Positions 1 to 64,000 of a DNA stretch of 64,000 nucleotides are shown piece by piece. The stretch spans positions 1,724 to 65,723 of the forward strand of contig JAZSDC010000018.1 of assembly GCA_045530935.1 (NCBI GenBank). Reading direction: 5' to 3'. A model generated the notes under the pieces. The model was not told where the DNA came from. It did not search any database and saw only the letters and a list, made by a program, of their open reading frames with translations. The DNA is from Candidatus Enterousia sp. (GTDB taxonomy: Bacteria; Pseudomonadota; Alphaproteobacteria; Rs-D84). A program made the translations under genes and the position numbers. How positions within the stretch are numbered: position 1 is the first letter of the stretch; each line of letters begins with the position of its first letter.

Positions 1-750
1 TTCCCGAATAATATTGTGTGTATGTTCTGTTGTATGCGTGATAAAGCAAACAGAATCATATTTATTATTTTCGTCGCCATCACTGAACCAATCGTGCGGG
101 GTGTCGCCCGGTTGAATTTCGCAAACTGAAAAATCAATAGAATCTTTTTTTATTCGTGCAGGTGTCCCTGTTTTCAGGCGCAATAACTTAAACCCAGCCG
201 CCGACAGAACACCCGATATATTTTTATCTGCCGCCTGGTATGTGCCATCGTCTTGCAATCGGCCTGATGAAATTTTTTCATCACCCCGCGTGACCACCCC
301 ACCCAGGAAAGTCCCAGTGGTCAGAATGATTGCGCGGGCCTGATATTTGTTGTTAACAATTGCATTTTGAATATCTAAATCTTCAACAGCTTCATATATA
401 ACATCCAGATTTTGGTATTCTTCCAAAATATCAACGATTGCATTGTGATACAAATCGCGGTCAATCTGGGCGCGCAAAGCCTGGGTTGCGGCACCATGTG
501 TTGCATTCAGTGTACGCCAATGAATTCCCGCCCGGTCGGCTGCGCGTGGCATAACACCGCCAAAAGCATCCATTTCTGCCACCATTTGTGATTTACCCGG
601 TCCCCCAATGCTGGGGTTGCATGACAATGCCCCCAGGTCAGATTTTGCCTGGGTCAACAACAGTGTCTTTGCGCCACGCCGTGCAGCGGCCGCAGCCGCT
701 TCGACCCCGGCATGTCCCCCACCGATAACAATCACATCATATTTTTGCAT
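1..750 (-). CDS. mnmG: tRNA uridine 5-carboxymethylaminomethyl modification enzyme MnmG/GidA, N-terminal 250 codons (the rest lies beyond the window start)
   Basis: My own minus-strand translation from the ATG (complement of 748-750) gives MQKYDVIVIGGGHAGVEAAAAAARRGAKTLLLTQ..LSCNPSIGGPGKSQMVAEMDAFGG. It has the FAD-binding GGGHAG motif and a GidA-like core. Absent from the ORF track because it runs off the edge. Confidence 0.85.
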   Translation of the reverse strand, partial: MQKYDVIVIGGGHAGVEAAAAAARRGAKTLLLTQAKSDLGALSCNPSIGGPGKSQMVAEMDAFGGVMPRAADRAGIHWRTLNATHGAATQALRAQIDRDLYHNAIVDILEEYQNLDVIYEAVEDLDIQNAIVNNKYQARAIILTTGTFLGGVVTRGDEKISSGRLQDDGTYQAADKNISGVLSAAGFKLLRLKTGTPARIKKDSIDFSVCEIQPGDTPHDWFSDGDENNKYDSVCFITHTTEHTHNIIRE

Positions 751-754
751 TGTT

Positions 755-1483
755 TTAGAAACGCCCCATACCGCCGTTTATATGTAATGTTTGACCGTTG
801 ATATATGCGGCCTCGTCCGAAGCCAAGAACACACATGCATTCGCGATATCTTCTGGTTCACCAAATCGTCCGGCTGGAATCTGTGACAGATATGTCTTTT
901 TTAATTCTTCGGGTAAAACATCTGTCATTGGTGTTTTGATAAATCCTGGCGCGATTGCATTGGCAGTGATACCACGGCTGCCAACCTCGGCTGCGATTGA
1001 TTTTGTCATTGCAATCATGCCACCTTTTGATGCGGCATAGTTCGCCTGACCCGGCCCGCCAATTGTACCGATAATAGATGCCATATTAATAATGCGCCCA
1101 AATCTGTTTTTCATCATTGGCATAATTGCTGCGCGACACATTTTAAAGCATGAACGCAGATTTGTATTAATAACATCGTCAAATTGTTCGTCTGTCATAC
1201 GCATCATCAGTGTGTCGCGTGTGATGCCGGCATTGTTAATCAAGATATCAATCTTACCCGCCTGTTCAATTGTATCCATCACCAGTTCAACTGCCGCGCC
1301 ATCTGTCGCCAGGTCGGCAGGAATTTTGATATATTCATCATCAAATTCTGCATCCATTTTTGCCTCATTGCGACCTGATACAACAACTGTTGCGCCGGCC
1401 TGTTTCATTTTTTTTGCGATTTCTGCCCCGATACCACCTGTTGCGCCTGTAATCAGTGCTACTTTACCTGTTAAATCAAACAT
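755..1483 (-). CDS. fabG: 3-oxoacyl-ACP reductase FabG (SDR family)
   Basis: 242 aa with TGATGGIG, NNAGITRD and YAASKGG motifs. Sits directly downstream of fabD. Confidence 0.9.
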   Translation of the reverse strand: MFDLTGKVALITGATGGIGAEIAKKMKQAGATVVVSGRNEAKMDAEFDDEYIKIPADLATDGAAVELVMDTIEQAGKIDILINNAGITRDTLMMRMTDEQFDDVINTNLRSCFKMCRAAIMPMMKNRFGRIINMASIIGTIGGPGQANYAASKGGMIAMTKSIAAEVGSRGITANAIAPGFIKTPMTDVLPEELKKTYLSQIPAGRFGEPEDIANACVFLASDEAAYINGQTLHINGGMGRF

Positions 1484-1485
1484 GA

Positions 1486-2361
1486 TTATATCTCCAACTT
1501 TTTTGCAGTTATTTTATCTGTAATGCGTGAACACAGACCTGTCAGCACACTGCCCGGTCCAACTTCTATCATTTCTGTAATTCCCATTTCTGCCATATTC
1601 AAGACACTTTCGCGCCAGCGCACACCATGTGTTATTTGATGCAGTAACGCATCTTTGATTTCATTAACATTTGCCAATGGCGCGCATGTTTTGTTTGAAA
1701 TCAGCGGTACAGACGGCGCGTAGAATTTCACATTATCCAATGCTACGCGCATCGCAGCCACCGCAGGCTGTTGTGCGCGACAATGAACCGGTACCGATAA
1801 TGCTAACGGCATTGCACGCTTTGCGCCACGAACCTTGGCAACTTCTAATGTTTTTTCTACCACTTCTTTCAGTCCAGAAATCACAACCTGACCTGGCGAA
1901 TTGTCGTTTGCAACATCACAGTCTGTATCGGCACAAATTTCACGCACCGCATCTATATCCAGCCCCAGTATAACCGCCGTCATCCCTGACCCAACTGGTA
2001 CTGCGCTTTGCATAGCGTTTCCGCGTGCGCGCAACAATTTTGCCGCATCACCAACAGATAACGCGCCCGCCGCGCACAGTGCGGTATATTCACCCAACGA
2101 ATGTCCGGCGACATATTCCGGCAGTTTTGCGCCACTTGCGCGCAACATTGCGATGGATGTTGCCATAATTGCCGGCTGAACATTTGCAGTCAATGTTAAT
2201 TCTTCGGCAGGACCATTAAAAATAATATTTGATAATTTTTCGTCTAATGCCGCATCAACTTCGTCAAATACTGCACGTGCCGCCGCGTTGTTTTCATATA
2301 ATTCGCGTCCCATACCAACGCTTTGTGCGCCCTGGCCCGGGAATACAAATACCGATGACAT
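1486..2361 (-). CDS. fabD: malonyl-CoA:ACP transacylase FabD
   Basis: 291 aa starting FVFPGQGAQ.., with the GHSLGEY active-site motif. Confidence 0.9.
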   Translation of the reverse strand: MSSVFVFPGQGAQSVGMGRELYENNAAARAVFDEVDAALDEKLSNIIFNGPAEELTLTANVQPAIMATSIAMLRASGAKLPEYVAGHSLGEYTALCAAGALSVGDAAKLLRARGNAMQSAVPVGSGMTAVILGLDIDAVREICADTDCDVANDNSPGQVVISGLKEVVEKTLEVAKVRGAKRAMPLALSVPVHCRAQQPAVAAMRVALDNVKFYAPSVPLISNKTCAPLANVNEIKDALLHQITHGVRWRESVLNMAEMGITEMIEVGPGSVLTGLCSRITDKITAKKLEI

Positions 2362-2390
2362 ATTTTGCCTTTTGTTAAATTATAATGGCA

Positions 2391-2936
2391 TTATACTTTA
2401 CGAATACTAAATTCGCAACCGCAATAATTTTGCCGATAAAAATCGGATTCGCGATTTATTTTTACGCGTAAATTTTCATCCCACCTAACAGGCATATAAG
2501 AAATATCAGTGCATGCATTATTGGCTGCATTATCAACCTGACTCTGGTCTTTGTGGCGTGATACGCCCAGCACGCTTGCGATTGCATTATATCCATTTTC
2601 ATGTGCAAATTTTACCGCACGGCGAAATCTATATTCAAAGCACAACGAACAACGTGCCCCACGTTCAGGCACATTTTCAAAACCACGTACTGCATCGCGC
2701 CATTCATCGTGGTCATATTCCAGAACCGCGTATTTCACACCAACACTTTGGCAGTATTTAATTTGTTCGTGCATGCGTTTAGTATATTCTGATTCCGGAA
2801 AGATATTTGGGTTATAAAACAGAACAATAAAATCTTCTATGCCATCAATTGCACCATTTACCAATTGACGAATTGCGCCCGCAGAACATGGGGCGCAACA
2901 AGACAATAATACAACGCGTAAATTTTTATCTGACAT
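2391..2936 (-). CDS. queH: epoxyqueuosine reductase QueH (DUF208)
   Basis: LLSCCAPCS and FYNPNIFPESEY motifs plus C-terminal CGC. I prefer the internal ATG (MSDKNLRVV) at 2936 over the 2960 ORF start. Confidence 0.75.
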   Translation of the reverse strand: MSDKNLRVVLLSCCAPCSAGAIRQLVNGAIDGIEDFIVLFYNPNIFPESEYTKRMHEQIKYCQSVGVKYAVLEYDHDEWRDAVRGFENVPERGARCSLCFEYRFRRAVKFAHENGYNAIASVLGVSRHKDQSQVDNAANNACTDISYMPVRWDENLRVKINRESDFYRQNYCGCEFSIRKV

Positions 2937-3474
2937 GTTGTAATAATTCAACCAGTGCATCAGGCAGCTTATTGGTTTTTTCTGGGAATATTTGATTCAA
3001 ATTGGAATCGACAACAATATCATTGCTGTTCAGTTTTTTCCATCCTTGTGTTTCTTTTGTTGTGAATATTCTTTTACCACTCCACTTATTTAATGTAACG
3101 TTGTCGTGTGTGGTTGAGTATGTTTTTATTGATGGTGCATCCAAATCTTCGGGCAACAGAATAATCGGTGTTAATTCTGTATTTGGTTTTTCTTTAGAAA
3201 TTTCGCGCGGTGTTGTAATTTTATCTGCGATTAAGAATTCTGCGCTTGTTTTGCTGATAGTGTATATTGGAAATCCTGTTCGGATATTATATTTCTCGTT
3301 TGCAATTGTAATCTGCATAGAATACACATTGCTTAATTTAGAAAAATCATTAATTGCTTTTTTTATTTCGTCTAAATTAGAAACAATTGCATTGATTTGC
3401 GTTTTATTACCGTACAAACGAATTGTGCATGTTTGTCTTTGTTCAAAACGGTCACTATTTAATCTGTCTAACAT
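2926..3474 (-). CDS. hypothetical protein (182 aa), AT-rich, no recognisable motif
   Basis: Long ORF in the same orientation as its neighbours, overlapping the queH start by 11 nt. No signal peptide or known motif seen. Confidence 0.5.
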   Translation of the reverse strand: MLDRLNSDRFEQRQTCTIRLYGNKTQINAIVSNLDEIKKAINDFSKLSNVYSMQITIANEKYNIRTGFPIYTISKTSAEFLIADKITTPREISKEKPNTELTPIILLPEDLDAPSIKTYSTTHDNVTLNKWSGKRIFTTKETQGWKKLNSNDIVVDSNLNQIFPEKTNKLPDALVELLQHVR

Positions 3475-3541
3475 TATTAAAGTCCTTTATTTTTTTGGCG
3501 CCTTATCATAACATAAGAATTCGATACCGCAACCAAAAAAC

Positions 3542-5533
3542 TTATTTTAATTTATATTCTGCACCAACAATTGCATCTGAGCCCAGTTCAATAATATTGT
3601 TATCGTCCGCACCTGTGCCAATTTCTGCCGCACTGCACATCATGCCAAAAGATTCAACCCCTGCAACGGTGCGTTGTGCCATCGGCTTTTTTGCGCCGGG
3701 CAACCTGCATCCAACCGGTGCCAGAACGCCACGCAACCCAACGCGAACATTTGGTGCGCCGCACACAACCTGAATGGGCGCGTCACCTGCATTAACAGAC
3801 AGGATATGTAAATCATCACGCGATGGGTGGTCTTTGACCTCTATGATTTCTGCAACAACCAGTTTGGGCGAATTGTCTTCTACCTTTGGTGTGTATTTTT
3901 CTGTTAATTTTGCAACTGTTTCATCATCAATTCGGTTAAACAGATTTTCTGGTACAACAAATTCTGCACCATCTGCAATGCGTGCCACGAACTTTTCAGG
4001 CCAACTCAGGTCATTTTGCGCCACAAAAACATTCTGCATTTTTTCAGCTGTCTCCGGGATAAATGGCGCAGATACACGCGCATACAGGTCAATTAACTGA
4101 AAACATTTATTCAACGCATTCCCTGCACTTGCCATATCGCCATTTTTAACCAATACCCACGGTTCCATTTTTGTCATGTATTCATTCCCAATCGCATATA
4201 ACCCGCGCAGTGCCGCAATCGCGTTGCGAAATTCACATGCATCCAACGCAGATGTCAGTTCAGATAATTTTTCATTAATCTGTGATTCCAGTTCTGTGTC
4301 CCATTCGCCCGCCGCCGGAACATTTGTGCCAAAGTTTTTCGCGGTCAGTTTACATACACGACTAACAAAGTTTCCCAACATGCCATTCAGGTCTTTGTTA
4401 ACAATATCGGCAAATCGCGCAATTGTGAAATCTGTGTCATCTGTTTCCGGTGCCGACGCCAGCAACGCATAACGCCACGCGTCCGCCGGTGCGTCGTTAA
4501 TTGCTTCGTTCAAGAAAATGCCATTCCCAGTTGATTTTGAAATTTTTGCGCCATTAAAATTCAAGAAGTTAAAGCCTTTCAATATATCAACAGTTTTCCA
4601 GTTGTCATTCATTGCCAATTCTTGCGCTGGGAAAAATATCGAATGGAAGGACACATTGTCTTTGGCCATAAACTGAGCGTATTTAACATCATCACCACCA
4701 TGCCACCAATCTGCCCAGTTTTCATTTGCAGCCTGTGAAATTGAAACATATCCCCATGGTGCATCAAACCAAACATAGAATACTTTGTTTTCGTATCCTG
4801 GTTTGTTTACCGGTATTCCCCATTTCAGATCGCGTGTAATTGGACTGTCGTGTAAACCTTCGTCCAACCATTTGTTTGCTATTGCCATTGCTGTTCTGGA
4901 CCAACCGACACGTGAATTAATCCATTCGCGCAGTTTGTCTTGCATTGCACTGGTTCGGAAATAAAGGTGTTTGGTTTCGCGCATTTCAACCGGTGAATCA
5001 GGTGTAATTGCGCTGTGTGGATTAATCAACTGTTCTGGTTCCAGTGTTGCGCTACATTTTCCACATTCATTTCCATATGCGCCATCAAAGCCGCATTTTG
5101 GGCATGTCCCAATAACAAAACGATCAGCCAAGAACATTTGTTCATTTACAGAATACGGTTGCATAGATGTTTTTTCAACCAACATTCCTTGCTCATCCAA
5201 ACGCTTGAACAAAGATTGGATTAAATCTGCGTGCTTTTGTGTATGTGTACGTCCATATATATCAAAAGATAAATTAAAATCACGCACAGATTGTTCGTGT
5301 GCTGTGCGATATTTATCAACATACTGTTCAATTGGCATATTTTCTTTTCTGGCACCAACTTCACTGGTTGTACCGTGTTCGTCTGCCCCGCAAACATACA
5401 ATACATCACGTCCCATTGCGCGACAGAAACGCGCATACACATCAGACGGCAACCAGCAACCAATCAAATGCCCAATGTGCAGATTGTTATTAACATACGG
5501 CAGTGCAGATGTAATCAAATATTTTTTCGTCAT
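3542..5533 (-). CDS. metG: methionyl-tRNA synthetase with C-terminal tRNA-binding (EMAP-like) domain
   Basis: 663 aa with the HIGH variant NLHIGHL, KISKS, a Zn knuckle CPKCG..CGKC, and a C-terminal VVCGAPN tRNA-binding domain. Confidence 0.95.
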   Translation of the reverse strand: MTKKYLITSALPYVNNNLHIGHLIGCWLPSDVYARFCRAMGRDVLYVCGADEHGTTSEVGARKENMPIEQYVDKYRTAHEQSVRDFNLSFDIYGRTHTQKHADLIQSLFKRLDEQGMLVEKTSMQPYSVNEQMFLADRFVIGTCPKCGFDGAYGNECGKCSATLEPEQLINPHSAITPDSPVEMRETKHLYFRTSAMQDKLREWINSRVGWSRTAMAIANKWLDEGLHDSPITRDLKWGIPVNKPGYENKVFYVWFDAPWGYVSISQAANENWADWWHGGDDVKYAQFMAKDNVSFHSIFFPAQELAMNDNWKTVDILKGFNFLNFNGAKISKSTGNGIFLNEAINDAPADAWRYALLASAPETDDTDFTIARFADIVNKDLNGMLGNFVSRVCKLTAKNFGTNVPAAGEWDTELESQINEKLSELTSALDACEFRNAIAALRGLYAIGNEYMTKMEPWVLVKNGDMASAGNALNKCFQLIDLYARVSAPFIPETAEKMQNVFVAQNDLSWPEKFVARIADGAEFVVPENLFNRIDDETVAKLTEKYTPKVEDNSPKLVVAEIIEVKDHPSRDDLHILSVNAGDAPIQVVCGAPNVRVGLRGVLAPVGCRLPGAKKPMAQRTVAGVESFGMMCSAAEIGTGADDNNIIELGSDAIVGAEYKLK

Positions 5534-5657
5534 ATTATGCCCTTTTATTTAACCTGGAAATTATAAATCAAATTTAGAATAAATCAATATTAATAAAAAG
5601 CTTGAAAATTCAAAAGATTATAGTAGATTTGTGCATATACAAAACACAGGATTAAAC

Positions 5658-6167
5658 ATGCAACCTAAACAAGATTTAGACAAGAACACGATAATCTACC
5701 TGGTTAACGAGATTACCAAACACCAAGGCGTCAAAAATGTCCCGGTTGTAAAGTTGGGGCGTTTGATGTATCTGCTGTGGCTAGAATACGCGTCCTTGCA
5801 ACCCGGTTTGTCATTCCCGCCAAAATCCCCAATGGCAAATATGCAGTTTGTAAATTATGAACGTGGCCCGGCCGAGGCGATAAGCTCCGACAACTATGAA
5901 ACAATAAAAAATATAATATTGTCTGGTCGGATTCCAACCTTTGCACAGACCCAATTTGGCGCGCGTGAAAAGATTCATCTGGAACAGGCATTTGAAACCG
6001 TTCGCAATTGTTATTCTGCACATCGTGCAACAGATTTGTGTGATTTTATTATGTATGATTTACCAACATGTTTGCACAAGCCCAAGATTTCAGACCTGCA
6101 CATGACCGAACGTGAATTTGCACACGAATTGCGGGTGTTTATGCGTAATCGTAAAAAGTTGAAATAA
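5658..6167 (+). CDS. hypothetical protein, possible Panacea/SocA-like (DUF4065) domain protein
   Basis: AGGA RBS 6 nt before the ATG at 5658 (the track start at 5631 is GTG). VVKLGRLMYLLWLEY..FVNYERGP..YSAHRATDLCDFIMYDLP resembles the DUF4065 pattern from memory only. Confidence 0.45.
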   Translation: MQPKQDLDKNTIIYLVNEITKHQGVKNVPVVKLGRLMYLLWLEYASLQPGLSFPPKSPMANMQFVNYERGPAEAISSDNYETIKNIILSGRIPTFAQTQFGAREKIHLEQAFETVRNCYSAHRATDLCDFIMYDLPTCLHKPKISDLHMTEREFAHELRVFMRNRKKLK

Positions 6168-6169
6168 AA

Positions 6170-6196
6170 AACACCGGCATTTGCCGGCCTTTTTAT
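6170..6196. terminator. rho-independent terminator hairpin
   Basis: CCGGC-ATTT-GCCGG stem-loop flanked by an A-run and a T-run. Follows the 5658-6167 CDS on + and the tRNA-like element on -. Confidence 0.6.
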
Positions 6197-6221
6197 TATT
6201 TCTGGTGGGTGGTATTGGACT
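6192..6221. repeat. 30-nt perfect direct repeat, copy 1 (tRNA-Val 3' end plus downstream spacer)
   Basis: tttattatttctggtgggtggtattggact is identical to 6361-6390. Confidence 0.9.
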
Positions 6222-6327
6222 GGTCTGGCGACCGCACAGGCGCAAATCGGCATAGACCGACCGCGATACACATGTATCGCTTTTGCTGGTTGTCGAACCA
6301 ACCTGTTGGTTCTTGCGTCCACCACCC
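6203..6327 (-). pseudogene. tRNA-Val-derived degenerate copy or tRNA-like RNA (125 nt)
   Basis: The minus strand reads GGGTGGT..GGTTGGTTCGA[~73 nt insert]GTCCAATACCACCCACCA. It keeps both acceptor halves, both T-arm halves, CCA and the same 3' spacer as the intact tRNA-Val-GAC. The D and anticodon arms are missing, and an insert sits in the T-loop. Confidence 0.55.
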
Positions 6328-6338
6328 AAATCACAAAT

Positions 6339-6360
6339 AAAAAACCGGGGTAAACCCCGA
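6339..6360 (-). terminator. terminator hairpin downstream of tRNA-Val-GAC
   Basis: The minus strand shows CGGGG-TTTA-CCCCG followed by TTTTTT. Confidence 0.6.
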
Positions 6361-6390
6361 TTTATTATTTCTGGTGGGTGGTATTGGACT
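6361..6390. repeat. 30-nt perfect direct repeat, copy 2 (3' end of the intact tRNA-Val plus spacer)
   Basis: Identical to 6192-6221. Confidence 0.9.
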
Positions 6391-6448
6391 CGAACCAACG
6401 ACCTTTACGATGTCAACGTAACGCTCTAACCAACTGAGCTAACCACCC
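6372..6448 (-). tRNA. tRNA-Val (anticodon GAC), CCA encoded
   Basis: Hand-folded cloverleaf: GGGTGGT/ACCACCC acceptor, GCTC/GAGC D stem, TTACG-TTGACAT-CGTAA anticodon arm, GTTGG-TTCGAGT-CCAAT T arm. Confidence 0.9.
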
Positions 6449-6492
6449 AAAACTATTCAAAACTGCGCACATTATAACAAAGAAAATTATAA

Positions 6493-6522
6493 TTGCAAAT
6501 GATATTTGCCATGGGATATAAT
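6493..6522 (+). promoter_or_regulatory. sigma70-like promoter
   Basis: TTGCAA (6493-6498), 18-nt spacer, TATAAT (6517-6522). Confidence 0.5.
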
Positions 6523-6528
6523 ACCGAT

Positions 6529-6700
6529 TGTAATGGGGAACCCGTAATGCGAGATTAGAACTCTCGCCCAACAGTCGTCTGCGCAGACGTTAATTGCTCC
6601 AACTCGTGGTTGGAGGGCGGTAAATATATTGAATAGCCGCTGAGCATACTGTTGTGCAAAGTTCTAACCTCCAACCACCCCATTATGGTGTGGTTTTTTG
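6529..6700 (+). promoter_or_regulatory. structured ~170-nt leader RNA or sRNA with terminator/antiterminator alternatives, upstream of the small HTH gene
   Basis: Nested helices: taatgggg(6531-38)/ccccatta(6678-85), ttagaac(6555-61)/gttctaa(6661-67), caacagt(6569-75)/actgttg(6648-54). Perfect 11-bp gtggttggagg(6606-16)/cctccaaccac(6668-78). Terminator ccacccc-atta-tggtgtgg plus T6 (6675-6699). Confidence 0.45.
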
Positions 6701-6725
6701 TTTTAGAAAAAAATGGGGGCTAAAA

Positions 6726-6914
6726 ATGACATTGGGGCGCGAAATAGAATCAGTTCGTCTGTTGCGAAATTTATCTGTTCTTGATGTTTGTAATGCCATG
6801 GGAATCAGCGAATCTGAATATAACCGCATGGTTGTGCATCAATATTATCCAACTGTTTTTCAATTAATAATGTTTGTGTCCCTGGCCGAACATCCCCTGG
6901 AATCTTCGTTATAA
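6726..6914 (+). CDS. small XRE-family helix-turn-helix protein (62 aa)
   Basis: GGGGG RBS before the ATG at 6726. LRNLSVLDVCNAMGISESEYNRM is an HTH_3-like segment. I reject the upstream GTG extension at 6654 because it overlaps the leader terminator. Confidence 0.55.
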   Translation: MTLGREIESVRLLRNLSVLDVCNAMGISESEYNRMVVHQYYPTVFQLIMFVSLAEHPLESSL

Positions 6915-6940
6915 AAAAAGCCGGCATTTACCGGCTTTTT
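6913..6940. terminator. bidirectional rho-independent terminator
   Basis: AGCCGG-CATTTA-CCGGCT with an A-run upstream and a T-run downstream, between convergent genes. Confidence 0.7.
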
Positions 6941-6942
6941 CG

Positions 6943-8289
6943 TTAATCTTTTTTCAGATGTTTTTCCAACCATTTGTTATCAAAGTTTAACTGTTTTACA
7001 TCTTTGTTATTTAACAGCTTTCTTTGCAGCGGAATGGTTGTTTTTACCCCTTCGATAACAAATTCATCCAACGCACGTTGTGCGCGCATAATACAAGCAG
7101 GTCTATTTTGTGCGTGGATAATCAGTTTTGCAATCATAGAGTCATATGTTGGCGGAATTGTATATCCGGTATAAACTGCGCTGTCCACACGTACCCCCAT
7201 ACCACCAGATGGTGCGTATAATGTTATTTTTCCAGGGGTTGGAACAAATGTTTCTGGGTCTTCAGCATTGATACGAAATTCAATAGCGTGCCCATTTGGA
7301 ATAACGTTTGATTGGTTGTACCCCAGCTTTTCACCGGCGGCGACACGAATTTGTTCGCGTACTAAATCCACGCCGTACACCATTTCTGTGACTGGGTGTT
7401 CCACCTGCAGGCGTGTATTCATTTCCAAGAAATAGAATTTACCGTCTTCGAACATAAATTCAAAAGTCCCCGCATTTGTATATCCCATTTTTTTTGCAGC
7501 GGCTTTGCAAATCTCTATCATATCATCGCGTTGTTTCTGTGATAATATTGCAGCAGGACATTCTTCCATAACCTTTTGATTACGTCTTTGTAATGAACAA
7601 TCACGTTCACCAAATATAACGACATTGCCATGTTTATCACCCAGAACTTGGAATTCAATATGTCGCGGATGTGTTAACAGTTTTTCCATATACAATGTAT
7701 CGTCGCCGAATGCAGATTTTGCCTCTTTTTTTGTAATGTTGTATGCTTCGGTCATGTCATCAGCGGTCATAACGGGGCGCATGCCACGTCCACCACCGCC
7801 TGCAGCGGCCTTTAACATAACCGGATATCCGATTTTTTCAGCAACGCTGATTGCGTGTTCAAGACTTTCTATTGCACCATCAGAACCTGGAACTACCGGC
7901 AGACCACATTCGATTGCGGTACGTTTTGCGTTAACTTTGTCGCCCATTTTTTCAATCATATCTGGTGATGGTCCAACCCAGATTATACCGTGTTGCTCAA
8001 CCTTGAGTGCAAAGTCTGCACGTTCGCTTAAAAATCCGTATCCAGGGTGTATCGCATCTGCATTTGCCAACAGTGCGGCTGTTAAAATCGCGGATTCATT
8101 TAAATAGGAATCACGCGCAGGCGCAGGGCCGATACACACCGATTCATCCGCCAGTTGTACATGCATTGCATCTCTGTCTGCAGTTGAATAAACGGCAACT
8201 GTACGAATTCCCATATCGCGACATGCGCGAATAATACGCAGGGCGATTTCCCCACGATTTGCAATTAATACTTTTTTTATTTGTGGCAT
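6943..8289 (-). CDS. accC: acetyl-CoA carboxylase biotin carboxylase subunit
   Basis: 448 aa with KVLIANRGEIA, the ATP-grasp segment GGGGRGMR and EMNTRLQVEHPVTE. Confidence 0.95.
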   Translation of the reverse strand: MPQIKKVLIANRGEIALRIIRACRDMGIRTVAVYSTADRDAMHVQLADESVCIGPAPARDSYLNESAILTAALLANADAIHPGYGFLSERADFALKVEQHGIIWVGPSPDMIEKMGDKVNAKRTAIECGLPVVPGSDGAIESLEHAISVAEKIGYPVMLKAAAGGGGRGMRPVMTADDMTEAYNITKKEAKSAFGDDTLYMEKLLTHPRHIEFQVLGDKHGNVVIFGERDCSLQRRNQKVMEECPAAILSQKQRDDMIEICKAAAKKMGYTNAGTFEFMFEDGKFYFLEMNTRLQVEHPVTEMVYGVDLVREQIRVAAGEKLGYNQSNVIPNGHAIEFRINAEDPETFVPTPGKITLYAPSGGMGVRVDSAVYTGYTIPPTYDSMIAKLIIHAQNRPACIMRAQRALDEFVIEGVKTTIPLQRKLLNNKDVKQLNFDNKWLEKHLKKD

Positions 8290-8292
8290 TTT

Positions 8293-8730
8293 TTATTCAA
8301 TCACTATTAAAGGTTGGTCAAATTCAACCGCTGCGCCATCTGTGACCAAGATTTCTTTGACAACGCCATCTTTGTCAGATTTAATTGGGTTAAATGTTTT
8401 CATTGCTTCGACCAATGCAACTGTATCGCCGGCCTTGACAGATTTACCAACAGACACAAACGCATCTGCCCCTGGTTCTGGTGCCAGGTATACAACCCCA
8501 ACCATTGGTGATTTCAGTGCGTTTCCACATACTGTTTTCACAGGGGGGCAGGTTTGAGTGTTTTTTTCCTCGGTTGCAACAGGGCCAGCCACTGCAACGG
8601 CCTTTTGTTTTGATAAATGAATATGTTTGCGATATAAACCAAACAAGAATTGACGTTCCAAATTCAATTCTGTAATTCCCATATCATCCATGATTTTAGA
8701 CATAGATTCTACGGTTGCACGAAATGACAT
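8293..8730 (-). CDS. accB: acetyl-CoA carboxylase biotin carboxyl carrier protein
   Basis: 145 aa with a C-terminal biotinyl domain (EAMKTFN). Lies immediately upstream of accC. Confidence 0.9.
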   Translation of the reverse strand: MSFRATVESMSKIMDDMGITELNLERQFLFGLYRKHIHLSKQKAVAVAGPVATEEKNTQTCPPVKTVCGNALKSPMVGVVYLAPEPGADAFVSVGKSVKAGDTVALVEAMKTFNPIKSDKDGVVKEILVTDGAAVEFDQPLIVIE

Positions 8731-8797
8731 TTTTTATCCTTTATGTATAATTAATCGTCTCGTATTAACCAAAATTGTACCATATTATGACGTATTG

Positions 8798-9034
8798 TCA
8801 AGGCACAGGGTCGTATCCGCACCCGCCACCCGGTCTGCATCGTGATATACGTTTTATCCCCAACCAGACACCACGAACAACGCCATGCTTTTCAATTGCA
8901 ATGCGTGTGTATTCGCTGCACGTTGGGATAAATCGGCATGCTGCCCTGCCCCCAATTATAGGGGAAATTGCGCATTGATATGTGCGCACCATCGCAATCG
9001 CCACGCGCCGGATAAAGTGTGGGTTTTTATTCAT
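8798..9034 (-). CDS. yidD: membrane protein insertion efficiency factor YidD
   Basis: YQCAISP..CRFIPTCSEY..HG..RISRCRPGGGCGYDPVP. Confidence 0.9.
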   Translation of the reverse strand: MNKNPHFIRRVAIAMVRTYQCAISPIIGGRAACRFIPTCSEYTRIAIEKHGVVRGVWLGIKRISRCRPGGGCGYDPVP

Positions 9035-9371
9035 TTATTTCTTGTTTGCGCAGATAATTCAGTGCCTTTTTCATTGCAACGCGACCACTTGTGCGGTCTG
9101 CTTCTAATATTGCGCGTCGAATAACAAATATATAATCCCATTCTGGGCGCAACATATGTTCGTTAAACCCAATCCAGTCGCGAATAAGTCTTTTTGCGCG
9201 ATTTCTATCGACTGCGTGTTTGAATGTTTTTTTTGTAACGATTATGCCGTATCGTGCATCATCTGGAAATTTTGCGGGTTTTGCACGTGCCAAAAAATAG
9301 GCGCACCTGGCGGTTGGGTCATTTTCCCGCATTGCAAAATCTTCATGTCTTTTAATAGTGTCGCGTATCAT
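9027..9371 (-). CDS. rnpA: ribonuclease P protein component
   Basis: KHAVDRNRAKRLIRDW motif and an 8-nt overlap with yidD. The ORF extends to 9407, but I prefer the ATG at 9371 (MIRDTIKR..). Confidence 0.8.
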   Translation of the reverse strand: MIRDTIKRHEDFAMRENDPTARCAYFLARAKPAKFPDDARYGIIVTKKTFKHAVDRNRAKRLIRDWIGFNEHMLRPEWDYIFVIRRAILEADRTSGRVAMKKALNYLRKQEINE

Positions 9372-9460
9372 AGTGGTCACATAATACCACAATATACGAT
9401 AAATCAAATAAATTTATTGGCCTGTCTTGATTTTTTCCGTATCGTGATTTATAGTTTTGA

Positions 9461-10535
<1,075 letters not shown>

Positions 10536-10537
<2 letters not shown>

Positions 10538-10564
10538 AAAAATCCCCAAAAAGGGGATTTTTTA
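10536..10564. terminator. bidirectional terminator
   Basis: AATCCCC-AAAAA-GGGGATT flanked by A and T runs, between convergent mreB and the T4CP gene. Confidence 0.7.
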
Positions 10565-12802
10565 TGCTAAATCTTTTATTTTTCTTGTTCGTGGATCGTA
10601 CGAACGTGGTGTTCCTTGGTATTTCAAAGCGTAGTGGTGATGTGGTATCAGATATTCTGGTATTGCTGGCGCTTCACCCATCAAGGTTTTATTGTTTGCC
10701 TCGATTTGTATTTTGTTTTTACGAAAGAAATGCCATTCTCCATCTGCTTCAATTGGTCTGTTGTAATGTCCCTGATACAGAATAATCTGCTTTCCCATAG
10801 GCAGTGTCATTAAATCCATTGGTGAAAATAAGTCTTCTTCTTTTGTAACTTCTGTTTCTTTCCCATCTGGTCCTTTTTCTTTCTTTTTAGTTTTTTTCTT
10901 GCCAATCATATTGGTAAAGCGTTCTGCCGTTGCGGGATCATTTACGCGCAATACAATTTTTGCAGCTGTATTTGCGATGATTGTATCGGCTGCTTTATCG
11001 CCATATTTTTCTGAAATCTGGCTGATGTCCTGACCGACAATCAGGTATGATACCTTTTGACCACGTCCAACCGCGGGTCCTTGGATAATAGCCTGCAGCT
11101 TGTTCATTGTCGGCATTTCGTCCAGTACGAATAATGTTGGGTATGGACCTAATTGTTGCCCATGATTTACGGTGTCTGGTTTATTTGCAATCAAGAAGTT
11201 AGACAGTAATTCAATAAACATAGATGTAATCGACGTAAATGCTGGGGCATCTGCCACATTCATTGACAGATATACGGTTACTGGTTTTACTTTGCCATCG
11301 CGCGGGTCTTTCATTCCGCGCAAATCACCAAAGTGTAAATCGGAATGACGTGTATGTTTGTTTACAGCAGGATGTCTAAATATATCCAAACCTGCATTCA
11401 TTGTTGATATAACGGACCCACGTTCCTTGTCTGGGGTGTTGGCCAGGTTAATCAGCGCTGATATTGCATCATTATCGTACGCATATAATTGCGCTTCGGC
11501 AACTGCCTCGTTCAAGAAATCTTTCATTGGGTCTGCCATCATAACCATCTGGTCGCCCTGACGTTTGCGTTCGTCCAATTCTTTTCCGATTTTTATCTGT
11601 CCTTCAACATACCATGCCAAGAACATCGGTATTGAAGCTTCACTGCCATGCCATTCCTGTGGCAAACCGCGCCACGTTCCAACATGAACATAGTTATTTA
11701 TATCTAATTTGCCCTGTTGTAGCAAAGCCATAGCTGCATACGCATTTGGATCAGCAGTCATTGTTGTATAATAATCCTGTAATACAGTTGCGTCCTGGGC
11801 GTCAAATGTTCCATTTTTTAATCTGGTATAGAAATAATCATTTGCTTTAGCGCGTTCTACTTTGGAAACAATAAAGTTTATAAAACCTGTTAATGCAGCG
11901 CGTGCAGTATTAGACCAGTGTGGGTCTTTTGCATTTTCTTCAACGATTGAATTTACGATAACTTTTATGTATGTGCTTTTTTCTTCCGCATTATCAGGCA
12001 GGTTTTCTGGTGACAATGGATTCCATGCAGGATGATAGATTCCATTTTCTGGTTCATCACGTGCGGCCCAGTTCAAAATAAACACAGGTCCAATAGTTGC
12101 GCGATATGCAGATGTATTAAACTTTAATTCTGGTTTTGGGTCGTTAATAATCATGGAAACATTATCGCATCCCAAAATAGTTGGGATAACGACCCCTTGT
12201 GTTTTACCTGTGCCTGCAGGCGCCAATAGCAATGCGGACAGGCATGTATCCATTTTCAAGGCTTTGCCTTTAAAATACCCCAGAACCATCATAAAGCCAC
12301 CAAATAAACCATTTGGATTTTTATGGTCATCGCCCATCTTTTTTATATCTGCAACATCTGCCTTGCGTGCAGTTTTTTCTTCATATTTATCCTTGCTATG
12401 CGGATTGAACTCATCACTCATCGTGCTATCTGCAATAAAGAAATACCCCAGCAATGGCAACAGTGGTGTTATACATGCGTAATCGGGGTGTATCAAAGAA
12501 CGTGTAATCCATGCGGGAATCTGGGCCAACACAGACAATCCAGCCGAAGACATCATGTTCTGCAGATAAATAGTTATCCAATATTGTGTCGCAGGCGACC
12601 AACCGTATCGCCATATGTGTTCGATTGGAAACGCGGCTGCAAACATCAGGGCAGTAATAACCCACGTTATAACAGACCAGCGTATAGACCAAAACTCACG
12701 CGCCAAAGGTGCGCGTTCATGTTCCTTATAGGCGCTAGTTTTGAAAATATTAACGCCCTTACCTTTTCCCGAAGCGGATAATAGATTGAATTTTATTGCC
12801 AT
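10562..12802 (-). CDS. virD4: type IV secretion coupling protein, TraG/VirD4 family (746 aa)
   Basis: N-terminal TM segments, Walker A LLAPAGTGKTQGVVIPT, IINDPKPEL, NPL, and Walker B-like TLFVLDEMPTM followed by LIVGQDISQ. Confidence 0.75.
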   Translation of the reverse strand: MAIKFNLLSASGKGKGVNIFKTSAYKEHERAPLAREFWSIRWSVITWVITALMFAAAFPIEHIWRYGWSPATQYWITIYLQNMMSSAGLSVLAQIPAWITRSLIHPDYACITPLLPLLGYFFIADSTMSDEFNPHSKDKYEEKTARKADVADIKKMGDDHKNPNGLFGGFMMVLGYFKGKALKMDTCLSALLLAPAGTGKTQGVVIPTILGCDNVSMIINDPKPELKFNTSAYRATIGPVFILNWAARDEPENGIYHPAWNPLSPENLPDNAEEKSTYIKVIVNSIVEENAKDPHWSNTARAALTGFINFIVSKVERAKANDYFYTRLKNGTFDAQDATVLQDYYTTMTADPNAYAAMALLQQGKLDINNYVHVGTWRGLPQEWHGSEASIPMFLAWYVEGQIKIGKELDERKRQGDQMVMMADPMKDFLNEAVAEAQLYAYDNDAISALINLANTPDKERGSVISTMNAGLDIFRHPAVNKHTRHSDLHFGDLRGMKDPRDGKVKPVTVYLSMNVADAPAFTSITSMFIELLSNFLIANKPDTVNHGQQLGPYPTLFVLDEMPTMNKLQAIIQGPAVGRGQKVSYLIVGQDISQISEKYGDKAADTIIANTAAKIVLRVNDPATAERFTNMIGKKKTKKKEKGPDGKETEVTKEEDLFSPMDLMTLPMGKQIILYQGHYNRPIEADGEWHFFRKNKIQIEANNKTLMGEAPAIPEYLIPHHHYALKYQGTPRSYDPRTRKIKDLA

Positions 12803-12857
12803 AGTGATATGATTATATCAGAAAAAAGAACATTTATAAATCAGGAAATATTATTTT

Positions 12858-13514
12858 ATGAAAAATATACCACGAATTTTTATTGGAGACAACATTCAAA
12901 CAGGTGCTAAATTTGAATTAGCACGTGATACCATGCATTATTTAATCAAGGTAATGCGCACGCGCAGCTGTTTGGTATTTGGTGACGGAAACGAATATTT
13001 GGCAAGCGTATCAGATGATAATCGTTATTTGGTTGTTGGGGACAAAACATCTCACGTTGACCCGTCAATTGATATTACATTATTGTTTGCACCGATTAAG
13101 CGTACAGATGATTTATTAAACATGGCAACACAAATGGGTGTTGGTGTTTTTCAGCCTGTTATAACAGCCCGAACAAATGCGCAACATATAAATTGGGACA
13201 GAATGAAAAAAATAGTAACAGAAGCAGCGGAGCAGTCTAATCGCAACAGTGTTCCAAAAATTTTGACGCCGATAAAATTTTGTGATGTAAATTTATCGGA
13301 TGTTGCATTCGCGGATGAACGTTTTGCATATCAGAACAAGGAACAATGCGACGTTCGTGGTGTCAAGACTGTTTTTGTTGGGCCCGAAGGTGGCTTTTCT
13401 GACGATGAATTTGCAGCGTTTGATGCATCTGGTGCACATGGTTTTTCTTTGGGAAAAACAATACTGCGCGCAGAATTAGCAGCGGCGATTGCTGTATCCA
13501 AGGTGGTTAAATAA
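12858..13514 (+). CDS. rsmE: 16S rRNA (uracil1498-N3)-methyltransferase RsmE
   Basis: IPRIFI N-terminus and C-terminal VGPEGGFSDDE..LGKTILRAE. Confidence 0.8.
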   Translation: MKNIPRIFIGDNIQTGAKFELARDTMHYLIKVMRTRSCLVFGDGNEYLASVSDDNRYLVVGDKTSHVDPSIDITLLFAPIKRTDDLLNMATQMGVGVFQPVITARTNAQHINWDRMKKIVTEAAEQSNRNSVPKILTPIKFCDVNLSDVAFADERFAYQNKEQCDVRGVKTVFVGPEGGFSDDEFAAFDASGAHGFSLGKTILRAELAAAIAVSKVVK

Positions 13515-13515
13515 C

Positions 13516-14214
13516 ATGTCTGTTAGGATTGCAAAATTTATTTCTAATTCTGGATATGCTTCACGTCGTGCTGCCGAATCGTTAATTGTTACAGGGCGTG
13601 TGGCTGTAAATGGTGTAACAATAACAACGCCTGTTTTTTTTGTATCTGAATCAGATACGGTTGAAATAGATGGTAAAAAAATATCTGAACGTGCACAGAC
13701 TGATTTATATATGTTTCATAAACCTATAAACACCATGACGACGTTGCGTGATCCGCATGGCAGAAAGACAATTTATGATTGCCTGGCATCAGAATACAAG
13801 AATCTAAAATATGTTGGTCGTCTAGATTATAAAACAACAGGGTTGTTATTATTAACAAATGATGGTGAATTGGCGCGTAAATTAACGTTGCCTTCGTCGA
13901 AAATACCACGTACATATATTGCAACGGTCCAGGGAACAGATTTTTCAAAACTGGACCTGGCGCGTCGTGGAATTACGGTTGATGGAATTCATTATGCCCC
14001 AATGCAAATAGATGTCATGCCGAACAATAATTTGCGTGTTACAATATGCGAAGGCAAGAAGAACGAAGTGCGCATTGTTTTGCGTTCATGTGGCTGTCCG
14101 GTCAGAAAATTACATCGAATATCTTTTGCAAATATAGGGCTAGGAAAACTGCCTGTTGGAAAAATTAATAAAATTTCACAGAAAACAATTGACGAATTGC
14201 TAAAAACTCTCTAA
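13516..14214 (+). CDS. rRNA pseudouridine synthase, RsuA/RluB family, with S4 domain
   Basis: S4-like RIAKFISNSGYASRRAAE and the catalytic GRLDYKTTGLLLLTNDGEL. AAGGTGG RBS before the ATG at 13516. Confidence 0.8.
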   Translation: MSVRIAKFISNSGYASRRAAESLIVTGRVAVNGVTITTPVFFVSESDTVEIDGKKISERAQTDLYMFHKPINTMTTLRDPHGRKTIYDCLASEYKNLKYVGRLDYKTTGLLLLTNDGELARKLTLPSSKIPRTYIATVQGTDFSKLDLARRGITVDGIHYAPMQIDVMPNNNLRVTICEGKKNEVRIVLRSCGCPVRKLHRISFANIGLGKLPVGKINKISQKTIDELLKTL

Positions 14215-14244
14215 TATTCCAATATCAAAGGAAGGGAGTTTTAA

Positions 14245-15273
14245 ATGAAAAAGAAGTCCAATAAGTTTAATCCTAATTCAAAAAAATCTGTAAAAGTGCG
14301 CCCCATAGCGTCTAAACCAACGATTAATACCACTTCTCAAAAGAAGTGTGCAAATCCATGGTCGATTTCTATTTATGTTTATTGGTTTATAATTCTGTTC
14401 TTTATTGCTGCAACATTTTATATCTTGGGACGAACACATAACGGTATAACGAATCAGCCTGCCCCACAGATAACAGAAGAAGCCTTGATGCAGGCGGCAG
14501 ATTATTACGAATCTGGCAAAGAAAAATTGGTTGCAGGTAATATAGAAGATGCAATTGCAGATTTGTCGACTGCAATAGATGCAGGCGCAGCATCTGTCGA
14601 TACATATATATTGCGTGGCGAAGCGCAAATGCAATCTGGCAATTATCGTGAAGCGATGGAAGATTTTAATTTAGCATTATCCAAAGACCCATCAAACGCG
14701 ACTGCGTATTATGATCGTGCATTGTTAAGTATGCGTCTAGAAGATTACCAGGCTGCATTGGCTGATATAAATAATGCATTGGCAGCAAACGCAAAAAGAC
14801 CAAGTCCTGTTTTGCAAATGCGCGATTTGTATGCAAAACGTGGTCAACTAAATTTGTGGTTAAAGAATTGGGAAGGTGCGATTGCTGACTACACAAATTC
14901 GTTGGCACGTCCCGAAGGCATTGTTTCACCAACAGTGTATGCAGAACGTGCAGAAGCATACATTGCAATTGGAAATTATGTCGCTGCTATCGAAGATTTT
15001 TCATCTGCAATTCGTGTAATCTCTGAACAAATTCAGGGTGCGCCGACAATGGAAGAACGTGAAGCGTTGTCAAATAACGCGATGAGTTATTTTGAAAAAT
15101 CTGCTGCGTTGAATTTAAAAATAGGTAATATAGAAGCCGCGCGTACAGATTTAGAATCTTCGTACACCATTGCGATTGCCTTGAATGATACAGAAACAGC
15201 AGAAAGATTGCAGGGTTTGATACAAGAACTGATAAAACAAAATCCAGTAACGGATATTGTTGCACCAGAATAA
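14245..15273 (+). CDS. membrane-anchored tetratricopeptide-repeat protein
   Basis: N-terminal basic region plus one TM (ISIYVYWFIILFFIAATFYIL), followed by repeated TPR-like A..Y..A...G.Y..A..D segments. Confidence 0.65.
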   Translation: MKKKSNKFNPNSKKSVKVRPIASKPTINTTSQKKCANPWSISIYVYWFIILFFIAATFYILGRTHNGITNQPAPQITEEALMQAADYYESGKEKLVAGNIEDAIADLSTAIDAGAASVDTYILRGEAQMQSGNYREAMEDFNLALSKDPSNATAYYDRALLSMRLEDYQAALADINNALAANAKRPSPVLQMRDLYAKRGQLNLWLKNWEGAIADYTNSLARPEGIVSPTVYAERAEAYIAIGNYVAAIEDFSSAIRVISEQIQGAPTMEEREALSNNAMSYFEKSAALNLKIGNIEAARTDLESSYTIAIALNDTETAERLQGLIQELIKQNPVTDIVAPE

Positions 15274-15301
15274 AAAAATCCCCATTTGGGGATTTTTTTT
15301 A
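15272..15301. terminator. bidirectional terminator
   Basis: AATCCCC-ATTT-GGGGATT flanked by A7 and T8. Confidence 0.7.
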
Positions 15302-15311
15302 GATTAATTTT

Positions 15312-16175
15312 TTAAATTCTTAATTTGTTTTGCATTTCTATTAGTATTGGCGTATCGATTTTCATATCTTTTGCCCGCAGAATTAAGCCGCGTAAAGCAT
15401 AAACGCCTTCGACTGTACCTGTTAATGGTTCATTACGTGCAATGGCTAACCCGCCCGAGAAATTACGGCTGGTTTCGCTGGTGGCAGATAAGAACAAGTC
15501 GCCTATTCCGCACAGGTCTAAAAACGTTTTCATTTGTGCGCCCATTGCCAAACCAATTGTCATAACTTCGTTCCATGCACGTGTAAATATCATTGCGCGT
15601 TCGTTTTCGCCAGATGCTGCAATTTTGTTGTATCCGCAAATTAAAGATATTGCATTTTTGCCGACACCGCATACTTCCGTGCCAATCACGTCCGAGCTAA
15701 GATTTAAATATAATTTTTTTAGTGCTTCCTGACCTGCGTTTAATGCAGCATTCGTTCCCGCAAGTGTTGAACCTGTTGGAAATCCGTATGCAACTTCTGT
15801 TGCGAATTGTGGACCAGATAAAACCCCAAATTCGTAACAATCTGGCATTTCATGACGCAAAATCTCTGACATAAATTGTCCTGTTTCGCGTTCTGCACCC
15901 TTGGTACAGATTATAATTGGTTGGTTTTCATGTATGTTTTTGAATTTTTTTAATGTTTCTCTGAAAAAAACAGCTGGTGTAACAATTAACCAAACGTCTG
16001 TATTTTTTAATTCGCTTATCTCTGATGTGATATGTATGTTATCAGGCATTGTAATACCTTCAAAAACCTTGTGTTCACCATCATAAGACCATAAAGTAAC
16101 ATCTGAATTTCCATGTGCGGCCACAATAGATAATGCTGTACCCCACGCGCCAGCACCGATTACGCCTACTTTCAT
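15312..16175 (-). CDS. gpsA: NAD(P)H-dependent glycerol-3-phosphate dehydrogenase (short form, 287 aa)
   Basis: MKVGVIGAGAWGTALS Rossmann N-terminus, KG.E segment and GVGKNAISL. Confidence 0.85.
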   Translation of the reverse strand: MKVGVIGAGAWGTALSIVAAHGNSDVTLWSYDGEHKVFEGITMPDNIHITSEISELKNTDVWLIVTPAVFFRETLKKFKNIHENQPIIICTKGAERETGQFMSEILRHEMPDCYEFGVLSGPQFATEVAYGFPTGSTLAGTNAALNAGQEALKKLYLNLSSDVIGTEVCGVGKNAISLICGYNKIAASGENERAMIFTRAWNEVMTIGLAMGAQMKTFLDLCGIGDLFLSATSETSRNFSGGLAIARNEPLTGTVEGVYALRGLILRAKDMKIDTPILIEMQNKLRI

Positions 16176-17788
16176 TTTAGTTTCCTTATTTTTCTTTCGA
16201 TATTTGGGACGATTACCATTCCGTCATCTGACAAATCAATTGCGTGTTCATATGCGCTTATTGCCTTGTCTTTTTCATTAATGGTGCAGTACAAATCCCC
16301 CAGTTGTTCAAATAATGCAGAACATGTTGTAGATACTTCCCCGACACGTTCTAATAAATCTAGTGCTGCGATATTGTCTTCGCGTACGGCGACAACGCGA
16401 CCTAGTGCATCCCATGCCAATATGTCAGATGGATTTTTTGTAACCAATGACATTGCATAGTCGTATGCGTTATCTAATTCTCGGTTTTGTGCCGCCCATA
16501 ATTTTGCTTGTAACAGCATGATATCCGAATCCATCAACAGCTGTTCCGCAGCTGCATGCAGACTTTCTTGTGATTTTTTAAAGTCGCCAAATACAAAATA
16601 AATATTTGCCTTGCTTTTCAGAATAAACGCCCTGCCCTCTTCGGTTAAATTTTCATCTTTTAATGCGCGGTTTACGATGCGTAATGCTGCGTGTTTATTA
16701 CCTGTTTTGATGTGCAGTGCGACTGTTTTGTTGATTGCAGGAATGAACAATGGGTGTTCTTTCAACAAATCTTCCAGTATTTCTATGTTGTTATTCTTGT
16801 CTGCGATTTTAAACATTGCGAACGGATAGAATGGGCTGTCTTTTTTTACTTTCAAGAAATGTTTTTTGTAATCGCCAATATTGTTATGAAAAAACAGTCC
16901 CAGATAGTAGTCTAATGCGTTGTTTGTTGCGGCTAATTTTGGGGCGGTTATATGAACAAAACGCAACAACAACAAACCCAAATCAGAATACATCATGGCT
17001 TTTGTATGTGAAACTGTTTGCATTATACTAAATGCCATTTGATTGGTGTATCCACTGTACAGTGTCCATTCTGGGATATTGTCATTTCCTTGCATAAATG
17101 CCCCACCTGGGGTGTTTGTAAACTTTTGTTTCAGTTGTTCTGCCTTGTCGGGCATTTCGTGATATGTATAAAATGACATTAAGTATAAATAGTCATTTAT
17201 ATTTACAAATGTTATATCGACATCATCAAAATATTTAGCCGCTTGTTCTGTGTCGCCCTGCTCTGCATAAATTTGACCGCGAACAAAGTTTTTCCATGCA
17301 TTGTTTGTTGGTAAATCGTCAATGAATTTAAATGTATTTGTTCGCCAATCATTTGCGATTGCAGACCATATACGTAACGGCGCAGATAATGCAAAATCGT
17401 CTTTTTTGTGACGGTTATGTAATGTTTTCCAATCATTATTCTTGACTAAATATGCGTCGTACATCAAATGCGCAGGCATGCTTTTTTCGTTTTTTAACAG
17501 ATTTACATCAATGGGCATACGTCCATTCAAGAAATCTGACAGAAAAATAGTATTCTGTACAATTGGAATATTTTCGTCTGTCAAATGATGTGCAAAACGA
17601 TTTGCGTTGTCAAAATCGTTTATGTATATGGCGTGTTGTGCTGCCAAAAAGGCACCAAACCGACTGTCTGGGAAAGTATAAGTTTCTTTGTTGGTGTTTT
17701 TGTTAGCATTATTGTATAGAAACGCGCATGTCACACAAATTGCGACCAATGATGCGCCAAGTGTAAAAAAACGTTCGATTTTTCTCAT
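16172..17788 (-). CDS. secreted or membrane-anchored TPR-like repeat protein (538 aa)
   Basis: N-terminal hydrophobic signal/anchor. C-terminal TPR-like repeats (..AWDALGRV.., FEQLGDLY..KDKAISAYEHAI). ATGA overlap with the gpsA start. Confidence 0.6.
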   Translation of the reverse strand: MRKIERFFTLGASLVAICVTCAFLYNNANKNTNKETYTFPDSRFGAFLAAQHAIYINDFDNANRFAHHLTDENIPIVQNTIFLSDFLNGRMPIDVNLLKNEKSMPAHLMYDAYLVKNNDWKTLHNRHKKDDFALSAPLRIWSAIANDWRTNTFKFIDDLPTNNAWKNFVRGQIYAEQGDTEQAAKYFDDVDITFVNINDYLYLMSFYTYHEMPDKAEQLKQKFTNTPGGAFMQGNDNIPEWTLYSGYTNQMAFSIMQTVSHTKAMMYSDLGLLLLRFVHITAPKLAATNNALDYYLGLFFHNNIGDYKKHFLKVKKDSPFYPFAMFKIADKNNNIEILEDLLKEHPLFIPAINKTVALHIKTGNKHAALRIVNRALKDENLTEEGRAFILKSKANIYFVFGDFKKSQESLHAAAEQLLMDSDIMLLQAKLWAAQNRELDNAYDYAMSLVTKNPSDILAWDALGRVVAVREDNIAALDLLERVGEVSTTCSALFEQLGDLYCTINEKDKAISAYEHAIDLSDDGMVIVPNIERKIRKLK

Positions 17789-17809
17789 AGCTATGTTAGA
17801 ATAGCGCTT

Positions 17810-18370
17810 ATGATGAATAATGTCAAATTCGAACAGTATGCAAATTTGTTGCGTGAATGGTCCGGGCGTATGAATTTAGTTGCCCCCAGCACGCTGGATG
17901 ATATGTGGAATCGGCATTTTGCTGATTCGGCGCAGTTGGCTGATGTTTTGCCGATAGGTGTTTCGGTTGTTGATTTGGGCAGTGGTGCGGGTTTTCCAGG
18001 GGTTGTTCTTGCTATTTTGGGGTGGAATGTAACTTGTATTGAATCTATTGGCAAAAAAGTTGCTTTTTTGACCGCTGTTAAACAGCAGTTGGGGTTAGAA
18101 AATCTGACAATTTACCATGGTCGGGTTGAAGATTTTGTCCGGTGTTTACCGGCAAAAAACGAAAAAATTGTATTTACAGCTCGTGCGTTTGCGTCCATGG
18201 AAAAGATAATGGATTATGTTGCGCGCACAAAATGCCGGCTTTTTTTATTAAAAGGCCGGGAAGTAGAAAGTGAAATCGCACTTGCAAAACGTCGTTATAA
18301 TTTTGAATATGAATTAAAACCGTCCAGGACGGGCGATGGTTTTATTGTTTTGGTTAGTTTTGACCGGTAA
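17810..18370 (+). CDS. rsmG: 16S rRNA (guanine527-N7)-methyltransferase RsmG/GidB
   Basis: VVDLGSGAGFPGVVLAI SAM motif. Sits upstream of parAB, the classical gidB-parA-parB order. Confidence 0.9.
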   Translation: MMNNVKFEQYANLLREWSGRMNLVAPSTLDDMWNRHFADSAQLADVLPIGVSVVDLGSGAGFPGVVLAILGWNVTCIESIGKKVAFLTAVKQQLGLENLTIYHGRVEDFVRCLPAKNEKIVFTARAFASMEKIMDYVARTKCRLFLLKGREVESEIALAKRRYNFEYELKPSRTGDGFIVLVSFDR

Positions 18371-18383
18371 TTTCATATGAAAT
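18370..18383. promoter_or_regulatory. parS-like perfect 14-bp palindrome
   Basis: ATTTCATATGAAAT. Compare the parS core TTTCACGTGAAA. Confidence 0.4.
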
Positions 18384-18430
18384 ACAGTATAATATGTTGA
18401 AAATACTATGTTTTTGGCTTGGTGTGATTT

Positions 18431-18446
18431 TATTTCATGTGAAATA
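18431..18446. promoter_or_regulatory. parS-like 16-bp near-palindrome
   Basis: TATTTCATGTGAAATA compared with consensus TGTTTCACGTGAAACA. Lies 110 nt upstream of parA. Confidence 0.5.
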
Positions 18447-18556
18447 GTGTATAGTTTGTTGTTTTTAGATGTTTTTTTAGTGTGTTTGATATAATTGCTT
18501 GACCGAATCGCTCGGTTTTTATAATCTGGAATCTGTAAAGGTATGGAAAGGGAAAA

Positions 18557-19339
18557 ATGACACATATTATTGCTTTTGCGAATCAAAAAGGTGGCGTGGG
18601 CAAGACGACCACTGCGATTAATATTGGTGCTTCTTTGGCGACAATAGGTCAGCGTGTTTTGTTGATAGATTTGGATCAACAGGGTAATGCGGGGACTGGT
18701 TTGGGTTTTGAGCGCGGTGCACATGCCCAAAATGTTTATGATGTTATTGTTGGAACATCGTCTGCGGCGGAAAATATTTTAAGTACCGCCGTGCCTGGTT
18801 TGCACTTAATGCCGTCTTCGCAATCTTTGGCGGGTGCCGATATTGATTTGCTGGATTTAGAAAATCGTGAGTTCAGATTACGAGAGGCCTTGGCGCCAAT
18901 CATGGAATATTACGATTTTATTTTGTTGGATTGTCCGCCTGCCTTGGGTTTTTTGACAATTAATGCCTTGGCAGCGTCTACATCTGTTGTTATTCCGTTG
19001 CAATGTGAATTTTTTGCCCTGGAAGGGGTGCAACAGTTAACCGATACAATATCGGTTGTTCGTGAAAAATGGAATCCGGAATTAGAGATTTTAGGTGTGT
19101 TGCTGACGATGTATGATCGTAGATACGGTTTGACGCGTGCAGTTGACGATGATGTGCGCAAGACGTTTGGTGACGGTGTGTTTAAAACAGTCGTCCCACG
19201 GAATATTCGTGTGTCCGAAGCGCCCAGTCACGGAAAACCTGCGTTGTTTTATGATTTTAATTCAACTGGTGCCCAGGCGTATTTGCGTGTTGCAACCGAA
19301 GTTGTTCAAAGAACCATAGGAGAAATAGATGGCGAATAA
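18557..19339 (+). CDS. parA: chromosome partitioning ATPase ParA
   Basis: Deviant Walker A NQKGGVGKTTTAINIG, 260 aa. Confidence 0.95.
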   Translation: MTHIIAFANQKGGVGKTTTAINIGASLATIGQRVLLIDLDQQGNAGTGLGFERGAHAQNVYDVIVGTSSAAENILSTAVPGLHLMPSSQSLAGADIDLLDLENREFRLREALAPIMEYYDFILLDCPPALGFLTINALAASTSVVIPLQCEFFALEGVQQLTDTISVVREKWNPELEILGVLLTMYDRRYGLTRAVDDDVRKTFGDGVFKTVVPRNIRVSEAPSHGKPALFYDFNSTGAQAYLRVATEVVQRTIGEIDGE

Positions 19340-20207
19340 ATTTGGTTTGGGGCGGGGTCTTGCAGATTTGCAAAGTGCACGCGGAACGATACCTAATATT
19401 TCGTTGTTAACACCGGCGGAACGTGTTGTTGTAAAACAAGTGCCGCTGTCGCAGATTGCTGCAAACCCGGATCAGCCACGTAAGTTTTTTTCAGAAAGCG
19501 AGCTGGATGAGTTGGCTGCGTCTATACGTGAAAAAGGGGTGCTGCAACCAATTTTGTTGCGCAGTGTGTCTGGGCGTCCATATCTGTATGAAATTGTTGC
19601 TGGCGAACGTCGTTTTCGTGCATCAAAAATTGCAGGAAAAACAGAAATACCTGCGTTAATAAAAAATATTACAGATGATAACGCGCGCGAGATTGCATTG
19701 ATAGAAAATGTTCAGCGTGAAAATCTGAACCCAATTGAAGAAGCGAATGCATATAAAAACTTAATGGAATGTTGTGATTATGAGTTGCCCGATGTTTCGC
19801 GCTTGATTGGAAAATCAGAAAGCTATATTCGTAATATGTTGCGACTGACATCATTACCAGATTCAGTTCAGAATTTGGTAGAGCAGGGGGAATTGACTGC
19901 ATCGCATGCGCGTACTATTGCTGTTGCAGAAAATCCAGAAGAATTAGCGCATCGGATTATATCTGAAAAGTTATCTGTCGCAGATACAGATAAGCTTGTT
20001 AAAACCGCACCGCGGTCCAGCAAAACCAGAAATCATGTTGCGCGTACATTAAATTCTGATGCATTGCATGAAATTGAAACTAAAATAAAACAATCGCTTG
20101 GCGTGCCTGTGAAAATAACAGAGCGTCGTGGTGGGGCAGGGCAGATTATTCTTTCTTATGTTTCTCGACCACAATTATATGAATTAGTTGAAAAAATATC
20201 TAAATAA
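19329..20207 (+). CDS. parB: chromosome partitioning protein ParB
   Basis: NPDQPRK, VAGERRFRASK and ENVQRENLNPIEEA motifs. Overlaps the end of parA. Confidence 0.95.
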   Translation: MANKFGLGRGLADLQSARGTIPNISLLTPAERVVVKQVPLSQIAANPDQPRKFFSESELDELAASIREKGVLQPILLRSVSGRPYLYEIVAGERRFRASKIAGKTEIPALIKNITDDNAREIALIENVQRENLNPIEEANAYKNLMECCDYELPDVSRLIGKSESYIRNMLRLTSLPDSVQNLVEQGELTASHARTIAVAENPEELAHRIISEKLSVADTDKLVKTAPRSSKTRNHVARTLNSDALHEIETKIKQSLGVPVKITERRGGAGQIILSYVSRPQLYELVEKISK

Positions 20208-20213
20208 AACTAT

Positions 20214-20245
20214 TAAAAAAAGCCGGTGTTTGCCGGCTTTTTTGT
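20214..20245. terminator. bidirectional terminator
   Basis: AGCCGG-TGTTTG-CCGGCT flanked by A7 and T6. Confidence 0.7.
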
Positions 20246-20258
20246 TGTGTTTTTTTTG

Positions 20259-21137
20259 TCAGTCTTCACCAAAATCCATGTCGCGTAATTTCTCGGCGCG
20301 TGGCGCAATTTTTGAAATAGAGGTCTGTAATTGATCGATATCTGTCTGTGCCTGTGCAAAATGTCGTGATACATTTGCAGCCCTGTCGCCCAGACGTGTT
20401 AAATCAGTTAACAGTAATTCTAATTCTTTTTTTATTTGGGCGGCAACTCGCTTGATTTTTATGTCAGATAATACTGCGCGAATTGTATTCAATGTTGCCC
20501 ATAACGTCGAAGGTGAAACAATAAACACGCGTTTTCGTGCCGCATATTCAATAGTTCCTGGAAATTCACGATGCAGGGCTTCAAAAATAGATTCAGATGC
20601 GATAAACATCATTGCGGATTCTGCAGTTTGGCCAGGTATTATGTATTTTTCGCCTATTGCATCAATATGTTTTCGTACGTCTAATTCGAACTGCTTTTTT
20701 ACTGCGCCGTCATTTGGCTCTGCCATCATGCGGTTATAGCTTTCCAGTGGGAATTTACTGTCAATAATCATGTCGCCTGGTGGATATGGCAGACGAATAA
20801 TACAGTCTGGTCGAACGCCAGTATCCAGAACAGACTGAAATGCATATGTTTCTGGTGGCATAATATCACGAACTAAGTCTTCCAGTTGTCTTTCTCCAAA
20901 TGTGCCACGTGCTTGTTTATTGCCCATTAAAATATTTTTAAAGTTTGCAATATCGCTGCTGATATTCTTTAATTCTATGGCGTTTTGACTAAGCGCTCCC
21001 AGCCTTTCTGCCAATCTTTCACGCAGTCTGGCATTATCTTCGCGCAGGGCGGATATATCAACGATTGGACGGCGTATTAGAATGGCCAGTAATAAAACAA
21101 TTATTATAAATAATAATACAAAAATATAAGTTGTCAT
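20259..21137 (-). CDS. rmuC: DNA recombination protein RmuC (short, 292 aa)
   Basis: N-terminal TM, a coiled coil, then GTFGERQLEDLV..RPDCIIRLP..IIDSKFPLESY. Confidence 0.8.
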   Translation of the reverse strand: MTTYIFVLLFIIIVLLLAILIRRPIVDISALREDNARLRERLAERLGALSQNAIELKNISSDIANFKNILMGNKQARGTFGERQLEDLVRDIMPPETYAFQSVLDTGVRPDCIIRLPYPPGDMIIDSKFPLESYNRMMAEPNDGAVKKQFELDVRKHIDAIGEKYIIPGQTAESAMMFIASESIFEALHREFPGTIEYAARKRVFIVSPSTLWATLNTIRAVLSDIKIKRVAAQIKKELELLLTDLTRLGDRAANVSRHFAQAQTDIDQLQTSISKIAPRAEKLRDMDFGED

Positions 21138-21179
21138 TTCTCATTCCTTTGCTATTATTTATTATAAGAGGATTTAAAT

Positions 21180-21683
21180 ATGTTGCAAATGAAACTTTGT
21201 GGTGATGTTGTTTTGCGCACAGTATGTGCGCCTGTTGAACAAATTACCCAGGATTTATTATCTGTAATGGATGAAATGGTTGAAATGATGCGTGCGCAAA
21301 ATGGCGTAGGGTTAGCAGCACCCCAGGTTGGAATATTATCGCGTTTTTTAGTAATGTTGGATCCTGATTCAGATACTGTTTATCGCATGATAAATCCACG
21401 AATTACATCGTATGGTTCTGATAAAACGATTATGGAAGAAGGCTGCTTGTCTGTATTGGGGCATGATGGTTTGCCTGTATATGCAAATGTTGCGCGTCCG
21501 TCATCTGTCGTTGTTGAATGGACAGATGAAACAGGTGCAAAAAAAATGGCAGAAATGCATGGGCTGCCCGCCAGAATCGTTCAGCATGAAACAGATCATC
21601 TAGATGGCAAGTTGTTTGTAGATTATCTGTCATCATTACGTCGTGAAATGCTAATGCGTAAAGTAAAGAAGTTAAAAAAATGA
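21180..21683 (+). CDS. def: peptide deformylase
   Basis: GVGLAAPQVG, EGCLS and HETDHLDG motifs. Confidence 0.95.
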   Translation: MLQMKLCGDVVLRTVCAPVEQITQDLLSVMDEMVEMMRAQNGVGLAAPQVGILSRFLVMLDPDSDTVYRMINPRITSYGSDKTIMEEGCLSVLGHDGLPVYANVARPSSVVVEWTDETGAKKMAEMHGLPARIVQHETDHLDGKLFVDYLSSLRREMLMRKVKKLKK

Positions 21684-22486
21684 AGCTTGTTTTAATGGGG
21701 ACAAATGCATTTGTTGTTCCGATATTTGATGCGATTAAAAACGCTGGTCACGAAATAGTAGCTGTTTTTACGCGCGCGCCAAAGCCTGTGGGGCGGAAAC
21801 AGGTTTTAACACCGTCGCCCGTGCACAGTTGGGCAAATGAAAATAATTTGACAGTGCATACAAATATCAATGAATACCAGTATCGTCCTGATATGGTGGT
21901 TGTGGTTTCTTATGGTGTTATATTGCGTGATAATGTTTTGAATTCTGCGCCTGTTATAAATATTCATCCAAGCAGCCTGCCAAAATATCGTGGCCCATCA
22001 CCAATTCGCACTGCGATTTATAATGGTGATACAAAATCAGCGGTATGTTTAATGGATGTAACGCCTGAATTAGATGCGGGAAACATTCATATGTGTCGTG
22101 AATTTGAAATTGGTATTGATGACACGAACCAGGATATAGAATCACGTGTATCTAAAATTGGTGCGAATATGTTAACAGAATTTCTGGATTCTCCATTGGA
22201 TTATCCTGGGGTTCCACAAACAGGCGATGTAATATTTACTCGCAAATGGACCAGTTCAGACGAGATGATAGATTGGGCATGTCCTGCGTACAAGATTCAT
22301 AATCAAATTCGTGCGCTGGGGGCAGGGCGAACCAAAATAAATGGTATTGATGTTAAAATATTAAAAACGAAATTAAACAATGATAAACTTGAAATTCTGC
22401 AGTTGCAGCCCGCCGGGAAAAGACCAATGGATTGGCGTAGTTTTATCAACGGTCTGCGTGGTGCAGAAATAAAGTACGGAGAATAG
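21680..22486 (+). CDS. fmt: methionyl-tRNA formyltransferase (short, 268 aa)
   Basis: NIHPSSLPKYRGPSPI, and a 4-nt overlap with def. Confidence 0.9.
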   Translation: MKLVLMGTNAFVVPIFDAIKNAGHEIVAVFTRAPKPVGRKQVLTPSPVHSWANENNLTVHTNINEYQYRPDMVVVVSYGVILRDNVLNSAPVINIHPSSLPKYRGPSPIRTAIYNGDTKSAVCLMDVTPELDAGNIHMCREFEIGIDDTNQDIESRVSKIGANMLTEFLDSPLDYPGVPQTGDVIFTRKWTSSDEMIDWACPAYKIHNQIRALGAGRTKINGIDVKILKTKLNNDKLEILQLQPAGKRPMDWRSFINGLRGAEIKYGE

Positions 22487-22488
22487 TT

Positions 22489-22668
22489 ATGTCTGCAAAA
22501 CCAGAAAAAAAGTGTATAAATTGTGCGTGTTTTGAAATATATACAGATGAAAAGAATCAGGTGCATCATCTGTGCTATAAGGGTGATATTGTAAATATAT
22601 TTTTCTTTGGGCCAAAACCTGTTGGGCCGTATGATGTGTGTACAAATTTTGTGCAAAAAACCAGATGA
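22489..22668 (+). CDS. small 4-Cys protein (59 aa), paralog of the next gene
   Basis: Not in the ORF track (under 60 aa). My translation: MSAKPEKKCINCACFEIYTDEKNQVHHLCYKGDIVNIFFFGPKPVGPYDVCTNFVQKTR. Starts 2 nt after the fmt stop. Shares MS..PEK.C.NC...TD.K.Q..H.C...P..D.C..F.QKTR with 22688-22882. Confidence 0.6.
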   Translation: MSAKPEKKCINCACFEIYTDEKNQVHHLCYKGDIVNIFFFGPKPVGPYDVCTNFVQKTR

Positions 22669-22687
22669 ATTATAAAGGAAAATTATT

Positions 22688-22882
22688 ATGTCAAAAACAC
22701 CTGAAAAGATTTGTTTAAATTGTATTAATTATATAGAAACAACAGATCAAAAGCGCCAGCCTGTACACGAATGTTGTCGCATAGTTTTTGGTGTACAGAA
22801 TAACATGAATGTGCATTATGCTGTGCGTCGCCCAGTAAATCCATGTGATACATGCGATTTTTTTACACAAAAGACACGATAA
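22688..22882 (+). CDS. small 4-Cys protein (64 aa), paralog of the previous gene
   Basis: MSKTPEKICLNCINYIETTDQKRQPVHECC...NPCDTCDFFTQKTR. Ends 3 nt before truA. Confidence 0.6.
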   Translation: MSKTPEKICLNCINYIETTDQKRQPVHECCRIVFGVQNNMNVHYAVRRPVNPCDTCDFFTQKTR

Positions 22883-22885
22883 AAA

Positions 22886-23617
22886 ATGACACGATATAAA
22901 TTAACACTTGAATATGATGGAACTGAATTAATTGGCTGGCAAGAAAATCGCCAGGGACCATCTGTGCAATCGATTATACGTGATGCGATTGAAAAATTTT
23001 GTGGCACACGCACAGACGTTGTTGGGGCTGGTCGTACAGATGCAGGCGTTCATGCAGTTGCAATGGTCGCACATACTGATATTCCAGGCGAACACACTGC
23101 AAATACAGTTATGCGCGCATTGAATTTTTATCTGGTTGGTCAGCCTGTTGCAGTATTGAATTGTGAAATTGTTTCTGATGAATTTCATGCGCGCTTTGAT
23201 TGTACTGCGCGTCATTACAAGTATATCGTTTTAAATCGTGCAGCATCCCCTGTCTTGGATAAAAATCGTGTATATTGGGTTCCGCGCGCGCTGGATATTG
23301 AAGCGATGCGTGTGGCAGCACAAAAATTAATTGGTAATCACGATTTTACCAGCTTTCGTGCATCTGAATGTCAGGCAAAATCCCCGGTTAAAACATTGGA
23401 TAAAATTACAATCACAAAAAACGGTAATGAAATAGTATTTGAATTTTCTGCGCGTTCATTCCTGCACCATATGGTACGTAATATCGTTGGAACATTAATA
23501 GAAATAGGTTTAGGCAAACCATACGATATTGGTTCTGTTTTGGATGCGCGTGACCGCAGTGCTGCTGGGCCAACCGCACCCGCATCAGGACTATATTTTA
23601 TTCGTGCAGATTATTAA
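22886..23617 (+). CDS. truA: tRNA pseudouridine(38-40) synthase TruA
   Basis: YDGT...GWQ, GAGRTDAGVHA, FLHHMVRNIVG. Confidence 0.95.
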   Translation: MTRYKLTLEYDGTELIGWQENRQGPSVQSIIRDAIEKFCGTRTDVVGAGRTDAGVHAVAMVAHTDIPGEHTANTVMRALNFYLVGQPVAVLNCEIVSDEFHARFDCTARHYKYIVLNRAASPVLDKNRVYWVPRALDIEAMRVAAQKLIGNHDFTSFRASECQAKSPVKTLDKITITKNGNEIVFEFSARSFLHHMVRNIVGTLIEIGLGKPYDIGSVLDARDRSAAGPTAPASGLYFIRADY

Positions 23618-25524
23618 TTCCATCGACGGTTTCGTGTTATATGTTTAACGTGCCCATTTGGGTAAATCACAAATCCACCGCGCAGCAATTTATTTGCGCA
23701 TTGTTCAGACTTGATATCATAATAAGAAACGATGTATTTAATGGTTGTATCATTACATAGTTCTTTTATATTTTTCATCATTGGTACAAATTTCTGTACA
23801 TATACTATATTACCATATCTATAGATTCCTTTATCGTGTTTGCGACGTCTGTTTGGTGTGTTTATTGGTTCACCGTTAATTTGTTTCCATGTATTAAATG
23901 CGAAATAATGATTTGAAGCGCGTGATTTATTAAATTCTAATTTTCCGTCTTCTCGTATAAATGCCACCAGTTCATTATCATATGTTGCATAGAAAATTGG
24001 TTGTGGTGTTATTGCGGTGATTATTATTCCGAAAGTAAACAACACCCCAAATAAAATATAGTTAACTTTGATTTTTATATTCTTTACAAGAATCAGGCAA
24101 ATAAAGGCAGCAATAAAACATAATATCGCGGCATTAGAAATATGCGGTACTGTAACCATCGCGCAGGGCAGGTTAGCGATATAATCTGCAATACCCAGGC
24201 TGTAATCATATATACTGTGTGCGAAAATGATTAATTTGTGAAAACCGGATATCGTTCCAATAAAAACCAGTGGCATAATAGCAAATGAAAATATTGGTAA
24301 TAACAGCATATTTCCAATTAGACCATAAACAGGAAATGCGCCAAAGTGCATCGCGATAAAAGGTGCTGTAAAAATGGTCGCGGTAACTGTGGTTATCAAT
24401 GATGCGTAAATTATTCTTGATATTTTATTTTGTGGTAATCGCGGTTTAACAATTGTAAACATCCATACCAGCCCAAAAACAGCTGCGAATGACAACTGAA
24501 AGCCGGCCTGCATCACATAATGCGGATTAATAAAGAATACAATACAAAATACCATTGCGATATTGCGCATGGAAATTGCGCTGCGTCCAAAAATGAACGC
24601 CATAAACACCAGTGTTGTCATTAAAAATGCACGAATTGTTGCAACGTCAATTCCTGACAAAAACAGGTACAATATTAATCCTATCCATGCACAACACATT
24701 GCCGGTATTTTCGCTGGAATCCTGCGTGTAATCCATGGTATGGAACGAAACAGAAAATAAAATATAACAAATATCCAACCGCCAACCAATGTCATGTGAA
24801 ATCCACTAATTGACCATACGTGTCCAATACCTGTTGCGGTCCATATTTCTGCATGGGACTTTGGGATTATGTTTTTGTATCCTAATACCAATGCGTCAAC
24901 TAAAAAAGAATTTGTGTTTCGGTGTATATAATCGCGCAGTTGGTCTATATCATTTCGCGGGTTATGATTAATTACAGAAATTTCGTTAATGTATCCTGTG
25001 GCTGTCAGATTATTAAAATATGCCCATCTGGCATAGTTAAAAGCCTCTGGTGCATACGGTGGTGTCGGACGAAACAATCCGATATTTACCTGGACTTCAT
25101 CGCCTATTTTAGGCCCCAGACAATTATCACACAGTGTTAGACGGATATTTGCATTTCCATTGCCTGCATTTATTTTGGCTGCATTTACAGACAGATATAT
25201 TCGTGACTTTTCATCTGTGTAATCGATATTTTCTACGGTGCCAATAAGCGTAAGATTGTGTAAATTATGCGATAATTTTGGTGTATTGATTACGTTTGTA
25301 AATATACACGCGTAACAAAAACCAAATACAAACAGAAACACGCCACGAAATATAACGCTGTTTCGTTTAATTACAGATATGATGCCCAAAACCAAGGTGC
25401 AAATAACTATAAACAGTAAATCAAGGTCGGTATTTTGTGTAAAATACAGTGCGGCACCCAATGCTAATAAGAAAGGCGTATATAAAAATAAGTTATGATA
25501 CTGATTACTTAACCAATCCCGCAT
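23614..25524 (-). CDS. comEC: ComEC/Rec2 family DNA internalisation channel protein (no metallo-beta-lactamase domain seen)
   Basis: 636 aa and polytopic. N-terminal DUF4131-like region, a competence-domain-like core (GIGHVWSISGFHMTLVGG), and a short non-MBL C-terminus. Confidence 0.7.
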   Translation of the reverse strand: MRDWLSNQYHNLFLYTPFLLALGAALYFTQNTDLDLLFIVICTLVLGIISVIKRNSVIFRGVFLFVFGFCYACIFTNVINTPKLSHNLHNLTLIGTVENIDYTDEKSRIYLSVNAAKINAGNGNANIRLTLCDNCLGPKIGDEVQVNIGLFRPTPPYAPEAFNYARWAYFNNLTATGYINEISVINHNPRNDIDQLRDYIHRNTNSFLVDALVLGYKNIIPKSHAEIWTATGIGHVWSISGFHMTLVGGWIFVIFYFLFRSIPWITRRIPAKIPAMCCAWIGLILYLFLSGIDVATIRAFLMTTLVFMAFIFGRSAISMRNIAMVFCIVFFINPHYVMQAGFQLSFAAVFGLVWMFTIVKPRLPQNKISRIIYASLITTVTATIFTAPFIAMHFGAFPVYGLIGNMLLLPIFSFAIMPLVFIGTISGFHKLIIFAHSIYDYSLGIADYIANLPCAMVTVPHISNAAILCFIAAFICLILVKNIKIKVNYILFGVLFTFGIIITAITPQPIFYATYDNELVAFIREDGKLEFNKSRASNHYFAFNTWKQINGEPINTPNRRRKHDKGIYRYGNIVYVQKFVPMMKNIKELCNDTTIKYIVSYYDIKSEQCANKLLRGGFVIYPNGHVKHITRNRRWN

Positions 25525-25558
25525 ACAGAAAGTATAGGAAATTATACAATGTATGCAA

Positions 25559-25831
25559 TTAATTTTTGCGTGATTTTTTTGCTTTTTTGGATTCCGCTTC
25601 GTCTCCCAGCATTTGCAGTTGCATTTTCATAATGATATTTTCTTTATCGCGAATTTGCTTCAGCAATTCTTCATTTTCCAGCTTGATTTTATCCAATGTT
25701 GTCTTGCTGATAACCAACTGGTTTGCCATTTGTCGTCCGCGTTTACGATTTAAAAAGAAAGCAAAAACAGCCCCCAGTATTGCGCCAATAGAAGCGCTAA
25801 GTACATCAAAAAGTGTTTCTATGATAAACAT
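25559..25831 (-). CDS. small membrane-anchored coiled-coil protein (90 aa)
   Basis: One N-terminal TM (SIGAILGAVFAFFL), then a heptad-like, charged C-terminus. Confidence 0.45.
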   Translation of the reverse strand: MFIIETLFDVLSASIGAILGAVFAFFLNRKRGRQMANQLVISKTTLDKIKLENEELLKQIRDKENIIMKMQLQMLGDEAESKKAKKSRKN

Positions 25832-25871
25832 AGAAACACAATAACATTTTATACATAAAAAATCAGTTGGT

Positions 25872-26468
25872 TTATTTTCTTAGACCTGTTTTTGGGTCAA
25901 TCCATACCTGCTCTTCTGCGATTTCCATCATCGGCATATCTGATTTACTGTCTGAATATGCACGCACAACATTTGGGATAAATTTATTTTCCTTGGCCCA
26001 TTCATCCATAATATAAACCTTATTTTTTCCCCAACACAAGAATTCATATTTCCATGGTTTTTTCTTGTTCATTTTTGAACAGAAAACTGCATCAAATTTC
26101 ATATCGCGCACCAACATTGGCAGCAGATAATCAGTGCTGGCAGAAACCATTAATACTTTGCGACCGGCATCTCGTTCCGCCTGTACACGTTCTTTTGCCC
26201 ATCCGAATCTTTCGCGCTTGTGTTGTTTTATAAAACCAGGGGCAAATTTTTTTACCATCTCTGGTGTGATAAATCGACGAATGTTTTCGCGCCACCAAAC
26301 CCCACCTGGGTTAATCCATTTGCAAACAGCGCATATTCCTATTAACGGCAGATAAACCCATGGACGAACACTGCGACGAAAACAATATTTTGCAAATTCT
26401 ATATTTGAATCGCGTGCGGACAAAGTTCCATCAAAATCAAACAAAACAACATCTGTTTTTTTTAACAT
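25872..26468 (-). CDS. HAD-superfamily hydrolase (HAD-IB-like)
   Basis: Motif I VLFDFDGTLS, later SAS and YSDSKSD motifs. Confidence 0.65.
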   Translation of the reverse strand: MLKKTDVVLFDFDGTLSARDSNIEFAKYCFRRSVRPWVYLPLIGICAVCKWINPGGVWWRENIRRFITPEMVKKFAPGFIKQHKRERFGWAKERVQAERDAGRKVLMVSASTDYLLPMLVRDMKFDAVFCSKMNKKKPWKYEFLCWGKNKVYIMDEWAKENKFIPNVVRAYSDSKSDMPMMEIAEEQVWIDPKTGLRK

Positions 26469-26483
26469 ATATAAATACCTTTT

Positions 26484-26948
26484 TTATTTTCTGTTTTTTC
26501 TAAATTCATCCAAAGACACGACGCGTCCAGGGTCTGGAACAGTATCTGGCTTTTCATCCAGTGGCAGTTCCATATCGTTATCGGCGGCTGCATTTTGTGG
26601 TTTTGGTTGGAATGACAACATAAAATCTACCGAAGGGTCTTTAAATTCAACCAACGCAGAAAATGGTACGCGTATAAAGAATGGACGTCCATCAAAGGTC
26701 AGCTGTACGCCGAATTCTTTATCAGAAACATGTAAATTATTATACGAATACTGTAAAACAATTGTCATAATATCTGGGTATCTAATTCGCAAGAAATCGG
26801 GCAACACAACGCCTGCATCACGTGTGCGAAATGTTATAAAGAAATGTGTCCCATCTCCCAGACCGTTAAACTGTGCATGAACCAGTGCGTCTTTTACAAC
26901 TGATTTTAATGCGTTATCTAATAATGTTTGATAATCAATACGTGCCAT
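26484..26948 (-). CDS. sspB: ClpXP adaptor SspB (alphaproteobacterial type)
   Basis: IDYQTLLDNALKSVVKDAL..GTHFFITF.T...GV.LP..LR..YPD.MTIVLQ..Y.NL.V....F.V.L.F.G....I.VPF.A...F.DPSV.F matches the alpha SspB pattern. Confidence 0.7.
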   Translation of the reverse strand: MARIDYQTLLDNALKSVVKDALVHAQFNGLGDGTHFFITFRTRDAGVVLPDFLRIRYPDIMTIVLQYSYNNLHVSDKEFGVQLTFDGRPFFIRVPFSALVEFKDPSVDFMLSFQPKPQNAAADNDMELPLDEKPDTVPDPGRVVSLDEFRKNRK

Positions 26949-26952
26949 AATT

Positions 26953-28032
26953 TCACTCCGCGCATACTATATTATTTATTTCCCCATTTTGGCAAGTAAC
27001 AAATACAGCATCTGGTACATCTTTGAAAACATTTGGGTCCAGTCCAGTTGCCCATACTTGCGCATCTGCCGATTCTAATTCACGAAATAATTGTGCGCGC
27101 GCATTTGTGTCCAGGTGTGCAGCCGCTTCGTCCAGTAAAATTATTACGCGTTTAGCCGTTTTTGTATGTATTAACTTTGCGTGCGCTAAAATCAAATCAA
27201 TCAACACTGTTTTTTGTTGCCCTGTGCTGGTTAGGTGTGCGGGCAGTTTTAATTCATTATTGAATACAGTAAAATCTGATTTGTGTGCCCCATCCAGAAC
27301 CATTTTATCGCCAATTAATACGCGGTTATTTTTCAGATATTCCATATATGCACGTTCTGCGTCACCCGCACTGGCGCCACCAATCAACATTTTTTCAATC
27401 CATCCGGACACAGAAACAGCGCATCGTTTCAGGAAATAATTTATCTCGCCCGCGTATTGTATTCGTGCAACCGCAATCGCTATGGCGGTTCCTGCAATTT
27501 GCTCGTCCAGTGCATTTAACCAGTGCACATCTGCCCCAGTTTTTAACGCATATGCACGTTCGCTTAACAGTTTACTTAATTTGGCATTTCTTCCCGCATG
27601 CGTGGCATCGAAACTGGTTGTTAATCTATCGAAAAAAGCCCTGCGTTCAGATGCGCTGTCTACAAACAATCTGTCTTCACGTGGTGTTAGCCACACGATA
27701 CGGATATGTTTCGCTAAATCAGACAATGGGGCACTTTCGCCATCTATTTTTGCGCGACGATTTGTGTCGCCACCGACAAACTGGACAGAAATTTCCGTTG
27801 CGTCGTTTAATTCTGCAAATGCATAAAATCCCCCATTTCCATCAAATCGTGCGATGTCGCACATTTGTGCGCCGCGCATACCACGTTCTCCGCCCAGCAT
27901 AGACAACGCTTCTAATATTGCAGTTTTTCCTGCGCCATTTGGACCAGTGATTATTATATTATGGCGTCCGTATGTCACAACGCGCCCCATAACATGATTT
28001 CTAAAATCTGTCAGACTTAAACTGTTAATCAT
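26953..28032 (-). CDS. recF: DNA replication and repair protein RecF
   Basis: LSLTDFRNH N-terminus, Walker A GPNGAGKTAILEA, and the signature SQGQQ variant STGQQKT. I prefer the ATG at 28032, since the track start at 28068 is TTG inside a terminator. Confidence 0.85.
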   Translation of the reverse strand: MINSLSLTDFRNHVMGRVVTYGRHNIIITGPNGAGKTAILEALSMLGGERGMRGAQMCDIARFDGNGGFYAFAELNDATEISVQFVGGDTNRRAKIDGESAPLSDLAKHIRIVWLTPREDRLFVDSASERRAFFDRLTTSFDATHAGRNAKLSKLLSERAYALKTGADVHWLNALDEQIAGTAIAIAVARIQYAGEINYFLKRCAVSVSGWIEKMLIGGASAGDAERAYMEYLKNNRVLIGDKMVLDGAHKSDFTVFNNELKLPAHLTSTGQQKTVLIDLILAHAKLIHTKTAKRVIILLDEAAAHLDTNARAQLFRELESADAQVWATGLDPNVFKDVPDAVFVTCQNGEINNIVCAE

Positions 28033-28052
28033 ATGCAATATCATACAAAATA

Positions 28053-28080
28053 AAAAAATCACCCGCAAGGGGTGTTTTTA
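28053..28080 (-). terminator. terminator downstream of tRNA-Cys
   Basis: The minus strand shows CACCCC-TTGC-GGGTG followed by T7. Confidence 0.6.
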
Positions 28081-28092
28081 TCTGATTAAAAG

Positions 28093-28166
28093 TGGAGGCC
28101 TGGGTCGGAATCGAACCGGCATCCAAGGATTTGCAGTCCTCTGCATAACCACTCTGCCACCAGGCC
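28093..28166 (-). tRNA. tRNA-Cys (anticodon GCA), CCA encoded
   Basis: The reverse complement reads GGCCTGGTGGCAGAGTGGTTATGCAGAGGACTGCAAATCCTTGGATGCCGGTTCGATTCCGACCCAGGCCTCCA. Acceptor GGCCTGG/CCAGGCC, anticodon loop CTGCAAA, discriminator U. Confidence 0.9.
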
Positions 28167-28199
28167 TTAATCAGCGAAATCATATTAAGAAAAAAAAAA

Positions 28200-28229
28200 T
28201 TGTATTTCAATAGAAAAATGTTTTATAAT
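28200..28229 (+). promoter_or_regulatory. sigma70-like promoter for the tolC/adaptor operon
   Basis: TTGTAT, 18-nt spacer, TATAAT. Confidence 0.4.
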
Positions 28230-28260
28230 AAAAAAAGTTTTCAGAGAGAGTGTTATTTTT

Positions 28261-29604
28261 ATGAAAAAGATATCTTATTTCTTATTGTGTATGCTACCTT
28301 TTTCTGCATATGCTGCAACCGAAGATTGTATGACACGAACCAGTGTGCCAGGGGATGTTTTAAATTTGCCCCAGGTTATAGAGTTGGGGTTATGTCGTAA
28401 TCCACAAACTGCATCTGCATATTTAGCATACGAATCGGCACGTTTATCAAAAAATGCAGGATATGCTGATTATTTACCATCAGTAAACGCATCTGCATCG
28501 GCGTCACTGCCATACAGGAATGAACAGTGGGGCGATTGGTCATATGGGGCATCGTTATCTGCATCATATTTAATATTTGATTTTGGCAAGCGTTTATCTG
28601 ATTTAAATCAATTATCTGCATCATGGCGTGCGGCGGGATTTGAATATGATGAAACTGTTCAAAACTATATATATGGTGTAATCGGGTCGTATTACGCATT
28701 ATTAAATGCCCAAGCTGATGTTAAAACGGCCGAATCGTTACGTAATGTTGCAAAAACAGCACGTGATACCGCGCAAAAGAAATTCAAGGCTGGCGCAGTT
28801 GCACGCGCGGATGTGCTAAAAGCAGACACGACATTGGCCAGTCGTGATTTAGATTTAGAGCGCGCAAAGAATAATCGTGAAATTGCCAAGGGGACATTAT
28901 TAAGCAAATTGTCTTTCTCTGCAGACCAGGAAATAAAGATTGCTGATTTGCCATCAGAAATTGGTACACCTGGTGAAATAAAATCATTAGACGAATTATT
29001 TGCCCAGGCACAGCAGACACGTCCAGACCTGTTGCGCGCAACGGCTAACAAAGACGCCGCATGGCATCGTCGCAACAGTACTTTTTTAAGTAATTTGCCA
29101 ACGATATCTGCATCTGGTTCTTTGCAATATAATGATACGCCGTCTGAAACATTTAATGCAGGAAATTCAAAATACAGTGGCAGTATTGGTATTCGCGCAT
29201 CAATGCCATTGTTTGCGGGATTCGCAAATATGTACAATCTGCGTAATGCCCAGGCAAACTATGAACGCGCAATTGAAAGTGAGCGCGCGACAACCGATAA
29301 CGCAACATTAGATGTGTTCAGTGCATATCATAATTATAAAACAGCCCAGACTGTTTTAAAACAAACGGAAACATTATTAAAATCTGCAACAGAAAGCGAA
29401 CGTGTCACTGCTGGTATGTACCGTGTTGGTCGTGCAACGATGCTAGATTGGCAAACTGCCCAGTCTGAATTGATGACCGCAGAAAAACAAAATAATGCCG
29501 CACGTTATGATTTGTTTACAAAGCGTGCTGCTGTTGCCTTGTCAGTGGGTGAAATCAAAGCAAAGTTAGAAGAGGGGGCTTTACATGAAGAAAACGATCA
29601 GTAA
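28261..29604 (+). CDS. tolC: TolC-family outer membrane efflux channel
   Basis: Signal peptide (FSAYAAT). Two repeats of the coiled-coil/OEP pattern (A...A.....A....LP.....S). 447 aa. Confidence 0.85.
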   Translation: MKKISYFLLCMLPFSAYAATEDCMTRTSVPGDVLNLPQVIELGLCRNPQTASAYLAYESARLSKNAGYADYLPSVNASASASLPYRNEQWGDWSYGASLSASYLIFDFGKRLSDLNQLSASWRAAGFEYDETVQNYIYGVIGSYYALLNAQADVKTAESLRNVAKTARDTAQKKFKAGAVARADVLKADTTLASRDLDLERAKNNREIAKGTLLSKLSFSADQEIKIADLPSEIGTPGEIKSLDELFAQAQQTRPDLLRATANKDAAWHRRNSTFLSNLPTISASGSLQYNDTPSETFNAGNSKYSGSIGIRASMPLFAGFANMYNLRNAQANYERAIESERATTDNATLDVFSAYHNYKTAQTVLKQTETLLKSATESERVTAGMYRVGRATMLDWQTAQSELMTAEKQNNAARYDLFTKRAAVALSVGEIKAKLEEGALHEENDQ

Positions 29605-30817
29605 AAAAACGGTTGAACAAACTGTTACAACAAATAAAAAACGTCCATCAATAATTGGTCGTTTCTTTCGCTTTGTTTGGCGAAAAAAATGGTGGATTTT
29701 ACTGATAGGGGCTGCTGTTGTTGCGATAAGAATGATTACAACGGATCCTGCAAATAAAAAAGCAGAATATATATCGTTGAATATAACGCGTGGTGACCTG
29801 CGCCAGGTTGTCAGTGCTACGGGTGAAATCCGTCCTGTAAATACCGTAAATGTTGGTTCCCAGGTTTCTGGAACGATTGACAATTTGTACGTTGATTTCA
29901 ATACCAAGGTAAAAAAAGGTGATTTGCTGTTAACGATTGAACCATCTGTTCTCCAGGCTTCTGTTGATGAAGCCAAGGCTTCTTTGGACAGTGCGGTATC
30001 ACAACGAAACTTTGCAAAAAGCGAATATGAACGCAATAAAATGCTGTACGAAGGTGATATGATTTCACGTGCAGAAATGGAACAAACGGAATCTGCATAT
30101 AACCAGGCAGAAGCATCTGTTAAGCGCATGCAGTCCCAGTATGAACGAGCGGTAACAAACCTGGGGTACGCAACGATTGTGTCGCCAGTTGATGGAACTG
30201 TTATCTCTCGCAAGGTTGATGTTGGGCAAACAGTTGCGGCATCCTTTCAAACGCCGGATTTGTTTGAAATTGCCGAAGATTTAACCAAAATGCAAATTGA
30301 AACTGCTGTATCCGAAGCAGACATTGGTGTCATCAAAGAAGGCCAGCCTGTTACATTTACAGTTGATGCGTACCCAACCGAAACATTTAATGGTCTGGTT
30401 CGCCAGGTGCGTTTGGCGCCAACCACAACATCGAACGTGGTTGTATATACTGTTGTGATTGATGTTGATAATTCAGATTTACGTTTAATGCCGGGTATGA
30501 CCGCATTTGTTACAATTATTATTTCCGAGAAAGCCAATGTATGGAAGGCGGCAAATGCTGCATTCTTGGTTCGCAGTTTTGAAAACTTTTTGTCTGCCGA
30601 AGATATAAATGGTGCAACACCGGTATCGCATTTGGCTGTGTTACGCAATGGCGATGTTGTTTTGGTTCCATACAGCAAGGGGTTGTCAACAGCCACGGAA
30701 ACGGAAATCGTATCTGATGAAATAGAAATGGGAGATAAAATTATTGTTGGGCGTATGGGAATGACGACCAGCACACAAAAGACGCAAATGCGTCCAATGG
30801 GCGGCCCCAGAAGATAA
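29585..30817 (+). CDS. efflux periplasmic adaptor, HlyD/MacA family
   Basis: N-terminal TM, a lipoyl-like region (G.I..V.V..G..VKKGDLL), a coiled-coil hairpin, and SPVDGTVISR..VGQTV. Confidence 0.85.
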   Translation: MKKTISKKTVEQTVTTNKKRPSIIGRFFRFVWRKKWWILLIGAAVVAIRMITTDPANKKAEYISLNITRGDLRQVVSATGEIRPVNTVNVGSQVSGTIDNLYVDFNTKVKKGDLLLTIEPSVLQASVDEAKASLDSAVSQRNFAKSEYERNKMLYEGDMISRAEMEQTESAYNQAEASVKRMQSQYERAVTNLGYATIVSPVDGTVISRKVDVGQTVAASFQTPDLFEIAEDLTKMQIETAVSEADIGVIKEGQPVTFTVDAYPTETFNGLVRQVRLAPTTTSNVVVYTVVIDVDNSDLRLMPGMTAFVTIIISEKANVWKAANAAFLVRSFENFLSAEDINGATPVSHLAVLRNGDVVLVPYSKGLSTATETEIVSDEIEMGDKIIVGRMGMTTSTQKTQMRPMGGPRR

Positions 30818-30846
30818 AAGAAAACCCGCATGTTGCGGGTTTTTTA
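30817..30846. terminator. bidirectional terminator
   Basis: AACCCGCA-TGT-TGCGGGTT flanked by A and T runs. Confidence 0.7.
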
Positions 30847-31869
30847 AAACGTAAGGCGCAATCCTGCTGAAAAGAATGGCGTCTGTGATGTTGTGCCACC
30901 CGACATCCACAAATCAACATTTTCGCTGTATTTATATCTAAAAGACGCAACAACTGTATTGTCTTTAAATTCACTTGCATCATGATGCCAAACGCCAGTA
31001 TCTGAAAACATATATGTTAGCGAAATATTATATTTTAACAGGTCGTAACTAACGCCTGCGCCCAGCACAAAACCATCTGATACAACCCCGACAGGGTTTT
31101 TGTCATATATAGCACGCGCAGTTGTTGCCAAAACCCAACTGTTGTATTGCAAATTCATTCCCACAGACAGTTGTGTTCGCCAGTCTGCAGTAACCGCAGG
31201 TGTATAAACTTCTGGGTCAAATCCATCAGGATTATCCATAAAGGATACACCGAATGAATATGCTGTTTTAATCTTGCCAGATGGGCGTCGTATTTTTAAA
31301 CCAAAGTCAGTCGTCCAATCAAAGTCATCAGTCAGTCCTGCGACAGAAAAACCGTATTGCGTCCCTGATTTTGGCGCGGTTGTTATATTCACACGTGGCG
31401 CATTTCGACCTGATGTTAACGTTGTGTCTGGAATAACGGGGCCATCTGGTATAATTTTTTCGTTATACAATGGTCGGTCATTTATACGCAGTCCACCCAC
31501 ATCAGGCAATCCAACCCCTAATTTTCGTGCCACAGAATCGGTGTATCCCAATTCGATACGACCAATATCATGTATTTCCCATAACGCGAATGTTTCACGT
31601 GAAAAATTCCCTTTATCTAATGCGGCGCGATCCATTGCGTAAACCAGGCCAAATTTGTGTGTGTTGTTTATTGCGTGCATTATTTGTCCACGTACGCGCC
31701 AATCGCCAATAAACAATGTTGATTTGAATTCAGGTTCGATGATTCCGCCGGTGGCGTATCCTGTTACTTTTGCGGAAAAGTTTCCTGTTTTATATTCAAT
31801 TGCAGACGCCACGCCTGGCAGACAAATCATAACTGCAATCAGGGCGATATTTTTTTTAAAATAGTACAT
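30844..31869 (-). CDS. outer-membrane beta-barrel, porin-like protein (341 aa)
   Basis: Signal peptide ..LPGVASA. Alternating amphipathic strands. Terminal aromatic residue (..GLRLTF). Confidence 0.65.
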   Translation of the reverse strand: MYYFKKNIALIAVMICLPGVASAIEYKTGNFSAKVTGYATGGIIEPEFKSTLFIGDWRVRGQIMHAINNTHKFGLVYAMDRAALDKGNFSRETFALWEIHDIGRIELGYTDSVARKLGVGLPDVGGLRINDRPLYNEKIIPDGPVIPDTTLTSGRNAPRVNITTAPKSGTQYGFSVAGLTDDFDWTTDFGLKIRRPSGKIKTAYSFGVSFMDNPDGFDPEVYTPAVTADWRTQLSVGMNLQYNSWVLATTARAIYDKNPVGVVSDGFVLGAGVSYDLLKYNISLTYMFSDTGVWHHDASEFKDNTVVASFRYKYSENVDLWMSGGTTSQTPFFSAGLRLTF

Positions 31870-31870
31870 A

Positions 31871-32785
31871 TTACTTTTTTCCTTCGCTTTCTTTCAAGAT
31901 TGCGTCACGCAATTTATTGTATGCGCGTTCTTCAATCTGTCTGACGCGTTCACGTGAAATTCCGTATTTCTGAGACAAAACTTCCAATGTTGCTGCCGGC
32001 TGCTTCAAGCGTCGCGCAGTTAAAATTTCACGATCTCGTTGCGACATTTTTTTCAGATGTTTTTTTAATAATTCATATCCGCGTTTTCTAAATTCGATTT
32101 GTTCCAATGTTTCTTCAATTGTTTCGCGTCCATCTGTCATATTTGACAGAACATCAATTGCCCCATCATCAGAATTAATTGGTGCATTTAATGATACATC
32201 GCGTGCGCCAACACGTGTTGCCATGCGTGCAACGTCTTTTTCTGGCACTTCCAGATAGTCAGCAATTTGTTTTGTTTGTTCTTCGGACAAATTATTATCC
32301 ATAATTCCCAATGCGCGTTTTGCACGTGCCAGGTTAAAAAATACTCGCTTTTGATTTGCAGATGTTCCAATGCGGACAATTGACCAGTTGTTCAGAATTG
32401 TTTCATATATTTCGGCCTTAATCCAGAACATGGCATATGTTGAAAAACGAAAACCTTTGTCTGGGTCAAACTTTTGTACTGCCTGCATCAGTCCCATATT
32501 CCCGCTGGCAATTAATTCTGCAATTGGTATGCCATAGTTTTTATAATCGTATGCCACAGATACAACCAAGCGCAAATGGCTGGCTACTAATTTTTCAGCC
32601 GCGAATTGATTTTTATCACGCGTCCATTGTGTGGCGTATTCGTATTCTTGTTCTGCGGTCAGGACAGGTATTTTTTGTATGTTTTGTATATATTGTGCCA
32701 ACCCAGACTCGTCACTAACCCCGCGGGCTGCGACAATACTGTTTGATTGAATGGTTGGTAAAGTGCTCTTGATTTCCTTGCTCAT
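31871..32785 (-). CDS. rpoH: RNA polymerase sigma-32 heat-shock factor RpoH
   Basis: HLRLVVSVA, FDPDKGFRFSTYAMFWIKAEI, the RpoH-box-like NQKRVFFNLARAKR, and GISRERVRQIE. I prefer the ATG at 32785 (the track start is 32821). Confidence 0.9.
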   Translation of the reverse strand: MSKEIKSTLPTIQSNSIVAARGVSDESGLAQYIQNIQKIPVLTAEQEYEYATQWTRDKNQFAAEKLVASHLRLVVSVAYDYKNYGIPIAELIASGNMGLMQAVQKFDPDKGFRFSTYAMFWIKAEIYETILNNWSIVRIGTSANQKRVFFNLARAKRALGIMDNNLSEEQTKQIADYLEVPEKDVARMATRVGARDVSLNAPINSDDGAIDVLSNMTDGRETIEETLEQIEFRKRGYELLKKHLKKMSQRDREILTARRLKQPAATLEVLSQKYGISRERVRQIEERAYNKLRDAILKESEGKK

Positions 32786-32839
32786 AATTTCTATAGTATA
32801 CCATAAATTAATAATTATCAAGCCACAGGAGTTATTATT

Positions 32840-33490
32840 ATGGCAACAATGTTAGAAAGAAATAAAAAAGTCAAACCACAACAGAAAACACGTCAGGAAT
32901 ATGCCGAAGACGCATTGTATCGTGAAGTATGGGAAGATGTAAATAATGAAAAAACATTACAATTTGTAAAAAAATATTCACGACATATATTTGCTGTGGC
33001 GATTATTGTACTAATTATTGCCACGGGTTTCCAGATTGGGGTGCGTACATATCGTGCAAATAAAATTGCTGCCGCAACAGCTTATGAAGTTGCGCTTGAA
33101 AATGTCGATGCAAATGCATTGGCTGGCGTTGCAGAAAATACATCGGGTGCAACTGCAGATTTAGCGCTGTTCCAGGCTTATTTGATAGATAAAGACGTTA
33201 CAAAGTTGGAACAGCTGGCTGCGGATGGTAACACGCGTGATTTTCGTGATTTGGCAAAATTGCATGTTGTTAGTGTGCGTGGTGATGAAATGTCTGCAGC
33301 GGAAGTTGAAAAATATTTATCTGATTTAAATACCAAGAAATCACCATTTTATTACACGGCTTCATTATTGATTGCGCAAAAATATCTGGCTTCTGGTGAT
33401 ACAGTCAACGCAAATGAATGGTTGGACAAGATTATCAATGATTCAGATGCGCCCGCAGTGATTTCTGGGAACGCCACTGTTTTGCGTTAA
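32840..33490 (+). CDS. YfgM-like membrane-anchored TPR-like protein
   Basis: One TM (IFAVAIIVLIIATGF) and an Ala-rich helical periplasmic part. Lies upstream of the BamB-like gene, matching the conserved yfgM-bamB order. Confidence 0.5.
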   Translation: MATMLERNKKVKPQQKTRQEYAEDALYREVWEDVNNEKTLQFVKKYSRHIFAVAIIVLIIATGFQIGVRTYRANKIAAATAYEVALENVDANALAGVAENTSGATADLALFQAYLIDKDVTKLEQLAADGNTRDFRDLAKLHVVSVRGDEMSAAEVEKYLSDLNTKKSPFYYTASLLIAQKYLASGDTVNANEWLDKIINDSDAPAVISGNATVLR

Positions 33491-33515
33491 ATTATGAAAT
33501 ATACAGGGGGAATCT

Positions 33516-34244
33516 ATGCGTAAGTTATTTTTGGCTGTTTGTTGTATCCTGGGGTTGGTTGCCTGTGACAAGCATGACCCGGTGTTACCTGGTGTTCGGA
33601 CGGCGATATTTGATACATCGCGCATAGATATAAAAAATCAGCAGATTTCAGATGTACCTGAATCTGCGGTTGTAATTGATAACTCGGCATGTTCGTATAC
33701 CCAGGATTCATCAAATGTAATTTGGGATGGCGCGCGTAAGGTGTTTGCAGGTTTTCCGACAAATAATACTGTTGAACACGACATGCGTCCTGTGTGCTCT
33801 GGAAACTATTTATATGCAGGGTTAACAACAGGCGAAGTTATCAAAATAAATCCCAAAAACCGTCAAATTTCCTGGATTGCAGATGTTTATCGTCCCAGTA
33901 ATTTGACAGGTGGCGCATCAATGGTAGATATTATTGTTCCACCATTGCCATATAAAGGTGCAGTTTATGCAGGTAGTTTGGGGGATGCGTTTTGTAAATT
34001 ATCTGCAGCCAACGGGAATAAGATTTGGTGCGTTGGTATTTCTGTGGCGGTTCCTTTTATAATTGCGGGTAATTATTCATTTGTTGTTGCAACAGATAAT
34101 AAATTATACGCAATTAATACAGCAACAGGTTCTGTTTACTGGGCTACAGATGTTTCTGATCAGGTTGCGCCCAAATACAGTGTTGGCATCATAACCGTGG
34201 GACGAGAAAAGATAGATGTTGCGTCCGGAAAAATTATTTTATAA
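33516..34244 (+). CDS. BamB-like PQQ-repeat lipoprotein (short, 242 aa)
   Basis: Lipobox LGLVAC and beta-propeller-like repeats (LYAINTATGSVYWA, GNKIWC). Confidence 0.55.
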   Translation: MRKLFLAVCCILGLVACDKHDPVLPGVRTAIFDTSRIDIKNQQISDVPESAVVIDNSACSYTQDSSNVIWDGARKVFAGFPTNNTVEHDMRPVCSGNYLYAGLTTGEVIKINPKNRQISWIADVYRPSNLTGGASMVDIIVPPLPYKGAVYAGSLGDAFCKLSAANGNKIWCVGISVAVPFIIAGNYSFVVATDNKLYAINTATGSVYWATDVSDQVAPKYSVGIITVGREKIDVASGKIIL

Positions 34245-34251
34245 AAAAAGC

Positions 34252-34280
34252 TGGACAAATATAAAAATATATTATATTAT
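34252..34280 (+). promoter_or_regulatory. sigma70-like promoter for tRNA-Val-TAC
   Basis: TGGACA, 17-nt spacer, TATTAT. Ends 21 nt before the tRNA. Confidence 0.45.
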
Positions 34281-34301
34281 ACGTCCGCTGTTAAGGCAAT
34301 C

Positions 34302-34378
34302 GGGTGTTTAGCTCAGTTGATTAGAGCATCTCGTTTACACCGAGAGGGTCGGGGGTTTGAGTCCCTCAACACCCACCA
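34302..34378 (+). tRNA. tRNA-Val (anticodon TAC), CCA encoded
   Basis: GGGTGTT/AACACCC acceptor, GCTC/GAGC D stem, TCTCG-TTTACAC-CGAGA anticodon arm, GGGGG-TTTGAGT-CCCTC T arm. Confidence 0.9.
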
Positions 34379-34427
34379 CGAATTCTTCCGTCATATTGGC
34401 GGATTTTTTTAGTTATGGTGTTGTGAA

Positions 34428-34658
34428 ATGAATGAAAAAAGAAAACAGGAATTAAAAGAATTATTATTTACATTATTTGCATTTTTATTAAGTCTTGCCT
34501 TTGTCGCGCAATGTAATTCCAAGGCGCGAGAGGTTATGTCTTTAAACCGTAAAGCCGCCGACCAGGGCAAGGTAAAGGTTAGTCCATCTAAAACAGATGT
34601 GCATCAGGATACATTGCGACAAAATTTGCTTAAAACGGCTAATATAAAGATACGATAA
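34428..34658 (+). CDS. small membrane protein (76 aa), hypothetical
   Basis: One TM (LLFTLFAFLLSLAFVA). Followed by a clean terminator. Confidence 0.4.
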   Translation: MNEKRKQELKELLFTLFAFLLSLAFVAQCNSKAREVMSLNRKAADQGKVKVSPSKTDVHQDTLRQNLLKTANIKIR

Positions 34659-34659
34659 A

Positions 34660-34688
34660 AAAATGTCCGTCCAGGGACAGTTTTTTTT
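34660..34688 (+). terminator. rho-independent terminator
   Basis: TGTCC-GTCCAG-GGACA followed by T8. Confidence 0.65.
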
Positions 34689-34748
34689 GTAATTTATAAA
34701 AATATAGTTTAAAATACCACCAGGAGTTTTTTAACCAAAGGGGAAAAT

Positions 34749-35387
34749 ATGAAAAAAATCGTATCTGTATTTGCATTGACAGCGATTGTTGCAGGTTGTA
34801 CAACTGTTAACCCATATACTGGTCAGACACAAACTGCCAAGGCAACATGGGGAACTGCGATTGGCGCAACTGCTGGCGCATTGATTGGTTCAACACAAAG
34901 CAGCAAGGGCGCCTTGATTGGTGCATTGGGTGGCGCAGCTGTTGGTGGCGGGGTTGGGTATTATTTGGATGCCCAGGCCGCAGAACTGCGGGCAGAATTG
35001 GTGTCAACCGGGGTCCAGGTTGTAGAATCACAAGACAGTATTCGTTTAATTATGCCTGGAAACATTACATTCAAAACAGATTCTGCTGACATTAACTCGT
35101 CATTCTATTCTGTATTAAATTCTGTTGCCAAGGTTTTAAATAAGTACAGCAATTCAACTGTTATGGTATCTGGTCATACGGACAGCACAGGCAGTGCGGA
35201 TTATAATCTGAACTTGTCGCGTGAACGTGCGGGGTCTGTTGCATCTTATTTGCAAGGCCAAGGTGTAAAGGCGTCACGTTTTGAAGTTTTGGGATTGGGG
35301 TCATCAAATCCAATTGCGTCGAACGACACCGTCGCAGGGCGCGCCCAGAACCGTCGTGTTGAGATAAAAATTATTCCAAACAAATAA
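34749..35387 (+). CDS. OmpA-family lipoprotein with glycine-zipper N-domain
   Basis: Lipobox IVAGC, glycine zipper GALIGALGGAAVGGGVG, and the OmpA_C segment GHTDSTGSADYNLNLSRERA..NRRVEI. Confidence 0.85.
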   Translation: MKKIVSVFALTAIVAGCTTVNPYTGQTQTAKATWGTAIGATAGALIGSTQSSKGALIGALGGAAVGGGVGYYLDAQAAELRAELVSTGVQVVESQDSIRLIMPGNITFKTDSADINSSFYSVLNSVAKVLNKYSNSTVMVSGHTDSTGSADYNLNLSRERAGSVASYLQGQGVKASRFEVLGLGSSNPIASNDTVAGRAQNRRVEIKIIPNK

Positions 35388-35416
35388 AAATTCCCCCATT
35401 TTGGGGAATTTTTTTT
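35388..35416 (+). terminator. rho-independent terminator
   Basis: AATTCCCC-CATT-TTGGGGAATT followed by T8. Confidence 0.7.
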
Positions 35417-35424
35417 AGACGCGT

Positions 35425-35453
35425 ATTGATTTTTTTATTTTTCTGGTTCATAA
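35425..35453 (+). promoter_or_regulatory. sigma70-like promoter
   Basis: TTGATT, 17-nt spacer, CATAAT. Confidence 0.45.
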
Positions 35454-35459
35454 TTATTA

Positions 35460-35659
35460 CGAACTTTATGTAAATAAGGTTTGGGTTTTCAAGACCCATA
35501 AAGCTGTATGCGCACGATGTGCGTTTTTGTAAAACCTGGCCATACTGGTCGGGTATCTGTGGTTATACAATAACTTATTAGTGAAACCCACAGAGTCATT
35601 CAGCTTTATGACCTTGAAAATGCCCGACCGTCAATTTAATGACGGTTTTTACTTTTTTT
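35460..35659 (+). promoter_or_regulatory. ~200-nt structured leader (candidate riboswitch or attenuator) upstream of the licD-like operon
   Basis: 18-bp interrupted helix: ttttcaag/cttgaaaa plus cataaagctg/cagctttatg (35485-35505 with 35600-35619). Inner hairpins at 35509-35523 and 35555-35593. Antiterminator ggtcggg(35546-52)/cccgacc(35622-28) competes with terminator accgtca-atttaa-tgacggt plus T-run (35626-35659). Confidence 0.45.
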
Positions 35660-35678
35660 TAACAAGGAGAAAAAAGCT

Positions 35679-36665
35679 ATGAAACGTACTTTATTTAGAA
35701 TACTTGCATTCCCAATGCCAACACGCAGACTAAGGAATTTTATACGCAGACTGGGTGGCGATAAAAAAATAAATATTCCTACAGATATAATTGTAAAAAA
35801 CATTTTAAACGGTTATTTTGATTTATCAAAAACACCCCCTGCTTATGGCTTTCTAAAATATATACAAGCAGCAAATTTAAAATTACTAAAAGCCTTCGAT
35901 ACATTTGCAACAAACAACAAAATTCAATACTTTATGATTGGTGGGGCAATAGTCGGAAAAATAAGACATGATGCATGCATACCATGGGATGATGACATTG
36001 ATATTGGAATGGATGGTAACAACTATGAAAAATTTATAGCTGCAATAAGAAAAATTATTCCCAATCAGCATTTCTATATATACTTTTCCAGTAATGTTTG
36101 TAAAATTATACATACAGAAACCAACTCTTTTATAGATATACTTAGGTATGATTTACACCAAACACCACATTGCTACAGTGAAATTGGTGAAAAAATAATT
36201 ATAAAATCACAAAATAAGTTTATTCATAAAGTACAAAATAGACGTTTTCTTAGCTTTGATATTACAAACGATATGTCAAAAGATGAAATATGCGTCAAAT
36301 ATAATGCTGTAAAAAAAGACTTGGATGAAATAAGAAAATTACAGAAAAAATATTTTAAACCATGTGGTGGATGTCAAACGATTGTTCCGTTGCACGCAGA
36401 CTGTAAACCAGGCGAGTTTTATAGCCAGGATACAATATATCCAATAAGGAAACTAGAATTTAATGGTTATACCCTGCCATTCCCGAACGATATGGAACTG
36501 TATGCTGCAAAATGTTGGGGCGATATATGGAATTTTCCTGCAGATATGTTCAGGACACATGCACTAACAAAAAATAAAACGCCGCAAAAATTGTTAAACC
36601 TTAGAAAATTTTTATCTAAATCTGACGATGTTATTTATGCAGATTTTTCTAACAATAAAGGATGA
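35679..36665 (+). CDS. LicD-family phosphotransferase (phosphocholine or polyol-phosphate transfer to surface glycans)
   Basis: MIGGAIVGKIRHDACIPWDDDIDIGM matches the LicD GG..LGA.RH.G.IPWDDD.D signature. Clearly lower GC, and uses AGA/AGG Arg codons. Confidence 0.75.
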   Translation: MKRTLFRILAFPMPTRRLRNFIRRLGGDKKINIPTDIIVKNILNGYFDLSKTPPAYGFLKYIQAANLKLLKAFDTFATNNKIQYFMIGGAIVGKIRHDACIPWDDDIDIGMDGNNYEKFIAAIRKIIPNQHFYIYFSSNVCKIIHTETNSFIDILRYDLHQTPHCYSEIGEKIIIKSQNKFIHKVQNRRFLSFDITNDMSKDEICVKYNAVKKDLDEIRKLQKKYFKPCGGCQTIVPLHADCKPGEFYSQDTIYPIRKLEFNGYTLPFPNDMELYAAKCWGDIWNFPADMFRTHALTKNKTPQKLLNLRKFLSKSDDVIYADFSNNKG

Positions 36666-37087
36666 TTAAAATGAAGATTGGTGTTATTTGTGGTTCTTTC
36701 GATTTGATTCATAATGGACATCTGAATCTAATATCGCGCGCAATAAAACGATGCGATATGTTGATAGTCGGTGTTAATAGCGATGGACACATAATAAAAA
36801 ATAAAAAACACCCACCGGTGTTGTCGCAAAGTATAAGGTTAGAAATTATGAAATCTTTAAAATATGTAACCCAGGCATACATAATTGATTCGGGGATAGA
36901 GCTGGTAAAAAACTTATACGCACTTGGGATAAAAGTTGATGAATATTATCGTGGCGACGATATGTATAACACGCCACAACAAATTGCAGAGAATCAACAA
37001 TTGGAACAACTGGGAATAAAACCAATTTATTTTAAATACACAAAAAATATATCATCTACAAAAATAAGAAACTCGTTACCAAAATAA
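36662..37087 (+). CDS. cytidylyltransferase-family protein (TagD / CTP-transferase-like)
   Basis: GVICGSFDLIHNGHLNLISRA (HxGH nucleotidyltransferase motif), 141 aa, ATGA overlap with the licD-like gene. Confidence 0.75.
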   Translation: MIKMKIGVICGSFDLIHNGHLNLISRAIKRCDMLIVGVNSDGHIIKNKKHPPVLSQSIRLEIMKSLKYVTQAYIIDSGIELVKNLYALGIKVDEYYRGDDMYNTPQQIAENQQLEQLGIKPIYFKYTKNISSTKIRNSLPK

Positions 37088-37112
37088 AATCCCCCAAATG
37101 GGGGATTTTTTT
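37086..37112. terminator. bidirectional terminator
   Basis: AATCCCCC-AAAT-GGGGGATT flanked by A and T runs, between convergent genes. Confidence 0.7.
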
Positions 37113-37776
37113 AGAAACCTTTTGGTGTTTCCATTTTTGCCTTGGATACTTTCTTGTCCAGTGCTTTTATAATCTCATCTGTTATATCCAGGTTTTCTGC
37201 ATCTGCCCCGATACGTGCCATGCGACCATCGATAACCATGGACAATTTTTTCTTGGCGATAACACCTTCGATAATTGGGTCCAGGTGTTTTGTTTGCATG
37301 TCCGCCAATGCTTTTTGATATGACATTTCGATGCTTTGTGCGCGTTCTGCCAAATCACGTTGCAGTTGTGTTACTTTGTTTTGATAGTCAACAACACGAC
37401 GTTGTAACGCTTCGCGCGACAGCACATCTTGTGATTTTTCAATTTCTGCTTTTTCCTTTTCCAGTGCTTTTTGTTCGCGTGTTAATTCATCACGCAACGT
37501 TGTTTCGAATTTTTCTTTCTGTTGGCGCAGGTCTTTTAATGCGGCTGCATTTGTTTGAATCGCATCCATACGAATTACTGCGATGCGCATATTTGCAGCA
37601 TTTGCAGCGTTTTCAGAAACTTCCTCTATTACTTCTGCAACAGATGCACCTTTGTCGGAATTTAATGCAGAAACGCCCCATATGCCCAGTGCCGCAACTG
37701 CAATAACAACCGCAGCAACTATTCCTGTTTTTTTATAGCTTTTAACAGCTTGGTTTTCAGATGTTTTTTTTACCAT
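37111..37776 (-). CDS. OmpH/Skp-like periplasmic chaperone
   Basis: N-terminal anchor/signal, then a long charged coiled coil (LKDLRQQKEKFETTLRDELTREQKALEKEKAEIEK..) typical of Skp. Confidence 0.6.
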   Translation of the reverse strand: MVKKTSENQAVKSYKKTGIVAAVVIAVAALGIWGVSALNSDKGASVAEVIEEVSENAANAANMRIAVIRMDAIQTNAAALKDLRQQKEKFETTLRDELTREQKALEKEKAEIEKSQDVLSREALQRRVVDYQNKVTQLQRDLAERAQSIEMSYQKALADMQTKHLDPIIEGVIAKKKLSMVIDGRMARIGADAENLDITDEIIKALDKKVSKAKMETPKGF

Positions 37777-37845
37777 TTTTCCGTCCTTTTATTTAATTGT
37801 TATGGGCATACTATAACAGCAAAAAAATAAAATGGAAAGGGAAAG

Positions 37846-38529
37846 TTATCTTGCAGGGCTTAATCTTATTTCAACGCGTCTATTTGTCAAACGACCAATG
37901 TTATCTTGGGCGGCAATTGGGCGTTTTGCACCACGTCCAACAATGAACATGCGTGTTGTATTTATTCCTTGTTCAGACAGATATACAGCAACACGTTGGG
38001 CCATATCTAAGGACAGTGCATTTGCAGCATTCTTGTCACGCATTGAATCTGTGTATCCTGCGATTTCAATAAATGTTGCATTATATCTCTTTAGTATGCT
38101 TGTAATAGTTTTTAGTGTATCTGCGCCTGTTTTTGATATATCTGCAACATTTAATTCCATAATGGCATCACGGACCAAAATAACAACAACGTCTGTCCCC
38201 GCGCGTTGTACAGAAATCCCAGGTTTGCGTAACGCATCATATAAATCATATTCCAGTTGTGCCATATACTGTGTCGCGATAATGTTATCGTTTGTTGCCT
38301 TGTCGCCATATTCTAGTGTGTCTGGTGTATCAGATTCGGCGTTAACTAATTTGCCACCCGCCCCCAAATACACAGGGCGCTTTGCGATGCGTGATAATTC
38401 TGTCATGTCTGTAAAGCTGGCGCCGTTAAGATAGCGGGGCCATGTGTGCCGGGCAGGGCTGTGATATTCTGTGCACGCAGATATTGCGCATATTACAGGA
38501 ATTAAAAATAATCGTTTGTTAACTTTCAT
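37846..38529 (-). CDS. OmpA-domain lipoprotein
   Basis: Lipobox CAISAC. C-terminal GYTDSMRDKNAANALSLDMAQRVAVYL..NRRVEIRLSP. Confidence 0.8.
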   Translation of the reverse strand: MKVNKRLFLIPVICAISACTEYHSPARHTWPRYLNGASFTDMTELSRIAKRPVYLGAGGKLVNAESDTPDTLEYGDKATNDNIIATQYMAQLEYDLYDALRKPGISVQRAGTDVVVILVRDAIMELNVADISKTGADTLKTITSILKRYNATFIEIAGYTDSMRDKNAANALSLDMAQRVAVYLSEQGINTTRMFIVGRGAKRPIAAQDNIGRLTNRRVEIRLSPAR

Positions 38530-38533
38530 TCAT

Positions 38534-38992
38534 TTATTCGACGATAAACGATACTTGGTTTGTTGATGAATCGAAACAGTTGTTTGTGGATGTGGTTTCA
38601 AAACCGTTAACCAACATATTATTTGCCCATTTGGGTAATGTTGCAGAAAAATAATTACAATCCCCAGATGACAAATTTACTAAATTAATTGAAAAGCTTT
38701 TTCCGTCAACGCTTGGGGCTATGGACCATCCGTCGCCACCAATCGGTGCTTGATTATTTTTTAGTGCGCCCGCCTTTATAAGATAATCAATCGAAAGCCC
38801 TTCGTAAGAACCATAATTTTCCATCAACAACTTAGTATTTTCAACCAATTGATTTAATTCTGCGTTTGCAATGGTTCTGATTTGGTTTTTTCGTACAGTG
38901 TCATATATTTTAACAGAAGATACCGTCATAACCGAAACAATGGCCATAAAACCAATCAGTTCTATCAAAGAACGTCCGGATTGTTCTCTCAT
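38534..38992 (-). CDS. type IV pilin-like protein (152 aa) with prepilin-type N-terminus
   Basis: MREQSG|RSLIELIGFMAIVSVMTVSS has Gly at -1, Glu at +5 and a hydrophobic helix. C-terminal Cys pair 28 residues apart (C..NNC), like a pilin D-region. Its ATG overlaps the dnaX TAA (TAATG). The 207-aa track ORF extension into dnaX is rejected. Confidence 0.6.
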   Translation of the reverse strand: MREQSGRSLIELIGFMAIVSVMTVSSVKIYDTVRKNQIRTIANAELNQLVENTKLLMENYGSYEGLSIDYLIKAGALKNNQAPIGGDGWSIAPSVDGKSFSINLVNLSSGDCNYFSATLPKWANNMLVNGFETTSTNNCFDSSTNQVSFIVE

Positions 38993-40566
38993 TATTTTAC
39001 TCCTATAATTTCTGCGTTTTCGAACAAATTCATTGCGCTGGCAACCAATGGGTCCGCTGCCAGCTCTTCTTGTTTCTGTTCGCTGATTGTGTTTACGTGC
39101 GCTGATTCTGTTGCGCGTTCCAGTATCCACTGTTTTCCTGTTTTGTCCATCAACCAAACAGATAGTTTTTGTACGAAATCGCCATCGCCTTTGCGATCAA
39201 AAAATCTAATTTTACCATCTTCAAAATTAGCGATTTCAATATTGCTGCTGAAATAAGAATACAGCAAAATTTCCTTGGTTTCTTGCAATGCGACGCCCAA
39301 ATCATTTGCGTTTGCAAAAGAGTATATTTTTTTCTGTTGAGTGGTGGTTGTTTGTCCTGTTGGGACAGTCTGCGCCATTCGGTCTGCAAAAATATTTTTT
39401 ACATCCTGGGTTCTTTTTGCGGATTCTTGTTGTTTGATTATCTCTGGTACGGATGGCATGTCTGCGATATGCATCATTCTGACGACTAACATGTCAAAAC
39501 ATTGTTTTTGATTTCCAGCAGCTTGCATTTCTGGAACAGCAGCAACCATAACCTGCCAAATTCGGGACAGAGTGTTTAGTGGTGTTCGTGAATTAATCAT
39601 ATGTATTTGGTCGCGTTGGTCTGCGGTATATGGCGAATTCAGAACATCGCCAGCGTGCAAGGCGGGGTGCATGCGTGTTGCCCAGTGTGTCCATTCCATC
39701 ATATCGGTTAACAACATTGATAAATCTGCGCCATTACTATAGATTTCATCGACCTTGTCCAATGCTGCAACAGTGTTGCCGGATAATAAAGTTTTCATAA
39801 AGTCAACAACGACACCACGGTCTGCACGTTTTAACATGTCCAGCACAGCGGCTTCATCAACATGACCGCCTGTTTGTGCGATTGCCTGGTCCAGCAACGA
39901 TAATCCATCGCGAACAGAGCCATCTGCCGCACGGGCCAGTAATTCATTTGCTCCATCGCTTAGCTCTATTTTTTCTTGTTCTGCAATCCACGCAAAATGT
40001 TTTTTTAGCGTTTCCACAGGAACCCGCACCAAATCAAAACGTTGACAGCGCGATAATATAGTCACTGGTACTTTCCTGATTTCGGTTGTTGCTAGTATAA
40101 AAATTACGTGTGCAGGGGGTTCTTCCAGTGTTTTAAGCAACGCATTAAATGCAGAAGTAGATAGCATATGAACTTCGTCGATTATATAAACACGATATCT
40201 GCCATTTGTTGGTCTGTATTGTGCGCCATCAAGTATTTCGCGCATGTTATCAACCCCCGTATGCGATGCGGCGTCGATTTCCATTACATCAATATGTTGT
40301 CCGGCGGCAATTGCGCGACAGTTTTCGCATGTTCCGCATGGTGTTGCGGTTGCGCCATCTGATGACAGACAGTTTAGCGCCTTGGCCAGAATTCGTGCCG
40401 TACTGGTTTTTCCTGTTCCGCGAATTCCTGTGAAGATATAGGCGTGCGCAATACGTGATGTGTTAATTGCTGTTGTTAATGTTTTTACCAGAACATCTTG
40501 TCCGATAAGGGTTTTAAAATCTTGACTGCGATATTTGCGGGCAAGTACCGTATAATTACTTTCCAT
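38992..40566 (-). CDS. dnaX: DNA polymerase III subunit gamma/tau
   Basis: LARKYRSQDF, Walker A GIRGTGKTSTARI, the Zn module C..C..C..C, IDEVHMLS and SRCQRF. AAGGAAG RBS before the ATG at 40566 (the track start is 40608). Confidence 0.95.
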   Translation of the reverse strand: MESNYTVLARKYRSQDFKTLIGQDVLVKTLTTAINTSRIAHAYIFTGIRGTGKTSTARILAKALNCLSSDGATATPCGTCENCRAIAAGQHIDVMEIDAASHTGVDNMREILDGAQYRPTNGRYRVYIIDEVHMLSTSAFNALLKTLEEPPAHVIFILATTEIRKVPVTILSRCQRFDLVRVPVETLKKHFAWIAEQEKIELSDGANELLARAADGSVRDGLSLLDQAIAQTGGHVDEAAVLDMLKRADRGVVVDFMKTLLSGNTVAALDKVDEIYSNGADLSMLLTDMMEWTHWATRMHPALHAGDVLNSPYTADQRDQIHMINSRTPLNTLSRIWQVMVAAVPEMQAAGNQKQCFDMLVVRMMHIADMPSVPEIIKQQESAKRTQDVKNIFADRMAQTVPTGQTTTTQQKKIYSFANANDLGVALQETKEILLYSYFSSNIEIANFEDGKIRFFDRKGDGDFVQKLSVWLMDKTGKQWILERATESAHVNTISEQKQEELAADPLVASAMNLFENAEIIGVK

Positions 40567-40650
40567 GCTGTCGACTTCCTTTTGGGATTTAGCATAGCAA
40601 AACAACATGAAATTTCAACAAATAAATGCGCCAATCGGCGCATTTTTAAC

Positions 40651-40965
40651 CTAGTTTAAATTTGTTATAAAGTCCGGAAAACCAGGCTCTTCATCATCGC
40701 TATTTTCCTGGTTTTCTTTTGCTTGTTCTTCGGCCATTGCTTTTTCTGCGGCGGCTTTTTCTTTTGGGTCGCGTGTTGAATCTATTTTGCCTTGTTCTGC
40801 GTTTACCATGCGACCATAATGTTCCGCAGTCTGTAACAAGCGTTCGCGATCAATTTCGTCTGCTGTTTGACGTGCCTGGTCAATATATTGTTTTCTTTTC
40901 TGGCGCCATTTATGACAGCGCTGAATCATCTGTCCGACATTGGATTGATTTTTTTTGTTTTGCAT
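40651..40965 (-). CDS. small basic/acidic protein, DUF4167-like
   Basis: ..KQYIDQARQTADEIDRERLLQTAEHYGRM.. resembles the alphaproteobacterial DUF4167 pattern (..AENY.QHAEHY.R). From memory only. Confidence 0.45.
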   Translation of the reverse strand: MQNKKNQSNVGQMIQRCHKWRQKRKQYIDQARQTADEIDRERLLQTAEHYGRMVNAEQGKIDSTRDPKEKAAAEKAMAEEQAKENQENSDDEEPGFPDFITNLN

Positions 40966-41070
40966 ATCTTTTCTTTTTTAAATCAGGAAATAAACCCATG
41001 TAACAACATCTAAAAGTATTATAGGTTGTTACGCTTAACATAATAAATTCTAAATCATCTTAAAACTGAT

Positions 41071-41099
41071 TGCAATAATTTTTTTCTGTTGCTATCCTG
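41071..41099 (+). promoter_or_regulatory. sigma70-like promoter for the prepilin-like operon
   Basis: TTGCAA, 17-nt spacer, TATCCT. Lies 25 nt upstream of the GGAGGGGG RBS. Confidence 0.4.
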
Positions 41100-41123
41100 G
41101 CGTTTGTAGGAGGGGGCACAATC

Positions 41124-42479
41124 TTGAACCAGGAACGTGGAAACTTTTTATTTCAATCCTTGCTGGCGCTGGGGTTGGTTTTTGCGTTTATTCCATTTTT
41201 GTCGCGCCAATTACTAGAACGCAATAATGATACGCGTATGCATTCTGTCGTTCATCAGGTTGATGTTGCACAAACTGCTGCGCGTATATTTTTGCGTGAA
41301 AATTCAAAAAATATAGCATATGACAAAACTGTTGTTACAGGTGATGATTTTTCTGATTTGTTGGAACCATATGGTTTGCCGTTGGGTTTTGTGCCACGTA
41401 CTGCCTTGGGGCAGGATATTATTTTGGTAATTGATAAAACGCCTGAAAGTGTGTCTGCCTATCTGGATTTAAAGGGGGGGCGTCTAAATCGTCTGCAGCG
41501 TGCAGAATTGGTTCGGCGTATTGGTTTTTATGCATCTGATGTTGAAGATGGCGTTCGTGTTGGCGTTGATTTAGCCGAAGTTTATTCTGATATTGTTCGT
41601 CGTAATGAACCAGACTTGGATAACAGCGGTTTTTTATCGGACTTGGATATGGGTGGTTTTGTGTTAGATGACGTTGGTAATATGTATGCATCAGATGGCA
41701 GTTTTGAAACTGTGCATGTCGGAACGTTGGGTGTGTTGGGTTATGAATCTGGTCGCAAGGTTCGCAACGATATAAAAAACATGTCTGCAACAAAAACAAT
41801 TTTTCAAAGTCGCGATGGCGAAACGGCGTTGACCTTGACGCGTGGGACGCTGTTTGTTGGTGACATGTCTGCAAAAACGTTGTCGATGTTTGGTAATGGG
41901 GGTAATTTGCTTGCAGAAACCGTGTCGGTATATGATTTTTCAATGACTGCGGGTCGTACTGGTTTTACAGGGCCTTCTGATTGGAATATTCGTGGCAGTG
42001 TGGTTACCGACAAGATTTCTTTTAGTGTTGAACGCTTGGACATTTCGTCATATTTAAACACGACGCGTGGTCAAGATGTTTATATTGATGCCGAAGAATT
42101 AGAATACAGTTCAAAATCTGGGATAGAGGTTGGCACCCTGTATTCGTCCAACATAACATTGCGCGATCAAACGTCCAGTTCGTTAAGTGTGGGTGGGACA
42201 GGCGCGGTGATATTAGATATCAGACCAGCAGGGACAACGATGTTGCCAGATGCATTGGTGTCAGATATAGACAACCAGGATTTCTCGATAATTGCAAAAC
42301 CTAATTCAAACGATACAGATATCATAGACTGTGCCACCGTAATAAAAGATTTAGAAGGTGTTTATAATGACAATTCTTTATCACAGTATTTAATATGCCA
42401 ATATGTATTCTGGCAGAATATTGAAAAACGTATTGATATAAAACAATGTTTAATGGCGGGGCGTAATGATTGTATGTAA
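41124..42479 (+). CDS. large prepilin-like protein 1 (451 aa), PilV-like candidate
   Basis: TTG start after the AGGAGGGGG RBS. N-terminus MNQERG|NFLFQSLLALGLVFAFIPF. Central motif FLSDLDMGGFVLDDV. Periodic S/T/V/G-rich region. C-terminal Cys cluster. Confidence 0.55.
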   Translation: MNQERGNFLFQSLLALGLVFAFIPFLSRQLLERNNDTRMHSVVHQVDVAQTAARIFLRENSKNIAYDKTVVTGDDFSDLLEPYGLPLGFVPRTALGQDIILVIDKTPESVSAYLDLKGGRLNRLQRAELVRRIGFYASDVEDGVRVGVDLAEVYSDIVRRNEPDLDNSGFLSDLDMGGFVLDDVGNMYASDGSFETVHVGTLGVLGYESGRKVRNDIKNMSATKTIFQSRDGETALTLTRGTLFVGDMSAKTLSMFGNGGNLLAETVSVYDFSMTAGRTGFTGPSDWNIRGSVVTDKISFSVERLDISSYLNTTRGQDVYIDAEELEYSSKSGIEVGTLYSSNITLRDQTSSSLSVGGTGAVILDIRPAGTTMLPDALVSDIDNQDFSIIAKPNSNDTDIIDCATVIKDLEGVYNDNSLSQYLICQYVFWQNIEKRIDIKQCLMAGRNDCM

Positions 42480-43677
42480 AAGAAATTTTTGCAATACGGA
42501 CAGTTATGGTGCCAGTGTTCTAGAGGTTTTATTGTCGTTGGCGATTATTGCGCTGGCGACGCCATTTATTTATGCACAAATATCTAAAACAAACAGTATG
42601 TTGCGCGATATATCTGTTGCGAAAAAGATTATGTCCAGTCGTGATACAGTACTAAATTTTGTTCGTATGAACCAAGATAAATGGCCGAATGTTGCCCAGA
42701 TACAAATGGATTCGGAAGATTTAAATTTGATTTCCCCAGACGCAGAAGCTGGATTTATAGATAAGTATTTGGTTAACGGTGCATCTATTACAGATGTTTA
42801 TTTGGCGTTTAGTGCAGCGGACAATGATATAAAGTCGCATCAGGTTGCGCGTCACATTGGTGATGCTGCTGCGATTGTTGGGCCTGATGGCATTGCTTAT
42901 GGTAAAACATGGGCTGTGGCGGCGCCTGAATTTATTTCTGGTGATTTGATATATCGTGTATCACGCGATGTGTCTGGTGAAGACACGTCAAAGTTTTTAC
43001 ATCGTGCTACAACCGGTCAAGACGGGTTAAACGTTATGTTTCGTGATTTGAACATGGCGCGACATAATGTGTATGGTGTATCCAGTGTATCTGCAAAAGA
43101 TACGCGTGTAAAAAATATAAATACATCGTTTATAAAATCTGAAGACGTGGTTGCGGATAACATCTATTTTTCATCAGGTGTCAACATGGATGGCGAAGGG
43201 GTATTTGTTGACAATATCCGTGTTACAGGCGATATAAATGGGTTTCGTAATATTGCTGCAAAAACTGTTAACGGCACAGGGTATACAACATCTGGACACA
43301 TAATAACAGACCGTGCAACGGTATCTAAGTCTGTAAATGTTGCAAAAGATTTTGTTTTAAAATCTGATTCTGGTCGCACAATAAGCGGTTTTACCGGCGT
43401 TTCTGCCAGTTCTGTTATGGTGCCATATGTCTTTGCCGAAGAAATGATTTTTTACGATAATTTTGGCTTGACTGTATCTGGTGAATTGTTGATGTCAACG
43501 ACTGTTCCATTAAAGCTGGGGGGGTGGGGTTTTCCATCTGTTCGCCCACCAGAGTTTAAAAAGTTAACATTATCGCGTGCTAAAATTCCAGATGCTCCAA
43601 ATGCAAATGAGTTCAAAGAATTGTTGCGTGATGATTGGCAAATAAATACAAGTGGGAACATACTGGTGGCGGAATAA
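42466..43677 (+). CDS. large prepilin-like protein 2 (403 aa), PilV-like candidate
   Basis: ..DSYG|ASVLEVLLSLAIIALATPF has Gly at -1 and Glu at +5. LIYRV..LNVMFRDLNMARHNVYGV motif. 14-nt overlap with the upstream gene. Confidence 0.6.
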   Translation: MIVCKRNFCNTDSYGASVLEVLLSLAIIALATPFIYAQISKTNSMLRDISVAKKIMSSRDTVLNFVRMNQDKWPNVAQIQMDSEDLNLISPDAEAGFIDKYLVNGASITDVYLAFSAADNDIKSHQVARHIGDAAAIVGPDGIAYGKTWAVAAPEFISGDLIYRVSRDVSGEDTSKFLHRATTGQDGLNVMFRDLNMARHNVYGVSSVSAKDTRVKNINTSFIKSEDVVADNIYFSSGVNMDGEGVFVDNIRVTGDINGFRNIAAKTVNGTGYTTSGHIITDRATVSKSVNVAKDFVLKSDSGRTISGFTGVSASSVMVPYVFAEEMIFYDNFGLTVSGELLMSTTVPLKLGGWGFPSVRPPEFKKLTLSRAKIPDAPNANEFKELLRDDWQINTSGNILVAE

Positions 43678-44991
43678 ATGTTTAATGTAAAAAGACATCT
43701 TGAAAGTAAAAATGAATCAGGCGGTTCTATGCTAATAGAACTATTGCTTAGTATTGCGTTGGCGGTGATTGTTATTCCGTTTATTTTCAAGTATCAACAA
43801 AACGCAATAATACGCGCACAAAATATTGCGTTGACCAACGAAATGACCGAGATTCAGGTTGCACTAGAACGTTACATTGTTGCGAATCGCCAAGATTTAT
43901 TGAAAACAGTTGGACGTCATATTGTGCGTTTAGATATTGAAGACCTGATTGAATTCGGGATTCCTGAATATATCATTGACAATTCAGATAAATACCAACT
44001 GCGTATATTAAAATCTGCAGATTCAATTGGGGCTGCGACATTACAGGGTGTTATTGTTCGTGATTCTGCAGATATTGCCCCGATGCGTACGCGTGAAATT
44101 GTTAATTTGTCTGGTGGTGATATGGGGTTCATAGACGGTATGCGTGCGCATGGTACATTTGGTACATGGCATGCAGATACGGTTGATATTGGGGTTGATG
44201 TATCAGATGGTTTGGTTGGTACAACATCGGTTAAGCGTGATAATGCTGTCTATTTATGGCGATTGCCGTCTGAAAATGTGGCAGATTCAACAATGATGTC
44301 TGCGCTGAATCTTGGCGGACATGATATTGTAAACATATCGGTGTTGAATTCGGATTCGCTTAATTTTTCGGGCGATATGTCTGCGCTAAAGATTGTTGCA
44401 GACAAGATTGTTTTTGAAAATCGCACAACGCTGGACAACAGCTTTAATACAGCCAGTGCAACTGTATCTGGCGCCTTGTCATCTGATGGACGTGGGTTAG
44501 AGATAGAAGATACGCTGACTTTTACAGACGTTGCCAAACTGTCCGCGCTGGATGTTCAAGATTTATGGGTCTCAAATTTAACCTTGTCTGGGGTGTCGAT
44601 TGAAGCAGAAGACGACTTTGCCATTTTAAAAATAAACCAAGCATTAGACATGACGTCTGGTCGTGTCGAAGCGATGTTTGTTACGGTTGGTTTTGCTGGG
44701 TCTATGACATCGCGTCTTGTTGTTCATGACAAGATTGCAGACGCAACCAAATCAGAATATTTTTGGGATTTTAATTCTGGTGTTGCGAATTTTTTTGATG
44801 CAACATTTGTTGAATTAAATCGTATGGCAACATTGGCGCATCGTAAGTATGGCATCGCTTCGACTGTGTCGTCCCAGGTTTTTGGCGCGGTTTCCGCCAA
44901 CAAGAACGCAACGGTTGGTGATTACATGAATGCCATACGTGAAATCCAGACGCGGGTGCGTGGGAAATATCGTTTGTTGAATTTAGAATAA
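43678..44991 (+). CDS. large prepilin-like protein 3 (437 aa), PilV-like candidate
   Basis: ..NESGG|SMLIELLLSIALAVIVIPF has Gly at -1 and Glu at +5. YLWRLP..STMMSALNLGGHDIVNI motif. Starts immediately after the upstream stop. Confidence 0.6.
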   Translation: MFNVKRHLESKNESGGSMLIELLLSIALAVIVIPFIFKYQQNAIIRAQNIALTNEMTEIQVALERYIVANRQDLLKTVGRHIVRLDIEDLIEFGIPEYIIDNSDKYQLRILKSADSIGAATLQGVIVRDSADIAPMRTREIVNLSGGDMGFIDGMRAHGTFGTWHADTVDIGVDVSDGLVGTTSVKRDNAVYLWRLPSENVADSTMMSALNLGGHDIVNISVLNSDSLNFSGDMSALKIVADKIVFENRTTLDNSFNTASATVSGALSSDGRGLEIEDTLTFTDVAKLSALDVQDLWVSNLTLSGVSIEAEDDFAILKINQALDMTSGRVEAMFVTVGFAGSMTSRLVVHDKIADATKSEYFWDFNSGVANFFDATFVELNRMATLAHRKYGIASTVSSQVFGAVSANKNATVGDYMNAIREIQTRVRGKYRLLNLE

Positions 44992-45011
44992 TTTATGGTA
45001 TAGGTAAATAT

Positions 45012-45539
45012 ATGAAAACAAAATGTGATTTTTGCAAGACTGAATATAATACCGATGGTGCATTACGTGGTAATGTACAGTGTGCGGTTTGTGGTTACAC
45101 GTGGTCGATTGCGGAACCTGTGCGTAAAAATTCGTGGTTGGTATTTTTTGCGGCGCTTTGTGCATTGTTGTCTGCGATTGTGTTTACGGTTGTTGTTATT
45201 ACGCATCACCAGGCAAAGAACGTTGTTCATGGTCCATTGGTTACAAATGTTTCGAAAATAGATATTGTTCCAGATGAAAACGGCACGATGCGTTATGTTG
45301 TTCGTGGAACGATATCGAATGTGTCTGCTGACATTTATGGTATTCCTGATTTAGTGATTATATCAACTGATGATGCGGGCAATGTTCTGGCGCGTCAGAA
45401 GTTTATGCCGTCTGCAACGCTGTTGGATGCGGGTGCGACGGTTGAATTTAACCATATGTTGTCGCCCCAGCCATTGGGGGTAAAAAAGATATCTGCACGT
45501 TTGGCAGACCTTGAACCCATACCCCAGGATAAGAAATGA
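45012..45539 (+). CDS. zinc-ribbon (MJ0042-type) / single-TM / DUF3426-like protein
   Basis: N-terminal C.FC...(17)..C..C zinc ribbon, TM WLVFFAALCALLSAIVFTVVVI, and a beta-rich C-domain. Confidence 0.6.
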   Translation: MKTKCDFCKTEYNTDGALRGNVQCAVCGYTWSIAEPVRKNSWLVFFAALCALLSAIVFTVVVITHHQAKNVVHGPLVTNVSKIDIVPDENGTMRYVVRGTISNVSADIYGIPDLVIISTDDAGNVLARQKFMPSATLLDAGATVEFNHMLSPQPLGVKKISARLADLEPIPQDKK

Positions 45540-45994
45540 AGAAAATAATTTTTATTTTATTTGGCTTGTTTTTTTCTGTGCCTGCAATGTGTGCTGCTGC
45601 GGAACAGCCGCGGGTCAGCATTTTTTCCACCAGTACAGATTGGCAGGGGGTTACAGGTCTGACTTTAAACGAATACAATGGGAAATTTATCTCGGATAAA
45701 AAGCTGGTTGGGCGTGGTTTAGTCTTGTATTATCTGGATGGATTTCCATGTTATGGTTTGGGCTATGGTGTTCGTGTATGGGTTGGTCCGGACGGACAGA
45801 CGGACAATGATTTGCACATTGCATGTGTTGCCCCCCCGCGAGAGGTTAATTTTGCATATCGTAACGCCACGCGTGATGCGGACCAGGCGACGACTACTGG
45901 TATTTTGACGTGTCCGGTTCGTGGTTCTGGTCGGGAATTGACAATTGATTTATCTGATTGTATTGTTGGTCCAGATTGGGATGATTATAAGTAG
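45536..45994 (+). CDS. small secreted protein (152 aa), hypothetical
   Basis: Signal peptide MKKIIFILFGLFFSVPAMCAAAE. ATGA overlap with the upstream gene. 4 Cys in the mature part. Confidence 0.55.
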   Translation: MKKIIFILFGLFFSVPAMCAAAEQPRVSIFSTSTDWQGVTGLTLNEYNGKFISDKKLVGRGLVLYYLDGFPCYGLGYGVRVWVGPDGQTDNDLHIACVAPPREVNFAYRNATRDADQATTTGILTCPVRGSGRELTIDLSDCIVGPDWDDYK

Positions 45995-46007
45995 AGGTTT
46001 GTCTATT

Positions 46008-46967
46008 ATGTGTGAAACGCGTGAATTTACTGTGAATGAAACGGACGATATTGTGCGTCTGGACAAATATTTATCAGCCCAGATGCCTGAATTTTCGCGC
46101 AGCGAGATTCAGCGTTTTCACGTAACGCGTGCCGATGGTACGTCTCCAAAGTTTTCTGAAAAGATACGTCCTGGGGATTGTTTTTTTGTTCAGATTCCCA
46201 TTCTTGCAACAGATGTTGCGACAGAAAACATTTCTTCTGATTTTGATTTAGACATTTTATTCGAAGACGATGATATAATCGTAATTGATAAACCGCGCGG
46301 TGTTGTGATGTATCCGTCTGCAGGGAACAAGACCGGCACATTGGTTCAAAATATATTATCGCACACGCATTTGTCTGCGCTGGGGGGTGATACGCGTCCT
46401 GGGGTTGTTCATCGTTTGGACAAGGATACCAGTGGTGTCATGGTATTTGCGAAATCCGACGCTGCATTTCGTGGATTGGTAAAAATCTTTTCGGAACATA
46501 ATTTAACGCGAAAATACACTGCTTTTGTTTGGGGGATTCCAACCTGGGAAGAGGCTGAGATTACCGGAAACATCGCACGTTCGTCCAGAAATCGTCAAAA
46601 GATGACAATGGTAAAGTCTGGTGGAAAGCCGTCGCATACCGATGTTGCGGTTATTGATGCCTGGCCACGTGCTGGTGTATCCCAGATGAAGTGTACACTG
46701 TTTACGGGTCGCACACATCAGATACGCGTTCATTTATCGTCGCATGGTTTTCCGGTGTTGTGTGATCCGCTTTATGGTCGTGGTGCTGTGAAACTAGGGT
46801 CTGTCAAGAACGCAGATTTGCTGGAATTTTTAAAAACGCACAATGGTCAGATGTTACATGCGTCTGTCCTAGAATTTGTTCATCCTGTTACTGGTCGTGA
46901 AATGCGTTTCAAATCGCGTTTGCCAGATGATATGTCAGAATTAAAATATTTGCTGTCAGAAATCTAA
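46008..46967 (+). CDS. rluD: 23S rRNA pseudouridine synthase, RluA family (RluD/RluC-like) with S4 domain
   Basis: S4-like RLDKYLS...SRSEIQRF and catalytic HRLDKDTSGVMVFAKS. I prefer the ATG at 46008 (the track start is 45945). Confidence 0.85.
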   Translation: MCETREFTVNETDDIVRLDKYLSAQMPEFSRSEIQRFHVTRADGTSPKFSEKIRPGDCFFVQIPILATDVATENISSDFDLDILFEDDDIIVIDKPRGVVMYPSAGNKTGTLVQNILSHTHLSALGGDTRPGVVHRLDKDTSGVMVFAKSDAAFRGLVKIFSEHNLTRKYTAFVWGIPTWEEAEITGNIARSSRNRQKMTMVKSGGKPSHTDVAVIDAWPRAGVSQMKCTLFTGRTHQIRVHLSSHGFPVLCDPLYGRGAVKLGSVKNADLLEFLKTHNGQMLHASVLEFVHPVTGREMRFKSRLPDDMSELKYLLSEI

Positions 46968-47041
46968 AAAAACGCGTGATTTTTCCCTTTTCAAAGTCTT
47001 TGTTTTATGCTAGAATAAAATAATAAAAATGGAGTTAGGGG

Positions 47042-50000
47042 ATGTCTTTTCTCAAAAACACGATTAGTTTAATGGCGTTATTTAGTGTGATTCCTGCGGC
47101 TTTTGCAGTTACCGCGCGTCCTGGCGTGATGCCCAACAGCAAGACGATTGGATACAACACCGTAACAGGTACTGCGCGACGCATCCCAACGGTGAGTCAG
47201 TTTGTCACATCCGCGACAACGAATGTTACGACCAACACGGGTTCGTCGTTGTTGACTGATAAAGACTGTATTGACTCTTATACTTCATGTATTAAATCTG
47301 CGGATGCCTGTGGTGCTGCGTTCGAAGAATGTACAACTGATATTTTATTTCATGCCAAAATGCCATCTTGCATAAGTGTTTTGGGTCAATGTTCTGCTGC
47401 TGGTATCAACAGCTTATTTGGAACGTCAAATACATCTGCGTTAAAGAGTGGTACAACAAATTCATATGGTGAAATCACAGATTATACATATCCAACTGCG
47501 GCCAGTGTTCTGGGTCAGATGATATCTGCTGCGGCAATTGAAAATATGTACGACACATCCAGCTGTATTCGTCGCTATACAACATGTTTAAAGAAAGAAA
47601 ACGTTTGTGGCCAGGATTTTGAACTGTGTACATCGAATCCAGAATTTAAAAAGCAGGCTGTTTTGTGTGATTCAACATTGGCGCGTTGTGCGTCCGATGG
47701 CAAGGAAGAATTATTTGGTAATGGTGGCGCGACGTCTTCTACGTTGCCTGCCACGGACAGTCGTATTGGCGAAATGATTAGTGAAGGTGCTGCGTTGGCG
47801 GCGGTAAACGCGGTTTCTACATGCTACAAGATTACAGATCAATGTATCATGAATGCATGTACTGCAAATCCATATAAGTGCCATGAAAGCTCGTCCGAGG
47901 CACTGACCGCATTAATTGATGCGATAAACAATGGTACATCTATCACAGATGCGGTTGACGAATATGGTGATGATATTGTTAACGGTGCAGATGTTCATTC
48001 ACATATCAAAAATTCATGCGAGGCCACAATTGGTTCGAATAAATACTGTTATGCGACATTTATTGGTGATGGGGAATTACCAACCAATGCCCAGTTGCGC
48101 GATGAAGATAACCAGGCTGAAATTTTTGAAGAAGCCTTTGCGACGCGTATGAATTCAGGTATGCGCGCCAAGATATCTGACCTGGTAAAAGATTTTGACA
48201 CTCGCGCCAAAGAAAAATGCGTTGAAACAATCAAGACATGTGCAATGCGCACCTGTGGTGGTGGTTCTGGGGCGGCGTGCTATGCGTTGGTATATGGTAA
48301 CGGCACCAGTGGCAGTATCAATGGCGACGCAACATACGATGCAATTCAGAATGGGTGTTCTGCGATTGTAAATACAGACATGTATTGTAAATATGCGGCA
48401 CAAAACCAAGAAAATTATGGGTTATACGAATATTCATTTGTAAAATCCGACGCCTTTACAACATTGTTTCCGAAAAAAACGGATAACAGTGGTGACCCAA
48501 TTGGGGTTGTTGCAACACTGAATGCATCTTTATCAACCAGCTATAATGACGCGGCAATTGCCCAGATGAAAAAACGTTGTCAAAATCTGGCGACCAGCTG
48601 TGTAAAAAATGTATGTGGCACAGATTATCAAAATTGTTATCGCAACCGTTTGGATATATATTCTACCTTAACAAACAGTGGTAATGCAGAATTTGATAAT
48701 TCGATGAACCATGTTGGTGGTGTCTTAGATTATACAATTATTTTAGGTATGTGTGCAAATACGGTTAAAAATGCTGATGCATGCGCAGAACATATCAAGA
48801 TAACCCAGGCGAAACAACTTGCGGCTGAAAATCAAACACATAATGTATGGGGTGCGGACGCTGCGCGTAACGAATGGTTGGATGCAGGCAGTATTAATAT
48901 TACCGTTACTGGCAAACACAAAGTAACCGATAAAAACGGTAATGAATTGTGTTATGACGATTGTAACAGTCGTGGTCTCTGTGATACTGCAACCAATTTG
49001 GCAGATTGTGGTATGCACGATGAACCAATCACAATTGATTACGATACATACGCGATTGAGCAGGCAACAGACAGTCTGTTCAAAGAATTGATTTATGATT
49101 TGGAAATCGAAGCCCAAGCAACATATAACGCAAAATTAACCAAACAACAGAACGAATGTTTGGCAATGAATAAAGGTGGTGTTTTGGGTGCCCAAGATAC
49201 AGGCAGTGCATATATGTGGGCAAAATTAAAAAGCGGCAAGGTTCCAGAAGATTACACTATTACGGGATTGGATGGCGCACAACTGGTCCCCAGCAAAGAA
49301 CTGTACGGTTCATTTTGTCGTGTTCGCGTAACATTGCAATCGGATGACAAAGCTATACAAGACTACCTAAAGGACAAAGAATGGAATAAAAGATACTTTG
49401 CGATTGGCGATCCGATTATATGCGGTTCATGGATTCCAACAGAAGATTTGGAAGAATTGGCAGCCAAGGCTGGTAATAAAGCAAAGGAAACCCGTAAAGA
49501 GCGTTTTGGTGATATGAAGGTATGGGGCACAGTTCTTGGAGCGCTGGGATTTGGCGGTGCCGGTGCGGTTATTGGTGACCAGATAGAGAAAGGAAACCTT
49601 TTGAACAGTATGACAGGGCTTAAAAGCTATGATGAAAATGCCAAGAAACTGTGCAAGCAAAATGCAGAGCAGGCAATTGCAAATCTTAACACCAGTTCCG
49701 AGACGGCCGCAAGGTATGCAAGCGCAGCGAAGGAAAATGCTAAAAACGCAGGTGTTGATAGTGCTACAATAGCTGCAGTCAATATTAAAACAGAGTGTGA
49801 TAATGATGACGCCAAGGACGTTGACGCGCCAACTGATGCAGTGTATTTAGCGGGCAAGGTAGCTGAAGTATGGAATGCCTGTCGTGGACTGCAAACGTCT
49901 AACCTTGGTAGTAGTACAGACTGGCGCGATGATTCTGAATGCGGAAAAGAAGTGGCAGAAGCTGTAAGAAACAAAAATGGTTCTTGTGCAGACATGAAGA

Positions 50001-50422
50001 ATGCGCTTAATGGAATAAAAGGCAAATATCACCTATCATCGATAGATGTTGGAGCATGTGATGCCACATCAGCAAAAAGCGATTTACCAACTTTGATCAA
50101 AATTGAAGGGGCTTCTGGATGTGCCAAATCAAAAATTGACGCAGACCAAAAAGACGAATTAGAGGCGTTAAAGGCAGCATGTGATGGTGCCACGGGAAAG
50201 AAGAAATTTACCGGTGCAGCCATTGGTGGCACTGTGGGTGTTCTTGGTGGTGGTGGCTTGACATATCTTGCGATTGACAGCTATCAAAAACAACAGTTGA
50301 CCGCAGCTTATAGGGAGGCATATGATGAATTTATGCAAAGCGCAGGTTCGAAAATCCAATGCTTTGTTGGTTCAGATTCATATGGAACCTATGGCCAGGT
50401 AATCCCGACCAGCATGGAATAA
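47042..50422 (+). CDS. giant cysteine-repeat secreted/surface protein (1126 aa) with C-terminal glycine-zipper hydrophobic segments
   Basis: Signal peptide ..IPAAFA|VTA. Tandem ~95-aa repeat with 6 conserved Cys (residues ~76-170 and ~175-258). The recurring C-x5-6-C-x4-5-CG-x3-5-C module appears at least 5 times. GTVLGALGFGGAGAVIG and AAIGGTVGVLGGGGLTYLAI near the C-terminus. Confidence 0.7.
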   Translation: MSFLKNTISLMALFSVIPAAFAVTARPGVMPNSKTIGYNTVTGTARRIPTVSQFVTSATTNVTTNTGSSLLTDKDCIDSYTSCIKSADACGAAFEECTTDILFHAKMPSCISVLGQCSAAGINSLFGTSNTSALKSGTTNSYGEITDYTYPTAASVLGQMISAAAIENMYDTSSCIRRYTTCLKKENVCGQDFELCTSNPEFKKQAVLCDSTLARCASDGKEELFGNGGATSSTLPATDSRIGEMISEGAALAAVNAVSTCYKITDQCIMNACTANPYKCHESSSEALTALIDAINNGTSITDAVDEYGDDIVNGADVHSHIKNSCEATIGSNKYCYATFIGDGELPTNAQLRDEDNQAEIFEEAFATRMNSGMRAKISDLVKDFDTRAKEKCVETIKTCAMRTCGGGSGAACYALVYGNGTSGSINGDATYDAIQNGCSAIVNTDMYCKYAAQNQENYGLYEYSFVKSDAFTTLFPKKTDNSGDPIGVVATLNASLSTSYNDAAIAQMKKRCQNLATSCVKNVCGTDYQNCYRNRLDIYSTLTNSGNAEFDNSMNHVGGVLDYTIILGMCANTVKNADACAEHIKITQAKQLAAENQTHNVWGADAARNEWLDAGSINITVTGKHKVTDKNGNELCYDDCNSRGLCDTATNLADCGMHDEPITIDYDTYAIEQATDSLFKELIYDLEIEAQATYNAKLTKQQNECLAMNKGGVLGAQDTGSAYMWAKLKSGKVPEDYTITGLDGAQLVPSKELYGSFCRVRVTLQSDDKAIQDYLKDKEWNKRYFAIGDPIICGSWIPTEDLEELAAKAGNKAKETRKERFGDMKVWGTVLGALGFGGAGAVIGDQIEKGNLLNSMTGLKSYDENAKKLCKQNAEQAIANLNTSSETAARYASAAKENAKNAGVDSATIAAVNIKTECDNDDAKDVDAPTDAVYLAGKVAEVWNACRGLQTSNLGSSTDWRDDSECGKEVAEAVRNKNGSCADMKNALNGIKGKYHLSSIDVGACDATSAKSDLPTLIKIEGASGCAKSKIDADQKDELEALKAACDGATGKKKFTGAAIGGTVGVLGGGGLTYLAIDSYQKQQLTAAYREAYDEFMQSAGSKIQCFVGSDSYGTYGQVIPTSME

Positions 50423-50456
50423 AAAATCCCCGGTTAATCCCGGGGAATTTTTTTTA
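50421..50456 (+). terminator. rho-independent terminator
   Basis: TCCCCGG-TTAATC-CCGGGGA followed by a T-run. Confidence 0.7.
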
Positions 50457-50535
50457 TTTTTAGTTGTAAAATAATTTTTCCACTTGCACTGTATTCTTAA
50501 ATTATTCTATGATTATATCAGGAAGGAAAGGAATC

Positions 50536-51807
50536 ATGCGTTTTTCTACAATCAGTTTATTATCGGTGTTCGTCGTATTTCCTGCAATTGCATCTGGTCA
50601 ATTGCCGGTGGTAAATATCGCGTCTGGCGGGGTTTCCGCACGCGCAGCATTTGGCGAACCGTTGCCAACAAAAAACGCGTCTGTGGTCAAAAAAACAACC
50701 CCAACGCGCACAACGCGTGTCGTAACGCGCCCCATTCATACAGAATCTGATGTTGGACAAACAATTGTTGCATCGAATGATGTTTTAAGTCCACGCCGCC
50801 CCAGTAATGATTTATGGGCAAAATCTGACTATGCATTGCGCATGCCAACGCCAAATGAATTTTCTGTGATGCGTTCCGATGCCATATTACCAGAAGAAAG
50901 TCTGGATACATTTGCGCCAACCGTCGCCCAGGTTGCACCTGTGGCACCTGTTACGCCAAATGTTGTGGGGGCAGAACGTGGGGCGCTGGATATGCAAATC
51001 GCGCGCCTGAACCAATTACAAAAACGTGCCGATGACAGTGTGCGTCAAACATCAAAACGTGTTATTGCGGCGCCTGTTACAACGCCTGATGTGGCGCCAT
51101 ATGAATCTGAACCTGTGCGTGTTGCGTCCGCCACACCCACGCAGCAGGATAATGTGTCGTTGCATCGAATGGTTGTGCCAATGGATACGCCTGATGTCGT
51201 AACCCGGGCCGTAAAGAAATCTGAATCTCCACGCATTGCCGCAGTACGTGATGATATGACTGGATTGTCCCCAACCGAATTACGCAAGGCATTCAGGAAA
51301 ACTTTCCTGTCCGAGAACAAGCATCTGTCAACATTTGCAATTGATTCACGTTTTGACACAATCAGCGATATGTCCGCATCTATCGAAGGTTTTACTGCAC
51401 AAAAAGACCTGTCAGAAAGCGGTGGAATTCGTCCGCTGGAAATCAAGATTAAATTCCGTAATGACGATTCTGCCTTGTCGCGTGCAAACTATACATTGTT
51501 AAGTGAATATGCTGCGATTGTTGTTGCAAAACCAACGCGTGCGATTCAGGTTGCAATTCCGCAATATATGACTGATTCAATCGATGGGCGAAAACTGGCG
51601 GCGCGCCGTTTGGCAATAATCGAACAGGTGCTGACCGATAATGGCGTTTCATTGCAACGAATTGTGCCCGTGCTGTCAAATCGTGATGAACCCAGTCTGG
51701 TATTGCGCATAATATCCAGTGATGAATACGAAATATTGACCCAGCGTTCTAATAACATGTTTGGTGATACTGTTTCCAAGAAAACTTATAAAAGTATGTC
51801 GTGGTAA
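50536..51807 (+). CDS. secreted protein (423 aa) with possible degenerate OmpA/MotB-like C-terminal domain
   Basis: GGAAAGGA RBS and signal peptide MRFSTISLLSVFVVFPAIASG. Pro/Thr/Val-rich middle. C-terminal ..SRANYTLLSEYAAIV....IQVA......D...GRKLAARRLAIIEQVL..GV...RI resembles OmpA_C loosely. Confidence 0.5.
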   Translation: MRFSTISLLSVFVVFPAIASGQLPVVNIASGGVSARAAFGEPLPTKNASVVKKTTPTRTTRVVTRPIHTESDVGQTIVASNDVLSPRRPSNDLWAKSDYALRMPTPNEFSVMRSDAILPEESLDTFAPTVAQVAPVAPVTPNVVGAERGALDMQIARLNQLQKRADDSVRQTSKRVIAAPVTTPDVAPYESEPVRVASATPTQQDNVSLHRMVVPMDTPDVVTRAVKKSESPRIAAVRDDMTGLSPTELRKAFRKTFLSENKHLSTFAIDSRFDTISDMSASIEGFTAQKDLSESGGIRPLEIKIKFRNDDSALSRANYTLLSEYAAIVVAKPTRAIQVAIPQYMTDSIDGRKLAARRLAIIEQVLTDNGVSLQRIVPVLSNRDEPSLVLRIISSDEYEILTQRSNNMFGDTVSKKTYKSMSW

Positions 51808-52523
51808 CACATTTATACAAATTTATTAATTTTCTGTTTCCGCCGGCATGTCCTTTGTGTGATATGCCGGTATCAATACATGGTGAACTGTGTGCAGCGT
51901 GTTGGGGTGCGATAAATTGGATTGATAATCCAAAATGTGCAAAATGCGGGTATCCTTTTCCTGCGGATATTGATTTAGGGGTGGCGCCATTGTGCCCAGT
52001 ATGTGCGTCTGGTAAATGTGAACTGGATTGGATTCGTTGTGCATGTGTTTATGATGACGCGTCGCGTGCCGCGATGTTACCGTTCAAGCACGGTGGGCGA
52101 ATAAAATACGCGTTATTTATGGCGCGCGCAATGATTTGGGCGTTGCGTGATATCTGTGTTGATGCAGATATAATTATGCCGGTGCCGTTGGCACGTCGTC
52201 GCTTGTTTCATCGTGGGTATAACCAGGCAACATTATTGTCGCGTCCAATTGCACGTGCATTGGGGATAAAGATTGATTTAGATTCTGTAACACGTGAATT
52301 CAGACCAGATATGGGACACAAAAATTCCAAAGAACGTATGGAAAATATACGTGGCGTGTTTTCTGTATCCAGGCCAGAAAATATTATTGGGCGTCGTATT
52401 TTATTGGTTGATGATGTTATGACAACAGGCGCAACATTTTCAGAGTTATATCGTGTATTAATGGAAGCGGGGGCACAGGCTGTTTATGGCGTAACGTTTT
52501 GTCGTGTCGTTCGCGCAATCTAG
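51801..52523 (+). CDS. comF: ComF-family phosphoribosyltransferase-like protein
   Basis: N-terminal double CxxC zinc fingers (CPLCD..CAAC, CAKCG..CPVC) and PRTase motif ILLVDDVMTTGATF. GTG start overlaps the upstream stop. Confidence 0.8.
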   Translation: MVTHLYKFINFLFPPACPLCDMPVSIHGELCAACWGAINWIDNPKCAKCGYPFPADIDLGVAPLCPVCASGKCELDWIRCACVYDDASRAAMLPFKHGGRIKYALFMARAMIWALRDICVDADIIMPVPLARRRLFHRGYNQATLLSRPIARALGIKIDLDSVTREFRPDMGHKNSKERMENIRGVFSVSRPENIIGRRILLVDDVMTTGATFSELYRVLMEAGAQAVYGVTFCRVVRAI

Positions 52524-52526
52524 AAA

Positions 52527-52555
52527 AAACGTATCCAAATGGATACGTTTTTTTT
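52527..52555. terminator. bidirectional terminator
   Basis: ACGTATCC-AAAT-GGATACGT flanked by A and T runs. Confidence 0.7.
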
Positions 52556-53771
52556 ATTCGTGCCGCAGGCTGTCGATTGGGTTTAATTTCGCCGCCTTCA
52601 TTGCTGGCATCACGCCCGAAGATAAACCAACAATAACAGCAACAGATACGGACAATACCACCGGCCATATACTGAATGGTACATTGTACCCCAGTACAAA
52701 TCGTCCGACACCCTGGGACAGACCAACACCTACAATTAATCCAATCATTGAACCGATAAATGATATCAAAACAGATTCTGACAAGAATTGAATAATTATC
52801 ATGCGTTCGCGTGCGCCAATCGCCTTGCGTATGCCGATTTCACGTGTTCGTTCTGCAACAGACACCAACATCATGTTCATAATACCGATTGCCCCAACCA
52901 ACAATGAAACCGCCGCGATTGCGATTAATAACAATTTCATATATCCCGTTACGGTGGTCATTGTTTCCATAATTTGTTTCATGTCCATAATTTGAAAATC
53001 ATCATCTGCATCTTCTTTCAGTCTGTGCCGCTGGCGTAACAATGCACTGATTTGTTCGATTGCCAGATTGTTGTCAGAATCTGCAAACAGTTTTAATGCG
53101 ACCATATTCACAGAATTTGGAAATCTGGACCCCTGCAGACGTTTTTTTAATGTTGTTATTGGGATAATAATCATATCGTCTTGACTGCCCATTGCGGAAT
53201 CGCCCTTGGCCTTGGTAACGCCGATAATAACAAAAGGCGTATTTTGGACGCGTATAATTTCACCTACGGGATTCTTGGGCATCCCCAGTTCTTCGGCTGT
53301 TTCTGGACCAATAACGGCGTACGTTGATGCGTTACGTACTGCAGATTGGTCAAAGAATGTTCCGTATTCAATTTCTACATTTTGAACGGTTGTATAATCA
53401 GGATACACCCCCACCATTGACGTTGCCCAGTTTTTATTTCCATAAATTGCCTGGGCCATACCATTTTGTATTGGTGTTGCCGCCATTACATCGGGCAGTT
53501 TTGCAATAAATTCCGCGTCCTGGATTGTCAAGGTTTGTCGATTCCCAGAACGTACCCCCGCACTTTGTGCTGCGCCTGCGCGAATCATAATTGTGTTTGT
53601 ACCCAACGAAGAAAATTGGTCTGTGATTTGCTTTTGTACAGTTTCGCCAACCGCCACCATAATTACCACTGCCATAACACCGATAATAATCCCCAGTACC
53701 GTCAGAAAAGAACGGATTTTATTGCCGCTGATTGACAACCAAGATTCTTTTAAAATATCACCAATAGTCAT
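52554..53771 (-). CDS. ABC transporter permease, MacB/FtsX family
   Basis: 405 aa with the MacB periplasmic domain between TM1 and TM2, and a C-terminal FtsX segment (..ERTREIGIRKAIGA..). Confidence 0.85.
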   Translation of the reverse strand: MTIGDILKESWLSISGNKIRSFLTVLGIIIGVMAVVIMVAVGETVQKQITDQFSSLGTNTIMIRAGAAQSAGVRSGNRQTLTIQDAEFIAKLPDVMAATPIQNGMAQAIYGNKNWATSMVGVYPDYTTVQNVEIEYGTFFDQSAVRNASTYAVIGPETAEELGMPKNPVGEIIRVQNTPFVIIGVTKAKGDSAMGSQDDMIIIPITTLKKRLQGSRFPNSVNMVALKLFADSDNNLAIEQISALLRQRHRLKEDADDDFQIMDMKQIMETMTTVTGYMKLLLIAIAAVSLLVGAIGIMNMMLVSVAERTREIGIRKAIGARERMIIIQFLSESVLISFIGSMIGLIVGVGLSQGVGRFVLGYNVPFSIWPVVLSVSVAVIVGLSSGVMPAMKAAKLNPIDSLRHE

Positions 53772-53786
53772 AGTTGAATTCCTGTG

Positions 53787-54515
53787 TTAAAGATTTCTGT
53801 CATCGCGTGGTACGGAACCGTCATAGTTTATTTTACCATCGCGAATGTGTATCAGTCTTTGCGCATATCTTGCAATATCAAATTCGTGTGTAATCATAAC
53901 AATTGTTATTCCCATTTCGTCATTAAGTTGTTTGAAAAATTGCAAGATTTCATTTCCCATTTTACTGTCCAATGCACCAGTTGGTTCGTCTGCTAAAATC
54001 AGCTTTGGATTACCGGCCAATGCGCGTGCAATTGCAACACGTTGTTTCATCCCGCCTGACAGTTGTGTTGGTAAATAAGATTCAAATTTTTCCAACCCAA
54101 CGCGTCGCAACATTTCGCGGGCGCGACTGATGCGTTCGTCCATTGGCAGTCCACGATACATCAATGGTAACATGACGTTATCCAATACGCTGCGCTTAGA
54201 CAACAAATTAAATTGTTGAAAAACAAAACCGATATATTCGTTTCTTACAATTGCCAGTTCATCAGATGTTAAGCCTGTTACATCGCGTCCATATAATTCA
54301 TATATCCCAGACGTTGGCGTGTCCAGTGCGCCTATGATATTCATGCATGTTGACTTTCCAGACCCAGACGGTCCCATAATTGCCACAAATTCACCCGCTT
54401 GTACATCAAAATTTATGTCAAACAGAACCTGTTGTACCCCGCCCAGTTCCAACGGAAAACTTTTATTAATGTTTTTCAGCGATATAATACTTTCCGCTTT
54501 TTGCTTTTTTTTCAT
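53787..54515 (-). CDS. ABC transporter ATP-binding protein (MacB/LolD-type)
   Basis: GPSGSGKST, LSGGMKQRVAIARAL, ILADEPTGALD. Confidence 0.9.
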   Translation of the reverse strand: MKKKQKAESIISLKNINKSFPLELGGVQQVLFDINFDVQAGEFVAIMGPSGSGKSTCMNIIGALDTPTSGIYELYGRDVTGLTSDELAIVRNEYIGFVFQQFNLLSKRSVLDNVMLPLMYRGLPMDERISRAREMLRRVGLEKFESYLPTQLSGGMKQRVAIARALAGNPKLILADEPTGALDSKMGNEILQFFKQLNDEMGITIVMITHEFDIARYAQRLIHIRDGKINYDGSVPRDDRNL

Positions 54516-54559
54516 GCTCTCTCTCGCTTTACGTAATATTCACAACATATTATATCATA

Positions 54560-54588
54560 AAAAAAAGCCCCTGTGGGGCATTTTTTTT
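54560..54588 (-). terminator. terminator downstream of the Yip1-like gene
   Basis: The minus strand shows TGCCCC-ACA-GGGGC followed by T8. Confidence 0.6.
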
Positions 54589-55183
54589 ATAACAAACAGG
54601 CTAATGTTGCGCTGGTATTCTTTAACATGAACCAACCAATTCGATAATCTGTCATATAAACTGTTGCAATGAAAATTGCCAACATACCGATTACCAAGAT
54701 AACATTTCCGCGTTTACCACGCATGCAATACAATGATATGTTATAGAACAAGAATAATATATATATATCAACCAACAGACTGATTACCCACATAGATGTA
54801 CAATTAAATGCTAATGCGTTTAAAACCAGTATCACAGGGTATATAAAGAATATTGATGCTAAACCCTTGATTGCAATTTCCCAATCGCGTTCACCGCCTG
54901 TGATTTCAGAAACCAGCATCATTAGTCCACCCATGACGAATAACAGTGTAACCGCCAGAACCGGGACAATTACAACTGCTGTAAATATGGCGCCCAGTGT
55001 GATTGTTGCGCCCCCCAGCAATCTGATTAACAAAACCAAACATCCGCCCAGCAATCCGTACAAGAAAGCCTTTAACATAGATTCTTCCATATTTCCATCC
55101 GCGACAATTTTTGTGAAAAAGCGCTTTGGATTTACGATAACATTACGAACGTGTTTAAATGCGTTTTTTATTTTTTTCTTCAT
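54587..55183 (-). CDS. Yip1-family integral membrane protein
   Basis: 198 aa with a soluble N-terminus (..NPKRFF..) and 5 predicted TM helices. Confidence 0.55.
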   Translation of the reverse strand: MKKKIKNAFKHVRNVIVNPKRFFTKIVADGNMEESMLKAFLYGLLGGCLVLLIRLLGGATITLGAIFTAVVIVPVLAVTLLFVMGGLMMLVSEITGGERDWEIAIKGLASIFFIYPVILVLNALAFNCTSMWVISLLVDIYILFLFYNISLYCMRGKRGNVILVIGMLAIFIATVYMTDYRIGWFMLKNTSATLACLL

Positions 55184-55251
55184 AATTGTGCCCTCGATTT
55201 GATTATTTATATTTTTGCTTTATAATTATAAAAAATCAATGGAAAAAAGTT

Positions 55252-56586
55252 ATGATGAAGATAGCAATAGTCGGACGCCCAAATACAGGAAAGTCCACAT
55301 TATTTAATGCACTAACAGGAACCCGGGATGCATTGGTACATGACCGTCCGGGGGTAACGCGTGATATAATTTCTGGGACATTTCGTGAACGTCCTTATGC
55401 GCTGTATGACACAGCAGGCTTGGAACGTGCGAATTCTGGGATTGCCCTGGATTCGACAAATATGGCAATTGACGCTGTTTCAAGCGCAGATGCAATACTG
55501 TTTGTTGTTGATGGTCGGGTTGGTTTGGCAAATGAAGATATAGATTGGGCAAAATTGGTACGTCGAAAAACGCGTGCACCGATATTGTTGCTGGTGAATA
55601 AAAGCGAATCGGAAAAACGTTTATCTAATATCCATGATTTTTACAAGTTGGGATTTGGCGAGCCTGTACTGGTGTCGGCAGAACACAAACACGGTTTTGA
55701 CCGTATATATGAATTTCTAGATAAAATAGCCGGCGAAGACGCGAACAAAGATGCGCCAGAACGTACGGCAGATATGCGTATTAAAATTGCAATTCTGGGA
55801 CAGCCGAATGTTGGTAAATCGACATTTGTAAATCGTGTGTTGGGGCAACAGCGTCAAATTGTGATGGATATGCCTGGGGTTACGCGCGATACGGTAAAGA
55901 TTCCCACTAAATTCTATGGTCGTGATATTGTTCTGATGGATACTGCAGGTTTGCGTCGCAAGGCTGGTGTAACAGATGATGTTGAAACGTTATCTGCGTT
56001 AAAATCACTAGATGCCATAGAAAAATCGGATGTTGTTATTTTAATGGTTGATGCAACACGTAATATTGAAAATCAAGCGCTGGGGATTGCGGCACGTGTT
56101 TATGATGCTGGTAAAATTTTGTGTGTTGCACTGAATAAGTGGGATTTGGTAGAACCAGAACTGCGTGATGAAAAATTATTAAAACTAAAACATCAATTTT
56201 CTAATTCATTTCACCAGATAATTAAGCCAATGATTTTGGCGGTGTCTGCTGAAACAGGTACGGGTGTTCAGAATATGTTCCGTCGTATTTATGAACAATG
56301 GGATATTTCATCAGCCCAGGCACCGACCAGTTTAATTAACCGCATTGTTGAAAAGTTAGTGGCAGAGCGTCAGCCTCCGTTATCGCGTTTAAAACGTCCT
56401 ATGAAAATAAAGTTTGCGCGTCAAACAGGGCGTCATCCAATGCGTATAACAATAAATGTTGGTGGTGCGTCTGATATACCTGAATCTTATACGCGGTATT
56501 TGCGTCGCGGTATTGCAAATGCGCTGCATTGGGAACATTTGCCAATAATAATAGAATATGAAAAGTCGCAAAATCCATACGAATAA
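55252..56586 (+). CDS. der: ribosome-associated GTPase Der/EngA (two GTPase domains plus KH-like domain)
   Basis: GRPNTGKST..DTAG..NKSE, then GQPNVGKST..DTAG..NKWD. I prefer the ATG at 55252 (the track start is 55186). Confidence 0.95.
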   Translation: MMKIAIVGRPNTGKSTLFNALTGTRDALVHDRPGVTRDIISGTFRERPYALYDTAGLERANSGIALDSTNMAIDAVSSADAILFVVDGRVGLANEDIDWAKLVRRKTRAPILLLVNKSESEKRLSNIHDFYKLGFGEPVLVSAEHKHGFDRIYEFLDKIAGEDANKDAPERTADMRIKIAILGQPNVGKSTFVNRVLGQQRQIVMDMPGVTRDTVKIPTKFYGRDIVLMDTAGLRRKAGVTDDVETLSALKSLDAIEKSDVVILMVDATRNIENQALGIAARVYDAGKILCVALNKWDLVEPELRDEKLLKLKHQFSNSFHQIIKPMILAVSAETGTGVQNMFRRIYEQWDISSAQAPTSLINRIVEKLVAERQPPLSRLKRPMKIKFARQTGRHPMRITINVGGASDIPESYTRYLRRGIANALHWEHLPIIIEYEKSQNPYE

Positions 56587-56614
56587 AAAACGCCCATTTG
56601 TGGGCGTTTTTTTT
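56586..56614. terminator. bidirectional terminator
   Basis: ACGCCCA-TTTG-TGGGCGT flanked by A and T runs. Confidence 0.7.
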
Positions 56615-57959
56615 ATGGACATTGTTCCAATTGTTTCAAGACGTTTTGAACATCGTTGTTAATTGAAACAGTTATTGTTCGTTGCAGACCGTCTTTATAA
56701 GTATAATTGAATTGCGCGTCCTTGAATGCTGGCAGGGCGTCATATGCCTGCTGGAATGGTGCCAGCATGGCGCTGAACCACTGGCGTCCACGACACAGGC
56801 AACCATTTCGTACGTCCGCTGCAACAACAGCTGTTGCGGTGTTTGGATATTTCGTGTCTAAATCGTGGTCTGTCATCATCAGACAGCGTGCGCCAAACCC
56901 ATAAAAGTTTGCGTCATCGGACAAGAATTTGTATATCAAACCATCGCTGGCACCTGCGTTTCTCAGTGCATACGCCATACCGTCTGTGCAACATGCCTGG
57001 GCAGAACGCATTAACATTTTATATCTGTTCAACAATGGGGCTGCAACAGGTGCAGATGCGTCTATATCATTATTACAGTGCGCCGCATCAACAAATTCAG
57101 CCATGTTAATATCGCGCAATTTCTTGCTGCGTGGTGAAACGGTTTCACGAACAATTGGTTTCCTGCGCCAAATTGCACATTCTGTTTCTGTTTCAAATGG
57201 ACATCCGTCGTCATATCCGAACGTTTGTTCGACAACTGTTGTCATATCTTGGGCAGTATACTCTGATTTTGGTATTGACGACAGCTGCAATCCCTTTTTT
57301 TCTTTTGGGTTTGCAAACCACAAATTCCCCGCAGGTTTTTTCGGGGTCAGCAACTCTTCAACGCGTGCACGTGTTGCCGCCGCGTCTTCCATATTCAGGC
57401 GATATAATTCTGCCGGGTCAATTGCAACAATTTCGTCTTCTGAAATTTCACGAACATAAACTTCTGGTGTTGGTTCAAGGTACCAATCAGAAAAATCTTT
57501 ATACTTATAACTGTTTATAGATTCGTCCCAAATCGGAACCCCATCGCGCCAGTCTACAGTCTTCTCGCCATCTGGGCCAGTATATTGACCGTGCACGCCG
57601 TCCCACAGTGCGGGGCGTGTATCTTCTGGTACAGGCTTAATAGACAGCATTTTTACCGTTCGCATTGGAATCTGGGTATCTGCGACCAGCTGAATTGGTT
57701 CTGCGTACTGTGGAACTGCAGGCATCGTCGCCACAGGCATTTCTGCAACATCTGGATCAGAATCCATCCATGTCGGTTGTGGTTGCGCAACAATAATTGC
57801 GGTTGTTTTGTCGCCATTTGGGGACTGTCGCACCCATTCGAATTCTTCGAACGTCATTGGTTGTAAATCACATCCGTCACCAACGCATTCGGATGCATAA
57901 CTACCAAACATCCCACACATACACAGCAGGGATGAAAAAATAAATATCCTGGTTTTCAT
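56613..57959 (-). CDS. secreted cysteine-containing protein (448 aa), hypothetical
   Basis: Signal peptide MKTRIFIFSSLLCMCGMFGSYASE. Acidic and Pro-rich N-half. C-half carries about 10 Cys (..ACCTDG.., ..NGCLCRGRQWF.., terminal ..EQCP). Confidence 0.6.
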   Translation of the reverse strand: MKTRIFIFSSLLCMCGMFGSYASECVGDGCDLQPMTFEEFEWVRQSPNGDKTTAIIVAQPQPTWMDSDPDVAEMPVATMPAVPQYAEPIQLVADTQIPMRTVKMLSIKPVPEDTRPALWDGVHGQYTGPDGEKTVDWRDGVPIWDESINSYKYKDFSDWYLEPTPEVYVREISEDEIVAIDPAELYRLNMEDAAATRARVEELLTPKKPAGNLWFANPKEKKGLQLSSIPKSEYTAQDMTTVVEQTFGYDDGCPFETETECAIWRRKPIVRETVSPRSKKLRDINMAEFVDAAHCNNDIDASAPVAAPLLNRYKMLMRSAQACCTDGMAYALRNAGASDGLIYKFLSDDANFYGFGARCLMMTDHDLDTKYPNTATAVVAADVRNGCLCRGRQWFSAMLAPFQQAYDALPAFKDAQFNYTYKDGLQRTITVSINNDVQNVLKQLEQCP

Positions 57960-58080
57960 GCCTATTATTATATCATAAAAAACAGTCTTTTAAAACAGGT
58001 TTTTCAATATCTTTTTTGTTGTTGAATGTCGCTTATATTGTTATAGTTAAAGCGTGTTTAATAACTAAAAAGGAAGTCGG

Positions 58081-59034
58081 ATGAAAAAATTATCGATTAT
58101 TGCTTTGTTATCTATTATTTCCATGCCTGGTTTTGCGACAACTGTGCCAGTGGATGCGTCAGAATCAGATGTTGTAACCGAACAAAAGTTAACCGAGGTT
58201 GAAAAATTAAAACTGAAACAAGAATTTAAAGATGAAATTAAATCAGAATTAAAACAAGAATATCAACAGGCAAAACATTCCAAGAAGATAGCGTTTCCAC
58301 ATGGAATTCAAGTTGGTGCTGGGGTTTCTGCTACTGGTGGTTTGAATGGATTCATTGGCTATGCAAATAAAGAATTTGATTCATTTTGGGCAAAAAGATT
58401 TGGTGTTCGTTTTGATTTTGCAACAACAAAACCAATTCAGTCTTTAATAGATGATGGTATTGATACTGTGATGGGCGATGATGGTATTGATATTGGTGAT
58501 AATCTAACGATTGCTAATGGCAAACTAGATGCGAAACATTTTGCAGCTCTGGTTGATTTTTATCCATTTGGCGATTCGTGGTTCTTGGGTGGTTGGCGTA
58601 TAACCGGCGGTTATGCATTTGGTGATATGGATATGTCCGCAAATGTCGCGGGTGTTTTTGATGGGCCGTCTGACAGATATGAATTTGAATTGTCTGGTCA
58701 AAAATATGCATATACCGGCAACTCTGTGCACGGTACCGCAGACCTGGATTGGAAATACCGCGGTCCATATCTGGGGACGGGTTTTGATATTGGCTTGTTT
58801 GCTGGATTAAAGATTTATGTTGATGCTGGCGTTGTGTTTACAAATAAGTCTGCCGAATTGTCTTTGGATATACCAACGGATAACCTGCAACAATACAATG
58901 GCACAACGTGGGAAGCGGTTGATATTCCTGAATTGAATGCGGTAATAGACGAAACATTATCAGATGCCCAGTCTGAATTGGACGATTTAAAGTTCTATCC
59001 AATGGTAAAACTTGGGTTTATGTATCGTTTTTAA
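58081..59034 (+). CDS. outer-membrane beta-barrel protein with charged coiled N-extension (317 aa)
   Basis: Signal peptide ..MPGFATT. KLKQEFKDEIKSELKQEYQQ linker. Amphipathic strands and a terminal ..GFMYRF. Confidence 0.65.
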   Translation: MKKLSIIALLSIISMPGFATTVPVDASESDVVTEQKLTEVEKLKLKQEFKDEIKSELKQEYQQAKHSKKIAFPHGIQVGAGVSATGGLNGFIGYANKEFDSFWAKRFGVRFDFATTKPIQSLIDDGIDTVMGDDGIDIGDNLTIANGKLDAKHFAALVDFYPFGDSWFLGGWRITGGYAFGDMDMSANVAGVFDGPSDRYEFELSGQKYAYTGNSVHGTADLDWKYRGPYLGTGFDIGLFAGLKIYVDAGVVFTNKSAELSLDIPTDNLQQYNGTTWEAVDIPELNAVIDETLSDAQSELDDLKFYPMVKLGFMYRF

Positions 59035-59035
59035 A

Positions 59036-59062
59036 AATGAACCACCTTCGGGTGGTTTTTTT
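59036..59062 (+). terminator. rho-independent terminator
   Basis: AACCACC-TTCG-GGTGGTT followed by T-run. Confidence 0.65.
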
Positions 59063-59117
59063 ATGCGGAATTTATGCCAGTTGTGCTGTATATGTATTTA
59101 ATGTAATATTTTTTCTG

Positions 59118-59912
59118 ATGAAGCGTCTGGTCATAATATTTTCGCTGTTGCTTGCGTCTCCTGCGTTATCAGCGACAAATTTTCCACATGGATTATCTGT
59201 CGGTGTTGGTGTCTCGGCGACCAGTGGTCTGAATATTGCATTGGGATATTATAATTCGGCGCATGACAATTATTGGTTATCACATTTTGGTGTGCGCGCA
59301 GACTTTGCCAGCATATCACCCTTAAAGTCCGCAATCGATTCGGCAATCGATTCGTATATGCGTGATGGTCGTGATGTTGGTGATGGTGTAAAAATTGACG
59401 AAGGGAAACTGGATGCTTGGCATGGCTCGGTTTTACTAGACTATTATCCATTTGCTGGCGCGTGGCGCATAACTGGTGGATATGCCTGGGGGCAATCAAC
59501 GCTTGATGCGGCAATATTTGGGGAAATTGAACGCGCACCTGCCCAGCGATTCTATTTTTACCTGGCAGGCGATCACTTTTATTACAACGGTAATGCATTT
59601 GACGGCACTGCAAAAATAGATTGGGCGTATCGCGGGCCTTATTTTGGAACGGGTCTGGATATAAAACTGTTTTGTGGATTTGGTTTGTTTGCGGATATTG
59701 GTCTAGTGTTTGCGAATCGGCCTGCAAAACTGTCGCTAGATATACCGCATCAACAATTATATATGTATGACAAATTATCTAATAGTTGGGCGCCGGTTGT
59801 GATTTCCACTCTGGACAGGGATGTTGCGCGTGCCGAAGATGATGCGAATCGTAAATTGTCAAATCTAAGGGTGTATCCGATGATTAAAATGGGTTTTTTA
59901 TACCAATTCTGA
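59118..59912 (+). CDS. outer-membrane beta-barrel protein, tandem paralog of 58081-59034 (264 aa)
   Basis: Signal peptide MKRLVIIFSLLLASPALSA. FPHGLSVGVGVSATSGLN..FGVRADFA..WRITGGYAWG..YRGPYFGTGLDI..GFLYQF aligns throughout with the upstream gene. The track start at 59037 lies in the terminator, so I reject it. Confidence 0.65.
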   Translation: MKRLVIIFSLLLASPALSATNFPHGLSVGVGVSATSGLNIALGYYNSAHDNYWLSHFGVRADFASISPLKSAIDSAIDSYMRDGRDVGDGVKIDEGKLDAWHGSVLLDYYPFAGAWRITGGYAWGQSTLDAAIFGEIERAPAQRFYFYLAGDHFYYNGNAFDGTAKIDWAYRGPYFGTGLDIKLFCGFGLFADIGLVFANRPAKLSLDIPHQQLYMYDKLSNSWAPVVISTLDRDVARAEDDANRKLSNLRVYPMIKMGFLYQF

Positions 59913-60083
59913 TATATTTACGACGATTCGTTGAAATGAACCGAATCAAAAACAGGCGAAAACCGAATCAATTTCGGTGTGCGAAAAGTAAAAAACAAAA
60001 AAAGTTAAAAAAATAAAAATGGCGGATTTCTGCGGTTTTTAAAACGGTTTAAGATTTTTTTGAAAATTTTTTTAAAATTACGC

Positions 60084-60112
60084 TTGACTTTTCTGAAGTT
60101 AGAGCGCATACT
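60084..60112 (+). promoter_or_regulatory. rRNA operon promoter with A/T-rich UP-like region upstream
   Basis: TTGACT (60084-89), 17-nt spacer, CATACT (60107-12). Preceded by tgaaaatttttttaaaatta. Confidence 0.5.
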
Positions 60113-60456
60113 AAGCGGGCTTTCAAGTTGAGACAACAAAACAAAAAGAAACTCAACCCCTGAAATTCTGCGGTTTACGGAACAAACGATAGAAATCAGG
60201 TTCTTGTAGAACACGCAAACATTGTGAATAAAAGCAGCTCATCAAAAATTCAAGAAGGGATGTGCAGACAGTTGAATTTGGAATATCCAAACTTTGACTA
60301 AGTCAAAAGTGCATATCCTAGACAGGTAGTAGGTTTACATATTAAACCTCGTTAAAAAACTTGTCTTGCGAATAATTATATATGTAAAGACGAACTGATT
60401 ATTAAATAGTCAGCTTTTGTTTATATGCACGGGACTTACTTAACAGGTTTTTTTAG

Positions 60457-61960
<1,504 letters not shown>

Positions 61961-62040
61961 TAGAGAATACCGATAACACGATATCGGTCAATCCAAACGC
62001 GACTGTCTGAATATCTCTTTTTGAACGTGTATTAATCGCT

Positions 62041-62117
62041 GGGTCAGTAGTTCAGTTGGTTAGAATGCCGCTCTGATACAGCGGAGGTCGAAGATTCGAG
62101 TTCTTCCTGACCCACCA
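62041..62117 (+). tRNA. tRNA-Ile (anticodon GAT) in the 16S-23S spacer, CCA encoded
   Basis: GGGTCAG/CTGACCC acceptor, CCGCT-CTGATAC-AGCGG anticodon arm, GAAGA-TTCGAGT-TCTTC T arm. Confidence 0.9.
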
Positions 62118-62389
62118 CTTATTTGATGAGGTTGGAATCAGCAGTGTTTAACACTTCTGATTCCAGATATTTCGATATCTTCGGAATCTGCTTTTATAGC
62201 AATATATTGTTAATCGGTTTTTATGTCGCAAATCAAGAAATTGATTTGTTGAACATCGTAATCTCAAATTCTTTCTAAAGAGTAATCACGAAAGTGATAA
62301 TTCAATTAGATAGCAAGAATCAACTAATGCTTAAAAAACTCATTAAGTTCTTTTTAATGCTTGGACTTTCTCTTCAAGCATAAGATAAA

Positions 62390-64000
<1,611 letters not shown>

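Follow-up and report, generated by a model that had tools for sequence, protein, structure and literature searches.

A conserved five-gene block among housekeeping genes

The window analyzed here, the whole 64,000-nucleotide stretch of Candidatus Enterousia DNA, carries five tightly packed genes (A-B-C-D-E) at positions 41124–45994. These genes and other features of the window discussed below are as follows.

Gene A: 41124..42479, + strand; 451 aa, TTG start; PilV-family prepilin-like protein; leader MNQERG (6 aa), then NFLFQ
Gene B: 42466..43677, + strand; 403 aa; PilV-family prepilin-like protein; 15-aa leader, G then ASVLE
Gene C: 43678..44991, + strand; 437 aa; PilV-family prepilin-like protein; 16-aa leader, G then SMLIE
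Gene D: 45012..45539, + strand; 175 aa; N-terminal 4-Cys zinc ribbon, one TM segment, periplasmic DUF3426/FxLYD-like domain
Gene E: 45536..45994, + strand; 152 aa; Sec-signal secreted or periplasmic protein with four invariant Cys
PilS-like (type IVb) major pilin candidate: 38534..38992, − strand; 152 aa; leader MREQSG, then RSLIE
OmpA-family peptidoglycan-binding lipoprotein: 37846..38529, − strand; PF00691, 53.7 bits; lipobox ISAC
ComEC: 23614–25524
ComF-type protein: 51801–52523

Genes A and B overlap by 14 nt, B and C have a 0-nt gap, C and D are 20 nt apart, and D and E share a 4-nt ATGA overlap. This arrangement agrees exactly with the open reading frames and junctions given in an earlier, unaided reading of the sequence (the first-pass annotation). 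A strong Shine-Dalgarno sequence, GGAGGGGG, lies upstream of the TTG start of gene A. The single promoter proposed near position 41071 scores under the threshold of our scan, and the 26 promoter-like sites in the region are no excess over shuffled controls (18.3 ± 4.6).

The genes surrounding the block are housekeeping genes that are syntenic across the order. The block itself, s104-A-B-C-D-E-rluD, is syntenic throughout the lineage, as is the nearby PilS-like pilin, which is fused to the dnaX operon through an overlap between its start codon and the stop codon of dnaX. Conserved synteny of the five genes in relatives, expected if they form one module as previously suggested, was found (D and E each occur in 75 of the 76 loci), and the complete block is retained, with proteins of other lengths, in another Rs-D84 genus. 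The pilin and the OmpA-family lipoprotein directly downstream of it are syntenic in 68 of 76 loci. In one relative (L084), the lipoprotein gene lies between the pilin and skp-pilO-pilP-pilQ-pilR; its link to a pilus is positional only.

Candidatus Enterousia (order Rs-D84) has a genome of <1 Mb that is missing biosynthetic pathways, and it has been suggested to live in dependence on a partner (PMC12306168). The host of this triple PilV-like operon is a gut alphaproteobacterium with a tiny genome.

Gene D, located between C and E in every case, yields sub-threshold matches to Zn_ribbon_4 (18.2 bits), DUF3426 (16.1 bits), and FxLYD. All 31 orthologues compared retain C5, C8, C24, and C27, the TM segment is at residue 39, and no similarity to R64 Pil proteins was found. 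Gene E is the most conserved member of the block, in which identities are 70%–89%; C72, C97, C126, and C142 are invariant, and searches of Pfam, NCBIfam, and the PDB returned no match. Any role of D and E in a pilus would be conjectural.

Prepilin-type N-termini and a shared N-terminal region

The N-termini of proteins A, B, and C are prepilin-like, as originally quoted, and all three carry Pro-Phe at +18/+19. These N-termini are conserved across >70 related species. Gly at −1 is invariant wherever the motif was parsed (∼70 orthologues each of A, B, and C). Position +5 is Gln in 69 of 69 A proteins, and Glu in 68 of 68 B proteins, 70 of 70 C proteins, and 68 of 68 copies of the 152-aa pilin; this tally leaves out five B and five C sequences in which the motif was not parsed. 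Conservation at these two positions is far beyond chance. In a distant lineage (L077), the counterpart of A carries Glu5.

The first-pass annotation described A, B, and C as clearly related. This description holds at the profile level only, since pairwise BLASTP gives E values of 0.006 to 2e-5 that mostly reflect the N-terminal helix. Profile comparisons with hhalign match B to C at 98.1% probability (E 1e-13, 236 columns) and A to C at 95.5% (E 1e-8, 206 columns), whereas A and B match over 64 N-terminal columns only. Together, the profile comparisons define an N-terminal region of ∼230–250 residues common to the three proteins. One of the aromatic-Arg patches assigned earlier had to be moved: FLHRA of B, rather than LIYRV, aligns with YLWRL of C. 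The middle regions are rich in Ser/Thr/Gly/Asp, and the C-terminal halves have no detectable mutual similarity. A shared N-terminal region joined to unrelated C-terminal halves corresponds to the logic of PilV, with its constant N-terminus and variable C-terminus (PMC9045228). Gene A has four conserved Cys residues near its C-terminus (403/425/442/450). Three tandem genes of lineage L077 match A, B, and C one-to-one and in the same order, which, together with the retention of the block in another Rs-D84 genus, shows that the triad is old.

Remote homology to PilV and PilS

The previously noted resemblance to PilV (Shufflon_N), including its motif, is real but remote. With PF04917, two of 17 C orthologues match below the cut-off (26.5 and 23.4 bits vs. 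27.5), and none of 32 B orthologues matches Shufflon_N. When a C orthologue was searched by tblastn against 72,556 plasmids, 54 records matched; among the best 15 places listed from these records (E 0.02–1), 14 fall in genes annotated pilV and the remaining one in a gene for a “hypothetical protein.” Profiles of A, B, and C aligned by hhalign to two genuine PilV proteins give probabilities of 91.4%, 85.8%, and 92% (E 9e-7, 5e-6, and 8e-7, respectively), and the motif pointed out in the first-pass annotation aligns with LYR...IDMGGNNLN of PilV. Gene C is the closest of the three to PilV/Shufflon_N. No shufflon repeats or sfx-like inverted repeats were found at the locus.

The 152-aa pilin scores 20.1 bits against PF08805 (PilS), for which the cut-off is 22, and its hhalign match to plasmid PilS is full length (84% probability, E 7e-6). 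When 31 pilin and 32 B sequences were scanned together, PF08805 matched 18 members and N_methyl matched 13. None of the window proteins reaches the threshold of a curated pilin family in family profile scans.

Predicted structures

The AlphaFold2 model of protein A shows an N-terminal helix (residues 3–60) and a beta domain at pLDDT 70–85, and the remainder is of low confidence. Protein C (pLDDT 72.7) is modeled as a helix (15–69), a beta domain (82–182), and C-terminal helices (378–433), with residues 20–180 at pLDDT ∼85–90. A beta-helix had been suggested for the C-terminal halves; it was not confirmed, because these parts are modeled at low confidence. Foldseek searches gave no significant match beyond a borderline one to R64-type PilM (3eoi, E 0.048).

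The first-pass annotation also drew a link to phage fiber tips. On such a reading, A–C would be phage-derived fiber or receptor-binding proteins domesticated by the host. That resemblance and the Ser/Thr/Gly/Asp-rich middle regions are all that speak for such an origin. In BFVD, no Foldseek match had an E value under 0.008 and no TM-score exceeded 0.19, no relative was found in 2.9 million viral contigs, and the genes lie in a housekeeping context that is syntenic across the order. The idea is unsupported and effectively refuted, and we regard its probability as negligible.

Pilus machinery in relatives

All of the ORFs scanned, and tblastn with R64-type Pil proteins, bear out the report that PilB/C/D/Q/T genes are absent from the 64 kb. 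The accompanying proposal of machinery encoded elsewhere is also upheld: relatives carry genes for PilO, PilP, an ATPase, and a platform protein, in one species directly adjoining the A-B-C cluster. The order pilO-pilP-pilQ(ATPase)-pilR is that of plasmid R64, and in L084 these genes are contiguous with pilin-OmpA-skp and A-B-C. PAP_PilO matches at 35.6 bits in a second relative (L143) and at 26.2 in L084, and pilP_fam matches with E 5e-6. The GspE/PilB-class ATPase has a CxxC motif and is 88%–100% identical across the best 120 clusters listed; its best-scoring model is GspE (216 bits). A T2SSF platform protein is present as well. In L143, and in no other relative, a Secretin domain was seen at a distance of 9 kb from pilO (54.4 bits, best match PilN). 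The pilOPQR genes were not seen in the window's own genome, because the contig comes to an end. Neither the window nor ∼1.5 Mb of A–E flanks and ∼1 Mb of pilOPQR flanks yielded a prepilin peptidase (A24), although these loci are highly redundant.

The failure to find a peptidase in the window and flanks fits a reading in which A–C carry uncleaved signal anchors, as bitopic inner-membrane or periplasmic proteins that have no filament role and are remnants of a decayed pilus. The sub-threshold family scores point the same way, as does a survey of Rs-D84 genomes in which the one group reported to have type IV pilus genes is the unrelated family UBA9783 and none are mentioned for Rs-D84 (PMC12306168). 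However, a plain anchor would hardly account for invariant Gly−1 and Glu/Gln+5 across ∼70 species and a distant lineage. The five genes have also stayed intact and syntenic despite strong reductive pressure, and high conservation marks the ATPase, platform, PilO, and PilP, all of them intact. We therefore consider this reading very improbable.

A somewhat less improbable, though still unlikely, alternative is a short pseudopilus that takes up DNA to scavenge nucleotides, or that exports protein E in the way that type IVb systems secrete TcpF and CofJ, with A–C serving as priming pseudopilins and not as partner-cell adhesins. ComEC and a ComF-type protein are kept in a genome of <1 Mb that is unable to make nucleotides, the ATPase scores best against GspE, and E is small, secreted, co-transcribed, and very conserved. 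Conservation is also even along A–C, unlike that of adhesins under diversifying selection, which argues against an adhesin role and fits structural subunits better. Yet the accessory genes are specific to type IVb pili (PAP_PilO, pilP_fam) and are not T2SS GspL/M/C, the closest relatives of A–C are PilV adhesins, and priming would not require proteins of 400–450 aa that carry three different C-terminal domains. The pseudopilus reading overlaps that of a PilV-type tip.

A model for the A-B-C proteins

In the interpretation that we favor, with a probability of roughly 0.7, the chromosome encodes a type IVb pilus to which A, B, and C contribute as hard-wired minor pilins of the PilV type, probably as a complex that initiates the pilus or forms its tip and makes contact with a partner. 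This interpretation builds on the observed homology, conservation, synteny, and machinery in relatives. Counting against it are the negative peptidase search, the lack of pilOPQR on the window's contig, the secretin seen in a single relative, the sub-threshold family scores, the absence of a significant Foldseek match, the low-confidence models of the C-terminal halves, the even conservation, and the survey in which Rs-D84 is given no type IV pili. The three proteins are probably the contact-making end of the pilus, whose motor genes would be located elsewhere.

In this model, A, B, and C would be diverged PilV paralogues fixed in the Enterousia chromosome, each combining a class III (prepilin) signal, a pilin alpha1 helix with a beta-sheet head, and the constant-region motif of PilV with a C-terminal domain unrelated to those of the other two. 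A prepilin peptidase would cut after the conserved Gly. Translational coupling of A-B-C probably leads to roughly equal production of the three, and their stoichiometry would be 1:1:1. The three proteins may then prime assembly on a platform of PilO-PilP-PilQ(ATPase)-PilR, whose genes would lie elsewhere, and finish up at the tip of the filament that the PilS-like pilin (38534–38992) would form. Because A is without Glu5, it could be the most distal subunit and a candidate distal cap; the Glu5 in the L077 counterpart weakens this argument. The targets of the three differing C-terminal domains would be structures on the surface of a partner cell that this biosynthetically crippled bacterium would need.

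Comparison with known systems

PilV (PF04917) is the minor pilin and tip adhesin of the IncI1/IncI2 thin pili (R64, R721, TP114) and of the PAPI-1 conjugative pilus. Like PilV, A–C have a prepilin-type N-terminus, a length of 400–450 aa, and an N-terminal constant region with a [YF]L[YWH]R ... [LI][DN][ML]GG[HN][DN][IL] motif. A stretch rich in Gly/Ser/Thr/Asn comes next, and the C-terminal part is not the same from one variant to another. In both cases, the partners are a PilS-like major pilin and machinery of the pilO-P-Q-R type. In contrast to PilV, the Enterousia genes are chromosomal, among housekeeping genes and without I-type transfer genes nearby, and they are not terminal in a pilL-V operon. 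Their sequence similarity is at or below the Pfam threshold, and a Leclercia PilV has Trp+1 and Asp+5 where B and C have Glu+5.

CofB, TcpB, and LngB are large type IVb minor pilins (ETEC CFA/III and Longus; V. cholerae TCP) in which a pilin domain carries extra C-terminal domains; they form a trimer at the tip and initiate assembly. This type of tip binds a small secreted protein from the same operon (CofJ, TcpF). The TcpB minor pilin is covered in PMC5207764. These systems provide our working model, in which A+B+C would form a hetero-trimer with E as the small secreted partner. The analogy is mechanistic only, as no sequence or fold match was obtained between A–C and CofB/TcpB/LngB, which are encoded by one gene and form a homotrimer, whereas Enterousia has three genes.

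Tandem minor pilins or pseudopilins also occur as GspH-I-J-K and as FimU-PilV-W-X/PilHIJK, where the most distal member (GspK, PilX/PilK) is without Glu5. The tandem arrangement of different minor pilins and the lack of Glu5 in A recall these T2SS and type IVa tip complexes, whose proteins are mostly 130–330 aa and belong to other families than A–C. In the family profile scans, the only hits of this kind were to GspI and HpsC, through the N-terminal helix and with E values above 0.05. The bundle-forming type IVb pilus of EPEC likewise has three minor pilin-like genes in one system (BfpI/J/K); unlike A-B-C, their products are small and without PilV-type regions, and the genes lie within the bfp machinery operon. 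Compared with the plasmid systems, the Enterousia locus is a known machine that has been altered: three separate, fixed full-length genes, with no sfx-like repeats, replace the one pilV gene whose shufflon is rearranged by a recombinase.

Organization and conservation of the five-gene block

The open reading frame table reproduces the packed arrangement described in the first-pass annotation. Three tandem prepilin-like genes (A, B, and C) are followed by genes for a zinc-ribbon membrane protein (D) and a secreted 4-Cys protein (E). A and B overlap by 14 nt, B and C abut (0-nt gap), C and D are separated by 20 nt, and D and E overlap in an ATGA.

Genes of the A-E block
41124-42479, forward strand: A, prepilin-like protein, TTG start, 451 aa
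42466-43677, forward strand: B, prepilin-like protein, 403 aa
43678-44991, forward strand: C, prepilin-like protein, 437 aa
45012-45539, forward strand: D, zinc-ribbon membrane protein, 175 aa
45536-45994, forward strand: E, secreted 4-Cys protein, 152 aa

The sequence GGAGGGGG is located 5' of the TTG codon of A, which is the same start as that of the A orthologues. A promoter had also been proposed near position 41071, but the match is sub-threshold and promoter-like sites are no more common in this region than in shuffled sequences. The database names of all five genes are either 'hypothetical' or absent, and none of the 815 database relatives of C carries a functional name.

When one genome was scanned for each GTDB species, 73 loci emerged, all from Candidatus Enterousia or from unnamed gut Alphaproteobacteria MAGs, with ruminants, horses, and chickens as the hosts. 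The synteny expected among relatives is borne out across 76 loci, where B and C occur in every case, A is found in 73, and D, E, and rluD are each found in 75. The upstream genes (dnaX, a 104-aa gene, a 152-aa pilin gene, and an OmpA lipoprotein gene) are present in 68-69 of the 76 loci; the absences fall at contig ends. A more distant genus retains the whole arrangement with different protein lengths (531, 455, and 653 aa for the trio), followed by the zinc-ribbon protein, a 160-aa protein, rluD, and a 1239-aa protein. At a locus from a still more distant lineage (L077), three tandem genes each correspond to one of the A, B, and C profiles, with the order unchanged, and D and E are absent beside them. 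A, B, and C are each evenly conserved along their length, and E is the most conserved gene of the block.

Prepilin character of A, B, C, and the 152-aa pilin

Proteins A, B, and C and the 152-aa pilin each begin with a class III leader that is short and charged and ends in Gly at position -1, followed by a hydrophobic segment of ∼20 residues. The N-termini had been read correctly from the sequence, including the Pro-Phe pair at +18/+19. The Gly at -1 is invariant in ∼70 orthologues of each protein, and Glu occupies position +5 in every parsed sequence of B (68), C (70), and the pilin (68). At the same position A carries Gln in 69/69 orthologues. In this respect A resembles known tip subunits that lack Glu5.

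Predicted structures are consistent with these features. An AF2 model of C, built from a 33-sequence alignment, has a mean pLDDT of 72.7 and comprises a helix (residues 15-69), a beta-sheet domain with strands within 82-182 (pLDDT ∼85-90), a middle region of low confidence (190-350), and confidently predicted C-terminal helices (378-433). The model of A, with a lower overall pLDDT of 55.6, places a helix at residues 3-60 and strands between 68 and 147 (pLDDT 70-85). As modeled, both C and A have the pilin architecture, in which a long alpha1 helix packs on an antiparallel beta-sheet head. A Foldseek search of PDB with the C model gave one borderline match (PilM, 3eoi, E 0.048) amid noise. The corresponding search with A returned noise, which is attributable to the low pLDDT of its model.

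The N_methyl family (PF07963) has no match at E≤1 in A, B, C, or the pilin of the window. In a pool of 63 B and pilin orthologues, it weakly matches 13 (best E 0.0015). A sequence-profile search of PDB matched geopilin N-terminal helices and nothing else. The solved structures of CofB and TcpB were among neither the PDB profile-search matches nor the Foldseek matches. The T2SS pseudopilins (GspH-K) were considered as the family of A-C and rejected; their matches cover the N-terminal helix alone with E values above 0.05, and the accessory genes are type IVb-specific.

Relationship of A, B, and C to each other and to PilV

The claim that A, B, and C are paralogues stands at the profile level, whereas pairwise BLASTP among them gives weak matches. 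When orthologue alignments are compared by hhalign, B and C match at 98.1% probability (E 1e-13, 236 columns) and A and C at 95.5% (E 1e-8, 206 columns). The A-B match is confined to the N-terminal 64 columns. The motifs YLWRL...LNLGGHDI (C), FLHRA...LNMARHNV (B), and IVRRN...LDMGGFVL (A) are in register in the profile alignments. Downstream of the common N-terminal region, no similarity is detectable among A, B, C, and PilV.

PilV (Pfam Shufflon_N, PF04917) is the minor pilin and tip adhesin of the type IVb 'thin' pilus of plasmid R64. Pfam and NCBIfam scans of A, B, and C from the window yielded nothing usable, PF04917 included. Among orthologues, PF04917 matches two of 17 C proteins over 200+ residues with scores (P0116, 26.5 bits; P0066, 23.4 bits) below the Pfam gathering threshold of 27.5 bits, and none of 32 B proteins. 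A tblastn search of 72,556 plasmids with one of these two C orthologues matched 54 records; among the best 15 places listed, 14 are annotated pilV and one is a 'hypothetical protein', with E values of 0.02-1.

Profile comparison supports the same relationship. As reference PilV proteins we used one from a Leclercia plasmid and one from a Pseudomonas plasmid, each of which ends a complete pilL...pilV operon. Against these, hhalign matched C at 91.7% probability (E 8e-7, 247 columns), A at 91.4% (201 columns), and B at 85.8% (122 columns), and the motif common to A, B, and C aligns with LYRFQV...LNKMHTSIDMGGNNLN of PilV, i.e., LYR...IDMGGNN. The likeness to the PilV constant region suggested by the first-pass annotation, motif included, is thus upheld. 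Relatives of ∼1000 aa, whose contigs are too short to show gene context, link the two families, with matches of 98% to C and 92% to PilV. None of ten distant family members has a relevant Pfam domain; one gives a borderline sub-threshold match to cyclophilin.

The first-pass annotation had likened the same signature to the tips of phage fibers. A phage origin of A, B, and C finds no support, as the best match of the C model among viral structures (BFVD, Foldseek) has an E value of 0.009 with TM-scores ≤0.19, and viral contigs (IMG/VR) hold no relatives. A phage fiber identity was therefore rejected.

Pilus machinery and a PilS-like pilin

Family scans confirm that the 64-kb window holds no T2SSE, T2SSF, Secretin, or A24 gene. 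Otherwise the window carries housekeeping genes together with genes for ComEC, a ComF-type protein, and a VirD4-type coupling protein. When R64-type Pil proteins were compared with all loci by tblastn, a PilQ-like ATPase was found at the edge of three of them. Walker A and CPYC motifs are present in this protein, which scores 216 bits with the GspE model, 188 with PilB, and 47 with VirB11. It is 88-100% identical in at least 120 clusters among the matches listed, and the longest contigs of several of these clusters equal in length those of C clusters or block-carrying loci, which is consistent with their being the same contigs.

The neighborhood of the ATPase in relatives consists of a PAP_PilO protein (420 aa; 35.6 bits in L143 and 26.2 bits in L084), a 218-aa pilP_fam-like protein (E 5e-6), the ATPase, and a T2SSF platform protein, with T2SSE and T2SSF scoring above threshold. 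This is the R64 order pilO-P-Q-R, as also seen in two plasmids (L079 and L080). In one relative (L084), pilO-P-Q-R directly follows dnaX-pilin-OmpA-skp and adjoins A-B-C. In other relatives it is found elsewhere, for example near VirB4, and the same four-gene module occurs in 80 further metagenomic loci. The proposal that the assembly machinery is encoded outside the window is thereby borne out in relatives.

A Secretin domain (PF00263, 54.4 bits) is encoded at 3-692 of L143, 9 kb upstream of pilO. It is the C-terminal part of a protein whose best tblastn match is plasmid PilN, it is the only secretin seen, and the ATPase of this locus is 77% identical. Searches of all fetched loci by tblastn or hhalign gave no match to the PilU prepilin peptidase, PilL, PilM, or the PilT transglycosylase, and in the same loci neither tblastn nor a search for a TM-plus-GxGD[VI]K motif found an A24-like prepilin peptidase gene. 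That the N-termini of A, B, and C are uncleaved anchors is unlikely because Gly-1 and the +5 residue are invariant and the motor is intact.

The 152-aa pilin is a candidate major subunit. It matches PilS at 84% by hhalign and scores 20.1 bits with PF08805 (PilS), below the cut-off of 22; the same family matches 18 of 63 pooled pilin and B sequences (best E 1e-4). At 38534-40608 on the reverse strand, the pilin start codon overlaps the dnaX stop codon (common base 38992), and this arrangement is kept in 68 of the 76 loci. A surface-filament subunit therefore appears to be translationally coupled to a replication gene.

Genes D and E

Protein D has four invariant Cys residues, one TM segment, and an MJ0042-type ribbon/DUF3426-like architecture. 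All of its scores are below the curated thresholds (18.2/30.3, 16.1/27.7, and 14.4/20.9 bits), and its orthologue at locus L083 has a recorded Zn_ribbon_4 match. Comparison of D and E with R64 Pil proteins and solved structures gave no match other than that of the zinc ribbon of D to a structure. D and E are part of a conserved unit within Rs-D84, and no counterpart of either is identifiable in known pilus systems.

Other genes in the window and in related loci

ComEC (Competence plus DUF4131) is encoded at 23614-25524 on the reverse strand, and the ComF-type protein (double zinc ribbon plus phosphoribosyltransferase) at 51801-52523 on the forward strand. That a genome of <1 Mb retains them is suggestive of DNA uptake, perhaps to scavenge nucleotides. 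A pseudopilus for DNA uptake or secretion would be compatible with ComEC/ComF, and this explanation overlaps that of a PilV-type pilus.

The VirD4/TraG-type type IV coupling protein is encoded at 10562-12802 (reverse strand), and a VirB4 gene adjoins pilO-P-Q-R in a relative (L085, 1-1873). Together these genes indicate that the lineage also keeps a type IV secretion system. The left flanks of four loci (L017, L023, L038, and L043) carry, on the reverse strand and a few kilobases from the OmpA-pilin genes, runs of three to four proteins of 370-480 aa with 5-7 TM segments, which may be VirB6-like paralogues. In L077, two proteins, one multi-TM (377 aa) and one with an OmpA domain (361 aa), are encoded at 18015-20234 (reverse strand), ∼7 kb from the A/B/C-like triad; judged by eye, this pair resembles MotA/MotB or ExbB. 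A giant protein of 3003 aa is encoded upstream at the same locus.

Overlapping LicD-family (PF04991, 74.9 bits) and cytidylyltransferase (PF01467) genes occupy a low-GC stretch (∼35%) at 35679-37087 on the forward strand, beside skp, where L084 has pilO-P-Q-R. The pair is found in 0 of ∼155 related loci and could represent a phosphocholine-type module for surface decoration that was acquired recently. A Cys-rich protein of 1126 aa (47042-50422, forward strand), which bears a signal peptide and has no family match, may be a surface protein. Its gene follows rluD in conserved synteny in 51 of the 76 loci, and the protein measures 1159-1239 aa in other species. Three more predicted secreted proteins lack a Pfam match at E≤1e-5 (50509-51807, forward, 432 aa; 56613-57959, reverse, 448 aa; 58081-59034, forward, 317 aa). 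An rRNA operon (16S, tRNA-Ile, and the start of 23S) fills the end of the window at 60456-64000 on the forward strand.

Discussion

The simplest account of these data is that A, B, and C are minor pilins of the PilV family, belonging to a pared-down R64-type type IVb pilus encoded on the chromosome. The first reading of the locus was essentially right. The function of PilV would be split here into three co-expressed full-length paralogues, each with a different C-terminal domain, and all three would presumably be processed as prepilins. Subunits without Glu5 occupy distal positions in the tip complexes of T2SS and type IVa systems, and at the tips of type IVb pili CofB and TcpB assemble as trimers. 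By analogy with these cases, A, B, and C may join in a 1:1:1 ratio in a tip or initiation complex whose distal subunit is A. For a bacterium that has to live off others, the likely role of such a complex would be contact with partner cells.

A broader proposal is that a hetero-trimeric PilV-type tip of A, B, and C, capped by A, is a partner-recognition device of a gut alphaproteobacterium that obligately depends on partners. Protein E would dock on it, and the pilus would work with VirD4/VirB4 secretion and ComEC/ComF uptake to attach to other cells of the gut and draw resources from them. We give this full scheme roughly one chance in five. Enterousia/Rs-D84 genomes are 0.75-1.0 Mb in size, lack pathways for making amino acids, nucleotides, and lipids, and belong to organisms that are probably dependent on other cells and occur widely in the guts of ruminants, horses, chickens, and humans (PMC12306168). 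In that survey, type IV pilus genes are reported only for the unrelated family UBA9783, and none are mentioned for Rs-D84 (PMC12306168).

A genome of <1 Mb nevertheless keeps ∼5 kb for three PilV-like proteins, along with a dnaX-linked pilin and a conserved type IVb motor, which suggests a contact apparatus that is concrete and testable. If true, the full partner-recognition scheme would provide a proteobacterial counterpart of pilus-dependent epibiosis in Patescibacteria. The main value of these findings lies in the hints they offer on the lifestyle of Rs-D84 and on hetero-oligomeric type IVb tips.

The family of PilV adhesins is hereby found outside conjugative plasmids. In PilV, a constant N-terminal region of ∼345 aa is followed by a short, variable C-terminus, and the latter selects the recipient cells (PMC9045228). 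The 3' end of its gene is rearranged by a shufflon (sfx repeats plus the Rci recombinase). In contrast, A, B, and C are fixed genes, with a gene structure maintained in 73 species, and a repeat search within 40900-46100 found only imperfect inverted repeats, at chance level, and none of the sfx type. Receptor diversity would be fixed in the form of three co-expressed paralogues instead of being produced by a shufflon. Likewise, pilV closes a pilL-V operon carried by an I-complex plasmid or ICE, whereas A-C are chromosomal, lie between dnaX and rluD, and in the window are separated from machinery genes. Among type IVb tips, CofJ and TcpF dock on CofB and TcpB. A similar role for E is speculation. 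The CofB and TcpB tips are homotrimeric, whereas a tip of A, B, and C would be hetero-trimeric and would offer a natural contrast to them.
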